Part shown: piece after piece, positions 1 through 64,000 of the stretch
How positions within the stretch are numbered: position 1 is the first letter of the stretch
Layout: each line of letters begins with the position of its first letter
From: Marsupella aquatica
Lineage: Eukaryota > Plantae > Marchantiophyta
Assembly (NCBI GenBank): GCA_973895155.1
Contig: OZ316892.1
Coordinates: forward strand, 23,879,971 to 23,943,970
DNA: 64,000 bases
Direction of reading: 5' to 3'
Position numbers and translations under genes: made by a program
Notes under the pieces: generated by a model
Seen by the model: only the letters and a program-made list of their open reading frames with translations
The model's database searches: none
What the model was told of the DNA's origin: nothing

Positions 1-789
1 CGACCATGCGCGTGTTAGTATTTTATAATAAAGGTTTAACTTTCAATATTTGTCTGTTTCAGAATGGATCCTACCGGAACTTCAAAGCGGAAAAGAGACT
101 CGTCTAAAGCTGCTTCTCGTAAGAAAACCAAGACAAAAATGACTCCCACGGAGACATCCATACTTGCATATCGAGGAAAGTCAATCAGAGAGAGAACAAC
201 GGAGACAAAGAGTATCCATCTCTTCGAATCGACTGAGATATCCAATTTTGGAATAGTCATTCGCAATGGGGCTGTCCGTCTTGTGGTGGCAAGAAATGAT
301 AAAGCTACAGTTTTGGAGAGATCAAAAATTCTTGGGTGTTTCTTTGAGAAGAACATGAAAGTTAAAAAGTGTACAGAGGGATTGGTTTTGCTAGTCAGCG
401 ACAACCAGAAGGAAGACAAAATAAGCATTTGTTTGGATCGAACGCAATATGTAACCTTCAATCAGCCCAGAATCGATGATCTACTAGGTGCAAGGCACGC
501 CTTGGAAAAGGTTACTAGTGTGGATATCCTTCCGATCTAGAGGGATCAACGGGAGATTTGATTTGTCAATACATTATTGACGTACTTGAGTTCCAGAGAG
601 TTCCTTTCAACCAGGGATTTTTCTTGGGAAAGGCCCCGCTAGTGAGCAAGGTTGAAGTATACTCGGTGGAGAATCTTCCGAAATTAATTACCTCAGCGAA
701 TGTCGGGGCTCTGTTTGATTCTTTCCTCAAAGAATATAGTGCTGTGAATATATTTAACAGCAAGTCATTTTTTGTTGAGACATCACGTT

Positions 790-1217
790 GTCATCTTGCA
801 CCGGACCACATCAAGTGCCGAGAGTGGAATCAGGATTACACAGATAGGCTAAAGAATTCACTCCTCTCTCATTCGGCTATAAAGTTTGAGAAGCGATGCT
901 GCTTTTTAGTCCCTGTGAAGTGGGTTCAGTCGGAGGCCGACAGAGATCCTGACTACAATGGGGCGCCCTACGATTCATCGCCAAAGGAGGAGGACATTAT
1001 GACCAGTCATTTCTGGATACTCGAAGGCCAGCACACAATAATGGCATACAAATTGCTGAGAGAGGACGACAAAGTCAGCCAAGTTGTACGAGACGCTTGC
1101 GGTACTGTAGAAGCTGTAATGTTTTGGGCAACGCTCAACAACGACAATAATGTTCATTTGATGGGATTATCGAAAGCTCTGAACCACTGTCATCAAACAT
1201 CAATGGAAGAAGGATAG
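790..1217 (+). pseudogene. ParB/sulfiredoxin-like domain
   Basis: CREWNQDYTDRLKNSL...FLVPV...HFWILEGQHTIMAYKLL fits the ParB/Srx pattern R..v..L..S...y.iidGqHR..A, with T in place of the conserved R. Confidence 0.6.
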
Positions 1218-2199
1218 TTTCTCACCATTGTACGACAGTGTCGTAATATCTAGAACTCATTTGGGCGGCCTGGATCACATTATCGTCATCCAAATTGGAA
1301 GGTATATAAATAACCCTCTTTGATCACATTATCGTTTAAACTGTTGTCACGCGAACGGTCACGTCAAGCTTAAAATTGTCATGTTTCCATTGTTTTTCAG
1401 GTATTTATGAGAGCTACGAGTTTTGTTTGCCCATGGGCTCAAATGGGGAAGAACAAAATGATGAAATTTGGAGAATTGGCTCCATTTCTCTTTACAATGG
1501 AGGACGAAACATTCAAGAAGTGGATGGAGGTCTACGAACTATCAAGGACAGGAGAGCTTGTAATTTACAACAGAATTTTACAGAGGGACGCCGTCAAAAT
1601 TGCGGATAATCCATGTGCTTATCATCTTCTGAAGAAGACGTTCCATTCTTGTCAAGGGTGCTCAGACTCGGTTCTTTGAAAGGCAATGGAATATATGTTG
1701 AGCGAAAGACTGTCTATACTCAAAAACCGAAGCATCAAAGTGAAATCTGGGAAGGCGAGGAAGTCCTCTGAGGCTCCAGTGTTGTCAACGACCAGCATGA
1801 GTTTGGAGCAATTATGTATAAAGAAGAAGACAAAAGTTGAGTTTGAGATTTTATTATTGAGTAAACTCAACGGGGATACATCCACCCGGACGGAGCTGAA
1901 AAGTCTGACAGATTCAGCGCAAAAATTGCGGGTCAACAAAATGATTGATCGCTTTAAGCTCGACAAGATGGTGCTGAAGCAGTTGAGAGATGCGTTGAGT
2001 GGTTATCTGAAGAAGTGTTTAAATGTAAATATTAGTAATGATATTTTGTTGAAGGAGATCGACCCGATATTCTACAGGGTGGTGGAAGGAATACAGAAAT
2101 CAGTTGATAGTCAAGGAAACCAACTAGTGCGGCCGATCGGTGAGAGGCTGAAATTGCGATCCCTATAGGATATACAAACTGTTGGGTTTGCAGACTATA

Positions 2200-2830
2200 T
2201 CATACGTGAAGACAAGAACCTTGCAAGCTTGATTTATTTTGATCCCTGTCCGCCAAATTGCTCATTCTATGAGGGGTTATTTTGTGCTACTAGCAAGATA
2301 GGGGCAAAACCACACCATGTGGTTATTATTGTAGCCTCTCCCGTTGAGTCTTACTTAATCAAACGGGAATTAGGGAAGTACACACACTACGTTGTTGTAG
2401 ATAGCCATTATATTCAGAAGTGGCCGAAGGAGAAGAAGCTTATTGTGACCTACGCTTTTCACAGCTTGGCCTTCAGCACAGTGGGCGATCCACAAGCCCT
2501 CGAGTTCCAATTGGTCTCCAAATATCAGATTGAGAAGATAGCCAATTTTGAAGAGAGCAGCGAGTTCGCGACACCTTCCCTAGAAAAGATACTTCCATTC
2601 TTTGAAAGTATTGTTAGTCAATTCGTCCAATGTGGGGAATGGGCTATATGCTTCGGTGAGGGAACGAACTTGATCCAGTGCTTAATGGTAAGTTTTGAGA
2701 TTTATATTTTGGGGTTTCGATTTAAAGATTATTTAGATTATTATACTCTCAATTAATATTGTGAACTAATTTTGGCTCTTTTTACAGGATGCTGGATCCA
2801 ATGTAAAATATTATTGCCCTGTGGCAACGC
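2200..2830 (+). pseudogene. Degenerate beta-class N6A/N4C DNA methyltransferase-like domain
   Basis: LIYFDPCP (motif IV-like, cf. LIYIDPPY) followed ~110 aa later by TPSLEKILPFFESIVSQFVQCGEWAICFGEGT (motif X/I-like, cf. PTQKP..L.ERII..SS..GD.VLDPF.GSGT). The motif order is that of the beta class. Confidence 0.4.
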
Positions 2831-3499
2831 ATAGGGAGTTGTCTTGTTTCTTGCAACACACCACGGCGACAATTGATACAACGCTGTCATTAATTGACCC
2901 AGTATGGGCTAGTATAGAAAAATGTATAGATAAATTAATGAAGTACCGTCCATCCGTAACTGCTCTCAGGGCTGATGTTTTGGATGTCCTCCACGAACAA
3001 GATATCCCTGATAATATTTGTAATCAATTATTGCAAGAGTATTCACTCTCTGAAGATTTCGATCGATTGTACATTCGACCAACGGAGTACCCTAGTGGGC
3101 CAATCCAAGGTAAGTTACTTTTGAAACCTCTTACTTTTTATTGCGTCACGCGAACATGCGCGTGGACATTCATAACATTTCTTTTCACGCGAATATGCGC
3201 GTGAGTCATTCTTATCAAATGATCTGATTTTATTCAGATCAAGTCGACTGCGGCTTCAATGTTGAGGATGTAGGGAGCAATGGTGATGCGGATGGTGACG
3301 CGGAAGGTGACGCGGATGGGGATGTCAATGACCAAGATCCAGAGTGGATGACCGATACGCAGAACGACGTCGGAGATTCCAACAATAGAGCAGATGAAGA
3401 GAGTGACGGAGAGGAGATGAAGGACGCTGAGGAAGAGGACGAGGAGATGGAGGGTTCTGAGGACGCTAAGGACTCTGATGAAGAGGCCACACAGGAGCC

Positions 3500-4140
3500 T
3501 CGACATGAGGTGGACCGAGAGGAGGCGGCCCGGCTGGAGGAGGCCCGGCAGGAGGCAGCCCGGTAGGAGGAGCTTCAAAAGAAGGATGCAGCCCGGCAAA
3601 AGAAGCTTCAAAAGGAGGCAGCCCGGCAGGAGGAGGCCAGAGAGGAGGCGGCCTGGCAGGAGGCGCTTCAAAAGAAGGAGGCGGCCCGACAGGAGGCAGC
3701 CCGGCAAGAGGAGCTTCAAAAGAAGGAGGCGGCCCGGCAGGAGGAGGCGTCCCGACAAGAGGCGGCCCGGCAAGAGGAGCTTCAAAAGAAGGAGGCTAAG
3801 AAGAAAAAGGCAGCAGCTAGAAAAGCAACTGCCGCGAAGAAGAAGGAGAAAGCCCAGGCTGAGAAAGCCCAGGCTAAGAAAGCGGAGGCTGAGAAAGCGG
3901 AGGCGGAGGCTGAGAAAGCCCAGGCTGAGAAAGCGCAGGCTGAGAAAGCGGAGGCCGAGAAAGCCCAGGCTGAGAAAGCCCAGGCTGAGAAAGCGCAGGC
4001 TGAGAAAGCGGAGACCGAGAAAGCCCAGGCTGAGAAAGCCCAGGCGGAGAAAGCCCAAGCGGAGAAAGCCCAAGCGGAGAAATCGGAGGCCGAGAATGCG
4101 GAGGCTAAGAACGCGGAGGCTGAGAACGCGGAGGCTGCAA
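3500..4140 (+). repeat. Coding low-complexity repeats (EAARQEELQKK units; 15-bp GAGAAAGCCCAGGCT = EKAQA units)
   Basis: Tandem arrays visible directly in the sequence. Confidence 0.95.
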
Positions 4141-5156
4141 GAGTCCTTTTAGTGACAGAGGGAAATAGGGCCAAGGCGGAGAGTGTGGCGGTTGAGAGGC
4201 TGCTGGCCGAGAGGATGGCGGACGAGACCGCAAGACCGGAGAGGGTGGAGGCGGAGAAGTTGGAGGCAGAAAAGGTCGATTCCGCAAGACTGGAGAGAGA
4301 AGAAGCCGCAAGACTGGAGGCAGCGAGGAAGGAGGCCGAGAGGGCCAAGGATCTTTTGCTTATTCCTGAGGCACAATGTCTACCAAAAATAAGGCTAAAT
4401 TTGAAGAAGCCTTCTTCACCTCAGTTGCAGTTAAGAAGAAAATATTAGACTATTTTCTTCGACCGGAGTTTGAATTTAACAATCCACCCTTAAGTACGGT
4501 CTCATTGGATGATTGGAATAAATATTCACCGGAGCAGCTCCGAGTCCAGGCAGTCCTTGCTTTGCAATATTGGAAGGGTCTTTTGATTACCGAGGAGAAG
4601 ACTGCCACTGCATCCAGAATGGAGACAATCATCAATAATGTCCGCTTTTCCGAGAATCGAGTGCAAGACCTGAGAACGTTTTTGGCACCAGACTTGGCTC
4701 AAGTCGTTAAGAGACTAACAGCTGACTTGACACGACCGGGTTTGTGGTCTCGACCTCGATATATTGCAGAGGTCACTCACGTAGAAATTGTGGCACCGGA
4801 TATTTTGGAATCGGATTCCCAGATTGTGGAATATTTGAATCAAATGCCACAACCATTTGAAGGTCTTCCCGCCATGTCACTCCAACCTTCGCAAACTGGT
4901 CCGGTGGAGCGATCACTGCGGTCTCGAGGAGGGCTGAAGGATGTTGTTGCGATTGAGGCACCCAAGAGATCAGCTGCAAAAAGGCCGGATCCACCCAATC
5001 CAAAGGTCATTTGCAAGCTATAAGCTTAAAGTTTCTATTATAGACGTCATTATTTTATTATTGATTTGTTATTGTTTCTGTTTTCTGAGGTATAACCCTT
5101 AGGCTACAACCTCAGTACGCTATTTGAAGGCGTACTGAAATCTCTATTTTTTGCAG

Positions 5157-5850
5157 TTTTTTGAAAATTTGGCTAGTCGAATAGATCAATGCCTTGATCC
5201 TTCTAAGGATATGGAAGAGCTATTGACCAAGTTCTTACAACACTCGATCAAGAGGAAACATATGATGTGTCTAAGACCGCGTGAGTTGCTCACCAATGAT
5301 ATAATTAACGCTTATTTGAGTTTTCTTGAACTGATTCTCGATAGAGTTGGAAACTCAGACCTTGTCAAATTCTTCCAAACACACCATTTTGAGCTTCTCT
5401 CCATGGATCCTACCATTTTTGACGAGGAGAGAGTAGCTTGGACAAAGGAGTTTTCGCTAAAAATCAGTGAATACGACAAACTGGTCTTTCCAGTACACAA
5501 TGCTTTTAAGAACATTGGTCATTGGTAGTCTTGTATCCGAAGGAGAAACGGCTGGAGTACCTAGATTCTTTAGTTCATAATCGACAAAATCCCGGGGTGC
5601 TAGATATTGTTGGGAAGTACTACACCGACAAAATTGGCTGGAGAACTGGTGTCAACTTGGATCTCTCAGGTTGGGAACGGATATATCGGAATGATATTCC
5701 TCACCAGAGTGACGGCCACAATTGTGGTGTGTTTATCTTGAGATACGCCAAATGCTTGTGTCAAGGAAACAAAATTAATTTTGTCACGGATCAAATTGAG
5801 AAATTCCGTAGGGAGATAGTCTTGTCGTTATTTGACATGGACTTTCGCAA
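5157..5850 (+). pseudogene. Ulp1/SENP-family (C48) SUMO protease domain, frameshifted
   Basis: LRPRELLTNDIINAYL, FPVH..GHW, EYLDSL and PHQSDGHNCGVFILRYA give the H-D-Q-C catalytic set. Frameshift near 5525. Confidence 0.9.
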
Positions 5851-6199
5851 GCCAACGTCCGCAAGTAACCTAGTTACCGGGATCCGTGCTACTATGATTG
5901 ACATTTCTGACGAAATTCCAGCACTGAATGACCGTCTTGTACAAGTAATACACTTCATTTCAGTGTCTCTCTTTGTAGTCACGCGACCGTTCGCGTTATA
6001 AACTTATTTTCATTTCTTAATGTTTTACAAAAGCCTATCCCGAAACCCCCTGATCGAGTATCGAAGGCACCAGTCCGAAAGTCCGGTGATCGTCCAAAGG
6101 CGGAAAACAAACAGACCGTTCTAGTACGTTCTCCAAACCCTGCGACACAAAAATCATAGGTACAGATGGCGTCTAATCCATTGGCAAAGAAGTCACCGG

Positions 6200-8090
6200 T
6201 TCAGAAGAGACTTGTAATTTTTGATCTGAATCGGGTACTTATCTGGTCAGAGAAGATTAGCCCTGGGATGCCCATTCGGTCAAGGGGTGTGAGACAGATG
6301 CACAAGGTTATCTATCCAAGGCCTGATTTAATGGAATTTCTTGAGAAGGTGGCAGATCTATACGACATTGCGATCTGGTCGTGCATGTTCAAACGGAATA
6401 TTCTATCTTGTGTAAGGCTGATACTTTGACCCGAAGTTTTGAAACGTATTAAATTTATATGGGGACAAGAATCAACTCGACTTATTGGGAAGAATAATAA
6501 TGACATCCCCTTATTTGTCAAATGTCTCTCCGACATTGCCGCCGATATTAAAGATTAAAACATTGAGAATGTCATTCTTATCGATGACGTTGCATATAAG
6601 ACGAGCCTTAATGACTTCTATTCATCGCTGTATCCCGATGCATATTCTGGGCTCGATGATGACCTATTTTTTAGAAAGAAACTATATCCATATCTATGCG
6701 ACATGTCAATTGACAAGTTGACATTCTGCAAGCTCCTTAGTGGATATGGGATTCCAACGTTCTCTCAAGAAAATCTTGAGAAAGATTATATTGATAAGAC
6801 GAATCTTTGGAGGAGAAATATGATCATTCGTAATCAGAGGAATAAAAGACCATTTAGAAAAGTTTGACGAATTTATGAAATACTTATCTACCGAAAAAGA
6901 CCGTGCTATAGAAGCCCGGGATAAGTCCAATAAGTAAACATTTATTGTTTATTATCAATTATTATTTATAATTTGATTGAAATTGAACTTTATATTTTGG
7001 GAGTGACGCGCCCGGTCACGTGGTTGTTTGCAATTGCATAATATGAGAATTGAATTGTTCATTTACAGGTGTCTAAGTGGAGCAGGTCGCGTCAACTTCT
7101 AGTTTTAGGACTGGAAAACTTCCTATGCTCTGTTTCAAAATATACTCCTCAGCTCAACTCGACACCCGAAATTCGTATCGGATCTCTATGTGTCGTTCCG
7201 AGGCTGCATCTTCATGATCTTATAAAATTCTGTTATGATCATTTTGATGTGATGGTCTGATCTATTCTCGACGATAAACTGGTTTATCAGATACTTTCAG
7301 AAGTGTTGTCAAGCATCAACCTGTCGTAGCTGATATATGTGTTCACGCGGGATCATTGCTGGAATCTTGGTTATGTGAAGAAAAATTATAAGACTGTTGT
7401 CTTCAAATCTATCGAGAGACTACGTGATATGTTTCAAGATTATCGACCAGAGAATATAATCCAGATTGATGCCTGTCCTTCCCATACATGCCAAACAGCT
7501 GTATGCGGATTATTGTTCGCTAAGTTGTTTCAAGGATTCTTGAGATTCTATTTTGAGAATTTCAATGTAGGGATCTGGTCCTCTCTTGGGAAGAACCTTT
7601 TAGATCAGATTTTAGCATCTATTTTTACTGCGATGGAAATGGACTCATTTAAGTATATTTGGGATTAGTCTCATTGTTACTTATGCGATAGGGTGACATC
7701 AAATAAGCGGATATTTTTGAAGTGTTTTGAGAAGGTTGGAATTTATACGAAGGCGTACCTGCAGAAAAATATAATGCTTATCAAATCCGATGCATTTCAT
7801 GCTTGTTTAGATCCTGTTGTTGGATCATTATTTCCGCCCAAATATTTTGGGTCGGTCGATGACAGTTTTCTGATTAACTTGCTGATTCCATATCTTAGCA
7901 AGCTAGCCAACTCTTGTGAGCCGCTTGTCATTGCCAATGGAAGAGATTATCCAGATTGGTCAGTTAAATCTATTTTTAGAGATTATGATTATAATCATAC
8001 TCTATGGGAAGACCCTGTGATTCAGAGGCATGAAGATAGATATCTAGTAGAGCAATTTAACAGACGCTTCCAAAATAATAGTCGGCATGA
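6200..8090 (+). pseudogene. Three tandem FCP1/NIF-like HAD phosphatase domains, increasingly degenerate
   Basis: KRLVIFDLNRVL...IYPRPDLMEFL...DIAIWS...IWGQE...ENVILIDD. Second copy QLLVLGLENFL...PRLHLHDLI...FKSIERL...ENIIQIDACP. Third copy NVGIWSS...YIWD...FLKCFEKV...NIMLIKSD. Confidence 0.75.
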
Positions 8091-8561
8091 GATCAGATTA
8101 ATTTGTATTGTCATTCTAGAAACTATTTGTAAACTCCTTATATACTGGTTATCATATATAAAGGATCTCAAAGATTTATTTCTCTATTATTATTATTTGC
8201 GTGAGCATGTCTCTTGGTCCCGTCAAGTTGGATTGGTTAAAATGTGACGTTGCAGTCATTTTCAAGGTTTCACACGCAGCCACGCATCATGCCGCCCCCT
8301 TTTTATTAAAATAATAATATTTAGTGATTTTCGGAATTTCCAAAGTTTGGTTTTCCTTAAGTTGGGGTTAATAGGGTCTTTTAAATTCAATTTTGAGACT
8401 TATAAGAACATTAGGGTCTTTTTAATCCAATTTTTAGATATTCCAAGAATATTCCAACTTTATAAGGGTTAAAAAATAATTTTTTTCTTACATTTTAGGG
8501 GGTCCGAGGCCTAAAAATGTCGCAGGCGATGGGGAGGTCCCCATATAGTGAGACCCCCGAG

Positions 8562-8633
8562 TCTTTGACTTGGACTCCAGCTTGGATCGAAGCTGGGAAG
8601 GTGTAAGCACATATTAAGCATCACATCCAAAAA
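8562..8633 (-). pseudogene. 72-bp copia integrase C-terminal (SH3-like) remnant between elements A and B
   Basis: Reverse strand reads FGCDA-YVLTPSQLRSKLESKSK (with a small indel), continuing ...TDYSHLRIFG from 24854. Confidence 0.85.
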
Positions 8634-9724
8634 CCCTGGCCCCTCAGTCCTAGTAAAATATCCAGACCCCCCTGCGATCGGCCTCCCTCTTGGTGCCCCT
8701 TCTTAATATTTTTTTGGTAATTTAAATTTCTCTTGTTACTTCTAAAAATCCACATTTTGACCTTTGTTTATATCCTTTAGTTTTTATAAAAGGAGAAATT
8801 GAGATAATTTAATTCACCTTGTTCGGTTATAAAAAAATTAGTTCAAAATACAAGGAAAACACACAAAGCTAACTATGATGAAAATACTTGTATACTTTTA
8901 TTATCAAAGTCTCTTTGGTATAGAGAATTCACTTATGTATTTTCTAGAATTGTATGAAAGAGAACAATCATGCTATTAATAACTAGAAGTAAATATTGCC
9001 GAGCTGCTCTAGCAACCTTGTTTAAATTTTAGATTTCCTACATCTAGCCTCCATCGTTATTAGATGCTCTGTTAAGCAAAGCTTTGCAGGCCAAAAAATT
9101 TGATTGTAAAAGTGAGCTGGCACAACAACACACATATGCTTAGATATTTCAATCCTAACTATCCTACATAGCCCCTTCACACCTGACTCTACAATAGGAA
9201 CCACAACATCACAAGCTTCTAAGCCTTATCAAATTCAGACTCATCATCACAATGAACTTCAATCACTTTGGCTTCATCCCCTACAGGTTTCCTTTGTGCG
9301 GGAACTTCAATCACTTTGGCATCATCCCCTACAGGTTTCCTCTTTGCAGATCTCCAAATTCCTTTTCTCACTCTGCCTCTTGGTATTGCAGGGCTTCCAA
9401 GATCACGTCCGCACTTCTTGTTGACTCGAGTTAACACCATTTTTTGATTGTAATAGACCACAAGCTGATGTCAATAACCTGATCCACAATGGACCAAACC
9501 ATATTATATCAGCAATATGAACTTAGCAAATCAAAGAATTGAAATGACATACTATATTGAAGAGTGCAAGAAGTCACGTTGTAGGTAGGGTTTACCGATG
9601 AATTGCAGATGAAATGAATAAATTATGTACCCTTCCTTACTGCCTTCCCTGCAACCAAACAATGTTTTTCCCACTATGAGATGGAAGTCTAGGGTAGGGA
9701 TGTACCTTGGGCAACTCCACCTGA

Positions 9725-10269
9725 TTACACTATGTTGTTCCTTACAAAATTGTCGAGGGCAAGTACATCATCTGGATGTAACTTAAAAACTGAAGGATAC
9801 AAGGGATCAACTGTGAAATTGACTGTTGATATGACACAGTCCAAGTCGATGGTCTGAGGATCACATATATTGTAGGCAAATTTATGCCTACGAGTGCCAA
9901 TAGGAGTAAACCAATTGAAGACAACTTGACACCTTGCTTCAGAACCAGGCCTATCTAGCAGATCTAGTGCTTCTCTTGATCTGGCAATGGTACCCCCATA
10001 CTTCCGATGTATGCTCTGTACTCTACCAATCCACCAACCATATTTTGGACCAGGAGTAGAAGATGCAGGTACTGCTTCACCTCTTGGCCTTCTAGGATTC
10101 TGCACCAACTATTTCTTTTTTCCCCCTTGACCCTTCCCTTTTGGTGCTCTAGAATTGGCCTCTGTGTTTTGAGTAGTTCTGACCTCTTCTATTTCATCCA
10201 AAAAGAATACCCCACAATCACTACCGACTGTCATGAACATAGTTGCAACTCCTTCACGAAATGTGGGTT
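9725..10269 (-). pseudogene. C-terminal part of the element B transposase, separated by the 10270-14532 insert
   Basis: Removing the insert and one TSD copy joins ...SIYFNNLVDKP in frame to TFREGVATMFMTVGSDCGVFF...WWIGRVQSIHRK. One internal stop at 10109-10111. Confidence 0.8.
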
Positions 10270-10574
10270 TGTGACGGGGTCCCCGTCTTGAAAGGTCACC
10301 ATTAGGTGTTATTGGAAAGATGCATGTAAATAAATAAGCCAATATACACAATAGTTTTTCAATTTTTTTAAGTTAATCATCCCGGTGTGTGTTCATGTTG
10401 CTCTGGAGGGTCGGGGCTATTTGAACCCGGGAGGAACAATTTTTTTAATTGACCCTTTTCTCCCTTGGGTCTTGTCGTTGTGGGAGAAGAAAATTAGGCA
10501 TCTTAAGGGGATACCACCCATTAATATTTGGAGACCCCGGCAGTTTTTCTTGGCCCTGGTATAATATGGCAGAG

Positions 10575-10770
10575 GAGCCCACCAGCCGTGGGGCGCGAGA
10601 CGGAGGGCCGCCCCGCGAGTAGGCGGAGCCCCGAAAGGGTCTGCCGGGGCGTAAGCAAGGGGCAGCCAGGGAGGAAGAGCCCGCGAGCCGTGGGGCGTGA
10701 GACGGAGGGCTGCCTGGCGAGTAGGCGGAGCCCCGAAAGGCTCTGCCGGGGCGTAAGCGAGGTGGCAGCC
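10575..10770. repeat. GC-rich tandem duplication, ~104-bp unit x2
   Basis: GCCGTGGGGCGYGAGACGGAGGGC...GAGTAGGCGGAGCCCCGAAAGG occurs at ~10584 and ~10687. Confidence 0.85.
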
Positions 10771-11136
10771 GCATGGAAGTTGACTCTGGGTAACACGGGG
10801 AGGATCGGGAATTCCCTCCCCTTTGTTTTTTTCTTTGGTTTTTTTTTTCTTTGCTTCCTTCTCCGCGCGCGCAACTCCTTTCTTGGCCGAAGCACTCTGC
10901 CCTCATTTCCAAAAGCAATTTCCCCAATGTCGGAAGCTCTCTACCAGCTCTTACACTTATTTTTGAAGCTCTTTCTCATGGTCAATTGTTGGGGCTTGTG
11001 GGCATGATTCTTCCGGGCATTAGCGGCAGCAGCACGGAGTGGCTTCTGAGGGAATTGAGGGTAATTGATTGATTGGGATATAGGGGCCATTTTGGGCCAA
11101 GGGATTGACATTGCTACGGGTGACGGGATTTGGTGA

Positions 11137-13025
11137 TTGAGAATTTTATTCCTGGATGCATGGATGCTGGATCAACCGGAGTTTAGTGCGGCACGCGTTC
11201 GGAGATACAAGGCTGCTTACCGTGACTACATTGAGACATTGATTGCAAGAGAGAGAGAAGAGAGAAAAGCCACGATGAGAACTGGGTTGGCGGCAAGTTC
11301 CACACCGGTGAGTAGGAAGATTTTCCGTCAAATTTATCCCAAAACCTCCACCAAGGTGATGGACGATTGTAGGAATATTTTTCAAGCCACCGGGCTCACG
11401 GAGTTCATGAAGGTGGAGATTACAATCCCTGCGGGGAAGATTTGGAACATTGAGACCGGAATGGAGTTACGTATGGAAGGAATCTACTTTGAATGTCTCC
11501 AACGGGTAGTGCCCCATGTGGAGTTAGCTAAGCTCCTGTTTCTGGAGAACCAGCAATTCTCATTCACACCCCGGAACATAAGGGGAGAGCTCACGTTGAC
11601 GATGGTGGCCAGTTGGGTGATTAATCCCACCTCCACTACTTCCATTCCTCTTTCCGCTGTCAAGGATGCTGAGCACAAGGGATTTATGGCCAAGATTCAT
11701 CAACGGGTCCTTGGTAACGTGCAATCAGGGGTGGTGAATGGAGAGCATTTCGTGGTAGCTATGGACATCAAGAACTATCCAGCCCATGTGTACGGATGGT
11801 GGTACTATGGGTTGAAGAAGCTATTGGACGCCGATCCGAGAGTGTGAAACCAGGTGGGGCTGTACACTTGATGGGGTCATTTTTGCTGGCCAAAACAGAA
11901 GGGTGGATTGTTTCCCCGGGACAAGAAGACTCTGGATCATCCCTTACCACGGAAATCAGGAGTATTGCCACTACCATCGTGGGGAAACTAACGGAGGGAT
12001 CATCGTCGGCGGTTGGGGATGATAATAGAGAGGAAGAAAACCAGGATGAGGACTCCACATTGGAGTGGCTTGAATCACTTGTGGGAGATCCGAAGGAGCC
12101 CCTGGTCTACGACATTCCTGATGTCTACTTGGCAGAGTTATGGGAATTCCGGGAGGGAGTCCATGAGGGACTCAAGCTAGTCCACGCATTGAGAGATTCT
12201 TTCAAGCAGGCCACCGCCAGAGTAGAGACTTTGGAGCAGAGTGCCCTGTCTATGAAGGAGGTGATCAAGGCCAAGGAGGAGGCCATTCATGAGAAGGTTA
12301 AACTTCTCCAAGCAGCTCACGTAGAGATCTCCAACTTGAAAGGAGCCTTGTCCACCAAGGCCAAGAAAGCGGAAGAGGTTGGAGTATTGAAACAGGCATT
12401 GGCCAAAGAGAAGCAGACTTCTGGAGAAGTGGTGGAGTTAAGAGCCCAGGTGGGAGCACTACGGAGTCAAATGGTGATCTTTGAGACAAGTGCTAAGAGG
12501 AGTGAGGCCTTGAGTCTGGGGAAACGGAAGAGCCCCTGCACACCTAGCTCCACACTTTCCCCGGATTTGGTCTCCAGGGCCATTAAGATGGTGGTGAAGG
12601 AAGTCAGTGGGAAGTATGGACCCCTGTTGGATGCAGCCAAGAAGAGTCAAGAGAAGAGCAAGAGCTTAGAGAAGAAGCTCAGGGAGGTACGTAAATCGTT
12701 ACGAGAAGCTCAGGTCAACACAAGGACCCCGGGGATGCCACCCCGATCTATCACCCCTAGGACTCCCATGGCCACCGGGCAGGTTTTACCGTTGGAGTTG
12801 CGGTCCGGTGAAGAGGCGGCCTTATGGAAGGACACCATTTGTGAGGGGTACATTAAGGCGTGGCAAGCCTTGGCCAATTTGAGGAAGCAGGGGAGCACTA
12901 GCACAAGGAGTACCCCGGTGAAGAAGAAGAGGAGTGAAGTGGCACTCACTCCAGTGGAGAGTGATGAGGAGGCCCACTCACGGGGCTCAAGCCAGGGCAC
13001 CGTGAGTGAAGAGGAGGAGGATTAG
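11137..13025 (+). CDS. Two overlapping ORFs (236 + 409 aa, probably one frameshifted gene); retroelement accessory-type protein with a long coiled coil
   Basis: Long open frames overlap at 11796-11847. E/K/A-rich heptads from ~12150. No gag or pol motifs seen. Confidence 0.5.
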
Positions 13026-13612
13026 AGTGGTCGTACGGACGTGGTTGTACGGCCCCTTGACTTTTCAACTTTTTTGTGAGGGGTCACTCACGGGCTTGTT
13101 GGAAAGAGCTCGCGGAGCTGATTCCAACAAGAGGTGGCGCTCCTCAAACGGAGCCAGGATGAGCAAGTTAGGGCCCGACGAAGTTGGGTTTATGGGATAC
13201 TGAAATGGCCATAACTTGGTCGTCCGATGTTTGTTTCAAGAGCGGTTGAGTGATTCATGATCAGGAGGAGGAGGGCTATCCAGGGGTGAACTCAGAAATG
13301 CAAGTGGAAGGGTGTCTAGTTTCGGCCATTGTGGGGTTCCTTGCAATTTCACGGTTCACGGAGTAACGTTGGGGCGCCGTCGAAGGCACCATCGGCCCCA
13401 TTTTTAGTTTAGGGTTTAGAAGCATGTGTGCGCCGCATGGTTTTAGTTTAGGGGTTTCTTGGTAAAGGGTTTAGCGGCGTTGCTAGTGTAAGCCGCCATC
13501 GTTGTGGCTCCGAAAGGGGTGCTTTGGTGTGTTTTTTTTGGTATTTAGGGGGAAAGCCCCGGAGTAGTAAGGGGGGGAACTCAGCGTAGTGCTTTGATGC
13601 TTTTGAGTACTT

Positions 13613-13950
13613 CAATCTATTCATTAAAAGTGAATTATTATTCAATTTATGAACATTTGGGTAACAAAAAGTGTACATTTGGCTTTCAAAAGTGTACAAT
13701 TGGACCAGAAATAAAGATGCTTGCCATCAAATGTACCACCATGTTCATCCTTTGTAAATGAACTAGGATGAGACTCCTTCTAGTAAAGATCATTTTTGCA
13801 CCCTCAAGTTTACAATTGATCATTTAGGTGTAGAGTAGTATACTATATTGTACCTTTTGGGGTTAAAAAGTGTACATTTGGAGACCAAAAAGTGAACATT
13901 TAGAGGCCTAAAAGTGAACAAAATAAAATACACTTTTAATGAATAGAGTG
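13613..13950. mobile_element. Small AT-rich MITE-like element nested in the TG..CA insert
   Basis: 17-bp inverted repeat TCTATTCATTAAAAGTG (13616-13632) / CACTTTTAATGAATAGA (13931-13947), with internal AAAAGTGTACATTT repeats. No clear TSD. Confidence 0.6.
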
Positions 13951-14532
13951 ATCGCCCGACTAGCTTTTGTGAGTAGCGCACCGATTAGGTGAAGTTCAAG
14001 CCAGAGTAGTGAGGTGGAGAACGTAGCACTTGTCTCAGGGAGGCAGGAGTTGGGCAGACGGCAGGAGGCCGGGTTGTCCTTGCATGTGTTACGGGAAACA
14101 CCAAGAGATATGGATTTGGCTTGAGTTCCAATATTTTGTGTGTCACTTGTTGTTGCTTGTGTTGTTTGTTTTCCTCCCCTAGTGCATGTGGTCAGTTTCG
14201 TTGTGGAAACATTTGCCCTTGTCACTAGTGTTCAAACCTTATTGTAAACGTTTGTATGCTTGCCCATGAAAGGGGGGTGGTGACAACACTCACCCGGTGG
14301 GCATGAGATGTAGATGGTAGGACCAGTCCCTTGGACTTGATCAAAAACGGAGAGACCAGTTGGTAGACTTGATCAAAAAGTACACTTCCGGGAGCGGAAT
14401 CAAACATACTCATCCTTAGGTGTGAAAATCCTCCAAATAGCGTCCCCTCCACGACCCCGTAATACGATACCAACGGTTTAAGCGAAGAAAAGTACAGTTT
14501 GCACGTATTAATCGTTGGATAGGCAAGTGACA

Positions 14533-17500
14533 GGGTTTATCCACCAAGTTATTGAAGTATATACTCTGCTTCACTCGGGTCAGCCGGTCCTTACTGAGAT
14601 GAGGGTTCCCAACAAGCTGACTTACAAACGTACTTTTGTAGATCTCTCATCCATTATGAGTGACAGTTGGACACACTTCCTGTATGGGCGCCCCATAAAC
14701 CAAGTTTGAATACATTATATTCATAGTAGCCTCCAATTCAGCCCCAGCCACCTCTAAATCTGGGTCTACCTCCCTATGGACCTCCCTCTCCTCGCCAGTA
14801 GGAATGACAGTAGGGATGATACCTGCCTGTAAGCTTGGGCCAGACATTGGGGCTGACATTGGTGTAGATGATGATGCAGTTCCAAGTACATTTTCAGTGG
14901 AGGTGGTTCTAGGGGTGGACTCAAGAGGTAGAGTATCCCGCACATCTACCAAGGTGTCCACATTAATATTACACCAGCCACCAAACTTGGTGCCTTTCTC
15001 CTCAACTTTCCATGGTGAATTCCACCATAGTTTGTTGTTGGCAGATGTTGAAGGATTCATTTGCAATTCAGTGGCTGCAGTTTGAGCCAACTTGAACCCC
15101 TCTTGCAAAGCTAGGACGACATCTGCATCAGTCTCAATCCCTATGTAATCTGATTGGTCTGCCTCTATATCAGTCCCCTCTTTTGCAGGATGAAGAGTCA
15201 TCCAAATGCTCTTATGCTTTTTATGGCTCTGTCCAACACCCATCATTCCCTCTGCCAGATCCATTGCAGCCAACCTATTAAGGGAGGTTGCACACTCTAT
15301 TAATTCTGCTATATCATAGTTCCGCTCATTACCCCGCATACCCTCTACCTTGGAAAAAAACTGTTCACAAGCATCTGACCCGGTCAGATGTAATGGCACT
15401 GGCAGATGACGGAAATTAGTCCTAAATTGAATTATCAAGAAGACTACAAAATGGACTAACATCTGTATGTCCAGGAAAGTCTGCATAGGGATGCAGCTCT
15501 TGGTAAAAGTTATACTCTGTGTGTTACCTCCCACTGCATGATTACCATGGAAGCACCACAGACGCCACAACCTGAAAAAGAAACCCACTTTCCCACATAG
15601 GACAATTCTCTCTCGCAAAGTGAGTCAGGTATTCATAAATATATCCAAGTAATCAGCACATATCCCTGTATAAACCTCAGTCCCAAGTGCCAGCTCTACC
15701 TTTGCATCCTTGCGCAATCGTAGCATCTTTAGCATGGAACTCACTTTGCGGCTACACAGCCTTTGTGCACTTGCCCAATTTTTCCTGTCTGCACGTCTTA
15801 TGTCCTCCTCATTAAGACCATGCTCTTCATGCTCATATAAACGGTAGACATGTCTCAAGTGACTCAAGTTCGCCACCTGCGACCCTAATTTTAGGATCCG
15901 GGCAGTAGAATCCAATGGATTAACTAGCTTCTTCCCATTGTGGATAAAATCCTGATCATGTAGCCCTGTTGCATGCCTCAATGTTCCATCATTGGTCATG
16001 GTGTGAGTCAGTTTCCAACCTTCCCACATCAGGTTTGGTGCCCTTGGCCCTGGTACCCCTCTTCCACTGTAGTCCTCAAGCATGAGTTTTCGTCTTTGCG
16101 AATCCCCATCACTTGCGTGGCCTAGTAGAGGCCCCCACCTTCTCTAGACAGTGGGTGGTCCACATTGAATCCATGTCACTCCATTGTCGCCTGACCCAAG
16201 GACTGTCAAACGTATTACAGGTTGACGTGCCCAGTACAGGCAAGCGAGGGAACCCCACAGCAAGAGGATTCACTATCACACATCTTGCAAGGTGCCCTAC
16301 CCTTGAATTATCAAAAGCACCTATAATGTTGTTGAAGCCAACTTCTCCCTACCACACCTCTATTTGCAATCCAGTCTTACATTCATGGTCAGTTTTGCTT
16401 CCACAAAACCCAAGAAGTGTATCATCTTTAGGCAACCATCTGCAAAGAATGCAAGATGTCACTACTTTAGTGTATGTTCAAAGAACTCCACGTACTTGAA
16501 CTAGAGAAGTCATTGAATAGCTTTGACAAATTTTCATAAGTTGTTGAAGGCAAATTACGTGACTGTTCGCTTTGACATAGGTCTCGTCCTCTGCCAGAAA
16601 GTAGGGAATTGGGCCTGATATATCCAGGCGGTTTTTTATTTCAGAGTAGATCTTTGCAATAAACTTGAATTGAGATTCATGGATCCCTGCTCTGAACACT
16701 GGCATACCTCTCCTATCTCGTTGTAGGGTGTTTAAACTAGGCCCTATTCTGTTAGTGGCAAGGCAGTCAACTACACGACGCCCACCATGCAAGAACAATG
16801 TTTGGCATAAAAGCTTTGTTCTTGGCTTAATTATATCTATAACCTTCCTTCTCTTTGTTCAAGTTCGAAGTTATATCTGACAACATATCCCATAGAGCAC
16901 CCCTTCCACCAAAAGCACCCCTTTTGTGTGCTAAAACTATTGATTGGCAAGATTTCAAGACAGATTCCTTGTTTGGACCCTGATAGTTGAGGCAAACCTC
17001 CCTCACACTTGGAATTGAGGACTTAAACATAAGCAATTTATGGCTGAGGAATCTCTGTAACTTTCTCTCTCTGCAAAGAGTATTCCTATACACTTTAGCT
17101 TGCCTCTGAATCTCAAAAACGTTGAGGTACCCTAGGCGCCTACCCTTCCCAGTCCCTCTCAAACCCCGTTTCTCAAGGGCTTTATCTTCTCTTGATACCC
17201 TTTGTCTAAAGTCATCTAATGTTTTTATGGAAAAACATTTTGAGCATGTCAAATCTTCAAAACCACCCCCTTCTTGTGAAATTCGCCTACATTCGGAATG
17301 TCTGAATAAACCCATGATCACACAAGTCTATTGAGTGGACAAACACTACACCTCTACCCTGACCAGAGGCTCTGCAAACCATTCCCCTCTACTTTGACTT
17401 GGTCATTCAAGACTCCCTTGATAGGCCTGGATTCTGAACCATATTGTAACTCATCCCACCATAGACCCCAACACAAAAGTGAGAAGTTATCAATAATACC

Positions 17501-18710
17501 TCTGTCATTGTCTGTTGTAGGCACTCGAGAGGAACTGCTGGAAGCACCTGCAGCGGACGAACGGCTCAAAAACCCCTGGATTGTCCGTTGTTTGACATCC
17601 CTCCCATCCACAGTTCGGGGTCTTCCAGGACGTCCTGACATGACAGGCTCATTTCTTGCAGGCCTCTGACTTTTTGTCACGTAATCAAGATGACTCAACC
17701 CACTACAATGAGCGTTGAGGTTGGACTCCAAGTTCCGTTGCTTTGGTATCAATGACATGTGGCATAGACAAAAATTGCAGAAAAGCTTCAACCTCTGCAG
17801 CTCCACCGGGTCCTTCTGGACATCACCCACAACAGTAAATTATCTTGACCGACACTCTGGGACTCATTGACCTTTGCAATTATGCTCAGATGCTGGTCTA
17901 GTATGGCTCTATCGCTCATACTAGTAGCAAGAGCCCTTCTTGAAATCTCCCGTGGGTCCACAGTTTCCCCCTGTTTGATGCAACACAGGCTGTATGCTTG
18001 GATGAGCGCAAATGCTTGCTCTTGTAGTTTGTGAAAGCATTGTTGATGAATATTTTATCCATCAATCCTCCCTTTGGCCCCTCCACCCGAGTGTCACACT
18101 CACAACACTCAAGATGTCCCCTTGGTAGGTTGTCTTTGTCCCAAGTTTTGACCTTCCATTTATGGTCACCACATTTAATAGACTCCATGTAAGCCAACAA
18201 CTTCTCCACAGATGATGTCCATACTCTCTTAAGATCATTGGACATCACTTCAGACAGAAAGGTGACTTGTAGATCAGGCTCAGGCTCAAGCTCAGGCTCG
18301 GGCTCAGATGATGGAGCCTCAGAATCTCGACTAGGGCCCAATTTGGGTTCGTCCATGATCGGAGAAGTGGCACGCTCGTCACTCTCAGTCCAGGATGGCC
18401 CATTTGAGGCATTGCTACTTCAGAGGACTTGATGCAGTCCTACCAACACATTCTGAATGGGAGCATCACTACCATTCACGGGGATGATAATGATCTTCCC
18501 CCCAAAATCCTCAATGAGATTGAGTTTCTCCCATTTTCTCTGCATTCTTGTATTGAGACTGACATCAATAAAGTCAAAGTCAAAGTCAAACTGTGACTCC
18601 AACTTTAGTCTGACATCAGCAAAATATTTGCCTATGAGGTAGCTATATGATGACACTGGCTTCCGCTCCCCACCTTTGGAGTCTACTTGAAATAGTGTGG
18701 TGGGCGGCAT
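14533..18710 (-). pseudogene. P-element/THAP9-like DDE transposase, main part (stops, frameshifts, at least one intron ~16442-16558)
   Basis: GPSLNTL; FLAEDETYVK (D1); GHASDGDSQRRKLM (D2, ~16110); QDFIHNGKKLVN (DxxH motif); DRKNWASAQRLCSRKV (P-type insertion region); LTGSDACEQFFSKV (E). N-terminal C2H2-like fingers CCECD..HLRSSKH and CNFC..HCSGLSH. Confidence 0.8.
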
Positions 18711-18899
18711 TCTATCACACCCTCTTTTGTAACCCTATGCACCTCACATGGGCCTGCAAACATTTGAGAATACAATATGACCATCAACACCATGAGGGTC
18801 AACTTCCTATGTTTTCATTAGGCAGACAACATAGGTTCTACTGCAAAATGATGAGTGTGGAAGAATAAATGATAAGTCTGAGGGATAAGATTAACAGAA

Positions 18900-21800
18900 A
18901 GAAGCTAGCAGAGGGATAAGATTGACAGAAAGAAGTCAGAGGGATAACATGGATAGAACAACAGAGTATTCTAGCCCAACAGACGTTTGGAGACCGCCTC
19001 CACTGGAACAATCCCACGAGGGCCTTGCCCCATCCCGACCATTTCTCGTGGTGATTGGCTTTGCAAGGTCCATTGTTGCTTTCTCCGAGAATTTTGGGTG
19101 GGAAGGGACGTACCCTTTGCATGCAAGGATTCCAATTTTGGCGTAAGCACAAGAGAGCATGGGATCCGCACATGACCATTTAAGCTTGTCCCATTCAAAG
19201 CTTGTCCCGGTCCCAGTTAATGTGCTAGGTCCATGTACGGTCGGGGCCAGGCCCACACTCCAATCCCTCTCCTTCAATAGTCAGTTGGGCTTTGCAGAGG
19301 GTCAATTGCAAGCTTGAGGGGGGCAAAAAGGATATCCAATTTCTCCACCAAAAGGATTCTAGTCCTTCCCAATCTACAAGGGCTGGACAAGGTGTTACAC
19401 CAAATGGCTAGGATTAGTTTGTTGAGATTGGATGATGAGATCTTGCATGCCAAGTCTTTGGAAGTGTGTCCAGGCTTTTAGGAAGTCCCAATCTTCTTGG
19501 AAGTGTGCACAACAATTTTGGAAGTGTGTCAAACCTTTATGGAAGTGGTGTTCAACTAAATCTTTATGATCTTTGAGTCCTTTTTCTCTCCTTTTTGAGC
19601 TAATCCTTTTTGCATCCTTTTGCCCCCCTCAATCTTGCAATTGACCAGAGTCACTATTGATACCAGCAAAGAAGCTGAGACTAGACCACCCAAGCCCTAT
19701 TACCTAACAGGCTCTAAGCACTCAACGCCCCCTATATACACTTTTTGGGCAACCTGCTTCAAAATTAATAGAGTGCTAGACTGCCAGCGACCAAATCTAG
19801 CAGTCTCCAATGGGGGCATTACTTCCCCATGGTCTCTGATTAATTTGATGGGCCCTGCAAACAAGCTAGTTCTAAATCTACAGCGGAAAGTGACAAAGCT
19901 GAAATGATAACTTACCTGAGAACACACAATGCCCTGTACATTATCCTTTGATAACAGAAATGCAAAATACCAGGAAAGAAAGCACTAGTAGGGAAAAATA
20001 TTGCTTGGCTGTACCTTGGAGTTCAAATGGCAGATCAGTACAAGAGAGTGCTCGCACGTAGAGAGAGCACGACGCAAATGCCCTGAAAAACATCATAGCA
20101 TTTCAGAACCAGGAAACAACATAAACATATATAATGCAAGCTTGTTACTTTGCAAGTTCTTAAAACTGTACATCGATCTATCCAGTACATAGATCAATCA
20201 TTAAACCAAGCCTTACCTTTTGGTTTGCTAGATAGGCCGACTCATCATCCACGGGTCCATCAACTTTTGCAATTATCCTAGGACGTAAAAACACCAGAGT
20301 TAGTTTTAAGTATTGGCAAGTCCATCAGCTCCACAATTTTTATGGCATGCCTTTCAGATACAATGATAGGATTGTCATCATAGTTTCTGGCATAAGAAAC
20401 TCAGACTGCCTAAACCAAGGATGACATAAGAATTGATGAGACTGATGAACACATGATAAGTTAATTCCAAAATGAGTGTTGGATCAACACCATACACTTT
20501 TTACAAAATGACCTATCCATGAGGTCGTGTAAGCCTAAATTCCATCTAGACCACAAAACGCTGCACCTAATGACATACCTAGGGACCGTCATTAAGTCCT
20601 AACACAAAGGGGTCAGTGTTCCAAAGCTGGCACACTTTCCACTAACGCTTTTTAGCAAAGACATCATTGTCCTTCACATCTGCATCAGGATCTACATCGC
20701 ATGAAGGACATTTTGCATCTAAAGCATGCATGCAACCTGCAGCAACAGTGTACTGTACGCCTTCTACCTCACGCGTGAAAAGAATGGACACAGGGTTCAT
20801 ATACTTTTCCCACATAGACACCCATCTCATCCTAGGGGGAGGAGCAGCCCCAAAAAGGATGGTAACGGGTAAATCCGTTCGAAACAACCCTAAGGCCTTC
20901 AATTTACAACGAAGCCTTATTGCCTTCTCGTAAAGAAGACCTACTGATTGGCTTCAGGTGATTACCATTGCTGTACCCCTGTGTTACCTTGGCGACAGAA
21001 GACTCTTTGACTCTAAACTTCAATCACAACTTGCACAACACCTAGTCCAGTCAGCTACCTGCACGCAAAAGATATATTTGAGTCATTAAACCCAAAATTA
21101 AAGCACGTACAATAAATCAATCAGCTACAGATGAAGATAATATGGAAGACCAAAAACCAGTACCAAGAGAATGTAAATGAAATACCAACCTATTGTCTCA
21201 CGACTGACTTTTCCAAAATATCAAGGCTAGCTCGCGCTGCTGTGTAATCCTCAACCAAGAACTCTTTTGTGGCAAGCAATGCATACCAGATCAGTATGAT
21301 TTAGATTAGCAACTACTGATTTCAACAATGCAGTAGAAAAGTTGAAGCAAATTCTCTAGCAATAGCATAAACTAAGCTAAGCCAAACAAATCAGGCAAAC
21401 ACTACAACTTTGCGGAAACAGCCAAGGAAAAGAATGTACCTTCACTTCCACCTTTCGGGCTTCTTGACACTTTTGGCAGGATGACTGTGCCCCAACGCCT
21501 GAATGCATAGGAATGCTTGGACGATGACCTTAGTCTGCAATGTCCTTCACCCCCGATGCCTCGCGCGGTGCCTGGAAAAGACAACAATCCATTGCCTTCA
21601 GATTGCAGACAAACACAAATTTTAACTACTTGCACCGTCGAAGCAATCGATGCAAAAAAAAGCTCTACAAGTGCGGCCCATTAATGAAGTTATCTATTGT
21701 TGACTGTAAATGTCCAATTCTAATTCTAGTACTGCTAACCTTTGCTTCCACCTTGTTGTCTTGTTGTTGCTCGCCTCCTATTGATGGAGTCCGCAAGCGG

Positions 21801-23400
21801 GTCCGCAAGGCCTTCACATAAAAATTGGATGGATCCCTAAACCATAGTCACACAAACAAATATAGTAAGCCCCAAGTGGGGCCCCAAGACCTTAAAAAGG
21901 CGCAACATATATGGACACAACATCGGGCACAACATGCCTATGTGCATAGGTCGGGGGTGCTCACCTTCACTTTGGTCCACCTTCTTGCCTTGTGAGTGCC
22001 CCCTCCAATCACTGTCTCCAAAATTGAATGCTGCAGCTCGCAGCTGCAAGTCTGCATCACAATGTACAGACCTCGGTACAGACCTAATCAGGATGGATAA
22101 TCTCAAACTGATTTCAGCATTAGATTAAAAAAGGTCGGATCGTAGCTCTAGCAAAACATTGAAGCACAACTGTTTGGAAAGATGAATTAACTGAAGGAAA
22201 ATAGTAAACCTTCAATCGCACCTTCGGGCCTTGTTGCGGCCTCGTCCCTCCAATAAACTGAGCCTGAATGCTGAAAAACAGAACAATCCCACAGATCACC
22301 TCACTCTACAATATTGGGGCTCCCCATTGCCCAAAACAAACAGCAATCCGGCCCTACGTACAATATTATCTACCCATAGGATTGAAGTGCTTGCAAAACA
22401 AGAAGCATTGATTCAATCTCTTCAAAACAATTGCTACACATGCAATCCCTCTCCTGAAGTGTGTGGCCCAATAATTTTACAGTGTGGTCCAAAGGTCGGA
22501 GGTGCTCACCTACCCACCTTCTTGTCTACTTTCCGCCCCTTCTCCAATTCATGGAGCCCGCAATGCCAAGAAAAAACCTGAATGGACCCCTACAACATAG
22601 ATTGAGAGAAATTCACAGTTAGCCCAAGACCTTACAAATGCCAGACATGGACAAATGTAAATGTTGAAAGTTCAGGGGTATTTACCTATGCTTCCACCAT
22701 TCTTGTCCCGGGTTCTCATCTTGTTGCCGCTCCCCCTCCAATAGATATATGGAGCCCGCAATGCCAATAAAACTGAATCAATCCCTCAACCAGACTGAGA
22801 AAGATTTAAAGTTTGTGGAAACCCTTAAAATGCCAAAGAGATGGACAAGAAATGCAAATGTGCATAGGTTGGTGGTGCTCACCTTCACGTCCACCTTCTC
22901 GCGTTGTGAGTGCTTCCCTCTGATTGACGTCGCCCCCAACACCCCAAGGAAAACGTACTGACATTAGGGTTGTAGATGCTGAATGCAAGAACCGGCCAGA
23001 AAAATTAGTCCATTCAACCTTTGTGCAACAAAATTGGATTGAAAGGCCGAGGTTGGCCTCCGCTACAGCATATGATAGCGGACAACAGTGAGAACGAGTC
23101 CGAGCAACATCTAGAAATTCAAAAGCTGAAAGTGGACTTGGATGGAGTACAGCGCACCTATCGGACTTGGATGGAGTACAGCGCACCATTGCTTGTCGTA
23201 GCTCAAGATGCTCACCTTGTCTTATTGATGTCCACTCAAATCAATGGAGCCACCAATGCTCAAAGCAACAACGATCAATCCCTGCGCCCAAACGCTGACA
23301 AACCAATTTTAAGTTTGGCCCAAGAACTTAAAAGTATGAGACTAGAAGAAAAATGCGAATGTGAATAGGTCCACAGATCACCTTAACTTTGGCCTTCTTG
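18900..23400 (-). pseudogene. Second, uncharacterised decayed multi-exon gene within element B
   Basis: Minus-strand exon-like fragments (e.g. 19700-19915, 20590-21058, 21190-21290) bounded by splice-like sites. No family recognised. Confidence 0.35.
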
Positions 23401-24271
23401 TCTTGTTGCCGTCCACACCGTTCTCACCGACACAAGGCCCGAAGACAGCCGACCCCACACAAACCCGCAAGTGATTAGAGCTCTGGAGGGACAGAGCGAT
23501 GGCGGGAGCGATGGTGGACAAGCAAAGAGCGATGGTGGACGAGCAAAGAGCAATGGTGGACCAGTGACAAGCGGTGGTGGACGAGCGATGGTGGACAAGC
23601 TCTCACGCAGGGCAACAAGCAACAAGCAGAGCGACGAGCGGAGCGATCGAAGGACCAACGAGCGGAGCGATGAGCAATGGCGGGCGACAGAGTGAACCAG
23701 GCAAGGGTCGACAACAGAGTGACCAGGAATCAGGACGCAAATGCAGTGTCGAGTGAGGGCAAAAACTTCTAATGGACACGGATTGACTCATTGGAGGGTG
23801 GAGATCTTCCCTCCCTCGGATCCAATGGCCAGCACTTTGCATTAAAGTGCTTTCTAAAACCCTAAGCCCTAATAGCCCGCCCAAAGGGCACCGTACTAAT
23901 GTAAACCCCCCCTAAATCCCCGAACCCCTGCCAATTCAAACTCCCAACCCTGACTTAAACTTGACCACACATATACTTGCCAAGGTTACAATAGGCAAGT
24001 ATTTACATTTCAATATTCCTCCATCCAATTAGGTGTTGACAAGTGGGCCACTAATACCATGACGCGTGGCACCGGGGAAAAAACAACCCTTCCAGAAATT
24101 TAAGATGTATGCTATTTCATAAGTACCTATTTACTTATATTTGAGTTTAGGAATAGAATTGCGGGTTGGGGTCTTCTAAGTCAATTATAATTATTAGTTC
24201 AAAACGAATAAAATCCACCCTTCGAGCGTTCGCATGTCCTACCCGTATTAGTTAAGACTGAGGGCCCAGGG

Positions 24272-24815
24272 AACATAGTGTCAAATCCAGGTAGTGATGA
24301 CTGGATTCTAGATAGTGCATGTACTTTTCATATTTGCTCTAGGAGAGATTTTTTCAGTTCTTACACGGTTTCCAATGGATCAGTGTTGATGGGAAATGGA
24401 ATCCCATGTCAAGTTGTTGGACTTGGATCTGTAAGATTTCAAATGTTTGATGGTGCTGTGAGAACATTGAGGAATGTGAGACATATTCCCAACATGATGA
24501 AAAATCTCATTTCCCTTGGAGTTTTAGAAGCAAATGGCTATCAGTGGAGTTCTGCTAATGGTGTCCTTCAGGTTTCAACTGGTACTAAAGTTGTATTGAA
24601 GGGAAAGAGACATAGCAATCTATACATTTTGGATGGTAGTGTAGTTTTTGATGAAGCCAATGTAACCTTATCTCATGAGGAGACGGCCCGGCTGTGGCAC
24701 TTCCGTTTGGGCCACATGAGTGAAAAAGGTTTGGCTATTCTTCAGAGAAAAGAATTATTTTCTAATTTGCAATCTTATACTAATAATCTTAGAATATTGT
24801 AAGTTGGAATTTTGC
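24272..24815 (+). pseudogene. Inverted copia protease/GAG-pre-integrase fragment captured inside the end of element B
   Basis: DDWILDSACTFH...LWHFRLGHMSEKG. Near-identical in reverse complement to ~25440-25957. Lies between two copies of the element B right end (ending 24271 and 24853). Confidence 0.9.
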
Positions 24816-24853
24816 ACGTCCTACCCGTATTAGTTAAGACTGAGGACCCAGGG

Positions 24854-26700
24854 TCCAAAAATCCTCAGATGTGAGTAATCTGTTGGACGCCCGTACCTCA
24901 TTTCAAATGGCGTCTTGAATCCAATAGAACTGGATGGAGAAAAATTTACCAAATAAGTTGTAGTGTTGACAGCTTCAGCTCAAAAATCATGTGGTAAGCA
25001 TGATTGACTCAACATACTCCTCGAGCGGTCCAATAGTGTTCGGTTGAGTCTCTCAGAAACACCATTCTGTTGAGGAGTATAACTTGTTGTGAGATGGCGG
25101 GTGATCCCCTGCTCCTTACAATACGTTCCAAATTCCTCGGAACTGTATTCACCGCCGTTATCCGATCGAAGATATCTCACCTTATTACCAGTCTGATTCT
25201 CAACTTGGGCTTTCCACTCCTTAAAAGTGGCAAAAACATCAGACTTACTGTGTAGAAAGTATATCCACACATACCTTGAGTAATCGTCTATGAACGTGAC
25301 ATAGTATAACCATCCAGAATGTGAGGGAGTAGGGGCTGGACCCCACACATCACTATGTACATACTCAAGTACCTCCTTGCTGGTGTGAGTTCCAACTCCA
25401 AAGGGTTTCCTGTGTTGCTTCCCAAGCACACAGTGCTCACAAAATTCCAACTTACAAGATTGCAAATTAGAAAGTAATCCTTTCTTCTGAAGAATAACCA
25501 AACCTTTTTTACTCATGTGGCCCAAACGGAAGTGCCACAGCCGGGCCGTCTCCTCATGAGATAAGGTCACATTGGCTTCATCAAAAACTACACTGCCCTC
25601 CAAAACGTATAGATTGCTATGTCTCTTTCCCTTCAATACAACTTTAGTACCAGTTGAAACCTGAAGGACACCATTAGCAGAACTCCATTGATGGCCATTT
25701 GCTTCTAAAACTCCAAGTGAAATGAGATTTTTCATCATGCTGGGAATATGTCTCACATTCCTCAATGTTCTCACAGCATCATCAAACATCTGAAATCTAA
25801 CAGATCCAAGTCCAACTACTTGACATGGGATTCCATTTCCCATCAACACTGACCTGTTGGAAACCGTGTAAGAACTGAAAAAATCTCTCCTAGAGCAAAT
25901 GTGAAAAGTACATGCACTATCTAGAATTCAGTCATCACTACCTGGATTTGACACTACGGTGAGAGCATAACCTTGACATCACAATATATCATCATCATCG
26001 AGTAATTAAATCTGTCTCATGCGAGCTTGATGCCGCGTTAGCAGATGCAATAGGGACCTTTACTCGACAATCCCTTTTCATGTGGCCAAGCTTGCCACAA
26101 TTCCAACATGCAAGAGGCTTCCTCTCTTGCGATTTCCCTCTGGATTTAGATCTCCCTCGTGATGTAGATCTAAACCTGTTCTTCCCATTCGTGCGCTGCG
26201 CTGGTCTTCCACAGTTAACGTTGAGTGCAGTGCCAAAAGAAGATGCTATCATCATATACATCAGACTGCCTACTACCTTCTCATAAGGAATCTTAGCCAT
26301 CAGACCTTTCTCCACAGCATCCGTAGGAGAGAAAGCCGATGATAACTTGAAATGTGAAGCTAAAGGAATACTCACTGGCTTACGTTTTCCATGTTGAATC
26401 ATGCAAGTACTTTTCTTGCATATTGGCCTTGAAAAGTGATGCACAATCTGCATAATCATCCAACTTCTTGATGATGTGCGGCTTGAGATAAAGCATCACT
26501 GCATTGACAGCAATCACTTGCTCTTGTCTCCACTGCTTCTCAGAGATCTCCTCCTCTCCATCATATTGCTCTCGTGAAGAGAGCAGATGAGATAAGCCCA
26601 TTGCACAAAGAACACCCTTCACTTGCTTCTCCCACAACAAGTAATCAGTACGACCATCGTACTTCTCTACCTCAAACTTCACTCCTCCAAATCTAGCCAT
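24854..26700 (-). pseudogene. Ty1/copia gag-pol (gag, zinc knuckle, protease, GAG-pre-integrase, integrase), decayed
   Basis: MARFGGVKFEVEKYDGR; CWNCGKLGHMKRDC; ILDSAC; LWHFRLGH; CEHC; HSDVWGP, FIDDYSR, RSDNGGEY, PQQNGVSERLNRTL. Confidence 0.95.
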
Positions 26701-27029
26701 CTCCCTCTTCTTCCCCACTACCGACAGCTCTGGTAGTAGTACAGATTCTTCCACTACACACCGCATCGGTGATCGTACCGGTGTCACTAGTTCCTCCTCA
26801 AACGGTAGCAACTCCTTCTCTGACTCTCCGTCTAAACGTCGCAATCCTAAAGCTCCACCGACACCAATTCTTCCAGTATTCTCCGAGTCACTCATATGAA
26901 ACAATCACAAAAAAACATCTTTTTTCAAAACTTTTCATAAAACTCAAAAACTCAACACCGCTGTGTAGCCCACGAAGCTAGGAGTCCAAACATTGAAAAA
27001 CAAAAAATCAAAACCAAAATCCGTTGAGA

Positions 27030-27360
27030 GGCCACAGGCCGTGGGTTGTGGGTGCGAGCCAAGCTTCCAAGATGATCCCGCACGGACCATGGGTCGTAGG
27101 CTATCCGCCCCCAAACTCAATAATAATCAAGACCCCTCACAGACCATGGGTCGTGGGTACATGCCTACCCAGGCATACCCACATCACTCACGAACCGTGG
27201 GTTGGGGGATATCTTCTCACTCAAATCAAAACCTCATGGACCGTGAGCTCAATACTCACTCAAGCCAAGACCTCACCACCTATGGGTCGTGAGCTCACTA
27301 CTCACTCAAGCCAAGACCTCACCACTTGTGGATCGTGAGCTCACTACTCACTCAAGCCAA
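27030..27360. repeat. Tandem repeats (~49-bp units) in the copia 5' UTR
   Basis: CGTGAGCTCACTACTCACTCAAGCCAAGACCTCACCAC repeated ~3x, plus degenerate CCATGGGTCGTGG units. Confidence 0.85.
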
Positions 27361-28116
27361 GCGCTAAATACAGCGGAAATTACGGACAAAGTACTATTTC
27401 TTAATTTGTCGTTTTCTTTGTGCCCTAAGTCACAGCTGCACCTTGCCTTTCTATAGTGCCAAATCGCCGTTTCCAACGAGAAAAGTGAACGCCGCCGATC
27501 GGAAATGTTGCCAAATTGCACCGGCATAGTCTGCAGCTCCAGCAAAGTAAGAACTTCCGCCGCGTTGCCTTCACTCTGCATCAAGTGCCAATACCGGACT
27601 CAAAACGATCGCCTTGCCGTAATCTCTCCGTTGAGCCCTAGCACTTTGCGTTTCTTCCTTCGAGTTGAACATCACGACGAGTAACCCGGTTCAGGGAAAA
27701 ACAAGCACCATAGCTTGTCAAAAAACCAGAACTCAACATCCACTCGTCACGTTTCACTCGGTATCAACTCGGCAGCAACCCAGCTACCAAAATGACCAGC
27801 TCGCTTCAACCTTCAACATGAGCTACAACATGCGATACCTCCCACACCGCACAACTCACACCGTTGAAAAATGCAAACTTTGGTCTCTCCCTCGAAAAGC
27901 CGTCGAACACAAATAAAACCTGAACGATGCAAACTTTGATTCCTCCGCACCACAGATACCGATCAGTGAGTTCTAACCACCGTTAGAAAGCCCTCTCACT
28001 AACATATCCGCTCAGCCACACACATTCGAGTTTCATGCAACGAAACTCCGAATGTACCACCGACAATGAACGCTGGAAAAACCCATCACGAAAAAATCTC
28101 ATCACCTCCCAAGCAT

Positions 28117-28128
28117 GCTCTGATACCA
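28117..28128 (-). promoter_or_regulatory. Primer-binding site (tRNA-iMet) of the copia element
   Basis: Reverse strand TGGTATCAGAGC, 2 bp inside the LTR. Confidence 0.95.
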
Positions 28129-28130
28129 CT

Positions 28131-28591
28131 TGTTGAGCATAGATGACATTCGTAACGGCAAGCCCATGAACCATCCAACGCACAATAGTCGACACAGAGA
28201 GATACGTGGTTCACCTCCACATGAGGCTACGTCCACGGGAACACACAAGAGCTTTACTGCACTCTAGGCCGACCGGCCATACCAAGCATCCACAGCACAA
28301 GCTCTCCCTATCTCTCAACTAGCTCTGTAACAATGAGACTTTGTTCCACCAGGGTCTGGCATCAGCCCTGGCTATATACACAACAGCATTATCGCTAACA
28401 ATAGCTAAGTCCTAACCTGAGTTAGCTTAATTGTAGTTAGCTCATGAGTCACAAGACTAGAGCAATATCTAACAGGCATCTGCCCTGGCTTAATACACAA
28501 CAGCACTACCGCTAACATTAGCTAAGTCCTAACCCAAGTTAGACTAACTGTGGTTAGCTCATGAGTCACAAGACTAGAGCAATATCTAACA
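28131..28591 (-). mobile_element. Copia 5' LTR with a ~117-bp terminal tandem duplication
   Basis: TG..CA termini, adjacent to the PBS. GAGTCACAAGACTAGAGCAATATCTAACA ends at both 28474 and 28591. Confidence 0.9.
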
Positions 28592-28806
28592 TTACTAGTG
28601 CCTCATTAGGTCTAATTGGAGTGTTGCTTAATGCTTTGAAGCCGCTCTCATTGAAGGAGAAAAATGTCCTTCCTCAAGTTGTTTGCCATTTACTTATAAC
28701 CAAAGGCAGAGCCCTAGTAGACTTCAAACAATAGACAGAGAACACCTGAGTTATGATTTAGAAGTGGAGGGATGCAGTAATCCATGACTTGTAATACTAT
28801 ATGGCT

Positions 28807-29141
28807 TGTTGAACTATGACGTCTTCCTTCATGACGATATGATCAATCATGACTCATACCATGCTCATGTAGTCGACACAATCCATATGTGGTTTGCCTC
28901 TTCTCCAAGGCTACGTCCACACGAACACAACAACTTTACTTCAGAGTAGTTGCACACACAATCTCTCTCTCTTCCTCAAGTTGCTCTGATACATTGAGCA
29001 AACACCACGTACCAACGGCTTACACTAGCCCTCGTATATGCAAGGTCATACACGACTAACCTAACCTCAACTAAGTCCCTAATTGTGATTAGCCTAAACG
29101 CCGTAACCTATGAGTCACAAGACTAAGAACAATCCTTAACA
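28807..29141 (-). mobile_element. Solo LTR of a related copia family
   Basis: TGTTGA...TTAACA termini. Shares GTCGACACA, GGCTACGTCCAC and GAGTCACAAGACTA blocks with 28131-28591. Flanks TGGCT/TGACT (1 mismatch). Confidence 0.8.
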
Positions 29142-29953
29142 TGACTGCTATTAATGTGACCTACAATGGGTATGGAAAGACCAATCCTAGACTGCTCTAA
29201 GAAATTCCATGAGGAGAATGAATGGCCATTACCTAGCTTGAAGAGCTTGGGAATGCACTAGGACTAATCCAGTCCATTGGAAGCTTTAGGGCTTGTCATT
29301 ACTATGGTGGGCCATTTTCCTCCATAGGGGTTGATAGCTTTTTTAATTCTTTTTATTTCTTGAAATTTTTTTAAAGGGGAAATCTATGAAACCCCAAAGA
29401 ACTCAAGAGTCAATCACAATAATTAAACCCAAGACCTCTGTACTCATCAAGTGAGCTATCACAAAGTCATGCCTCTCTGGGCCAGGGGTTGATAGCTTTG
29501 TGTTAGCATCCTCCCTGATGCAATTCTGACTGAAGCCTTGAGATCTCCTTCCATAACACAGAGGTTCGAGGGCAGGAATGGTGGAAACCTGACTCAATCC
29601 AATTCTGTAATCCAATTCTGTAACTCCGTCACAAATCTTTGCACGACCATTCCATCATGCTCATTGTGTCCTTCAAATGCAATGTGTCTACACCAAGCAC
29701 CATCTGACAAAATTCCCTCAGATGCTCCAACAACTGTTCTTGCTTTGCCATACCGGAAGCCATACCTCCTTGCGGTTGGAAATCCAGAAGCTCAAAAATA
29801 TGGAATGCAGATTATTGTCATTGAGTTGTGGGAGGCTTTATACATGAAGTACCTGCCCCTTGTCTATCTCATCAAGTCAGCAAAGAATGCCTTGTATACC
29901 TTCATGCCTATGAAAGATGTTGGATTTATTTACAACATAGTCCACCTCATACT

Positions 29954-32025
29954 CTAATTTGAGTCGACTAACCTGACCCGTGGCCAGCTTCTCTCCCAAG
30001 GTGGCCTATCAATATTGGATGGTGACCTACCACTCCTGGACGATAACCTACCATCCAGGACCTTTCTTAATACTTTATGCAAAATCCCCATCCCCACCTT
30101 TTGTTGAAGACAAGGCAACACCATGTTCATCTCGGGTCTATATTCTTGGCGAAGGCAAGTACAGAGGGCAGCGACTTCCAACATTCTCAACATTTCCGCT
30201 TTCATGTACTTGCCCATCAGATTCGGATCCGCGAGAGCACCCACATCTCCAGTTGCGAAAGCATGAGCCAAAAGTGGTCGGGCCCAATACACAAGATGCA
30301 TCCAGAGAGTACGATCCAACGCCTCCTTACCTGTAACTAGCTCCATAAGAACCACGCCGAAGGAATAGACGTCTGACTTCACCGTGAGCGGATAGAACGG
30401 CTCGGGATCCGCGTACGCAACGGTTCTGTAAAACGGCGAGCATAATTGACATACAGTCTTCCGGTGTCCGACTGCCCAATCCAAATCGAAACCGAAGCTA
30501 CCAACAAGCGCGTCCCACTGGTTGTCGAGATGAATGTTGGAAGCCGAGACGTCACGGTGGATAATTCTCTGGTCGTAGCCGTCGTGCAAGTTCTCTAATC
30601 CACGAGCTGTTCCGAGAGCAATGTTCATTCTGGTGGCCCAATCCATGCACGGTGCTCCCGGACCATGAAGAGCTCCCTCCAGTGTTCCATTCGGGACATA
30701 CTCATAAACTAAAAGATGTTTCCCACCGGAAATACAGTAACCCAGCACTGAGACTACGTGCCGATGGCGTACTCTGCTCATGATGTCGACCTCTGGGAAC
30801 AACTCGATCGTACATCCGTCACAGAAAGTAAGAACCTTCACTGCCACGAGATTCCCAGCAATGGTCCCCTTATACAGCTGACCGAATTTACCTTCCCCGA
30901 GCACATTTTGAGAAGAAAATCCATTGGTTGCCCCCTTGAGCTCCTCATACGTGAACACCTTACAGACTTCTGGATCTCTGGCCACCAGGTTCAGATTATT
31001 TAAAGAAGAGGATCCATTGGGTGCGTCCTTGTGCCTTAACGTCTTCATCATCGAAAGTAACCACGGTGGTGTGTAGAATGGTCTAGAGGTAGGCTTCAAA
31101 GCCCGGATGGCGGGGACCTTCACATCCCCGGCAAGCATTTGGACTATGCGTCTCATAGACGGGCGATCCTGACGGTTGAACTGAGTGCAGAGCAACCCAA
31201 CTTTCAACACCCGTTTCATTTCTTTAGTGTCATAGGCCGTATGTCGCTTATCCACAATACTTAGCAAATCACCTTTACTATGGGCAGGACCCATTGCACA
31301 AGACCAATCTTGTGGGAACCACTTGGCAGAACTCTTCGTCCGCATGCAACCTCTAAGATCAAAACACCAAAAGCATAAACGTCGGCCTTGTCTGTGAATT
31401 GGTATTCAGAGAACACTTCTGGAGCAATGTAGCCCATGGTCCCAGCCATATTTGTTGTTGCTGCTCTCCCTTGATGATCTACCATACGAGAAATGCCGAA
31501 GTCCCCTACCTTTGCATTCCACTCCTTGTCCAACAAAATATTGGAGCATTTTATGTCTCTATGAATGACTTGCTGGTTCAAACCATGGTGCAGATAGTCC
31601 AGGCCATCTGCAGCGCCAGCCAATATCTTGACCTTTTGTGCCCAAGACAGGCCGGCTGTTCTTTCAGCCGGCTTGAACAGCACGTCGTCTAGGCTTCCAT
31701 TGGGTAGTAGATCATAAACAAGCATGTATTCCTTTCTGGCCACATCTTCACACCATCCTTGCAGTTTAATCAAATTCCGATGGCTGAGCTGGCTTAGGAT
31801 GAAAACTTCACTCTTGAACTCCTTTAAGCCCTGACTGTGGGTCTCACCTTGATTCATTCTCTTGACCGCCACTTGAATACCGGACTTTAACTCTGCTTTG
31901 TAGACCACCCCAAATCCTCCTTGCCCCAGTGTTGACTCCTCGCTGAAGCCGCTGGTGGCCTCATTCAGCTCATCGTAGCTGAATCTCCGCAGGACTCCCT
32001 CTAATTGAACAATAGAATCTTCTGC
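29954..32025 (-). pseudogene. Tandem kinase (RLK/Pelle kinase + PERK-like pseudokinase) with a frameshift near 31285
   Basis: Domain 1: GQGGFGVVY, VAVK, HRDIKCSN, DFG, GTMGYIAPE. Domain 2: GEGKFGQLY, VAVK, HRDVSASN, GSFG replacing DFG. The end of kinase 1 (SKGDLLSIVD...CTQFNRQDRPSM) lies in the second ORF. Upstream exon(s) not resolved. Confidence 0.85.
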
Positions 32026-33974
32026 AGACAATAACAACAAATACTTCATCACAAATAGGTAGGGAAAAGTCGTCCATCAGAATGGACAGACGTGTTGACT
32101 GATGAGCTCAATTTTCAAAACTTTCAAGGTTATCATGACGAACTCCTTCAGCTCATCGTGGCAATGTCATAATCATGCTTCGTTCCTGACTCTTTGTTTT
32201 TGGAGAATTATGTTCTAAGTGTGAGGACCAACATGACATAGACATTGATGACTCCACCTTGTCTTCAATTCTGAATGGAGATCATCTTTAACAGCACAGG
32301 CCGCATAACCTGAACCGGTTATGTATTACACTCATTTATAGTGTTAGCGAGGTTCGCCAGTGCTCTAACTAAGCTTGACCTAATTCCAGAATTAGGGAGG
32401 GATGCCACTCCAATGAAGTCACTACAGAGAAAGCTGAAATTAGGAAGCCAACGAAGTAAGGGATCATGAAGAGTTCCCCCTTATATTCAACGAACTCGAA
32501 AGAATAAGCTGTGAAACGGACAGACGCGTGAGTTCAGGAGGCGAAATTTTCACCCGTAGGAGAGATCATCGAACATAATTGCAATCTCATACCTCTAGAA
32601 AACAAACGAACTTGGAAAGACAAGCAGCTCCACATAATCTGATCCTTTTGAGGCGCCCGGAAAAGCTGATTTGCTAAGAACTCTAACAACTCCAATTCAA
32701 AGCCCCTTATCTACCATTGGTTTGTGTCCAACGCCATATCAGCAAGAAGCACTGCTGCACAGTTCAGACAATTCATACGATCCAAAGGTCACGCAAACGT
32801 GGACATCAACAAAGGTACGTCCATGTATTGTAAACAAGGCACTCACCGTGCATCTCCACTCCCGCGTCCATATCGTTGTAGTTTCGCGGCCAGCCAATGT
32901 AAGCTTCGCTGGTAAATCTTTTCTTCTCGATCGCTACTGAGAACGTGTCCCAGCTCCCTTCCGCTCTTCGTCCCCTTTTATCTCACTCCTCTCTCTGTCC
33001 AAGAATTCGATGTCAAACCCAAATTGCACATAATTTCGGGCTACTCAATTACAGTTGGTGGCGCTCCGTCGCAATCACCACAGAGAAAGCTGAAGTAGGT
33101 GCGCCAATGGAGCCTAGGCAGCAGAATGGCTGTGTTCAAGCGAAATTCAAAAGACTATGCTAGCAAACTGGACAGAAGGGGGAGAACAGCAGAAAAGAGC
33201 CACCAACTCTGGGGGAGATCTAAGTCCATCTACCACTTATACAATGTCATAGTTGTAGCAGACAGAAGCAGTAATCCTTAGTCCTGGAAGACAGACACAG
33301 AATAAGAAAAACAAGTAGCTCCATACAGAATCCAGTTCTAACGTAATTTAAAGCTCTCTTTCGTTCAAATAGCATCACGGATTACTGTGAGTGCAGTTTA
33401 TAGCTTTTAACGGTCCATCACCATAGCAACGCTTACATATGCAAAGAGAAGGACTCATTCACATACTGGAATGGCACAGGCATCAATATGGAGTCACTCC
33501 CGTTGACGCCCTGCATCTCCACTCCCCCCTCTAGATCGCTGCAAATTCTCGGCCAACAAAGAGTCTCTCCTGGTTAATCCATCCCCTCCCTGCTACATGG
33601 CAGGTCAATTTCTTCACCCAGCTCCCCTCTATCCTTCTCTCCCTCTCCATCCTCGAAATCAATTCAAGGCTAGGCCCAGATCAAAGTGAACTGAGGGACA
33701 GAGTTAGCTCAATCTTTCCACCCAGCTCCCCTGCCTTCCACAACTGGCTCCTATCTCGTCCCTTTCCTCGAAATCAAATCAAAGCCGAACTTAAATTGAA
33801 CCCGATTTTACTCGACTACAATGTATCACAATCAAGTCGTCAATTCGGCACCGAGATACACATCTGAGAACCTCTCGTCCACAAGCCAAATCGAGAAGAA
33901 AGTAAGCTCTTGTTAGTCATGGTTGGAGTCTATATATATGGTCGCCCTCAACTTTCCTTTCAAATGACGGAAAA

Positions 33975-34250
33975 CAACCCGTCCAAAAACTCGTCTAATC
34001 AATGGCAAATAGTGCAATGACAGATAGTGCGTTGGCAAATAGTGCAATGACAGATAGTGCGTCGGAGGATGATCCGATAGGCGCCTTTTGGATTGCGTAA
34101 CAGTACGAATGACTTTGACGGGAAATTCAACCCGTCCAAAAACTCGTCTAATCAATGGCAAATAGTGCAATGACAGATAGTGCGTCGGAGGACGATCCGA
34201 TATTCCGATAGGCGCCTTTTGGACTGCGTAACAGTACTTTAATGACTTCG
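33975..34250. repeat. Tandem repeat (~153-bp unit x2 with an internal 29-bp duplication), probable TE remnant
   Basis: CCCGTCCAAAAACTCGTCTAATCAATGGCAAATAGTGCAATGACAGATAGTGCGT at ~33978 and ~34131. Confidence 0.8.
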
Positions 34251-36495
34251 ACGTGAAATTCGGACTTTGGCGTCGAGGATGTTACAGTCGTATAGAGTTT
34301 ACCCTCGATGTCGGCACGGCATTCATCGCCATAAACAGGATTCGCGTCCTCGTTCAGGCTACCCGAAAGTCCCCGAAAGGTCGTGGAGATTTCCCTCCCC
34401 GAATTTTTCAACGTTGCGACGACTTTGATGCCGATATCACCGTCTAGCAAAACATTTCTTCACCTCTAAAATTGAAAAATTGAATAACCCTAAATCAAAA
34501 TGTGCCACATCATCATTTTAGTCTCATAATGTTATCATAGTGTTTTGACATATGTGTATGTCATAATTTTCTGGAATGTACAAAGAAGGTACACTCACAG
34601 TGTGTGTCATACAGTATGGATCCTGTCTATTGCATGTGTCAAAACATTCCTGACCTGTTTGTGGTAAGCAGGTCCTTAAACCACTACTATGGGTATAAAA
34701 GACACTTTCTTACACTGTATGGTATTATAAGAGTAACTCATTTGTACACAAGGAAGGCAAAAAACGAATTTATTTATATTCATATTTAAAAAAAATATTT
34801 ATTCATTTTTGAAACGGAAAAAACCCAACAGTAGATCTCATTGAGGTCTTTCTTTTGAGCCCTACATCGCCTTCTGAAATGGACGGACAAGATAGCTAGA
34901 GGCAAACAAAAATGGATGGCCAGGATGGACGGAGTTCAAATTAGAATAGACGGCCCAGATCTGAGGAATTTGAAATCCACCAATAAGATAGAAGATATTT
35001 GTTTTCCTTTTTACTCCCTCAATACTTTATATTTTTGGCTGGAATTTTCACCATCCCTAGATCTAGGTGAGATCTTTCGTTTGAGCCCTTGATCACATCT
35101 AATGGTTGAGAATAGGTGCAGGGGTGAGCAAAATCCGATGGCTGCTGGGAGGCGCTCGGCGCAGAGAGCGCCTCGTGTTTTTTGAGGAGGGAATAAGTTT
35201 AGAGTGAGCCCTCCATGTAACCCGGAGACTCTTGTAAGAGGAGTTGTGGTTTACGCATCAAATGGTATTTTCATGTACTGATAAGTATTGGCACTTTGTA
35301 GTACAGTAAACATTGCACTTATTGGATAGGGACTGCTGGGAGGTATAATTTAGAGTGAGACTTCTTCGAAAGAAAATTTCTCAGTCAACAAAGAGGTGTA
35401 AACCATCTTCTAGTATTGATAAATGCACAAACTTTTGGGTTACTTTGCACTTATTCCAAGCGCAAACCCCCATTTAGTGCATCGTATGCCTTTTTCCTCC
35501 TGTACGCACTGAGAGACAGGCAACTGTAATGAGGTGCTAGGGTGGAAAAAGACCCGTGTTAGTATCCAAGCAAAGGCACACTATGCCATGAATAATTATG
35601 GAAAAGTAGCTCATTGCCTATGCATTGTACAAATGTACAATATTGTCCATAGTACAGTAATTGATGTTGTTGTCAAGTGTAATTGAGATGGCCAGGCAGT
35701 TGAACATAGCAGGGAGTGCGCGAGCTATGGGGAGAGTGGCAGGTTGGGCATGGGAACGGTCCATCTCAGTATTTAGGAAGAAATGTCACCATTAGAAAAA
35801 GGAGTGGAATTACATATTCTGGTGTTTACTTAGATAGTTCACAACTTGATTGTTACGGCTAAGCATCTTGCCTAAATCTCACAGTTCTGCTTCTTGTAGA
35901 ATAACTACGGTAGTATATAACACCGACGTGCCAAAAGCACCAAACCAGGAGACAAGATCCCAAAGGCAAAAGACCCAAGAAAGGGAAGGAAAAGTAAAAT
36001 GTAAATACCCCAAGAGGACCAAAGAGACCACACAAGCGAGAGAGTTTGCTGTAACCACAAAAGAACAAAAGCCCCCTAAGTAGTTGATTCCTCACATCAT
36101 CATTTTCCACATTACACCAACCCAATTGTGACAACAAAAGACCACATTAGGGGTGTACAGGAGACCGTGGAAGATCGCTCAATCAAGAATAATCAGTGGC
36201 ACCTATTGGTACAGAATAGCTAAATTAATGATCCTACTTGGAACTCCTTGCTTGCTGCTGCAACCATCAATTACAATGCAGGGAGCTCCCTTCAAGTCCA
36301 TCAAAGGAGATTTGAAGTTAGTACACATCTTCTACTCAGTCCTTAGTATATGTTCAGAATGAGATCAGAAGTACCCTGCTACAACCAGTTTCTGGGGTTC
36401 TAATATTGACAGGCTGCTCATATGGATGGTCCTCCCTAGGGTGTAATGAAGTGATTTTTCAACTTTTTTTTGTGCCAATTATATACCTTGGCTAA

Positions 36496-39400
36496 CTAAA
36501 CCGACGTTATGGGTGGAATTATGAAAGTGTTGATATTCGGGGACTGGACTGGAGGAGGAAAGAATTTGTTCAGGCCCCATGGCAGTTTGTAGACCTCCAT
36601 GTTGCGAGGATCAGCTCCAAAGGCATGAAACTTGTCCCACCAAAGGAGCCCTCTGTCCTTTCGTGATGCCGCCATGGTGTTGTCCAACACTACTGTGATG
36701 ATTACCACCACTGTTGTGCCTGACGAGAACATGGTATTCATAATGTCGTTGAACTGCACAACTCCGCCCACAAACCCAATTTTACGTCAGGCTAGAGAGA
36801 GAACCAAAGTTAGTCCGAAAGATCAAGGCAGCCCCTCTTGTTAATATATAAATTCAGACCTGAATGAATGATTGTGTCCCCATGGAACCAACCCACATTA
36901 GGTTGGCTTGCACTACATATATGGATCACAATCGTTTGAAGGATGCAGAGATCATTTCTATTCAGGTCAGTGAAAGCCATGATTTTAACCTCAATCATTC
37001 TCATTGTCGGTACTGACCAAACGCCCAACAAGGCCGCAAAGTCTGGTCCGCACAAAATCTGATACGTTGAAAGGGTCTAAGTTTAATGACATGAAGCAGT
37101 AGAATCGAAGGGTCTTAAAGTAAATTCAATGCATACCCAGCGCGAGTGTGTGTGCGAAGGTCCATGACCTGCTGCGGTTTGGTACTCTATGAAATATTGG
37201 GGAACAGACAAACCCATGAACAGCGCAAATCCAACGATAAAGATATTCCGAGGGCAGTTCATGTTCGCAAATTGCAGACTAGATATTCCGATTGCCGCTG
37301 CACATACGATTATGGTCAGTGAGCCTCACTCTATAGATGCATTCTTTAAACCCCAACACACACGCGATACAAATATACTCTGCGTGCAAAGCAAACGTCG
37401 TGAACTAACTACAGTATAATTGTTCACAATTAATAGCGTCTTCTCAATTAATGAAGATAGTGAGAGAAATGATATCTTACCAATTATTCCGAACATCACG
37501 CAGAAAACACCTGCAACCATTGGTTCTGGTATGGATGCAAAAATTCCTCCAAATTTTCCTGCGAGGGCTCCAAAGTACAACTATAAGTGCGCCGGCCTTG
37601 TACTTCATTAATTGACCACTCACAGGACTACATTCCTGCCAATAATATGGCACTCTATTCTTCACGAATCAGTTGGATGAACCCTGGGATACAAACAGTT
37701 TAAACCACTTGAAGAATTTCTGGACAGGAGTGATGAATATCACAAACCCAATATCGACAGCAGCAGCATGAATCCAGCTGAGATCTGCACCACTCGGCGA
37801 CTTCCAACCTTTGTTGCTCCAATGAGCCCCATATTTTCGCTGTAGACATCATTCATTAGCAGTCTAGTTGAATTGCTACTTTTGTACGTAGTCACAAAGC
37901 AGTAAATAATAAGCCATTGTATATATATCTAAAATTGCAAGAGAAGTAGCTTTTTGATTGCTCTGGAAAAATGGCCAGTCATGAACTTACGCAGAAACTG
38001 CTGATCCTGTTAATGCGCCAAACATTCCATCCATAAGGATTCCTATTCCCTGTCCATGCATTTCACCTATTAGAAGGTAAAACTGCAATCTCCAAGACAA
38101 TAAAATCGAAAGCAAAAATCAATGCCGAGCGCTTAGGGCAGCTATAGTTCTTTCAGAGCGCTCAATATCTTTATAACTAAGGTGGCGCACAGAAGAGTTT
38201 CTTGCGTTGATGATGGTCTATTAATGAGTAAGTAGCTTTGATTTGAATCTCAAGAGCTTGCCTCCCAGCCAATTCCTCGAGTGATGACATATGGTGGAGG
38301 AGGTGAGGCACCAGCCAGTCTTGACAGAGCGTAAAAGTTGCCAGTAGACTGAAAAAAACAAGAATGAAACATTAGAGTCTGGATTAGAATACCTTTAAAT
38401 TGCATCAACTTTCGCTTCTTACGTACATGAAGGCCACGCGGAGATTTGATTCTTAGTTTGCAAATGGATTATAAGCGACAACTCAACAATCTCCCAGTCC
38501 AAGACAACCAAAACTGTGGCAAACAGTCGAGACGGTCACCTCCACTAGAGCAGCAAGAGCTCCAGCCATTACACCAAAAGTATGACCTGCATCAAATGTT
38601 GGAGGGCCCCATTGGAGTGGCCAAGGAACACGTATCCTACAACGCAAGAGCTGTCTAGTTATCTTACTTGCCTTAATGTTGGAACTACACAGCACCATTA
38701 TCTCTACAAACTGTAATAAATAGCAAAAAACAGCGATGTACATAAGATCTTGAAAAATATTTGAACAGCTGTTTGAAACTTTGCTTGCACCTCGTGTACT
38801 CCAGGCTTCCCTGGGTTCACAATAAGTTTAAAACTAAGGTTCTTATGGATCCAGTGTAGTAAGAGTCAGATCCAGAACTCGGTCCATACCACGGAGCGGA
38901 ACCAATTATGTGCGCGCGATCAGTGCGGCAATGTAGTTTTCCTTTGTGAGTTGCATGAGCGTAAGCACCACTGACTGTCAGCAAATGGGCATATGCCCAC
39001 GTTATAGCAATTCCAAGAATGACGGGGTATAGCTCAAATATTGGAATGTCCCGCAATTTTATATGCTTCAGAAACTATGGCACATACATACACCATAGCC
39101 ACAGTTGGAACAGGGTTGAATTAGTTGAAATATAGGTGAGGAAAATTTCTTAAAACTGGAAACAACTATAACGACGAAAGTTGGACGATTACTGAATCCC
39201 AGGGAATAATGCAACGCTATCATGCACTGACACGGGGATTGACGCTCGAGCTTCAAAAGTGGGATTCACATTTCAGTGCGACGGTTGAAGCTTATTTCAA
39301 ATGCCAGCTGAATTTTGGTCAGTGCTTCTCGCCCTGTATCGTAAGTATGAATTATAAACATCTGACGATCAGATAAACGTACCTGTGAAAACGTTATTAC

Positions 39401-41613
39401 AATGACAATTGCTGGAATGCCGATCTCGACACATTTTCCAACCTGCAGCACCGGCCCCACACATGCAAATAAGGCCAGAATCCTGTGTGAGTAGTGTCTG
39501 TGACTTGGATATATGCTCCATTTTAATGTGACGTCGATCTTACCTAAGTGCAAAATGGCAGTGCCAAGAGTCATATTTTTAGTTACCAGCGGTTTAATGA
39601 ATTAAAATTATTAAAAGATGGAGCACCATTCACACAATATCAGCCAGAGAGCACCCTTTTGATTTCTTAAAGCAAATAAGAAATTTCAGCACGTTTAAGG
39701 GATTCTGTCATCTACCAGGAAGTGGGAGAATTTACTATTCTCGAGAGTATAATTATGTAGAGTGGTTCAATTCAATTTTTTGCTAAGCGGAGTCAAAGAG
39801 TAAAGAGTCCAAATCAAGGTGGCAGGTCTAGGCACCAACCCCTGGGAAGCCATATTCATATAGTCCCAGACCGACCATACAGATGGTGGGCGCAATTACA
39901 ATGGGGCTAACATATCTGCAAACAAGAGCGGAGGTTAAGAATACCTCCAAGCACAAGCTTCACAACGAGAGAATAGAATGATAAACACACTGTAATGATC
40001 TCTTCAACATTTTGCAACATGAAATTTTGATAAAATGTCGGGACCTTTCCAAATTCTTGCTGTCTCTCATTCTTCATTCAAATCCCATAGGAGTTACGTT
40101 TGTTCTCACGAGCTTAATTTGCCAGAAACTCAGCTATATAAAAGCACGAATGGATTTCTTATTCACAAGCGGATTTCAAAACGATTGTAGCTTATTCAAG
40201 TCCGTAAAGAAAGCACATTACCTGGTAAGGATGCCCCAGAGCCCACTGAAGCCAAGAACTATATGCAAACTGGATGCCGTGATAAGAGCTCCCTGAATAG
40301 CTCGCATTGTATGAATGAATCTCTGTGCATGATTTTCGGGTATGGTTCAATAAAACTTCTTTAAATTAAATCACTGAAATGAGTATTATAAGGCTAGCAT
40401 ATAAGATTCAACGCACCGGAGCACCCTACATGCCCTCAAAACATTATTCAGCCAAGCAGCTGATGTATCGGCGATCTTTAGCAATCTAATCCACATGTTA
40501 TTCCAAGACTGGGAATTTATATACAGGGAGAGTGGGAACTTGAGCTGCTGTAAGTGAACTGACCAATTGGTTGTCTTGAATGGCCATCAATTTGGGAGAG
40601 TGAATAACAGTTACAGTGGGAATTATAAATGCAAAGGATCCTCCCACAACTGCAGGTAGCCTTGTCCCCAAAGTCGTCTGCAGCAATGTGTTCAGTCCCG
40701 AAACAAACAGCATGGTCTGGATCACCTTGGCCTTGTCTGCCTGTGTATGTAGCACACAAGAGAAGGATATCAGCATAAACCTGCACGATTTAATTAGTTT
40801 GATACCTTGAGTATTTTTTCCCGACCGGTTTAAATTTAATGGATTGGAATTAATTCATACTTTTAGGGCTAGCTGAAGAATAGATACTTATATGTGTGAA
40901 ATGCATGCAGCTCGGATGTCCTGCTTACATTGTTTCCTCCCATCATGGGAACAAGAAGACTGGGGATCATGACTGTGGACCCAAGAATCGTTAAATAGTG
41001 CTGAAACCCCAACAAGACCGCCTCCGCTGCACAAAAAGTTACACATGCCCTTTCAATTATTTTCACATACAACAATCTTCACAGGCCATATGCAGCTCCA
41101 TCCGCTCCCAAGGACTACAATAATTGAACTTGGAATGTTCAGGAAAGCAGACTGATTAAAGACACTTGAGCCTCGGATATCTGCTGAATAACAGCACATA
41201 GTGTTAATAGCACCTGTCGGGGTAAGTAACGAGAGCACCGGCTGGGCGAAATCGCATCACAACGGTTCTAAATTTCAACTGCTTGTGGATTCTTTGCTGA
41301 TTTGTGGAGCAGCAAGATCGAAAAAACCTTTTGCGAAGAGACAAATGGATGGAATTAGTGGGACTAGGTTTTATTTTCTAGTCCCCGGGAGAGCGACGGA
41401 ACCGAAATTGTCCTATAGCCACTGTTGCTGCAGACTGACAGTAAAGAGAGTATATATCATACGCCAAGGTGGATTGTCGTTGATGGAATACTTGATGCCA
41501 GGCAGCTGCTCCGTCTGAGCATGTTGGAAATCTTCCGGCTTAGCTGTGGCCTGATGCACATGCTTAGGACTGGACGGCCCGCTGGGTGCCGGTGATGCTG
41601 CCTCTGGTGCCAT
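36496..41613 (-). CDS. NAT: Nucleobase-ascorbate transporter (NAT/NCS2, xanthine/uracil permease), multi-exon
   Basis: Exons encode EQLPGIKYSINDNPPW, LGFQHYLTILGSTV, QTMLFVSGLNTLLQTTLGTRLPAVVGGS, GKCVEIG, HCRTDR, WPLQWGPPTF, ENMGLIGATKVGSRR (NAT signature), GKFGGIFASIP and YKLPWGLNKFFP. Confidence 0.95.
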
Positions 41614-43074
41614 ATTTCACCAGTCACCAGTTTCTCAGCTTCTAACCTGGCACGCTTCTTGAATAACCAACCCCTAGCCTCCCTCTCTCTGTCTGCAAAA
41701 GTCCCAAACTACAATTAATCACAATCAATCATTAATTGCATCATTGCAACTTTTCTAACATTCTCTGCGGCAAAATCATCGATCACACTCAACGCAATTA
41801 TCATTATTGATTATTATTCCACCACTGCACGCATCAGAGACTCACATGAAACCTAATAGTATCAGCCTATCCGACTCGAGAAAGAGTTATATCTTTCACG
41901 GTTACCAACAAAGCTTCACCACAATCACGGAGTCACTAATGCTCGAATTGATGATGACTCACATCTTCCTACCTCCTCCTCACCGTCAGACCTTCAAGAT
42001 CGCTGCCTGGAGAAACCGTCGTTGGAAAACCAGCCCGGTTGTGACCATCATCTTCACCGCATTATACATTTGTCTCGATAAACGTCCTCCTGCAGTAGCT
42101 TGTCTCCCAACTCACTGCTTGAAATAATGGCAAGTGAGCACAAACATATGTGTCAATGCATCGAAGGCAGTTGAATCCATTGATTACACTCTGCGCTGCA
42201 TGAATCGAATGACAAGTGAGCACAAAGAGGGTCAGAAGGAGTCCGTCCGCAATACCTGCACGTACATTCAAGCATCTACATTAATGCGTAGCAGGCTCAG
42301 GACAGGTTGAATCGATCAGCAGTGCGGCGCAGGTTCACGTAGATTTTTCGATTGATCGATCGATTCGGCGAAGAATAGCGAGATCGAGGCAGATTTCTCG
42401 GAAGAGAAGAGAAGAGAAGAGAGCGGTAACAAGGCGGCCAAGAAACCAGAACCGGTTTAGGTCGAGCGTGGCTGCATGCATGAAGGACGGACGGTCGGAT
42501 GCGAGCGATGGCTTCCCAAGAGGCCTCTGGTTACGGTAGGAGAGAACGACGGTTCCTAGAAAATGGCCGTCTGGTTAACGTTACGCCCTTTTTATTTGTG
42601 GCAAAAAGCGGTCAAATACTTATCCAGACTTTTTGCCATCAGCACAGTACATAGGAAAAATGTTAAGTCACCAATTTATTACCAAATTGGCTCATAGTCT
42701 GTTCATATTGTCCATAGTAAGTGATGTTGGGTGGAACTGGTGCTGAGCATGTGTGAGATGGCCAAGCAGTATACTGCAACGAGTTGGTGAGTCAGCCTGG
42801 CAACTTTTTTGGCAGTTGGATTGCAAGGAGGGGGAAATTACAAAGAGAGTGGTGGATGGGATGCTCATTTGGGCCTGGGCAATGTGCTCAGTGGCACCTT
42901 TAGGTTCATCTCTTTGTGAAGCATGTCAACATAAGCCAACTGCCAATTAATGGTACTTCCCAGCAAATCTTGGCTATTGGTTGCCAGGCGGGTTGCCAGG
43001 TCTAGTCAAAAGTGTGGGAGGAAGGTGGACTCAATGCCCCTCGTATATAACTCTTGTTTAAATAGGCAGGAATT

Positions 43075-43492
43075 TACATTGTTACTAAAGATATTTGAAT
43101 TTACAATACTATCATTGTTTTTTTTATTTACAAAAATCAGCTTTTAAATATATTGTCACTAAAGATGTTTAAATTTATAATACTACCACTATTTTTTTTA
43201 TTTACAAAAATGTCACTGTTTTTGTATATAGTTCTCCTAGTTACCTTGGTAAACTTGTTATCCATATACAAAATAGTGGTATTTTTATAAATAATAAAAA
43301 ACAATGACACTATTATGAATTAGAACATCTTTAGTGACAAAGTAATCAAAAACTATTACAAAAATATCACAGTTTTCATATATTCTTCCCTTGGTTATTT
43401 TAGTAAACTTGTTGTCCATATAGGAAACCCTCACATTTTTATAAATACCAAAAAAAATGACAGTATTGTCAATTAGAATATCTTTGGTGACA
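43075..43492. repeat. AT-rich foldback/MITE-like repeat
   Basis: TCACTAAAGATG..AATTT..AATACTA..ATTTACAAAAAT units at ~43081 and ~43156 recur inverted at ~43285-43340 and ~43440-43492. Confidence 0.55.
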
Positions 43493-43501
43493 AAGTACTT
43501 A

Positions 43502-43798
43502 CTCGGGGGTTTCACTTCCACAAAAATGGCATATCACGTGCGACGAAGGATAGGGTCATTTTATTGGTTCTAAAGGAAAACTTAAGAATTTTTGTAGAAG
43601 AACAATAGGGTCTTTTAAATTCAATTTTGAGACTTATAAGAATATTAGGGTCTTTTTAATCCAATTTTTAGAATATTCCAAAAATATTCCAACTTTATAG
43701 GAGTTAAAAAATTAAAAAAAATTCTTACATTTTAGGGGGTCCGAGGCCTAAAAACGTCGCAGGCGATGGGGAGGTCCCCATATAGTGAGACCCCCGAG
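43502..43798. mobile_element. 297-bp non-autonomous derivative (MITE) of element A
   Basis: TIRs CTCGGGGGTTTCAC / GTGAGACCCCCGAG (1 mismatch), perfect 8-bp TSD AGTACTTA (43494-43501, 43799-43806). The right ~190 bp match 8372-8561. Confidence 0.93.
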
Positions 43799-45579
43799 AG
43801 TACTTAAAAGCTGTCACATTTTATATGGACTAAAAAGTTGACTATGAAAATAATTTAAATATTAAAAACAACCTGAGTTTTCCGAACTTAAAGCTCTTAT
43901 GGACACAGACGTTTGCAAAAACACTAGGATGGACAGACACAACTTGCATGGACACAGACGTAAACTTAGAATTTTGCTTGTATAGCACAGAATACATATT
44001 TCGGCAAAAGTGACTTGTAACGAGTTGTATGACCGGGACCAGGAGGTTTTCCGTTGGTACTCCCAGTAGTCTGTCCATGACTCTGGTTTTCCTTCCCGCA
44101 ACAACGAGCACAGGCTTCATTGGCCTTATGCGTTGTAAGGCACGGAACATGTCTACTAGGGTTCTTTCAATGTCTGTACTCAGCACCCTTTGCGCTATGA
44201 ATGTCTGCAAACGTCTCTCTCTTTGCACGATGACTGTTTGCAAATGTCGAAGATGATGTGAGTCAGTCGATTTGATTCACATTTGCTCGAAATTGCAAGA
44301 CCTTTTCGTCCCCTTTGGAGCTGATCAAGCCGCCCCCTGAAATCAGCTGCAGGTCCCAGTAGCTAAACGTCGCATTGCAAGGTCAAAGCTAATCGCAGCT
44401 GCTGAAGTTTGAAGCAAACGTTTGCAGGTCAAGCTTGCAGCTCAACGTCGCAGCCGCCCCCTGCGTAGCTGAACTCAGCTGCAGGTCCCAGTAACTCAAC
44501 TCGCATTGCAGCCCAGGAGTTCAGCAGCTCATCAATGCAGTCGTTCAGCAGCTCGATGCAGCGCGAAAGAATTAGCACTTCAGCGGGGAAGTTCGCAGCT
44601 CATATTCGCAACTGTTAATGTTTGCAGCTGCACTGACTGATCCCGTCGCCTCCAGCTGAAGTTCGCACCTAAGTACATCCTGGGTTGGAATTGATTTAGC
44701 CAGAGAAAACGCTGAGATGCTGACATTTGATGCATGCATTGTAAATGCAGGGAGCTGAGCAACAACACCCTTTGCAACGTTGCAGCTGAAGTTTGCTGCT
44801 GAAGGTTGCTGGTGAAGGTTGTTTGTAGCTGCTTTCGTTCGCAGCCTCTGTTTGGAGCGAAACTTCACAGGTGGTGTTTGCAGCTGAATTGCAGTAGCTT
44901 ATCGCCTACAGCTAAAGTTTGCCCTTTCAGCAATTTTCATAGAGCTAAGGGGATCGTGTCCTGCATGAGGGGATATATTGCTTTACCCAAGGATCGCTTC
45001 ACTCAGGGGATAGCTTTGCAAGGGATTGCTTCACCCAGGGAATACAAGTGCAAGGTGATTGCTTAGCATTTTTTGAGGTAACTTCAGGGTGAGAATCTTC
45101 GTCCTTTTCTAGCTCCTATTGTTTCCATGTTGCAGCCCTGTTTGATGTGCACAGCCAATTTGCAAACTGCCAAATGTATTTCCATGCACTCTGACTCGTA
45201 GCAGTGAATAGTTAGAATGTGCTCCATTGCTTTATTCAATATCTGTGGAATGCCGTAAACTCCCTCAGCTTCAGGAAGTGAATTGGAGTCTAATGAGCCT
45301 ACGTCAAATGAATCAAATGTGCTGCCTTCGGTTCACAGAAGCTCATAATTCCTGTACCTAAGATTTGTACTTTATAAACACATGATTGGAGTGTAACTAG
45401 ATGCTTACTTTCGTAGCCTCTCATCACAATTTTCAACAGGGAATCTACTTAAATTAATGGAATCTTGTTAAGGTGGTTCAGGTACCTCTATTTGGAGCCA
45501 TTTCAATCATCGCACAAGTGCACGTTCGCACTGAATCCAAGGTCCAACATTCTTTCATCAGGTAATTGTCTTCAATACC

Positions 45580-46317
45580 ATGTCCTCTGCAAATCGTGCC
45601 CTACTTGATAAAGTTCCGACTGCAATTCTCCTTGTCTTCACTAGTATTAATTGTCAAGTATGTGCTTGCAGGGGTCAATTCATTCCCTTGCTCACAATCA
45701 TGGATGTTGGGCAGTCATCTCATGTAGTATGCTTTGATAGCGACCTTCAATCCATTTCTGAATTCCTTGACGAATGGAAGCCAGCATCCATTCCTTTCAA
45801 CTACATTGAATGGCTGAATGTTAGCACCCTTCAGTCAAACAAGGAATTGGATTGCCTTGTCAATACAACAGGGTTAGCTACAGCTTGGGAATCATTGTGT
45901 CTTTCTTCTCACGAAAGGCTACAGAACTCTCATATTGAAAGTCTAGCTATTGCCAATAATGTCATGTCTGGAAAATGGATGATTTTTGTTGACAGCCATG
46001 CAGTAGACTCCCAGTGGGCAAAAATTGCTGCTGCCATTGTGAAAGGTAGTTTGGCAACTGATGCGAAGGTTTCCACCTGTCATACCAAACCTCTGAAGTC
46101 TGGGTTTCCGAAAGAGGAAAAGATCCCTGTTGGTCAACATGTCATTTGTGTGTGGTCTGATAATTTCACCGACATTGAGGGTGTTTTTGGTCTAAGGGAT
46201 CGCCTCCGTCGTTTAGGGTTTACTGATACTATGTTTTATAAGCCTGATGCATACTCTGTTTGCGGGGTGTATGCAGGCAATAGACTTGGCCTCTCGGCTG
46301 CTAAATACATAGCTTGA
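45580..46317 (+). CDS. DUF1917 / C11orf68-like (eIF4E-like fold) protein; likely start at 45700
   Basis: FLDEWKPASI...WL; SGKWMIF; W..IA.A...G.L; AKVST; HVICVWSDNFTDIEGV..LRDRLRRLG; YKPDAYS..GVYAGN. Confidence 0.8.
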   Translation: MSSANRALLDKVPTAILLVFTSINCQVCACRGQFIPLLTIMDVGQSSHVVCFDSDLQSISEFLDEWKPASIPFNYIEWLNVSTLQSNKELDCLVNTTGLATAWESLCLSSHERLQNSHIESLAIANNVMSGKWMIFVDSHAVDSQWAKIAAAIVKGSLATDAKVSTCHTKPLKSGFPKEEKIPVGQHVICVWSDNFTDIEGVFGLRDRLRRLGFTDTMFYKPDAYSVCGVYAGNRLGLSAAKYIA

Positions 46318-46318
46318 C

Positions 46319-46882
46319 ATGGCCTGGGTTTTTACAACTCTACTACACATGATTTGCAATGTCATGTTTCAGATCTATGCATTCATTAGGTTCATTGCAG
46401 GGCATTTTCCCAGTCTTGCTGTACTGAAAGACGTCCAGAACCCAGTACCTAAGCCTGCTCTGCATTCTGGCAATCAATCTGGTGTCAAGCTATATGCAAC
46501 CCTGGATGAGGTAGAGGGCCCAGGTGAAGGGGAGGGGATTCGGTGTACTAAGCTTACCCACCTCCTCCCTCCTCTGCCAAATGATGTCGTCCTCACCCAT
46601 ATTTGGCCAAGATTGTCATTTCCCTGCCAGGCTGAGGACATCATGTCTATTAGATGCGTTAATACAGGTTGGAGACATGTGGTTGACTCATCAGATTATT
46701 GGAGGGCATTAGGGCCTATACTATCAGGACCTGGTCCTCGTCCTAAATGGTGGCTTGCAGGATGGAGTTTAGATGTGATGTTAGAATTAGGAGTTGGGTA
46801 CCTTAGGCAGGATCACCATGTCATTCAACAAATCTTATACATCACCAGTGATGAATGGACTGAAAACTTTGTGTCTATTTAG
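46319..46882 (+). CDS. F-box-like protein
   Basis: LLPPLPNDVVLTHIWPRL...IMSIRCVNTGWRHVVDS..YW matches the plant F-box pattern. Confidence 0.65.
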   Translation: MAWVFTTLLHMICNVMFQIYAFIRFIAGHFPSLAVLKDVQNPVPKPALHSGNQSGVKLYATLDEVEGPGEGEGIRCTKLTHLLPPLPNDVVLTHIWPRLSFPCQAEDIMSIRCVNTGWRHVVDSSDYWRALGPILSGPGPRPKWWLAGWSLDVMLELGVGYLRQDHHVIQQILYITSDEWTENFVSI

Positions 46883-47167
46883 GGTAGAGGTTTAGTTCAC
46901 TTTCTCATTTATTACTGTAACATGCACTTTCTCTATTACGGATGCACTTATTATATTGCATGTTCATTTTGAACACAATAATTATTTGAAGTTGGGTTTG
47001 TATTTGTGACAATCATGCACTGCACTACCTTGTCAATTGTGTTTGTTAATCCAAGTTGCTTTTGAAGGCCCAAATGTAACCGCCCCTTGCCTGTCTATGT
47101 CACAATATATATGCCAAGCAGCATGTTCATGGACATCATTAGCCCATTAGCATCCCACTGAGCATGG

Positions 47168-48202
47168 TTGGTTTTGTACATGATGCATTGTAGGATGCCA
47201 AAACCTCAACATAATTGCATGAGTCGCATGACTGGAATCCAGACGTTGGATTCCATATTTGCTCGTGGGCAAGACTTGCCATATGGGGCACAGATTCACA
47301 CACACGTGCGAACTCGATTGACTCACATCCTCCCTGTGCTAGGGTGTTTCACTTATTTGGGTTGTGGACAGAAGGTGCGTAACTCAAGTAAATTGTGCAA
47401 ACAATCTACAGCTCCATCCCATTCTTTAGACCTACATGGTGGGCAGTACCCTTCAAGTCACAATGGTCCATGTGACAACCGAAACACAGCAACTTGGTTC
47501 TGGCGGTTTCGGGTGGTCATTACAGACGATGTACAGGCCGTGGAGTGTGCAGTGTGGGATGTGGGCAGTGACATCCTAAGGGTTGGACCCTCTTCATATG
47601 ATGCGGCTGAGTTCAGCGTACTACCCTTTTTGCAGCAGCGTGACATTCTTCGCTCACGCATGCAGAACCTTGTTGGCATATACTTCATTTTTGAGATAAT
47701 ATTTCAGCAATCAGAAGGGCAGGAGGGTGATCCAGCTTGGTTCATTATTGGCATGACTGTAACAAATGCATGTTCATTTCAGGCCACACCCTCTCGAGGT
47801 CAGCTTGTCACTACAGGTTATGTATCAAATTCAACACCAACATACTCCCCTGAGCATGAAATCCGGTATGTTGGGAAGGGTGTTTTTGCTTCTTCATACG
47901 AGGAGTATGGGGGTCCAGACTCACACAATATCATCAGGCCAATCCCTGTCACGACCTCTGATTTGCAGTGTGAGAGTGATGATGTACATGGTTTGGGTCA
48001 ATCTTTGCATCGGCTTGACATTGGAGATGGTCAAACTCCAAAGAGTGATATAGATGACTGCAGTCACCATAACCTACGCTTAGCATACCTGAGTCATTTA
48101 CACAGCTTGATTGAAAAGTGTGAGGACGAGCTTGCAGCAAAGGAGGCAGAAGTTAGGCGGTCAAAAGAGTATTTGGATGAATTGCGTTCTCGATCAATAT
48201 AG
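47168..48202 (+). CDS. RPA1 C-terminal (Rep_fac-A_C)-like OB-fold protein with a C-terminal coiled coil
   Basis: FTYLGCGQKV...C...C...WFWRFRVVITDDVQAVECAVWD...LVGIYFIFEI resembles the zinc-ribbon OB fold of RPA70C. Confidence 0.55.
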   Translation: MVLYMMHCRMPKPQHNCMSRMTGIQTLDSIFARGQDLPYGAQIHTHVRTRLTHILPVLGCFTYLGCGQKVRNSSKLCKQSTAPSHSLDLHGGQYPSSHNGPCDNRNTATWFWRFRVVITDDVQAVECAVWDVGSDILRVGPSSYDAAEFSVLPFLQQRDILRSRMQNLVGIYFIFEIIFQQSEGQEGDPAWFIIGMTVTNACSFQATPSRGQLVTTGYVSNSTPTYSPEHEIRYVGKGVFASSYEEYGGPDSHNIIRPIPVTTSDLQCESDDVHGLGQSLHRLDIGDGQTPKSDIDDCSHHNLRLAYLSHLHSLIEKCEDELAAKEAEVRRSKEYLDELRSRSI

Positions 48203-48295
48203 CATGGTTAAAGATATGTAATTTTTTTGATGTTTGGCCACAACCGGGGCCACAACCAAGGTCACAACTCTGGTTTATTAACCAGTACATAGTCC

Positions 48296-48960
48296 CCCTG
48301 GGCCCCCAGCCTTTGTAAACTAAAGAGGTATACGTGCGTACACCCCCCTCCCTAGTACCCCTTGTTATTTTTGGAAGCCTATAAAAATTTCTCTTGTTAT
48401 TCTTAAAAACTTAATTTTGGAGAATAAATCTGCCCCTTTGAGATATTATAATTTCACATTTTACACCATTTATGAAAGCCTTGAAAAGTTATAAATTCAT
48501 CATGTGCAAACGGTTCTAAAACTGATGGGAGTGTTTTGGAAGGGTTTTGGGTACATACATTTTTGTGTTCGTGACCCTTTAACCCCAAACTTCAACTTTG
48601 GGGCATTTTTGAACCACATGGCAGGGTAGTCAGGGTTCAAAAGCTCCAAAGTCCTAAACTACTCTGAATCATAGATGTTGCAAGCATAATTATATGTCAT
48701 ATACACATGTTCCAATAAAGGGTGACCACAAGGACCAATCCTATTGTGACGCGTGTCACATCCATATTACATCACCTCTTGAAGCATATTAACTTGGGTG
48801 ACATTTATATAAGCCTATATTAGTTAGAAAGGGTTCTTTGAATAAAACCATCCCTTGATATTTCTAAGCCAATTATAAAAATTAATCTCAAATCAGATTT
48901 TTTGCACCCTTCATCCGTTCGCACGTCCAGCCCATTATTAATAATGCTGGGGGCCCAGGG
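48296..48960. mobile_element. 665-bp non-autonomous element related to P-like element B
   Basis: Perfect 15-bp TIR CCCTGGGCCCCCAGC and perfect 8-bp TSD CATAGTCC (48288-48295, 48961-48968). Subterminal blocks (AAATTTCTCTTGTTA; CACCCTTC..CGTTCGCA.GTCC) are shared with the ends of element B. Confidence 0.93.
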
Positions 48961-49037
48961 CATAGTCCATACCTTATTGATTTAAATGATTCCCTGTTTA
49001 ATGTTGTGTATGACCAAATCACATCATACAAACTGTC

Positions 49038-51994
49038 CTATAGTTCCCTACTTTGTTGTGTCTGCTCATACCATTGAGAAAAAGACAGTTTGGGTGCAGG
49101 TCTGGTATCCCAAATTATCCATTCAGCCTCAATCTTGTCCCGCTCCATTGTGTGAATGGAACACACCCTCAAAAAGTCAGCAAACTTGTTCATGCGGACT
49201 TGTGCTCTTTGGTTTGGGACAACACATCCTCGACGATTATGTCCTGGTTTGCCACAAATACCACATTTTTGGTGTTGTTTGGCTGCAATGCGCTCGGAAG
49301 CAATGACGCGCTCAAACCTATATTCAAAATTTCCATAGTTAGGAAGGGATGCCTGATTTTTGAAGATGGAATTCATTTGCTTAAATTTGAACAAGAATTA
49401 CCTGGATTTCATTCGCTTCATTGATGCATACGCCTTCTTCTTAGATGCAACAACAAGAGGCTGAAGAGACTTTGCATCTTGCTGTAATCCATCTAATGAA
49501 ATTGGGGGAAGACACAGTATAAGCCAGTACCTGCAGGCCAATTATAAATGTCAATGGAATGAATGCATCTCACATTGACAATGCAATTGAAATGAAGTGT
49601 AAACAAGGTGCAACTATCATGAACCCTACTAACCTGTGATTTAGCTTTCCAAATGTTGTCAATGTATAATTTCTCATCCAATCCACGATTGCGACAAAAC
49701 TTCACTGCATGAACACATGGAAACCCCATCTCAACCCAATCCCTGCATTCACATTGTCTAGATTCCACATCTAGGGCCCATTGTCCTTGGGAATCACACA
49801 TCAATGCTGTTGTGGCTGATGATGGACGCTCATCCACCCCCCCGGCTTTTGTGTACAATGTATTCAACATCCATGTTGCATGTTGAGTCAAGCTATTCTC
49901 ACCTGCAGGCCAAGCTACAATGCACATATGCACTGTCTATAAATAAAAACTTGGATGCACACAACAATGAAATCATGCAAGAAGAAATTGTAAGTATTCA
50001 GGACCTGAATAACTTACTCGAGGCATCAAGTGCTCTGCTGTAATGCTTGATCATTGTGTAGTCCCACAGTTCCTTGCATATTAGCAATGCAGGCAATTTG
50101 CGAATAGGCTTAATGACTCCATTCAGGATCTCCACTACGTTTGACGTAGTATGACCCCACCTACATACCGAACATGTAAAACCATCAAAAACCCAAACCA
50201 GCAAGTGGATAAGGCTTACTAGCTCATGACAGTAAAAAAGAAGCTGGAAAATGTCAGTTGGGTTTCACCTTGGTACTGGAAAGGCATGTCGTGAGTACAA
50301 CTTTGGATCAATGCCTCGAATATATCTGATCCCAGCTTCTTGACGATCATTCAGTGGCGTATACTCGTCCAACATGCGATCAAATTCGGATTTGCGAACC
50401 TCACGGGCCAACTGACCAGTCAAAAGACTTATGAGTGATCTGAACTATTAAACTGAGTCATAAAAAGTGAATTAAGTGGGTGCAGAAGGTCACATTGTAT
50501 GAAATTTATAAATGAGATCAAATACCTTAAGAAACCAGTCACCAAGTGCTTTGTCTGAGTTTGTTATGACATTTGCCCTAATATGTCGTGTGCAAAATGA
50601 GTGATGAATGTCACCCCAGATGGTCTGAACTGCTGGAATCAAGCCTTTATCACGATTTGAGACAATAACAGTCTGTCTATCCATCCTCATTCTACGATAG
50701 GCTCGATCAAGATGAGCCATGAACCAAATCCAATTTTCCTTGTTCTCGACTCCAACAACAGCCCATGCTAGTAGTAGAATGTGGTTGTTACAATCAAAAG
50801 TTGTAGCTAGCAATATAATCATGGGAAATTCGCCTCCTATAGGGAAGACAAACATATAAATTATTGATGCAGGGAGTCAAATATATTCCAATTGAATCTT
50901 ATTGTCTGAAAGATGAAAAAACTCTCTCTCACTAGCATTACCTGTGTGTGTAGCATCCATCCCAACAAAAGGGCGAACATGGATGAAGGCATTTTGTGAA
51001 GATGCTGGTGCCATGAAAATTCTGCGAAATCGATTGTCAATTTCATATGTTTCATAGAATATGTGTGATCCAGGGTCTGTATGTTTCACTTTAGCCACAT
51101 ATGCTGGAATCAACTGGAAGGATGTGCCATGATCACCACCTAGCTTTCGAATGACTTTCCGCCGTGCTCGTTGTGCAGTCCATACCGTAGTATCTGCAGA
51201 ATGGTTGTCACGAATGTGCCCTCTCAAGTCCTTATTGGACGTGTTCGGGTTAACACGGATGTTGGACTGTACCTTTTCCTCCACCCATCGTCTTTTATGA
51301 GCACCATGTCTGAACTTGTGCGATGACTGTGAACAGGTGTGAATAAGGTAGCTTTTCTGTATGCAAACTCTGCCACTTTCTTTCATGTGCCTCACATAAA
51401 GTTCAGCTTTGCAGGAGTCCAAATCATTGACATCAAACCCTCTACACTTACCCATGAATCTGGTCTTATTCCGAGAAAATCTGGTGAAGCTCCATCCTGC
51501 TTTGGCCTCATATTCATCCAATGCTTTGTTAAATTCATTCCAAGTAACATATTGTTGGCCTTTCAGCAATTTTGCTTCCAACTCGGATGGTTGATGATTG
51601 TTCACAAATCCTGCATGCCAATTTGCAGTGATAGTTAAACTGGGGAAACCAAAATTGATTAAATCCTGAAAAATGAATGAACTGGGGGTACATAGTCTGT
51701 ACCTGATTCCGCTGGATCTAACTCATAATTGAAGTCATCCTCAACAAGCTCACTAATATCAATAGGTGGATTCCTCTCAGGGTTATCTCTCAATTGTGTA
51801 TGGCCTTCAGAGAATGCTTCAGAATTGAAGCTTCCTTCTGTACAGTCATTGCCATCAAATGTGGGCCGTGATTCTTCTTCAGCGTTGTTGCTAGAATACT
51901 CAGAATCAGTGGTGTGATAGGATTGACATTCCACCTCGTGATTGTGTGTATATGGCCAAGGTCCCGAACCAGAGTTATCTTGAGAACTGTCCAT
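49038..51994 (-). CDS. MuDR/MULE transposase, multi-exon, possibly inactive
   Basis: MuDR N-domain KGQQYVTWNEFNKAL; PFVGMDATH; IVSNRDKGL (catalytic D replaced by N); FCTRHI; TSNVVEILN; SWIM CECRDW..GFPCVHA; knuckle CGICGKPGHNRRGC. Confidence 0.9.
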
Positions 51995-54900
51995 GGTGTA
52001 TGTGCGCTGCTTTTAGGTCAAGTACATTATTCAGACTATTTACAATCACGGACAGCCTGTGCCTTTAGTATCAAGCTTTCAGTGCAAAACAGGTGCATCC
52101 TAAGCTTCATACATTTCGTGTGTAGCCTGAATCCTCACAATCGCATGTTTTCACCAACAAAATAAACAAGTCTGCTGTTTAAGTCTATTCCTGATAATAA
52201 AAATGCGAAGCCCAGGAGTTGGACATGAACAGTCAATCCATGCAAGACCCTGATTTAATTTACCCCTCCTGCTGCGCCCGAACTCCCTACCTCAGCACTC
52301 TGAGCAATGTGTGCTGTCGAGCACTGCTGATAACATGGAATTCAGGAATACACATTTTGACTAAGGAATGTCGCATTGCAAAGCAGTCGTCCAGCTCAGG
52401 TTCGTAGCACATCCAAGCATCCAAGCAGCGCAGCGCTGCACAGCGCAGCAAGCTCATTGTTTTGCAGCATAGCTTAGCCGGCCCCCGTTTTGCAGCGCAG
52501 CAAGCCATGTGGGGTTCACAGTGGAGGCCCCCGTTTCTGCAGTGCAGCGCAGCTAGGCCCTGTCCCCCATTTTGCAGCGCAGCCAACTCACATTCATTTG
52601 AGACTCACATTCAATCAAGAGTCACATTCAATCGAGAGTCCTGCTATGCCAACGTGAGATCGATCCATTCAATCGAGAGCCATGCCATGCCAATCTGCTT
52701 CCCCTGCCATGCCAAGGTGCGAACCTGCCTTATTGCTTCTCATCCCAGAACGTGGGCAACCTCAGGAAGTATCGACAGCCAGGTCAAGGAAGGAAGGATG
52801 GAAAAACTACGCAGCCAACTAACCTTCCGTTAATGACAGACCTAGCCCACTTAAGTTCCGTTAATGAGAGACCGGAAATGCATATTGTGCTGTCAATGAA
52901 GGTCATCGTGACACTGTAATTTGTCTGTGTCCATCGGGGTCGTTCAAGCAAACGTGTGTGTCCATCCGAGCTTTCGGTTGGAGTTTTCCACCTTAAAAAA
53001 TTTCTAAGTCATATAATAGGTTTGGTTTTCTTCTTTTTTCCACATAAAATTCCTGTCTTTTATTGAAGTACTCATGCTTGAAAGTACTTCAATTTTCAAG
53101 TATTGTCTTGCCTGAACCTTCCTTCAGATGAAGTAATAGTTTTGAGCGCTATTTGGGTGCTATGGTTTTAAAAGTTGTATTTTGTAAATAAATCACATGG
53201 GGACTTGAATAACTCTTTGATGCTATTTTTTCCAAAGGTTTATTTGGAAATAAATCACATCAGACTTGAGCATTTGTTTGGTGTTATTCTTGTGAAAGGT
53301 ATTTTTAGATGTAAATGATATCACATCTGATAATGTGAGCACTTACGTAGAGTATTTCAGGCAATTTACACACTGCCACTTACACATCGAAGCATGTGCA
53401 AAAAATATTACCATTAAAGCCGCATCAGCAAAAGTGACTTCACAATGCCACTTGCAAAATGTATTCTTTAGCTTAGTACACAAGGAATCAATTGCATTCA
53501 CAAAAATGAGCATACTTAGAGCATGCACATAATAACAAATGTAAGAAGAATTAAATGACCTTAAAAATCCATTGTTGGTGCAACAACCACAAAATTAGCT
53601 ATCAATAATCATAGTGCAATTCATGTCTTTGTGTTTAATTTTCACTTTGCGTGTGACACTCTGTGGCCAGTCCAATCTGTAAAAATTATAAAGGCATTAA
53701 AGACTACAAATACATGGAAAACTAGTTGACTGGACACACCTGATTGACTGATGTCCATAGCACTACGTACCATGTTGGAATTAAACAAGTAAAAAATGAT
53801 CACACAGGTCATGAGGAAGGATTGCAGGGACAAGGGCCCAGTGAAGTCCATTTGAAAAGTGAGGGACTCATCAGGGATATGTTTACCTAGAGTGTCCCCA
53901 TCAGTCTTTTGCTGGTGTCTTGGAGGCAATGGTTTCTTTCACTTAGTGACAAAATGGTTGCTTTTACTTAGTGACAAAATTTGGCTAGATTACACCTCTC
54001 TAAAATGTCTTGGCCATTTTGGGGAGACATGTACTACGAGATGGACCCGTAATATGAAAAGTATTACTTATGGACCCCATGTGGTATCCAAAACCAATGA
54101 TAGACCTTAACTCAAAGCATCCAAAACCTACAATAGTGAGGTCTCAGGGGTCCATCGTGTCACACTTTTCAGTTTAAGGGTCCATCATGTAACACTTTTC
54201 AGTTTAAGGTCCATCAAGTATCTCTTCCACTTTTGGCGCAAATTCCCTTGATTTCCATAGTGCGGTAGCCAGTTTCCCACCTAGCCATACACCCCATCAT
54301 CCAGACTCTACTCTCATCCTCAGATCTAGGGATATTTGACGGTCACGATTATTCTATAAAATCAGATACCTCCGAGCATCTTTTCCTTTACACAAGGTGA
54401 CATTCCCTGAAATTAAAAACCTAAACAATTAGGCTTCCCTCCCGTTGGGCCGATTGCGAATCTCTGCTCCATTTTCGCCCCGGGAGAAGGCCCCGCCGTA
54501 GATACCGGGTCGGGTCGCTTTCTTCCCCGTCCATCCTGGCCGTTCGCTTTCCTGTCCTTGACAATTCAATTTCATTTCACAACCGTACCGTACGCTACAG
54601 TCTACTTAACGGCTAGTCGAGTCTAGACAACTGTGGTAAGATGGGCCTATGTTTTGACCGCCTACTGTCAGCGTGGTCGGCGAATCTAGGGTCAACATTG
54701 CGCAGTCTGGGGACTGCAGTAATCTGAGCCTTCCATCTGAGGGTAAGGACTGTTCCCGGGATTCGTGTGACACTGTTACTGGACTGTACTGGGGCGATAA
54801 ACCTGCCCTACTGCACATCTGGATGTACCTGATGTAGTGTGACTGTTCGCAAAGTCAAGGGTGAAGGGTGTGGTGGGACGCATGGGACCCACCTGTACTT

Positions 54901-57900
54901 TTGGAATTGGGAGCAGACTATTTTTGAAGGTTTTGGCAACGGTGGCCAATATGACCTTGTGTGAGGGAGAAGATGCTACAATTGATTCTATACTAGCCAG
55001 ATTAGTGCTTCTTTGAACATAAATAGAGATGAATAGAAACGAAGACAAAAATTATATTGTAAACCAAGATGCTCCTGTTCATCTTTGCCTCCATCCGTTT
55101 TTTCCCCACCCTCACTTCTATTTTGCCTTTATTGAGAGTCACTTCTAGTTTTGTCATAGTATAGAGTCAATGTCAGTTTTGTTAATCTTTGCTCCCATTC
55201 CTGTTTTTTGGGTTCACTTTCACTTTTCAGTTTTGTCCTATTGAGAATTAGGGTCACACAAGGTCTTGGCCATTGAGAATTTGGAGCATTATGAAACTTC
55301 TACTCTACTGTTACTAAAAGTAGTAAAATGAAACCTTTGGCCTTAAAACATATTACGCCCTGTTTGAGGACAATAATAGCCCTAGTCTTTTGGGGGTATT
55401 ATGGCAATGACATAATAGGGAGTGTCAAAGCACAACTGTAACTCAGTTATGTCACAGGACATAAAACATTGTTAGGGTCAGGACAAAATAGCTAGGGGCT
55501 ACCAAAATAGGTACACCCCATAAGGGTTATATGTCCAAACAAATAAAGCAGTAACACTTTGGTGAAGGGAGGACTATTCACATCTTTAGGAAGTCTCAAA
55601 CCAGCTTTTCCATGAAGGTTATTCATGACCGGAATGCTCTGGGCTGTGTTGCAGATAAGAAATCTGTGGTTACCAAACAAAACTACTGCTACTAATTCAG
55701 GCGGTCAATATATGCACCGGCATCTGCACTAAAAATCATTCTGTCTGAATGCATTAGAGCCCTTTAAAATTAGTCTGTGCCTTTAAAAAAACAATAGTCA
55801 GTGGGCAGGTGTTATAACCCTAAATCAAAATTCCTGTGTATGAAATTTGCCTAAGTAAATTGGGTTCTAGGACAGGGTCATGGACTCAAATTTTCCACAA
55901 GGAAAAATTGGAAAATTTCAGGAAATGTACAGCTATTCTACTATTGGAAGGCAATAAGTATATAGTAGTGCATCTCTGAACCGTTTGTATATGTTAATAA
56001 GGGCAGTTTCAGTAATTGTCTGCCACACATAGGTTCAATGAATACCTTAGACCATATATTCACCATTACAAGATGTAAATGGGTGACATGGCACGCAGAT
56101 TGTGATTTGCCCAAATGCTTCTTTACTCAATTGCTGCCCATAGCATATACAATTAAGGTCATCTGGTTACCTTTACAAGACATACCGGAGACCATATTCC
56201 TCAACCTTTTTTGTCTTCCAGGGCAGGTGGACATTTGTTCGGGGTACCACAGTGCTGAACTTCCATGCAGAGTAGAACAGTATCAAAGACACACAAGATG
56301 ACGTTTGACTCTCTTGATGAACATAGAGTTTCATGCATGAAGAACAGTGACTGGACAAGGAGCACAAAAGATGAACATGTTACTAATAAAGTGCAAGGCA
56401 AATATATTTTCAAGGGCTGCTGTCTAGAGTGAAGCCTGTAGACCTTAACTTGCAATAGGACAAACTGAAAAGGGACTCTCAATAAGGACAAATACAAGTG
56501 AGGGTGAAAAAAAAGAGGGATGGAGGTCATGATGAACTCTATTTACAGGAAAAATACCAAGGCAAAAATAACAAAGGGTATTACATATATTGTACAGTCC
56601 TGTTTAGAGGGCTTTAGGGGATATACTGCCCCCCAAAATGAGGGCTTAGGTTTATGTTTTGAGGGGCTTTTACTATCCAGAGTGCTTTGGAAAAGGACAA
56701 TTTTTATTTTTCCAAATATTGGGGTAAAAGTAGAGGGGAATCTTCGTAAAGAGGTGATCCAAATCTAGACATGGCATTCTTCTCCAAGAGTGCTTGAAAA
56801 TACCAAGGGAGGGAAAAATCAAGAAGGCCCAGCACTGGTACATTAAAGGGGAATTCTGGTCCAAGACTTTTCCCTTTTTCACATTACTCTCCTCTACCAT
56901 GACTCCACAATTAAAAAAAAAAAAGGTACCCAAAATGGTGTGGATCCAGGGTTTGACTAAAGGGCACTTTAAGAAAAAATAAAAAATTACATAGTTTTAC
57001 CCCTACCAACCACAACGCGTTTCCTTACCTGTAATCACACATCATCAAAATGTGTTAATATATAGCGTGGACTCAAAGAAGATAACCAGATTTCAATGAA
57101 GCCACAATAGATCTCTAGGTCTGTCAAATTTCTCATGTATTTTTGCAACTCAAACAGAGTGCATTTTAGTTACAAGGAATATTCCCAATGAGTCCATCCT
57201 CAAGGGTCCAGGACTCCAGGGGAGGATCATCATGATATGGAGTGATGGAGTTCAAAGTATATGTCATATTTTGGACCCCTAATGGCTAATGCGTTTGACC
57301 TTGGGGCAAGGGACACAGTCGTGGACTCATAATGCAGGGGCAGCATCTCGTCGCAGACTCAGAGACTCTTCTTCTCTGCATGTTTATAGCTCACAATCAT
57401 GTTGACGACACTGCTATGTCTGCTAAATTCAGATGTTCATTTATTGATCATTTCACTGCTAAATTCAGACGTTCATTTATTGATCATTTCACTGTTTCGT
57501 CTCCCCCAATCGGGATCATGCTTTCTCTTTGCTTGCATCGCTAGAATTCTACCATTTCTACCTGCTCCCCCTCTCTCCTACGTTTGTGTGAGTGTCTGCA
57601 TCCCCTGGCCCACTGGCTGTCTGGGTATCAGCCCAAAGGCCAAAAACGTCAGCACGTTGTACTGTGCTCGACTGCATTACTCCATCATTCGTTTCATTCA
57701 TCAGCCCGTCAGCTCGTCTTGTCAGTCTTCGTCAAGCTGCTGCTTCTCTTGATGACTTGTCTCTGCTGGCGTGTTGTTCACTTTCTGAACCTCATGAGGA
57801 TCGATAAGTTGTCAGATCATCACTAGCGAGGTTCCTCACTCTGCAGTGGACTTGACTCTTTGGAGTACGGAAGCTTTTTGGATTTCAGCAAGCGAATTTA

Positions 57901-58536
57901 GAAAGAGGGGTTCAGTGAGGGCGAGCACATTCAAACATTGAGCCGGTCAATTTTTCATTGGGATGAGGGACAGCTTACTCTTCGGCTCGGGGACTGAAGG
58001 AGGAGGTTGACAAGCGCCAACTTAGTGTTTTTCTCTGGAACAGTGGTCGGAGAGGCCTGGATGTCTGGGTGATGAAGCTTCAGGATTGATTTGCAGCCGA
58101 AGTGGTCAATTTCCCATTATTTGGGATGAGAGCAAGCCTTCGGTTTGAGGACTGAAGGAAGCTGGGGATTGACAATTATAGACGAGGGTCCCAATTTCTC
58201 CAAGTTTTTCTCGACATTGGTTGGAGTGGGCTGGCTGGCTGGGTGATCAAGTCTCAGTGTTGATTTGCAGTCCAGCTTTCGTGTCTCGCTGGCGTAGGTC
58301 CTTCTCGGGCCAATTGCAGCGAGGTGTTTTGGTGTGTTGGATGTGGATGTAAGTCTTCAATATTTTCTCTTATTTTGGAAGCGTTTGGATCTACGGCGGG
58401 CCAGATCGATCACACGAAGAAGAACAGTAAAGCTATAGTTGCGGATCTCTTTTGAGGAGTCATTGAGAAGTCACCGGATTAAATTTTGAGTCGACGCGAT
58501 CAAAAGAGTGCAGCTAGAGTGGGGAGGGATCATTCG

Positions 58537-61500
58537 ATGACGGCTGCAACAGTAGTAGAGGGGAAGCCGATGTTGGAGAGCCTCGGGCACAGACCAGGCC
58601 GTGAGGCGGTGGATGAAGCCAGGCAGTCGATGGCCAGGATTGATGACCTGATGAATGAGAACTTGAGGAATCTTTTGTTGACGGCGCCACCTTCTGGGGT
58701 GAATGTTATGGAATGGAGAGAAGCTCAGGTGACACTTCTTGCCACGCATGTTTCTTCCATTCTCTAGAGGAAGGAATAAGAATCCTTACGTGCAGACCAG
58801 GTCACACGGGATCCTGTTTCTGTTCATGTGAATGTTAAGTATTCCCGTAGCTTGAATCGTATTGTCATCTTTTACTCCTCTAGCTCTCCACATGTAGTCT
58901 TGGGGTCCGGACGCCAGGAGTATGACATCTTGAAAGATTCGGTGCCAATTTTGAACGCACCAAGACAGTGAATCTAGTGTAAAGTACAGTAACGGTGTGG
59001 TAGATGATTTGGCAAAGAGCTGACCAGCTTAAAGCACACACTTGTTTCGCAAGTCTAAACTATCTGGAGAACGAAACCACTGGAACTTATGCCGTGCAGT
59101 ATGGTGCGAGAGCCTCTCTTTGGTAAAATGCACGTGAGAACAAGTAGAAGGGCCTTCAGATTGTGGACAGCATAGGTCATGCAACGCTGATAAGGTTGGT
59201 GTCCTCTCTTTGGTAACTTTCACGTGAGAATAAGTAGAAGGGCCGCCAGATTGCGGATAGTCAAGGTCCAAGCTGCAATGGTGGGTATCCCCAAATGATT
59301 TGAAACTGCGAGCAAGGACGTGGAGCCTGCAAAACGAGTCGTTTCTGAGCAACGGTGGTTAAAAGGCCGACGACTCACCTGTCAACGACGTGACTGATTG
59401 TTCGTCCTGTCCCGTTCTTAGTTGCATGTAGAACCATGGTCTTCATGTCTGTCCACGACAGTCGAAGCGAGTGTCACAGTATCTTCTCTGTTTGAGAAAC
59501 GAATCCGACCATTGATTTCTAATCGAACATTTCTCGTCGGTAGCTTTTTCGGTCGTCGTGTTCGCATGGATTAGATATTACCACATTAGTATTCGATCCT
59601 TCTAAGTTCGACCTTCCTAGTTGTTCGAAACCAGAAGTTTCGGCAGCCAATCTGTGCATTGTCCAATGTATTCGAAATGTCTGGTCTACTATTGGTGACC
59701 TGTTGAGAGAAACACTGTACTTGGTTTTCTTGGATAGCAATCACCGTCTTCCAAAATTTAGTCTGCCTCAAGCGTACTGCTTTTTGAGGCAGACGGTACC
59801 TAACACGAGGACCTTAGTCTGCCTTTTTAAGTACAGTGTTTCTCTCAGCAGGTCACCAATACTAACATTTGAGGCAGACTGTACCTAAAACGAGCAGATT
59901 AAAAAAATTCCTGATTAAATTTTCAGAGTAGATATGTTCTCGACGAGGTTCCCGAGCGAGGTTCTCTAGTAGTTTTAAGTTGATGTAGAGGAATTGAGCA
60001 AAATTGTACAGGAATTGAGCCACAATTGTCATGAATAGATCGTGTGTGAGTCAGTGTCAGTCGTTCCCGGACCGGCCTTTCTGTACTAATCGCGTGCCAA
60101 AACTTCTTCCAGCAAGACGCACCGATGACCGTATGTGGAGAATTCCAGTCGAGGTCCGTTTAAGCTTCTGAATCCATAGTAGAAACCCAATAGACCTCAA
60201 ACCACAGTTTCCGCACGATACTCGACGAATTCCATGAAGCTGCAGAAGCACTGAAGCCCATCACATAAGTAAATGTCATCATTGAACCCAGGCCTTGTTA
60301 GCCCCTTGTGCTGGAGTCCATACAAGACTGTCTCTATCGCCCAAATCTGTTACAGTGGAAGATAGTTTGTGCTCCGGAGTGTAGAAGAACCAACTTCACT
60401 TGAGGCAAGATGCGGTTGCCAGTTTGGAATGCACAATTTTGTTGCTTTACTGTTGGGCTTATGCTCAAAACATTCCACACCTGACACTGTTCCGGGGCAC
60501 TTCTTGGGCCGTCATGATTGTTTACTTCTCGGCAAGGAACTAACCGAAGAGCAGTGCCTGTCTGGAGCTCCCTACCTCTCATTTTAGGCTCTTTCGGGTG
60601 GTGTTGTTTTCCTATCCCAATCCCGTTCTTGACGATGTCTCTGAATAACTTCCTTCGGCTCATTGAGTCCTGTTGGTAGTATTTTGCCTCGATTTAGCTT
60701 TCTCTTGTACTATGGGATACTGGTTATGAATGCTCTGTACATGATATACAGGAATTGGCGCTGAGAGAACGGGCGGAGAAGGAGAAGATACCGTACCAGT
60801 CTGTGATCCTACTGGACGACCTGCATCAGTCTTATGAAGAAGAGCAAGCCAGGAATGGCAAGACGTTTGAGACGTCAGAGAATGCATTACTGAGCACAGA
60901 CGTAAAGAGCCATGCAGAAGCTGTTCATCTCCTTCAAAACGCTATGAAGAACAAGAAGGACAAGCTGGACTTGACCAATCGACTTCTGTCACGCATCCCT
61001 GAGTCATTTGGGCAGATTGTTACCCTCGTGAGCTTGAATCTGTCCGATAATCAACTTAAGGTGAGGAATATAACCTTAGTTGCATGCTTTTAAGAACATT
61101 TCTTTGCATTGGCGTTTCGGCGGTTTTGCCAACAGGATCAGTTTCTCAAAGTTTCAGTCCTCACACAATGTGGGAGGATGACCTGAAAGGATTAAAAACA
61201 GTGACTCTGAACTCTGATATCACAACTTGAGTTCACTAACATGACTATATCTAGAGAACTCGTTACAGGACAATCATGTTTGCAAATCTAGAAGATATGT
61301 TTCGGGTTTCAAAGCATTGCTCATATTTGCTTGTTTCAATTTCATTTCGAGATCTTGGTGGCTGGCGCATATATGTAAGTTTACAAGATCGACGCTTCAG
61401 ATTTTCTGTTCCATGATCATCACTGTAATGGACAATTTACTAGAGTGAGACTTCAGTTGACCACACTTCATGGAGTAGCAACGTCACTAATAAGTGTACT

Positions 61501-62626
61501 CTGTGACACGCTGGATGTCCACAGTCGAGTGATTCAGTCGCTGATTCAATTTGTTCTGTGCATCTCTTGTTTGCAGTCCCTACCAAAGTCCCTCGCTGGC
61601 CTTGTCAACCTCGAGTCTTTGAAAATCAATTCAAATCAGCTCGAAACGTTTCCAGAGTCAATCGGATCGCTAACAAAGCTGAAGTACCTCGATGTTTCTA
61701 GCAATGCCCTCAACAAACTGCCTGAGAGCATTGGGCGTTGCAGGTGACCATATCTTGCACAATTTGTTATGAAATCCTGTGGTTTGCGCAACGTAGTGGC
61801 TTATATTGCATGATTTTCTCCCTAAAGTATTTGATATTGCCAGGTGACCCTAATATGTCTTGTCACCATGCATGTGCCTCCGTAGGAAAATTTAGAGGTT
61901 TGGGATGTGCCTGACGTCTGGCATGTGCAATGCAGCTCACTGCTGGAGGTCAATGCGAACTTTAACCACCTTGAGTTCATACCCTCAAGTTTCGGATTTA
62001 TGTTGGTATGCTTGGAGAAGTTGGAGCTCCACTTGAATCGGCTCAAGACTATACCACCATCGGTCTGCCAAATCAAATCTCTCAAGCACCTCGATCTGCA
62101 CATGAACAAAATGAGGGCCCTCCCAGCATCGATCGGGAACCTTACTCAATTAGAGTTCTTGGATGTGAGCAGCAATTTCAATGACTTGGTCTCCCTGCCT
62201 GAATCTGTTGGTGATCTTGTTTCTCTGACACACTGCGATTTGAGCTTCAATCAAATCAAGGAACTACCAGACGCCTTAGGTAGACTCGAAAAGCTGAGAA
62301 CGCTCAAACTGGAGGGAAATCCATTGGTGGTTCCACCGATGGACGTGGTGGAACACAGTCATGATGCCGTAATGGCGTATCTGCACCAAAGATATGTCAA
62401 TAACACTGCAGGTGACTTACAAGTTTCTGCGAGTAGCAAGACCCTGCTTTATAATGGTAAAAACGACTACAGTCCATGGGTTCCTGCTTGTGCTGGAAAC
62501 TCTCCTCTCGCTGCATGGATGGGTAGCATCTGCGGAAATATGGGGAACGTTCTCAGTGGTGGGAAAGGTGACTTCCTTGGATTTCAACAGTACCAGAGAG
62601 ATGAAATGCTTGGGCAAAGACTTTAA
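58537..62626 (+). CDS. PIRL: Plant intracellular Ras-group-related LRR protein; exons 58537-58728, 60752-61060, 61577-61743, 61936-62626
   Basis: N-terminal LGHRPGREAVDEAR...EWREAQ-ELALRERAEKEK..Y.SV..LDDLHQSYE, then LxxLxLxxNxLxxLPxSIG repeats ending LEGNPLVVPP. All junctions are GT-AG and in frame. Confidence 0.9.
59690..59861. repeat. 33-bp inverted repeat (1 mismatch, ~106-bp spacer) in PIRL intron 1
   Basis: TATTGGTGACCTGTTGAGAGAAACACTGTACTT (59690-59722) / AAGTACAGTGTTTCTCTCAGCAGGTCACCAATA (59829-59861). Confidence 0.85.
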
Positions 62627-64000
62627 GCTTCCTTTACTCCGATATAAATACAGCCGCAGACAACGACAGACTCGAGATATGTGTATCTAGTTAGATAAGG
62701 ACTTAGGGGAGGATACCCTTGAAATCTTCTCCTAGTCTGCCTTCCCAAGGCAGTTTTTGACGATCGTAGGACGTCAGCTCCAGATCCATCCGCTCTTAAC
62801 AGTTAACTTTGTTGTCTTCCCCATCCCCAGAGAAATGTTTTAGACTTTGCTCAGTTTTCCACGGAAAGGAAGTTTTCCTTCTCCGGACAAGAGCACTTAC
62901 CCGGTACCTATTGCTGTTTCAAAAGCAGGGGAATATTTGGTACTCTTCCAGATCGACAGCTTGTCATGAAAGTGTCACCAACTTCAATGGACAATGGCTG
63001 GTGTCGAACCAGAAAACAAAGTTATGTAATATATAACTTGAGCAGGTTATCAAATATTATGTAAAAGTATATGTTATTCATTCTGGAGTTCAAACCTCTG
63101 AAATGCTCGAGGACGCCGGTGAGTGGAGTAGGATCTTAGTTTGGGACTTTATATGGCTGTGCTGAGTGGTTACCTCCGAGTTATTAGTTAGATACCTTTA
63201 ATTTTCATTCCATTGGAACCTGCAAAGATCAGAAGGAATCGTGGTATTAATAACAGTACTTACACCTTGGTGCCACTCATTTTGAAATTCATTGCAGTCA
63301 TGGGTGAGAAGTCACTTCCATAGCAATGGAAAGTCACAACTACAGCTGCAAACGAAGATTCTGATTTCACATTCTACCACCGGGACTACCACTCGAACTT
63401 AGTTACTGGTGAAATCTGGAAAAGTGAAGCGCTTCCACGTTTCGAAACACATTAGAAAACTCAAGGTCGAAAATCTACAAACAAAACTCCCCATGGCTCA
63501 CGTCCGTTTCCAGGCACTTATTACATGAGTAGCAGGACTTTATCGATGGAAAATTGGGAGGACGTCTTTCTGCCTTACCTCAAACTTTATTCGAGATAAT
63601 TTTGTGCCCTTCGTAGTAATCTCATGATGCAAAGAACATAAATGACGCTGTCGATGAGGACAGCTTTAGCCCAGGTGCTGGTCGCCCTGCAGGGGTAAAC
63701 TTGTGCGTATACTGGACTATCTGCACACATTTTCCCGCACATTTTCTCCTTCACACCATTGTAACGTCAGTTTTAGTACAGGATGCCAGTTTGCCCTCGA
63801 TGCTGTCCGCGCTAGTTCTAAATAGTAACAATGGGGGCATTTTATAGTTTATAAGGACATGTATTACTTGCATGAAAAATCCAGGAAACTGGGATGCACA
63901 GATTGCCATGAAGTAGGTTTTGTTCTGTGTCACACTAGCCCAAAAGCAACCTTCAAAATCTCAAAGATTTCCGTGAATTGAACATTTTGTGCATGAACTG

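Follow-up and report, generated by a model that had tools for sequence, protein, structure and literature searches.

Experimental proof that a transposon can defeat silencing comes mainly from the VANC system. According to the accessible parts of the reports, VANC recognises motifs within its own element, located in introns and elsewhere outside coding sequence (PMC5735166), and some VANC genes carry a Ulp1 domain, as in KAONASHI (VANC plus Ulp1) among the Arabidopsis VANDAL MULEs (PMC13317346). In algae, the available portion of the report on Sola1-1_Ec32 of Ectocarpus describes a 1104 aa accessory protein with a ParB domain and an N4C/N6A-methyltransferase, for which self-binding was proposed (PMC12477816). 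Likewise, the available text on Bostrychia describes inverted-repeat arrays that adjoin a ParB-like accessory gene and are put forward as ParB-like targets (bioRxiv 10.1101/2025.02.11.637652). Self-binding by these algal ParB-methylase proteins is at present a proposal.

The window analysed here is a stretch of 64,000 nucleotides from the liverwort Marsupella aquatica. The locus holds, in damaged form, the cargo gene of a cut-and-paste DNA transposon that is present in multiple copies. Positions 1-8561 form the right part of this terminal-inverted-repeat (TIR) element, with the gene on the + strand. The right end lies at 8561, with a 15-bp TIR at 8547-8561, and loose ends with diverse flanks were recovered at this base in four of four runs (32, 69, 77 and 5 contigs, agreement 0.34-0.54), many of these contigs being MITEs. 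The right subterminal region (8370-8561, + strand) is common to the element and MITEs and matches 43604-43798 at 93%; a related 297-bp MITE (43502-43798, + strand) has both TIRs (14/15 matching) and an 8-bp target duplication. Repeat depth was uniform across 1-8100 in three of the four runs, and a deletion joint in another copy connects 195 to 7551. The right TIR, the even depth and the terminus uphold the assignment of the region to a single transposon family made in the earlier note. Depth is still high at base 1 and contigs extend past the window edge; the element continues to the left, where its own terminus falls beyond the window. Bases 1-62 (+ strand) probably hold the 3' end of an upstream intron, with an acceptor-like TTTCAG at 57-62 and, at 1-14, a cut-off copy of the palindrome described below. 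No transposase gene was found in 1-8561. A neighbouring element, termed B, has 9/15 TIR bases and the 8-bp duplication in common with this family. The transposase of element B gave no Pfam or PDB match and may be P-like, judging from its motifs. The letters CACTA located 10 bases inside the right end prompted a CACTA assignment, which was rejected in view of the terminus at 8561, a MITE left end without CACTA and the 8-bp duplication. A viral origin of the locus was rejected in view of the spliceosomal introns, the TIRs and the lack of a capsid or polymerase gene in 1-8561.

The cargo gene comprises seven exons and about 2,445 codons, all on the + strand, and is broken in the present copy. Exon 1 (64-1301) encodes a basic N-terminus, a domain without assignment and then, by predicted structure, a ParB/Srx-like domain (about 753-1199). 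Exon 2 (1401-2687) encodes a helical region without assignment, followed by a domain (about 2136-2687) that by predicted structure is beta-class amino-methyltransferase-like and by a motif tally likely inactive. Exon 3 (2788-3109) has an in-frame junction and no family match, and probably encodes the end of the methylase-like domain and a linker. The translation of exon 4 (3238-5005) reveals an acidic tract, charged repeats that are likely a coiled coil, and a C-terminal part without assignment. A Ulp1/SENP-type protease occupies exon 5 (5157-5944), a first NIF/FCP1-like unit, detected by profile match, exon 6 (6034-6933), and NIF-like units 2 and 3 exon 7 (7069-8100, the 3' end of the frame being approximate). 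The domains had previously been described as co-linear, and all those named were found in place on this strand; the copy had also been called pseudogenised, in agreement with its 11 in-frame stops and four single-base indels relative to other copies (521, 4418, 5507 and 6844).

Of the six GT-AG junctions, five keep the reading frame without any change. The exception, from 6933 to 7069, keeps it only with a weaker acceptor at 7085 or if this copy has one extra lesion, an observation that counts against the anti-silencing explanation given below. An undamaged copy likely encoded a single large protein. This fusion rests on exon phases, because no database protein was found in which the methylase-like part is joined to Ulp1 or NIF, which also counts against that explanation; no long fused relative appeared among proteins of 995-2840 residues either, which is weak evidence. 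The out-of-frame junction and the lack of a database protein bridging the halves could also be accounted for by at least two separate genes (ParB-methylase-like and Ulp1-NIF), or by alternative splice products, instead of one polyprotein. We regard this as improbable, given five in-frame junctions on one strand, the absence between exons of any stop or intergenic gap beyond lesions typical of decay, and the identical type of palindrome in the introns of both halves.

A profile search returned 48 matches, with open frames of 275-454 residues and about 25-55% identity. Because these diverged matches keep open frames that end at shared intron positions, they point to a long-lasting coding constraint on the family. 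All relatives with an organism name came from the liverwort Calypogeia fissa, and no relatives were found in viral contigs, metagenome contigs or phages with scans that detect close relatives only. Among copy variants in bases 64-700, 5/20 were synonymous, in a test with little power; this lack of synonymous excess counts against the anti-silencing explanation. That the gene consists of neutral captured fragments, as in Pack-MULE-like cargo, or of unrelated nested insertions would suit a dead copy and a near-neutral N-terminal tally, but seems highly improbable in view of the 48 diverged homologues with their open frames and shared intron positions, and of the uniform copy depth.

Searches of Pfam, PHROGs, NCBIfam and PDB gave no useful sequence match for the ParB-like and methylase-like parts, and a profile compared with one phage ParB reached a probability of 0.6. 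An AlphaFold model had a pLDDT of 80, a single-sequence fold being of low confidence (pLDDT 30). In structure comparison, model residues 79-227 matched PadC with Z 8.1 (rmsd 3.2, 98 aligned), which is at the edge of the range that the comparison tool calls meaningful, and further matches were KorB (Z 8.0), SerK (Z 7.6) and sulfiredoxin, Srx (Z 6.5). The homologue P0065 gave Atlas structure rows at TM 0.50-0.60 to ParB_N clusters. A ParB-N fold is predicted in exon 1 from these models, and the ParB fold that the earlier note had claimed and offered for checking was borne out to this extent. The motif on which it had relied, LEGQHT, is specific to this copy: the 18 database proteins showing the motif read GGQHT (14), DGQHS (3) or EGQHT (1). 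The nucleotide-binding motif of the ParB/Srx superfamily is GxxR, and its Arg was present in 0/18. In such proteins the ParB-N fold binds the nucleotide, and DNA is read by a separate helix-turn-helix. The borderline Z score, the missing Arg and the nature of this fold are points that count against the anti-silencing explanation.

The methylase-like structural model, which covers the exon 2 part and leaves out exon 3, matched M.MboIIA (1g60) with Z 14.3 (rmsd 3.1, 156 aligned). The top 20 structure rows were all beta-class/MT-A70-type methylases, and CcrM was matched by Foldseek at E 5.4e-5. The model thus predicts a permuted Rossmann fold of the beta-class amino-methyltransferases, in line with the Rossmann methylase fold previously proposed, and open to checking, at 2200-2830. 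Motif IV of these enzymes is generally (D/N/S)PP(Y/F/W), and the SAM-binding motif I is FxGxG. When 22 rows were aligned, motif I took the shortened form F(G/S)x(G/S) in 11/12 rows covering its site and the catalytic motif IV, which reads TSPPY in a beta-class enzyme (bioRxiv 10.1101/2021.02.12.428880), was found in 0/11 rows covering its own. Because motif IV is absent from all 11, the domain is likely inactive, and the DNA modification formerly ascribed to it lost its footing. The DPCP motif once taken as methylase evidence is copy-specific as well, since it straddles a point where 18 bases present in copies from runs X3 and X1 are deleted. We consider it decidedly improbable that an unusual active site lets the domain work as an N4-cytosine or N6-adenine methylase and mark the DNA of its own element, a role put forward for the algal proteins. 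The clear predicted fold, an Asp at the motif IV position in 10/11 rows and a bacterial-type 4mC methylase in the host group (bioRxiv 10.1101/2021.02.12.428880) would suit such an enzyme, but the Pro-Pro-aromatic residues are missing from all 11 rows, motif I is shortened, and inactive methylase domains have precedents in DIRS1 retrotransposons and METTL14 (PMC4738411).

Judging from motifs, Ulp1 is the only cargo domain whose active site is complete. It matched Pfam Peptidase_C48 (E 3.3e-12), and its His, Asp, Gln and Cys aligned with those of SENP2 (E 2.5e-11), so that the complete set of catalytic residues reported earlier was recovered. The NIF profile was matched above the Pfam cut-off by unit 1 (E 1.5e-10) and by units 2 and 3 in two stretches (E 3.8e-11); the alignment of unit 1 with unit 3 had E 7.5e-16 and that with unit 2 had E 0.001, which substantiates the three NIF/FCP1-like domains described before. 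The phosphatase motif of NIF/FCP1 proteins, DxDxT, is lacking in the present copy: unit 1 has DLNRV at this position, unit 2 has GLENF, and in unit 3 the motif strand is missing. A DLN variant of the motif exists in host proteins.

An 18-bp CG-rich palindrome occurs five times in the introns (1348-1365, 3147-3164, 3186-3203, 5980-5997 and 7005-7022) and never in the exons, a feature that is new here. Five sites were found at up to 5 mismatches, all within introns that make up 764 of the 8561 bases (shuffle mean 0.07), and none in the remaining 55 kb of the window. The consensus and scan thresholds were set after the sites had been seen, which counts against the anti-silencing explanation. The CpG observed/expected ratio was 1.55 in introns versus 0.58 in the window. 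Since four of the five palindromes lie 34-46 bases from the splice acceptor, a role in RNA or splicing also fits. TnpA of En/Spm is the model for a transposition cofactor or self-regulator that binds internal sites, and the cargo protein could similarly bridge the ends or tune expression, Ulp1 targeting the transposase complex and not host silencing. The similar anatomy, palindromes suited to a DNA-bridging dimer and the long charged repeat region are consistent with this role; we nevertheless hold it unlikely, as the palindromes are intronic and none, at the same mismatch limit, was found in 8100-8561 or in the MITE with the clean target duplication.

The explanation that we tentatively prefer, giving it slightly less than an even chance, is that the intact product was a self-binding anti-silencing protein, predicted to bind its own intronic CG-rich palindromes and to keep the element unsilenced. 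In its favour count the even repeat depth and the terminus, the signs of coding constraint, the predicted folds, the palindromes with the high CpG ratio of the introns, and the VANC, Ulp1 and Bostrychia precedents cited at the outset. The exons would splice into one transcript. The ParB-like part, the pseudo-methylase or both, probably as a dimer, would recognise the two-fold symmetric palindrome, and the pseudo-methylase may grip or shield CG sites without methylating them. The tethered Ulp1 domain would act on chromatin or silencing proteins close by, removing their SUMO. The NIF-like units would serve mostly for binding, perhaps to the phosphorylated tail of RNA polymerase II. On a broader and rather doubtful reading, a bacterial ParB/parS-like system was rebuilt in a land-plant transposon gene, in which a ParB-pseudo-methylase protein would dock on the intronic palindromes, protect their CG sites from host methylases and recruit a SUMO protease along with modules that bind the polymerase tail, so that the element stays active.

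The domain combination had been presented as unfamiliar in a plant element. This novelty was overstated and is limited, because algal ParB-plus-methylase accessory proteins of DNA transposons and Ulp1-carrying anti-silencing genes of Arabidopsis MULEs are already described. Like Sola1-1_Ec32, as presented in the available text, the locus is a DNA transposon accessory gene encoding a ParB-like and then an amino-methyltransferase domain. It differs from that protein, to which we liken it by description, in its length of about 2,445 aa, its Ulp1 domain (unmentioned in that text), its lost catalytic motif, its land-plant host and its 8-bp target duplication (PMC12477816). In the accessible part of the Bostrychia report, the Plavaka cargo genes PAG2/PAG3 likewise encode ParB-like and N6_N4 methylase domains, but are separate genes of the EnSpm superfamily with SET and 2OG-oxygenase partners, and the repeats are tandem arrays beside the gene whereas ours are single palindromes in introns (bioRxiv 10.1101/2025.02.11.637652). 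The predicted fold and the domain order resemble those of phage ParB-methylase proteins, M.MboIIA, CcrM, M.PvuII and bdelloid N4CMT; unlike in these proteins, the catalytic motif is absent here, identity to them is only 8-15%, and no sequence-level match to phages was found. The liverwort MpDN4MT1 is also beta-class, a likeness by class and not by alignment (bioRxiv 10.1101/2021.02.12.428880). With VANC/KAONASHI, as far as the accessible texts describe them, the locus has in common Ulp1 in an accessory protein and short motifs in its own introns or non-coding parts; unlike these non-TIR MULEs with asymmetric motifs of 8-9 bases, it has no detected VANC-type domain, and anti-silencing activity, shown for them, is inferred here (PMC5735166, PMC13317346). 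With a short candidate target site, a structural model of good confidence and one predicted enzyme whose active site is complete, the family makes the self-binding and anti-silencing idea testable. It also brings land plants into the range of the ParB-plus-methylase cargo design described in algae, and it suggests that a methylase fold can be retained for a non-catalytic job.

Window positions 1–8561 belong to a single dispersed TIR element (element A) and form its right part, as judged from a TIR and duplication match, contig depth, diverging ends at 8561 and an internal deletion joint. The stretch 8370–8561 matches 43604–43798 at 93%, the latter being the right part of a small relative of element A (43502–43798, 297 bp) whose 15-bp ends are inverted and which an exact 8-bp duplication flanks on both sides. 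Contigs from three of four public sequencing runs covered 30/30 bins of 1–9000, and those of the remaining run covered 28. Summed contig depth in the four runs was about even across 1–8100 and rose sharply at 8101–8700; since such depth is not copy number, the claim for element A goes no further than multi-copy. At 8561, contigs diverged into unrelated sequence (32, 69, 77 and 5 contigs in the four runs, agreement 0.34–0.54), some contigs showed a different sequence leading into 8562, resembling an empty site, and a single contig carried a deletion-type joint from 195 to 7551. The left end of element A, together with any transposase, lies beyond the window.

A very high-depth repeat (8562–8637) abuts this right end, and both element A and the neighbouring element B seem to have inserted into it. 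Element B (8634–24853, 16.2 kb) has 15-bp TIRs, an 8-bp duplication, an additional right TIR at 24257–24271, unassigned ORFs at 11137–13025 and a broken minus-strand transposase-like gene (about 14650–18400) without match in Pfam and PDB searches, whose motifs we take to be P-element-like. Nested within it at 19300–19646 is an inverted-repeat element of 347 bp, bordered by a 4-bp repeat, and a 665-bp MITE (48296–48960, 8-bp duplication) has 12 of 15 TIR bases in common with element B. Elsewhere lie fragments of Copia-type retrotransposons that include an inverted duplication of 504 bp (24212–26904), MULE transposase and SWIM fragments (49493–51722, minus strand), a plus-strand Bles03-family ORF (E 1.4e-19) adjoining a weak F-box ORF (45535–46882), and two host-type genes, one with tandem receptor-like kinase domains recognized by eye (29954–32076, minus strand) and one with leucine-rich repeats (60698–62626, plus strand).

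The cargo gene of element A is a real feature, with seven plus-strand exons and about 2,445 codons. Of its six junctions, five are in frame with GT-AG ends; the one from 6933 to 7069 is out of frame barring an acceptor at 7085 or an extra lesion. That this copy is pseudogenised was confirmed by 11 in-frame stops and by comparison with other copies, which covered the best-supported differences. Positions 521, 4418, 5507 and 6844 each show a single-base indel, and at all of these but 6844 the translations change frame; at 6427 and 7258 the codons of other copies are sense codons. Bases 1–62 look like an intron end, so the transcript may begin further left. Position 64 may still be the start, because four relatives (P0001, P0009, P0033, P0065) open with Met and a basic stretch near the same place.

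For the ParB part and exon 2, word searches found a single relative each (55% and 50%, respectively). When 1.84 billion representatives were searched with a profile, 48 matches reached E ≤ 0.001, the longest of at most 489 residues. None of these spans into Ulp1 or NIF. Gene models P0065 and P0010 span exons 1 and 2, and unspliced relatives stop at the same two intron positions. A species name was found for 5 of 22 clusters looked up, each time the liverwort Calypogeia fissa, which makes a liverwort the probable host.

An AlphaFold model of the 519–2687 read-through (52 aligned sequences, mean pLDDT 79.9) supports, as predicted folds, both domains proposed for this region. Against 48,161 chains, the best 20 rows were beta-class or MT-A70-type methylases aligned to model residues 537–723, including M.MboIIA (Z 14.3, rmsd 3.1, 156 aligned), CcrM (13.5), bdelloid N4CMT (12.0) and M.PvuII (11.9); the 10 Foldseek matches at E ≤ 0.001 were methylases without exception. 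Residues 79–227 matched PadC (Z 8.1), KorB (8.0), SerK (7.6) and sulfiredoxin (6.5), consistent with a ParB/Srx-like domain. Viral structure matches include phage methylases and ParB proteins. In the Atlas, P0065 lies near eukaryotic clusters (fungi, sponges, molluscs; score 0.95), with DUF3723 in 31% of members of the fungal ones, and near ParB_N clusters, so that direct transfer from bacteria to this lineage is not required.

Canonical methylase motif IV carries a Pro-Pro-aromatic part. Here motif IV residues are present in 11 of 22 aligned rows, usually as DSTL, DSSI or DGTI, and that part in 0/11; motif I reads F(G/S)x(G/S) in 11/12 rows. DPCP, formerly taken as the methylase motif, is not supported as evidence: it straddles a point where 18 bases found in the copies of runs X3 and X1 are missing, and the letters listed for those copies we read as D-P-S-S. 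The canonical ParB motif contains Arg. The site flagged as LEGQHT exists in 18 proteins, its usual form being GGQHT (14/18) and Arg occurring in none, in a tally where some proteins share a cluster and two chance matches are left out. At the place of the canonical NIF motif, DxDxT, the units show DLNRV, GLENF and nothing. Ulp1 has its catalytic residues in place (His, Asp, Gln, Cys), as had been claimed, and is the sole domain of which this holds. For comparison, a Marchantia preprint gives the canonical methylase motif as TSPPY (bioRxiv 10.1101/2021.02.12.428880).

An 18-bp CG-rich self-complementary motif starts at 1348, 3147, 3186, 5980 and 7005, always within introns, which make up 764 of the 8561 bases; introns 2 and 4 lack it, and a truncated sixth copy occupies 1–14. 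At ≤ 5 mismatches it had 0 sites in the remaining 55 kb of the window and 0.07 per shuffle, with consensus and thresholds chosen post hoc on sites already known; a scan without consensus gave 9 sites in the window, five of them these palindromes. Tentatively, and with slightly less than even confidence, we infer that the cargo protein locates its own element through this symmetric site and then alters chromatin there. The ParB-like and pseudo-methylase domains would form a docking half on the site, for which a palindrome is suited since beta-class methylases work on DNA as dimers; a long spacer, the SUMO protease and the degenerate phosphatase modules would make up the rest. That the protein is a transposition cofactor seems to us less likely.

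The literature searched showed neither the full fusion nor a land-plant example nor palindromes in introns, and subscription journals, Repbase and supplements may hold such elements. The systems to be compared are Bostrychia, with PAG2, PAG3 and inverted-repeat arrays (bioRxiv 10.1101/2025.02.11.637652), VANC and the Ulp1-carrying KAONASHI (PMC5735166, PMC13317346), and DIRS1 elements, which contain inactive methylase domains (PMC4738411).

What the first reader, a model, noticed from the sequence alone, without database searches (positions are those of the whole stretch)
1..7022. Palindrome ACGCG-N6-CRCGT recurs in the introns of the ParB-containing gene
Seen in otherwise AT-rich, unrelated introns: GTCACGCGAACGGTCACGT (1346), GTCACGCGAACATGCGCGT (3145), TCACGCGAATATGCGCGT (3185), GTCACGCGACCGTTCGCGT (5978), GTGACGCGCCCGGTCACGT (7003), and a truncated CGACCATGCGCGT at base 1. 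Arms and spacing are conserved while the spacer varies, and CpGs persist in a decaying element. Inference: a dimeric protein-binding site spread along the element, e.g. a parS-like loading site for its own ParB-like protein or a self-recognition motif analogous to VANC target motifs in VANDAL introns.
Basis: partly seen in the sequence, partly recalled or inferred. Interest (0 to 1): 0.8.

Follow-up and report, generated by a model that had tools for sequence, protein, structure and literature searches.

The report
Transposon's private palindromes in its introns
A broken, multi-copy plant jumping gene carries six copies of one 16-letter DNA palindrome, all inside the predicted introns of its own ParB-like gene, and that gene's protein likely docks on them to recognise and protect copies of its own family, an idea already proposed for algal transposons.

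Summary
Observation confirmed. Five full sites and one truncated site sit at the stated places; none lies in the other 55 kb (shuffles: mean 0.02). All six are in predicted introns (5 of 7 introns) of one decayed gene of a multi-copy DNA transposon that ends at 8561. Correction: the 'N6' is not free. All six spacers fit MMYRKK, so the site is a 16-bp degenerate palindrome of two half-sites, ACGYG-M-M-Y. The halves vary independently (9 of 18 inner pairs complementary, no G-U), which favours a dimeric protein reading duplex DNA over an RNA hairpin. The gene has a ParB/sulfiredoxin fold lacking ParB's arginine patch, an unconfirmed methylase-like part, Ulp1 and two NIF domains. Other copies have duplicated a site in tandem, as VANC targets do. 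'CpGs persist' is weak: the CpGs decay in other copies. Best reading: self-recognition sites for the element's own protein, probably anti-silencing. Binding is untested. The idea is published for red and brown algae, and this scan has already noted the same design on several other elements of this genome. New variant of a known kind.

The parts
1..13 (.). Truncated palindrome site 0 (last 13 of 16 bp), in the predicted intron ending at AG 61-62, upstream of ATG 64
   Evidence: Sequence; half-site and MMYRKK fit
63..1301 (+). Predicted exon 1: N-terminal domain of unknown type (64-about 521), then a ParB/sulfiredoxin-fold domain (519-1214); frameshift near 521 and premature stops
   Evidence: Homologues P0001-P0020; model pLDDT 76; best matches ParB, Noc, PadC, KorB; indel at 521 in family contigs
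1349..1364 (.). Palindrome site 1, in predicted intron 1302-1400; tandemly duplicated in some other copies
   Evidence: joints 1372->1339 and 1377->1347
1401..2687 (+). Predicted exon 2: helical region, then a methylase-like segment (about 2169-2687) with altered motifs (DPCP, CFGEG); two premature stops
   Evidence: 50% identical homologue P0022; methylase homology not confirmed
3148..3163 (.). Palindrome site 2, in predicted intron 3110-3237
3187..3202 (.). Palindrome site 3, second unit of a 39-bp local duplication in the same intron
3238..5004 (+). Predicted exon 4: acidic tract and EAARQE/AEKAQ coiled-coil-like repeats; 3' boundary uncertain
5157..5944 (+). Predicted exon 5: Ulp1/C48 SUMO-protease domain, frameshifted near 5504-5507
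   Evidence: Pfam PF02902 E 3.3e-12, 47.1 bits against cut-off 20.7; indels
5981..5996 (.). Palindrome site 4, in predicted intron 5945-6030 (acceptor reads AA in this copy)
   Evidence: family G at 5944 completes a typical donor context
6031..6933 (+). Predicted exon 6: NIF/FCP1-like phosphatase domain reading DLNRV at the catalytic-motif position
   Evidence: Pfam PF03031 E 9.2e-11; translation
7006..7021 (.). Palindrome site 5, in predicted intron 6934-7068
   Evidence: a 1-base deletion at 6844 in family contigs carries the frame to the donor
7069..8247 (+). Predicted exon 7: further degenerate NIF-like domain(s)
   Evidence: Pfam PF03031 E 1.3e-9; 25% identical to the exon-6 domain, E 2e-14
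8370..8561 (+). 3' terminal region and terminal inverted repeat of the transposon (ends ...GTGAGACCCCCGAG)
   Evidence: Shared with the MITE at 43502-43798; varied loose ends behind 8561 in 4 of 4 runs
43502..43798 (+). 297-bp non-autonomous relative (MITE) with the same 3' end, an imperfect 14-bp TIR and the 8-bp target duplication AGTACTTA; carries no palindrome site

Best explanation
The six palindromes are family-specific sites inside the predicted introns of the transposon's own ParB-like gene, and they likely serve as docking sites for a dimer of that gene's protein. Each subunit would read one 8-bp half-site (ACGYG-M-M-Y) in duplex DNA. Binding would bring the protein's Ulp1 SUMO-protease and its degenerate methylase-like and phosphatase-like domains onto copies of this family only, most likely to counter host silencing, as VANC/KIU does in VANDAL elements. 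Sites sit mid-intron, at least 34 nt from either splice site, where they cost neither coding sequence nor splicing, and they multiply by local duplication. Shown: the sites, their confinement to the element, the independent variation of the halves, the multi-copy element, the Ulp1 and NIF domains and the tandem duplication of sites. Predicted: the ParB fold and the introns. Inferred: dimer binding and any anti-silencing effect.
For: 5 full sites in 8.6 kb and 0 in the other 55.4 kb; shuffle mean 0.02. All 6 sites fall in the 8.9% of the element that is intronic. 11 of 11 half-sites fit ACGYG-M-M-Y. Only 9 of 18 inner pairs are complementary and none of the 9 mismatches is G-U, as expected for independent half-sites. 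A/C and G/T interchange is the amino/keto degeneracy expected of major-groove readout (established knowledge, recalled). The site length equals the 16-bp consensus parS and NBS (PMC7383237, passages). The exon-1 model matches PadC (Z 8.6, rmsd 2.8, 99 aligned) and KorB (Z 8.3, rmsd 2.6, 94 aligned), and ParB/Srx-fold entries fill ranks 1-8; Foldseek ranks ParB and Noc first (E 6.5e-3 and 8.9e-3). Site 1 is tandemly duplicated in contigs of two studies, like VANC targets (PMC5735166, passages). The same idea is proposed for algal ParB cargo genes.
Against: No binding, expression or methylation data. The ParB arginine patch is absent. No helix-turn-helix could be identified: the exon-2 model had mean pLDDT 32. 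The fold matches are middling (Z 8.3-8.6; no Foldseek E below 0.001). 2 of 7 introns lack a site. Across close copies the two sites tested are no more conserved than shared ancestry could explain: 0 of 16 non-CpG site positions vary, against about 9 of 94 flanking intron positions (counted by hand), and site CpGs are mutated in 1-12% of summed depth. A 10-bp deletion removes part of site 3 in about 8% of depth in two runs. The 5' part of the element, which may hold other DNA-binding genes such as the transposase, lies outside the window.
Confidence: 0.55

Rival explanations
1. Same protein and same sites, but the job is autoregulation: the ParB-like protein binds operators inside its own gene and damps its own transcription, in the manner of KorB.
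For: All known sites lie within the ParB gene's own transcription unit. KorB is the second-best fold match (Z 8.3). The MITE, which has no gene, has no site.
Against: Sites spread over 7 kb instead of clustering at a promoter. A fused Ulp1 domain with apparently intact His/Asp/Cys fits the KIU anti-silencing precedent better (PMC13317346, passages).
Confidence: 0.15
2. Self-marking: the exon-2 domain is an active amino-methyltransferase that writes 6mA or 4mC in or near the palindrome.
For: The order of motifs resembles beta-class enzymes: a D-P after a hydrophobic strand, then a later G-x-G-like loop. The Ectocarpus Sola1-1_Ec32 protein pairs ParB with such a methylase. The degenerate positions alternate A and C, the two bases these enzymes modify (inference).
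Against: The catalytic DPPY/F motif reads DPCP here and DCSV in the homologue, and the DPFxGxG motif reads CFGEG and CFSEG. There is no PF01555 hit, and profile-profile probability is 1.4%.
Confidence: 0.1
3. The sites are intronic enhancers for a host transcription factor such as CAMTA (VCGCGB) or a G-box factor.
For: 4 of 6 sites contain VCGCGB and site 5 also contains a G-box (consensus from PMC4890006, passages).
Against: 2 of 6 sites (1349, 5981) contain no VCGCGB. A single 6-bp box does not explain the fixed 16-bp dyad or the MMY constraint. The dyad is absent from 55 kb of host genes and other elements that hold 19 VCGCGB matches.
Confidence: 0.07
4. Neutral relics: one palindromic insertion or footprint was copied around the element by local duplication and has no function.
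For: Local duplication of sites does occur. The five full sites share one orientation of their better-conserved GT(C/G) flank. Conservation across close copies is not above background.
Against: Flanks of different introns are unrelated while the 16-bp core is kept. Variation is restricted to two-letter classes that include A/C transversions, which methylation decay does not produce. No site lies within 34 nt of a splice site.
Confidence: 0.08
5. RNA hairpins in the pre-mRNA that aid splicing or processing.
For: Sites 2, 3 and 4 fold as local hairpins (z -2.1 to -3.6).
Against: Sites 1 and 5 do not (z +0.8 and -0.35). The arm variant in those two gives a C-A mismatch. Inner mismatches are A-G, C-T and C-A, never G-U. 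No Rfam match in 1-8600.
Confidence: 0.05

Closest known systems
Plavaka accessory gene PAG3 of the red alga Bostrychia (bioRxiv 10.1101/2025.02.11.637652; passages read)
   Same: A transposon cargo gene with an N-terminal ParB-like domain, inverted repeats in the same element, and the authors' proposal that the protein binds and modifies its own transposon.
   Different: There the repeats form tandem arrays next to the gene and the effector is a 2OG oxygenase. Here single sites are dispersed inside the gene's own introns, and the fused parts are methylase-like, Ulp1 and NIF. The host here is a land plant (inferred from neighbouring genes).
Accessory gene of Sola1-1_Ec32, Ectocarpus (PMC12477816; passages and supplement rows read)
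   Same: ParB-like domain plus N4/N6 methylase domain on a large cut-and-paste transposon, proposed to bind and modify its own sequence.
   Different: No palindromes are mentioned in the main text ('palindrom' 0 hits). That element has a 4-bp TSD and a 282-bp TIR, against an 8-bp TSD (from the MITE relative) and a 14-bp TIR here. The methylase motifs here are degenerate, and Ulp1 and NIF domains are added.
VANDAL/VANC and KIU anti-silencing system of Arabidopsis (PMC5735166 passages; review PMC13317346 passages)
   Same: Family-specific short motifs in introns and other non-coding parts that multiply by tandem duplication; KIU genes also carry Ulp1.
   Different: VANC motifs are 8-9-bp non-palindromic words (YAGTATTAY, AGTTGTCC/AGTTGTAC). 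VANDALs are non-TIR MULEs. The putative reader here has a ParB fold. Hypomethylation is shown there and untested here.
Bacterial ParB-parS, Noc-NBS and KorB (PMC7383237 and PMC7053999; passages read)
   Same: A 16-bp palindrome read as two half-sites by a dimer, and an N-terminal ParB/Srx fold.
   Different: The GERRxR patch needed for the CTP response is replaced by G-Q-H-T-I-M. No helix-turn-helix was confirmed and no ParA is seen. The site sequence is unrelated to parS or NBS.

Membership tests
ParB-parS (CTP clamp) | ParB/sulfiredoxin N-terminal fold | tested here: met
   VIA-align Z 8.6 to PadC and 8.3 to KorB; ranks 1-8 are all of this fold, next unrelated rows Z 2.6 or less; Foldseek ParB E 6.5e-3, probability 1.00. 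Middling scores, on a predicted model.
ParB-parS (CTP clamp) | Arginine patch GERRxR required for the CTP response | tested here: not met
   The strand-to-helix turn reads G170-Q-H-T-I-M, invariant in 5 of 5 aligned sequences; motif from PMC7053999. The equivalence of position is inferred from the secondary structure of the model.
ParB-parS (CTP clamp) | Helix-turn-helix DNA-binding domain after the N-terminal domain | tested here: inconclusive
   Exon-2 model has mean pLDDT 32 and no meaningful match.
ParB-parS (CTP clamp) | 16-bp palindromic cognate site | tested here: met
   16-bp degenerate palindrome in 5 full copies and 1 cut copy; parS and NBS consensus.
ParB-parS (CTP clamp) | Specific binding and spreading from the site; ParA partner | not testable with these tools
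   Needs EMSA or ChIP; the element's 5' part is outside the window and no whole genome is held.
VANDAL/VANC anti-silencing | Family-specific motif in non-coding regions, introns included | tested here: met
   6 of 6 sites in predicted introns, 0 elsewhere in 64 kb.
VANDAL/VANC anti-silencing | Motifs accumulate by tandem repeat formation | tested here: met
   39-bp duplicated unit in intron 3110-3237; joints that repeat the site-1 unit in X1 and X2, one contig each.
VANDAL/VANC anti-silencing | Non-TIR Mutator-like host element | tested here: inconclusive
   A short TIR and an 8-bp TSD are inferred from the MITE relative; the transposase is not in the window.
VANDAL/VANC anti-silencing | Protein homologous to VANC | tested here: inconclusive
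   No VANC sequence was compared directly. Pfam found only Ulp1 and NIF above cut-off in the element's pieces, and the N-terminal part has a ParB fold.
VANDAL/VANC anti-silencing | Induces hypomethylation of its own family | not testable with these tools
   No methylome is available. This copy shows CG and CHG decay, so it was methylated at some time.
Beta-class N4C/N6A DNA methyltransferase (PF01555) | Domain homology | tested here: inconclusive
   No Pfam, PHROG or PDB sequence hit; hhalign of shallow profiles (2 against 4 sequences) gave probability 1.4% over 13 columns at the D-P motif.
Beta-class N4C/N6A DNA methyltransferase (PF01555) | Catalytic DPP(Y/F) and SAM-binding DPFxGxG motifs | tested here: not met
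   DPCP and DCSV, CFGEG and CFSEG in the window protein and P0022, against DPPF and DPFxGxG or DSFGGSG in phage enzymes.
Ulp1/C48 SUMO protease | Pfam PF02902 above cut-off, with catalytic His, Asp and Cys | tested here: met
   47.1 bits against 20.7. GHW, YLDS and QSDGHNCG are visible in the translations; the roles of these residues are recalled. The gene is frameshifted in this copy.

The most novel reading that the evidence does not exclude
A land-plant transposon has turned a bacterial ParB-type palindrome reader into a private address system. The protein loads on 16-bp sites hidden in its own introns and spreads along the element, carrying a SUMO protease and a methylase-shaped reader that strip or block silencing marks on its own family only. 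Each family evolves its own palindrome, so these protein-site pairs form a natural library of orthogonal, programmable plant epigenome editors.
Probability: 0.2. Interest if true: 0.85.

Novelty: new variant of a known kind. Interest (0 to 1): 0.5.

Why it matters
[quoted passage not shown] This element supplies a precise candidate site (ACGYG-MMY|RKK-CRCGT) and a candidate reader in one gene, so the proposal becomes testable with one binding assay. If true, it is a second, independently evolved sequence-specific anti-silencing system in land plants, built from bacterial parts, and a source of compact 16-bp targeting modules. The concept is not new, and the scan has already met it on other elements of this genome, which limits the surprise.

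Tried and rejected
No whole genome is held, so genome-wide enrichment and the element's 5' end could not be examined. No RNA holder was listed among 6 runs, which says nothing about expression; the introns stay predicted. Homodimer prediction on homologue P0001 (residues 40-408, two copies) gave no verdict (score 0.00). The exon-2 structure model was unusable (pLDDT 32, 2 sequences). Methylase homology was not reached by Pfam, PHROGs, PDB sequences, tblastn of phages or plasmids, or hhalign. The ESM Atlas gave no answer. Metagenome scans found no related locus (73 candidates, none confirmed) and no terminal repeat (0). A 'longer' protein search with the methylase-like piece found nothing. P0014 was left out of alignments as a repeat-driven false hit, and P0011, P0017 and P0020 were left out of the folding alignment A3. 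Rfam: 0 matches. Transposase-binding subterminal sites were rejected: the sites are internal and absent from the terminal 190 bp and from the MITE. The CpG-persistence argument was rejected: using a rough per-CpG loss of 14% (157 transitions in X1, 9 of 26 classified rows in CG context; only the 40 listed of 782 rows were visible), P is 0.026 if none of 24 CpGs was lost but 0.27 if the two CACGT arms are losses, before any correction for having found the sites because they are intact. The de novo palindrome scan ranks this motif first in its tile (1e-10); one other tile holds an equally strong palindrome, which lies mostly in tandem repeats of an LTR. Literature searches for a land-plant ParB cargo gene with cognate palindromes returned only the two algal papers as relevant. 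Subscription papers, Iyer et al. 2011 and the Bostrychia supplements were not seen and may describe plant cases.


Full report
1. Observation. The quoted strings are at the quoted places. ACGCG-N6-CRCGT matches five loci, 1349, 3148, 3187, 5981 and 7006, against a mean of 0.02 and a maximum of 1 in 100 shuffles. Bases 1-13 are the cut end of a sixth site. One mismatch adds only locus 16557, which is within chance (mean 0.93). A matrix built from the sites scores the five at 24.7-28.8 bits and the next best place in 64 kb at 12.4. A blind scan for spaced palindromes ranks this motif first in the tile 1-8561 (1e-10, uncorrected).

2. The element. The stretch 1-8561 is the 3' part of a multi-copy DNA transposon. 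Its last 190 bp recur at the end of a 297-bp element at 43502-43798, which has an imperfect 14-bp terminal inverted repeat and the 8-bp target duplication AGTACTTA. In 4 of 4 public contig sets laid (3 studies), contigs leave the window sequence behind 8561 into varied flanks, with agreement 0.34-0.54, and thousands of 80-99% similar contigs cover the body in three of the four runs. Contig depth is not a copy number. The 5' end and any transposase lie before base 1, so the superfamily is not named. Neighbouring kinase, LRR and F-box-like frames point to a land plant (inference). Earlier notes of the scan suggest a liverwort, which I did not check.

3. The gene. Reading frames, GT..AG boundaries and AT-rich gaps give seven exons and seven introns (1-62, 1302-1400, 2688-2787, 3110-3237, about 5005-5156, 5945-6030, 6934-7068). 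There is no RNA evidence. Exon 1 has 19 relatives among cluster representatives, one of them a false hit, and one 55% identical relative. Its model (pLDDT 76) matches PadC (Z 8.6) and KorB (Z 8.3), with ParB/sulfiredoxin-fold entries at ranks 1-8, and Foldseek puts ParB and Noc first. So 'ParB-containing' holds at the fold level. The arginine patch GERRxR, which ParB needs to respond to CTP (PMC7053999, passages), reads G-Q-H-T-I-M here and is invariant in 5 of 5 sequences. Exon 2 has one 50% identical relative. Its last third looks like a beta-class amino-methylase with altered motifs, but no search confirmed the homology. Exon 5 encodes Ulp1 (E 3.3e-12), and exons 6 and 7 encode NIF/FCP1-like domains (E 9.2e-11 and 1.3e-9). 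This copy is broken by stops and frameshifts. It differs from the family mostly by transitions (X1: A>G 92, T>C 65 places), and of the 26 such rows that were visible 9 are CG, 9 CHG and 8 CHH, which is the pattern of methylation decay.

4. Anatomy of the site. All six sites lie in the 8.9% of the element that is intronic, in 5 of 7 introns, never closer than 36 nt to a donor or 34 nt to an acceptor. With sites masked, the introns are unrelated (19 of 21 pairs at chance). Within a site the two halves do not co-vary. Of 18 inner pairs 9 are complementary, exactly what independent two-letter choices give, and the mismatches are A-G, C-T and C-A, never G-U. Sites 1 and 5 do not fold better than shuffles, and Rfam has no match. 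This is the pattern of two protein subunits each reading a half-site in duplex DNA. A and C share a major-groove amino group and G and T a keto group (established knowledge, recalled), so M/K degeneracy is what direct readout tolerates. The 16-bp length equals that of consensus parS and NBS, which ParB and Noc dimers read as two half-sites (PMC7383237, passages).

5. Other copies. I could look closely at 2 of 6 sites (3040-3300). The window matches the majority at both. The five positions that vary inside the sites are all CpG transitions, at 1-12% of summed depth, and a 10-bp deletion hits site 3 in about 8% of depth in X1 and X2. None of the 16 non-CpG site positions varies, against about 9 of 94 flanking intron positions; that difference is not significant, and the 80% likeness filter favours close copies. 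So the sites are a family trait, but selection on them is not demonstrated. The claim that CpGs persist is weak: exons of the element are CpG-rich anyway (observed/expected 0.81, against 0.55 in the rest of the window), and the survival test gives P 0.026-0.27 before ascertainment. Sites do multiply locally. Sites 2 and 3 are a 39-bp duplication (22 of 39 bases identical). One contig each in X1 and X2 repeats the unit that holds site 1 (1377->1347, 1372->1339). Contigs in X2 and X3 join 7054 back to 5976, which would place sites 5 and 4 in one intron.

6. Mechanism. Most likely the element's own ParB-like protein binds these sites as a dimer (inferred). That would tether Ulp1 and the degenerate methylase-like and phosphatase-like domains to this family's copies, probably to resist silencing (inferred; 0.55). 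Rivals: autoregulation by the same protein (0.15), active self-methylation (0.10), neutral relic (0.08), host CAMTA or G-box factor (0.07; 4 of 6 sites contain VCGCGB), RNA hairpin (0.05). CTP-driven sliding of the parS type is possible but not favoured, given the missing arginine patch.

7. Known systems. VANC binds short non-palindromic motifs in VANDAL introns and other non-coding parts, and these motifs grow by tandem repetition (PMC5735166, passages); KIU-type genes also carry Ulp1 (PMC13317346, passages). Bostrychia PAG3 has a ParB-like domain beside arrays of inverted repeats and was proposed to bind its own element (10.1101/2025.02.11.637652, passages; supplements not seen). Ectocarpus Sola1-1_Ec32 carries a ParB plus methylase gene with the same proposal (PMC12477816, passages and supplement rows). 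PMC4738411 (passages) describes ParB-HTH methylase fusions in chlorophytes and chytrids. The element therefore works like VANC and like the algal ParB cargo. It fails one defining test for a ParB CTP clamp and one for an active methylase, and VANDAL membership is unproven.

8. Novelty and verdict. The feature is real, well above chance and sharply defined. The concept is in print for algae. My searches found no land-plant report in the held library. The scan's unreviewed notes describe ParB-methylase elements with private palindromes on several other pieces of this genome; they are not independent proof, but they show this is one more member of a recurring design. New variant of a known kind; interest 0.5.

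Noticed in passing
window 43502-43798: 297-bp MITE with an 8-bp TSD (AGTACTTA) that shares the long element's 3' 190 bp; this end is far more abundant in public contigs than the element's body.
   Followed up: partly
window 27973-28557: CTAAC-N4-GTTAG palindrome four times, three of them in 117-bp tandem repeats of what looks like the LTR of the copia-like element at about 24200-28600; probably LTR enhancer repeats.
   Followed up: partly
window 21431-23408: Dispersed direct repeat family around CCACCTT(C/G)TTG, spaced 200-700 bp, all on one strand; reads AAGGTG on the minus strand and may mark repeated splice donors.
   Followed up: no
window 14647-18419 (-): Broken transposase-like frames with a DACEQFFS motif that recalls P/THAP-type transposases (resemblance recalled; no Pfam hit). 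One weak match to the palindrome at 16557 lies inside it and is within chance.
   Followed up: no
window 49493-51722 (-): Broken Mutator transposase (Pfam MULE E 3.5e-14, SWIM); has no copy of the palindrome.
   Followed up: partly
window 24276-25956: 504-bp inverted duplication (95%) of copia pol sequence.
   Followed up: no
window 1272-1335: A 14-bp stretch (GATCACATTATCGT) at the end of exon 1 is repeated at the start of intron 1302-1400, just before site 1.
   Followed up: no
window 13612-13951 and 19300-19646: Two further short elements with 25-29-bp inverted ends, probably MITEs.
   Followed up: no
window 45535-46317: Frame with a strong Bles03 domain match (E 1.4e-19), next to a weak F-box-like frame.
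   Followed up: no
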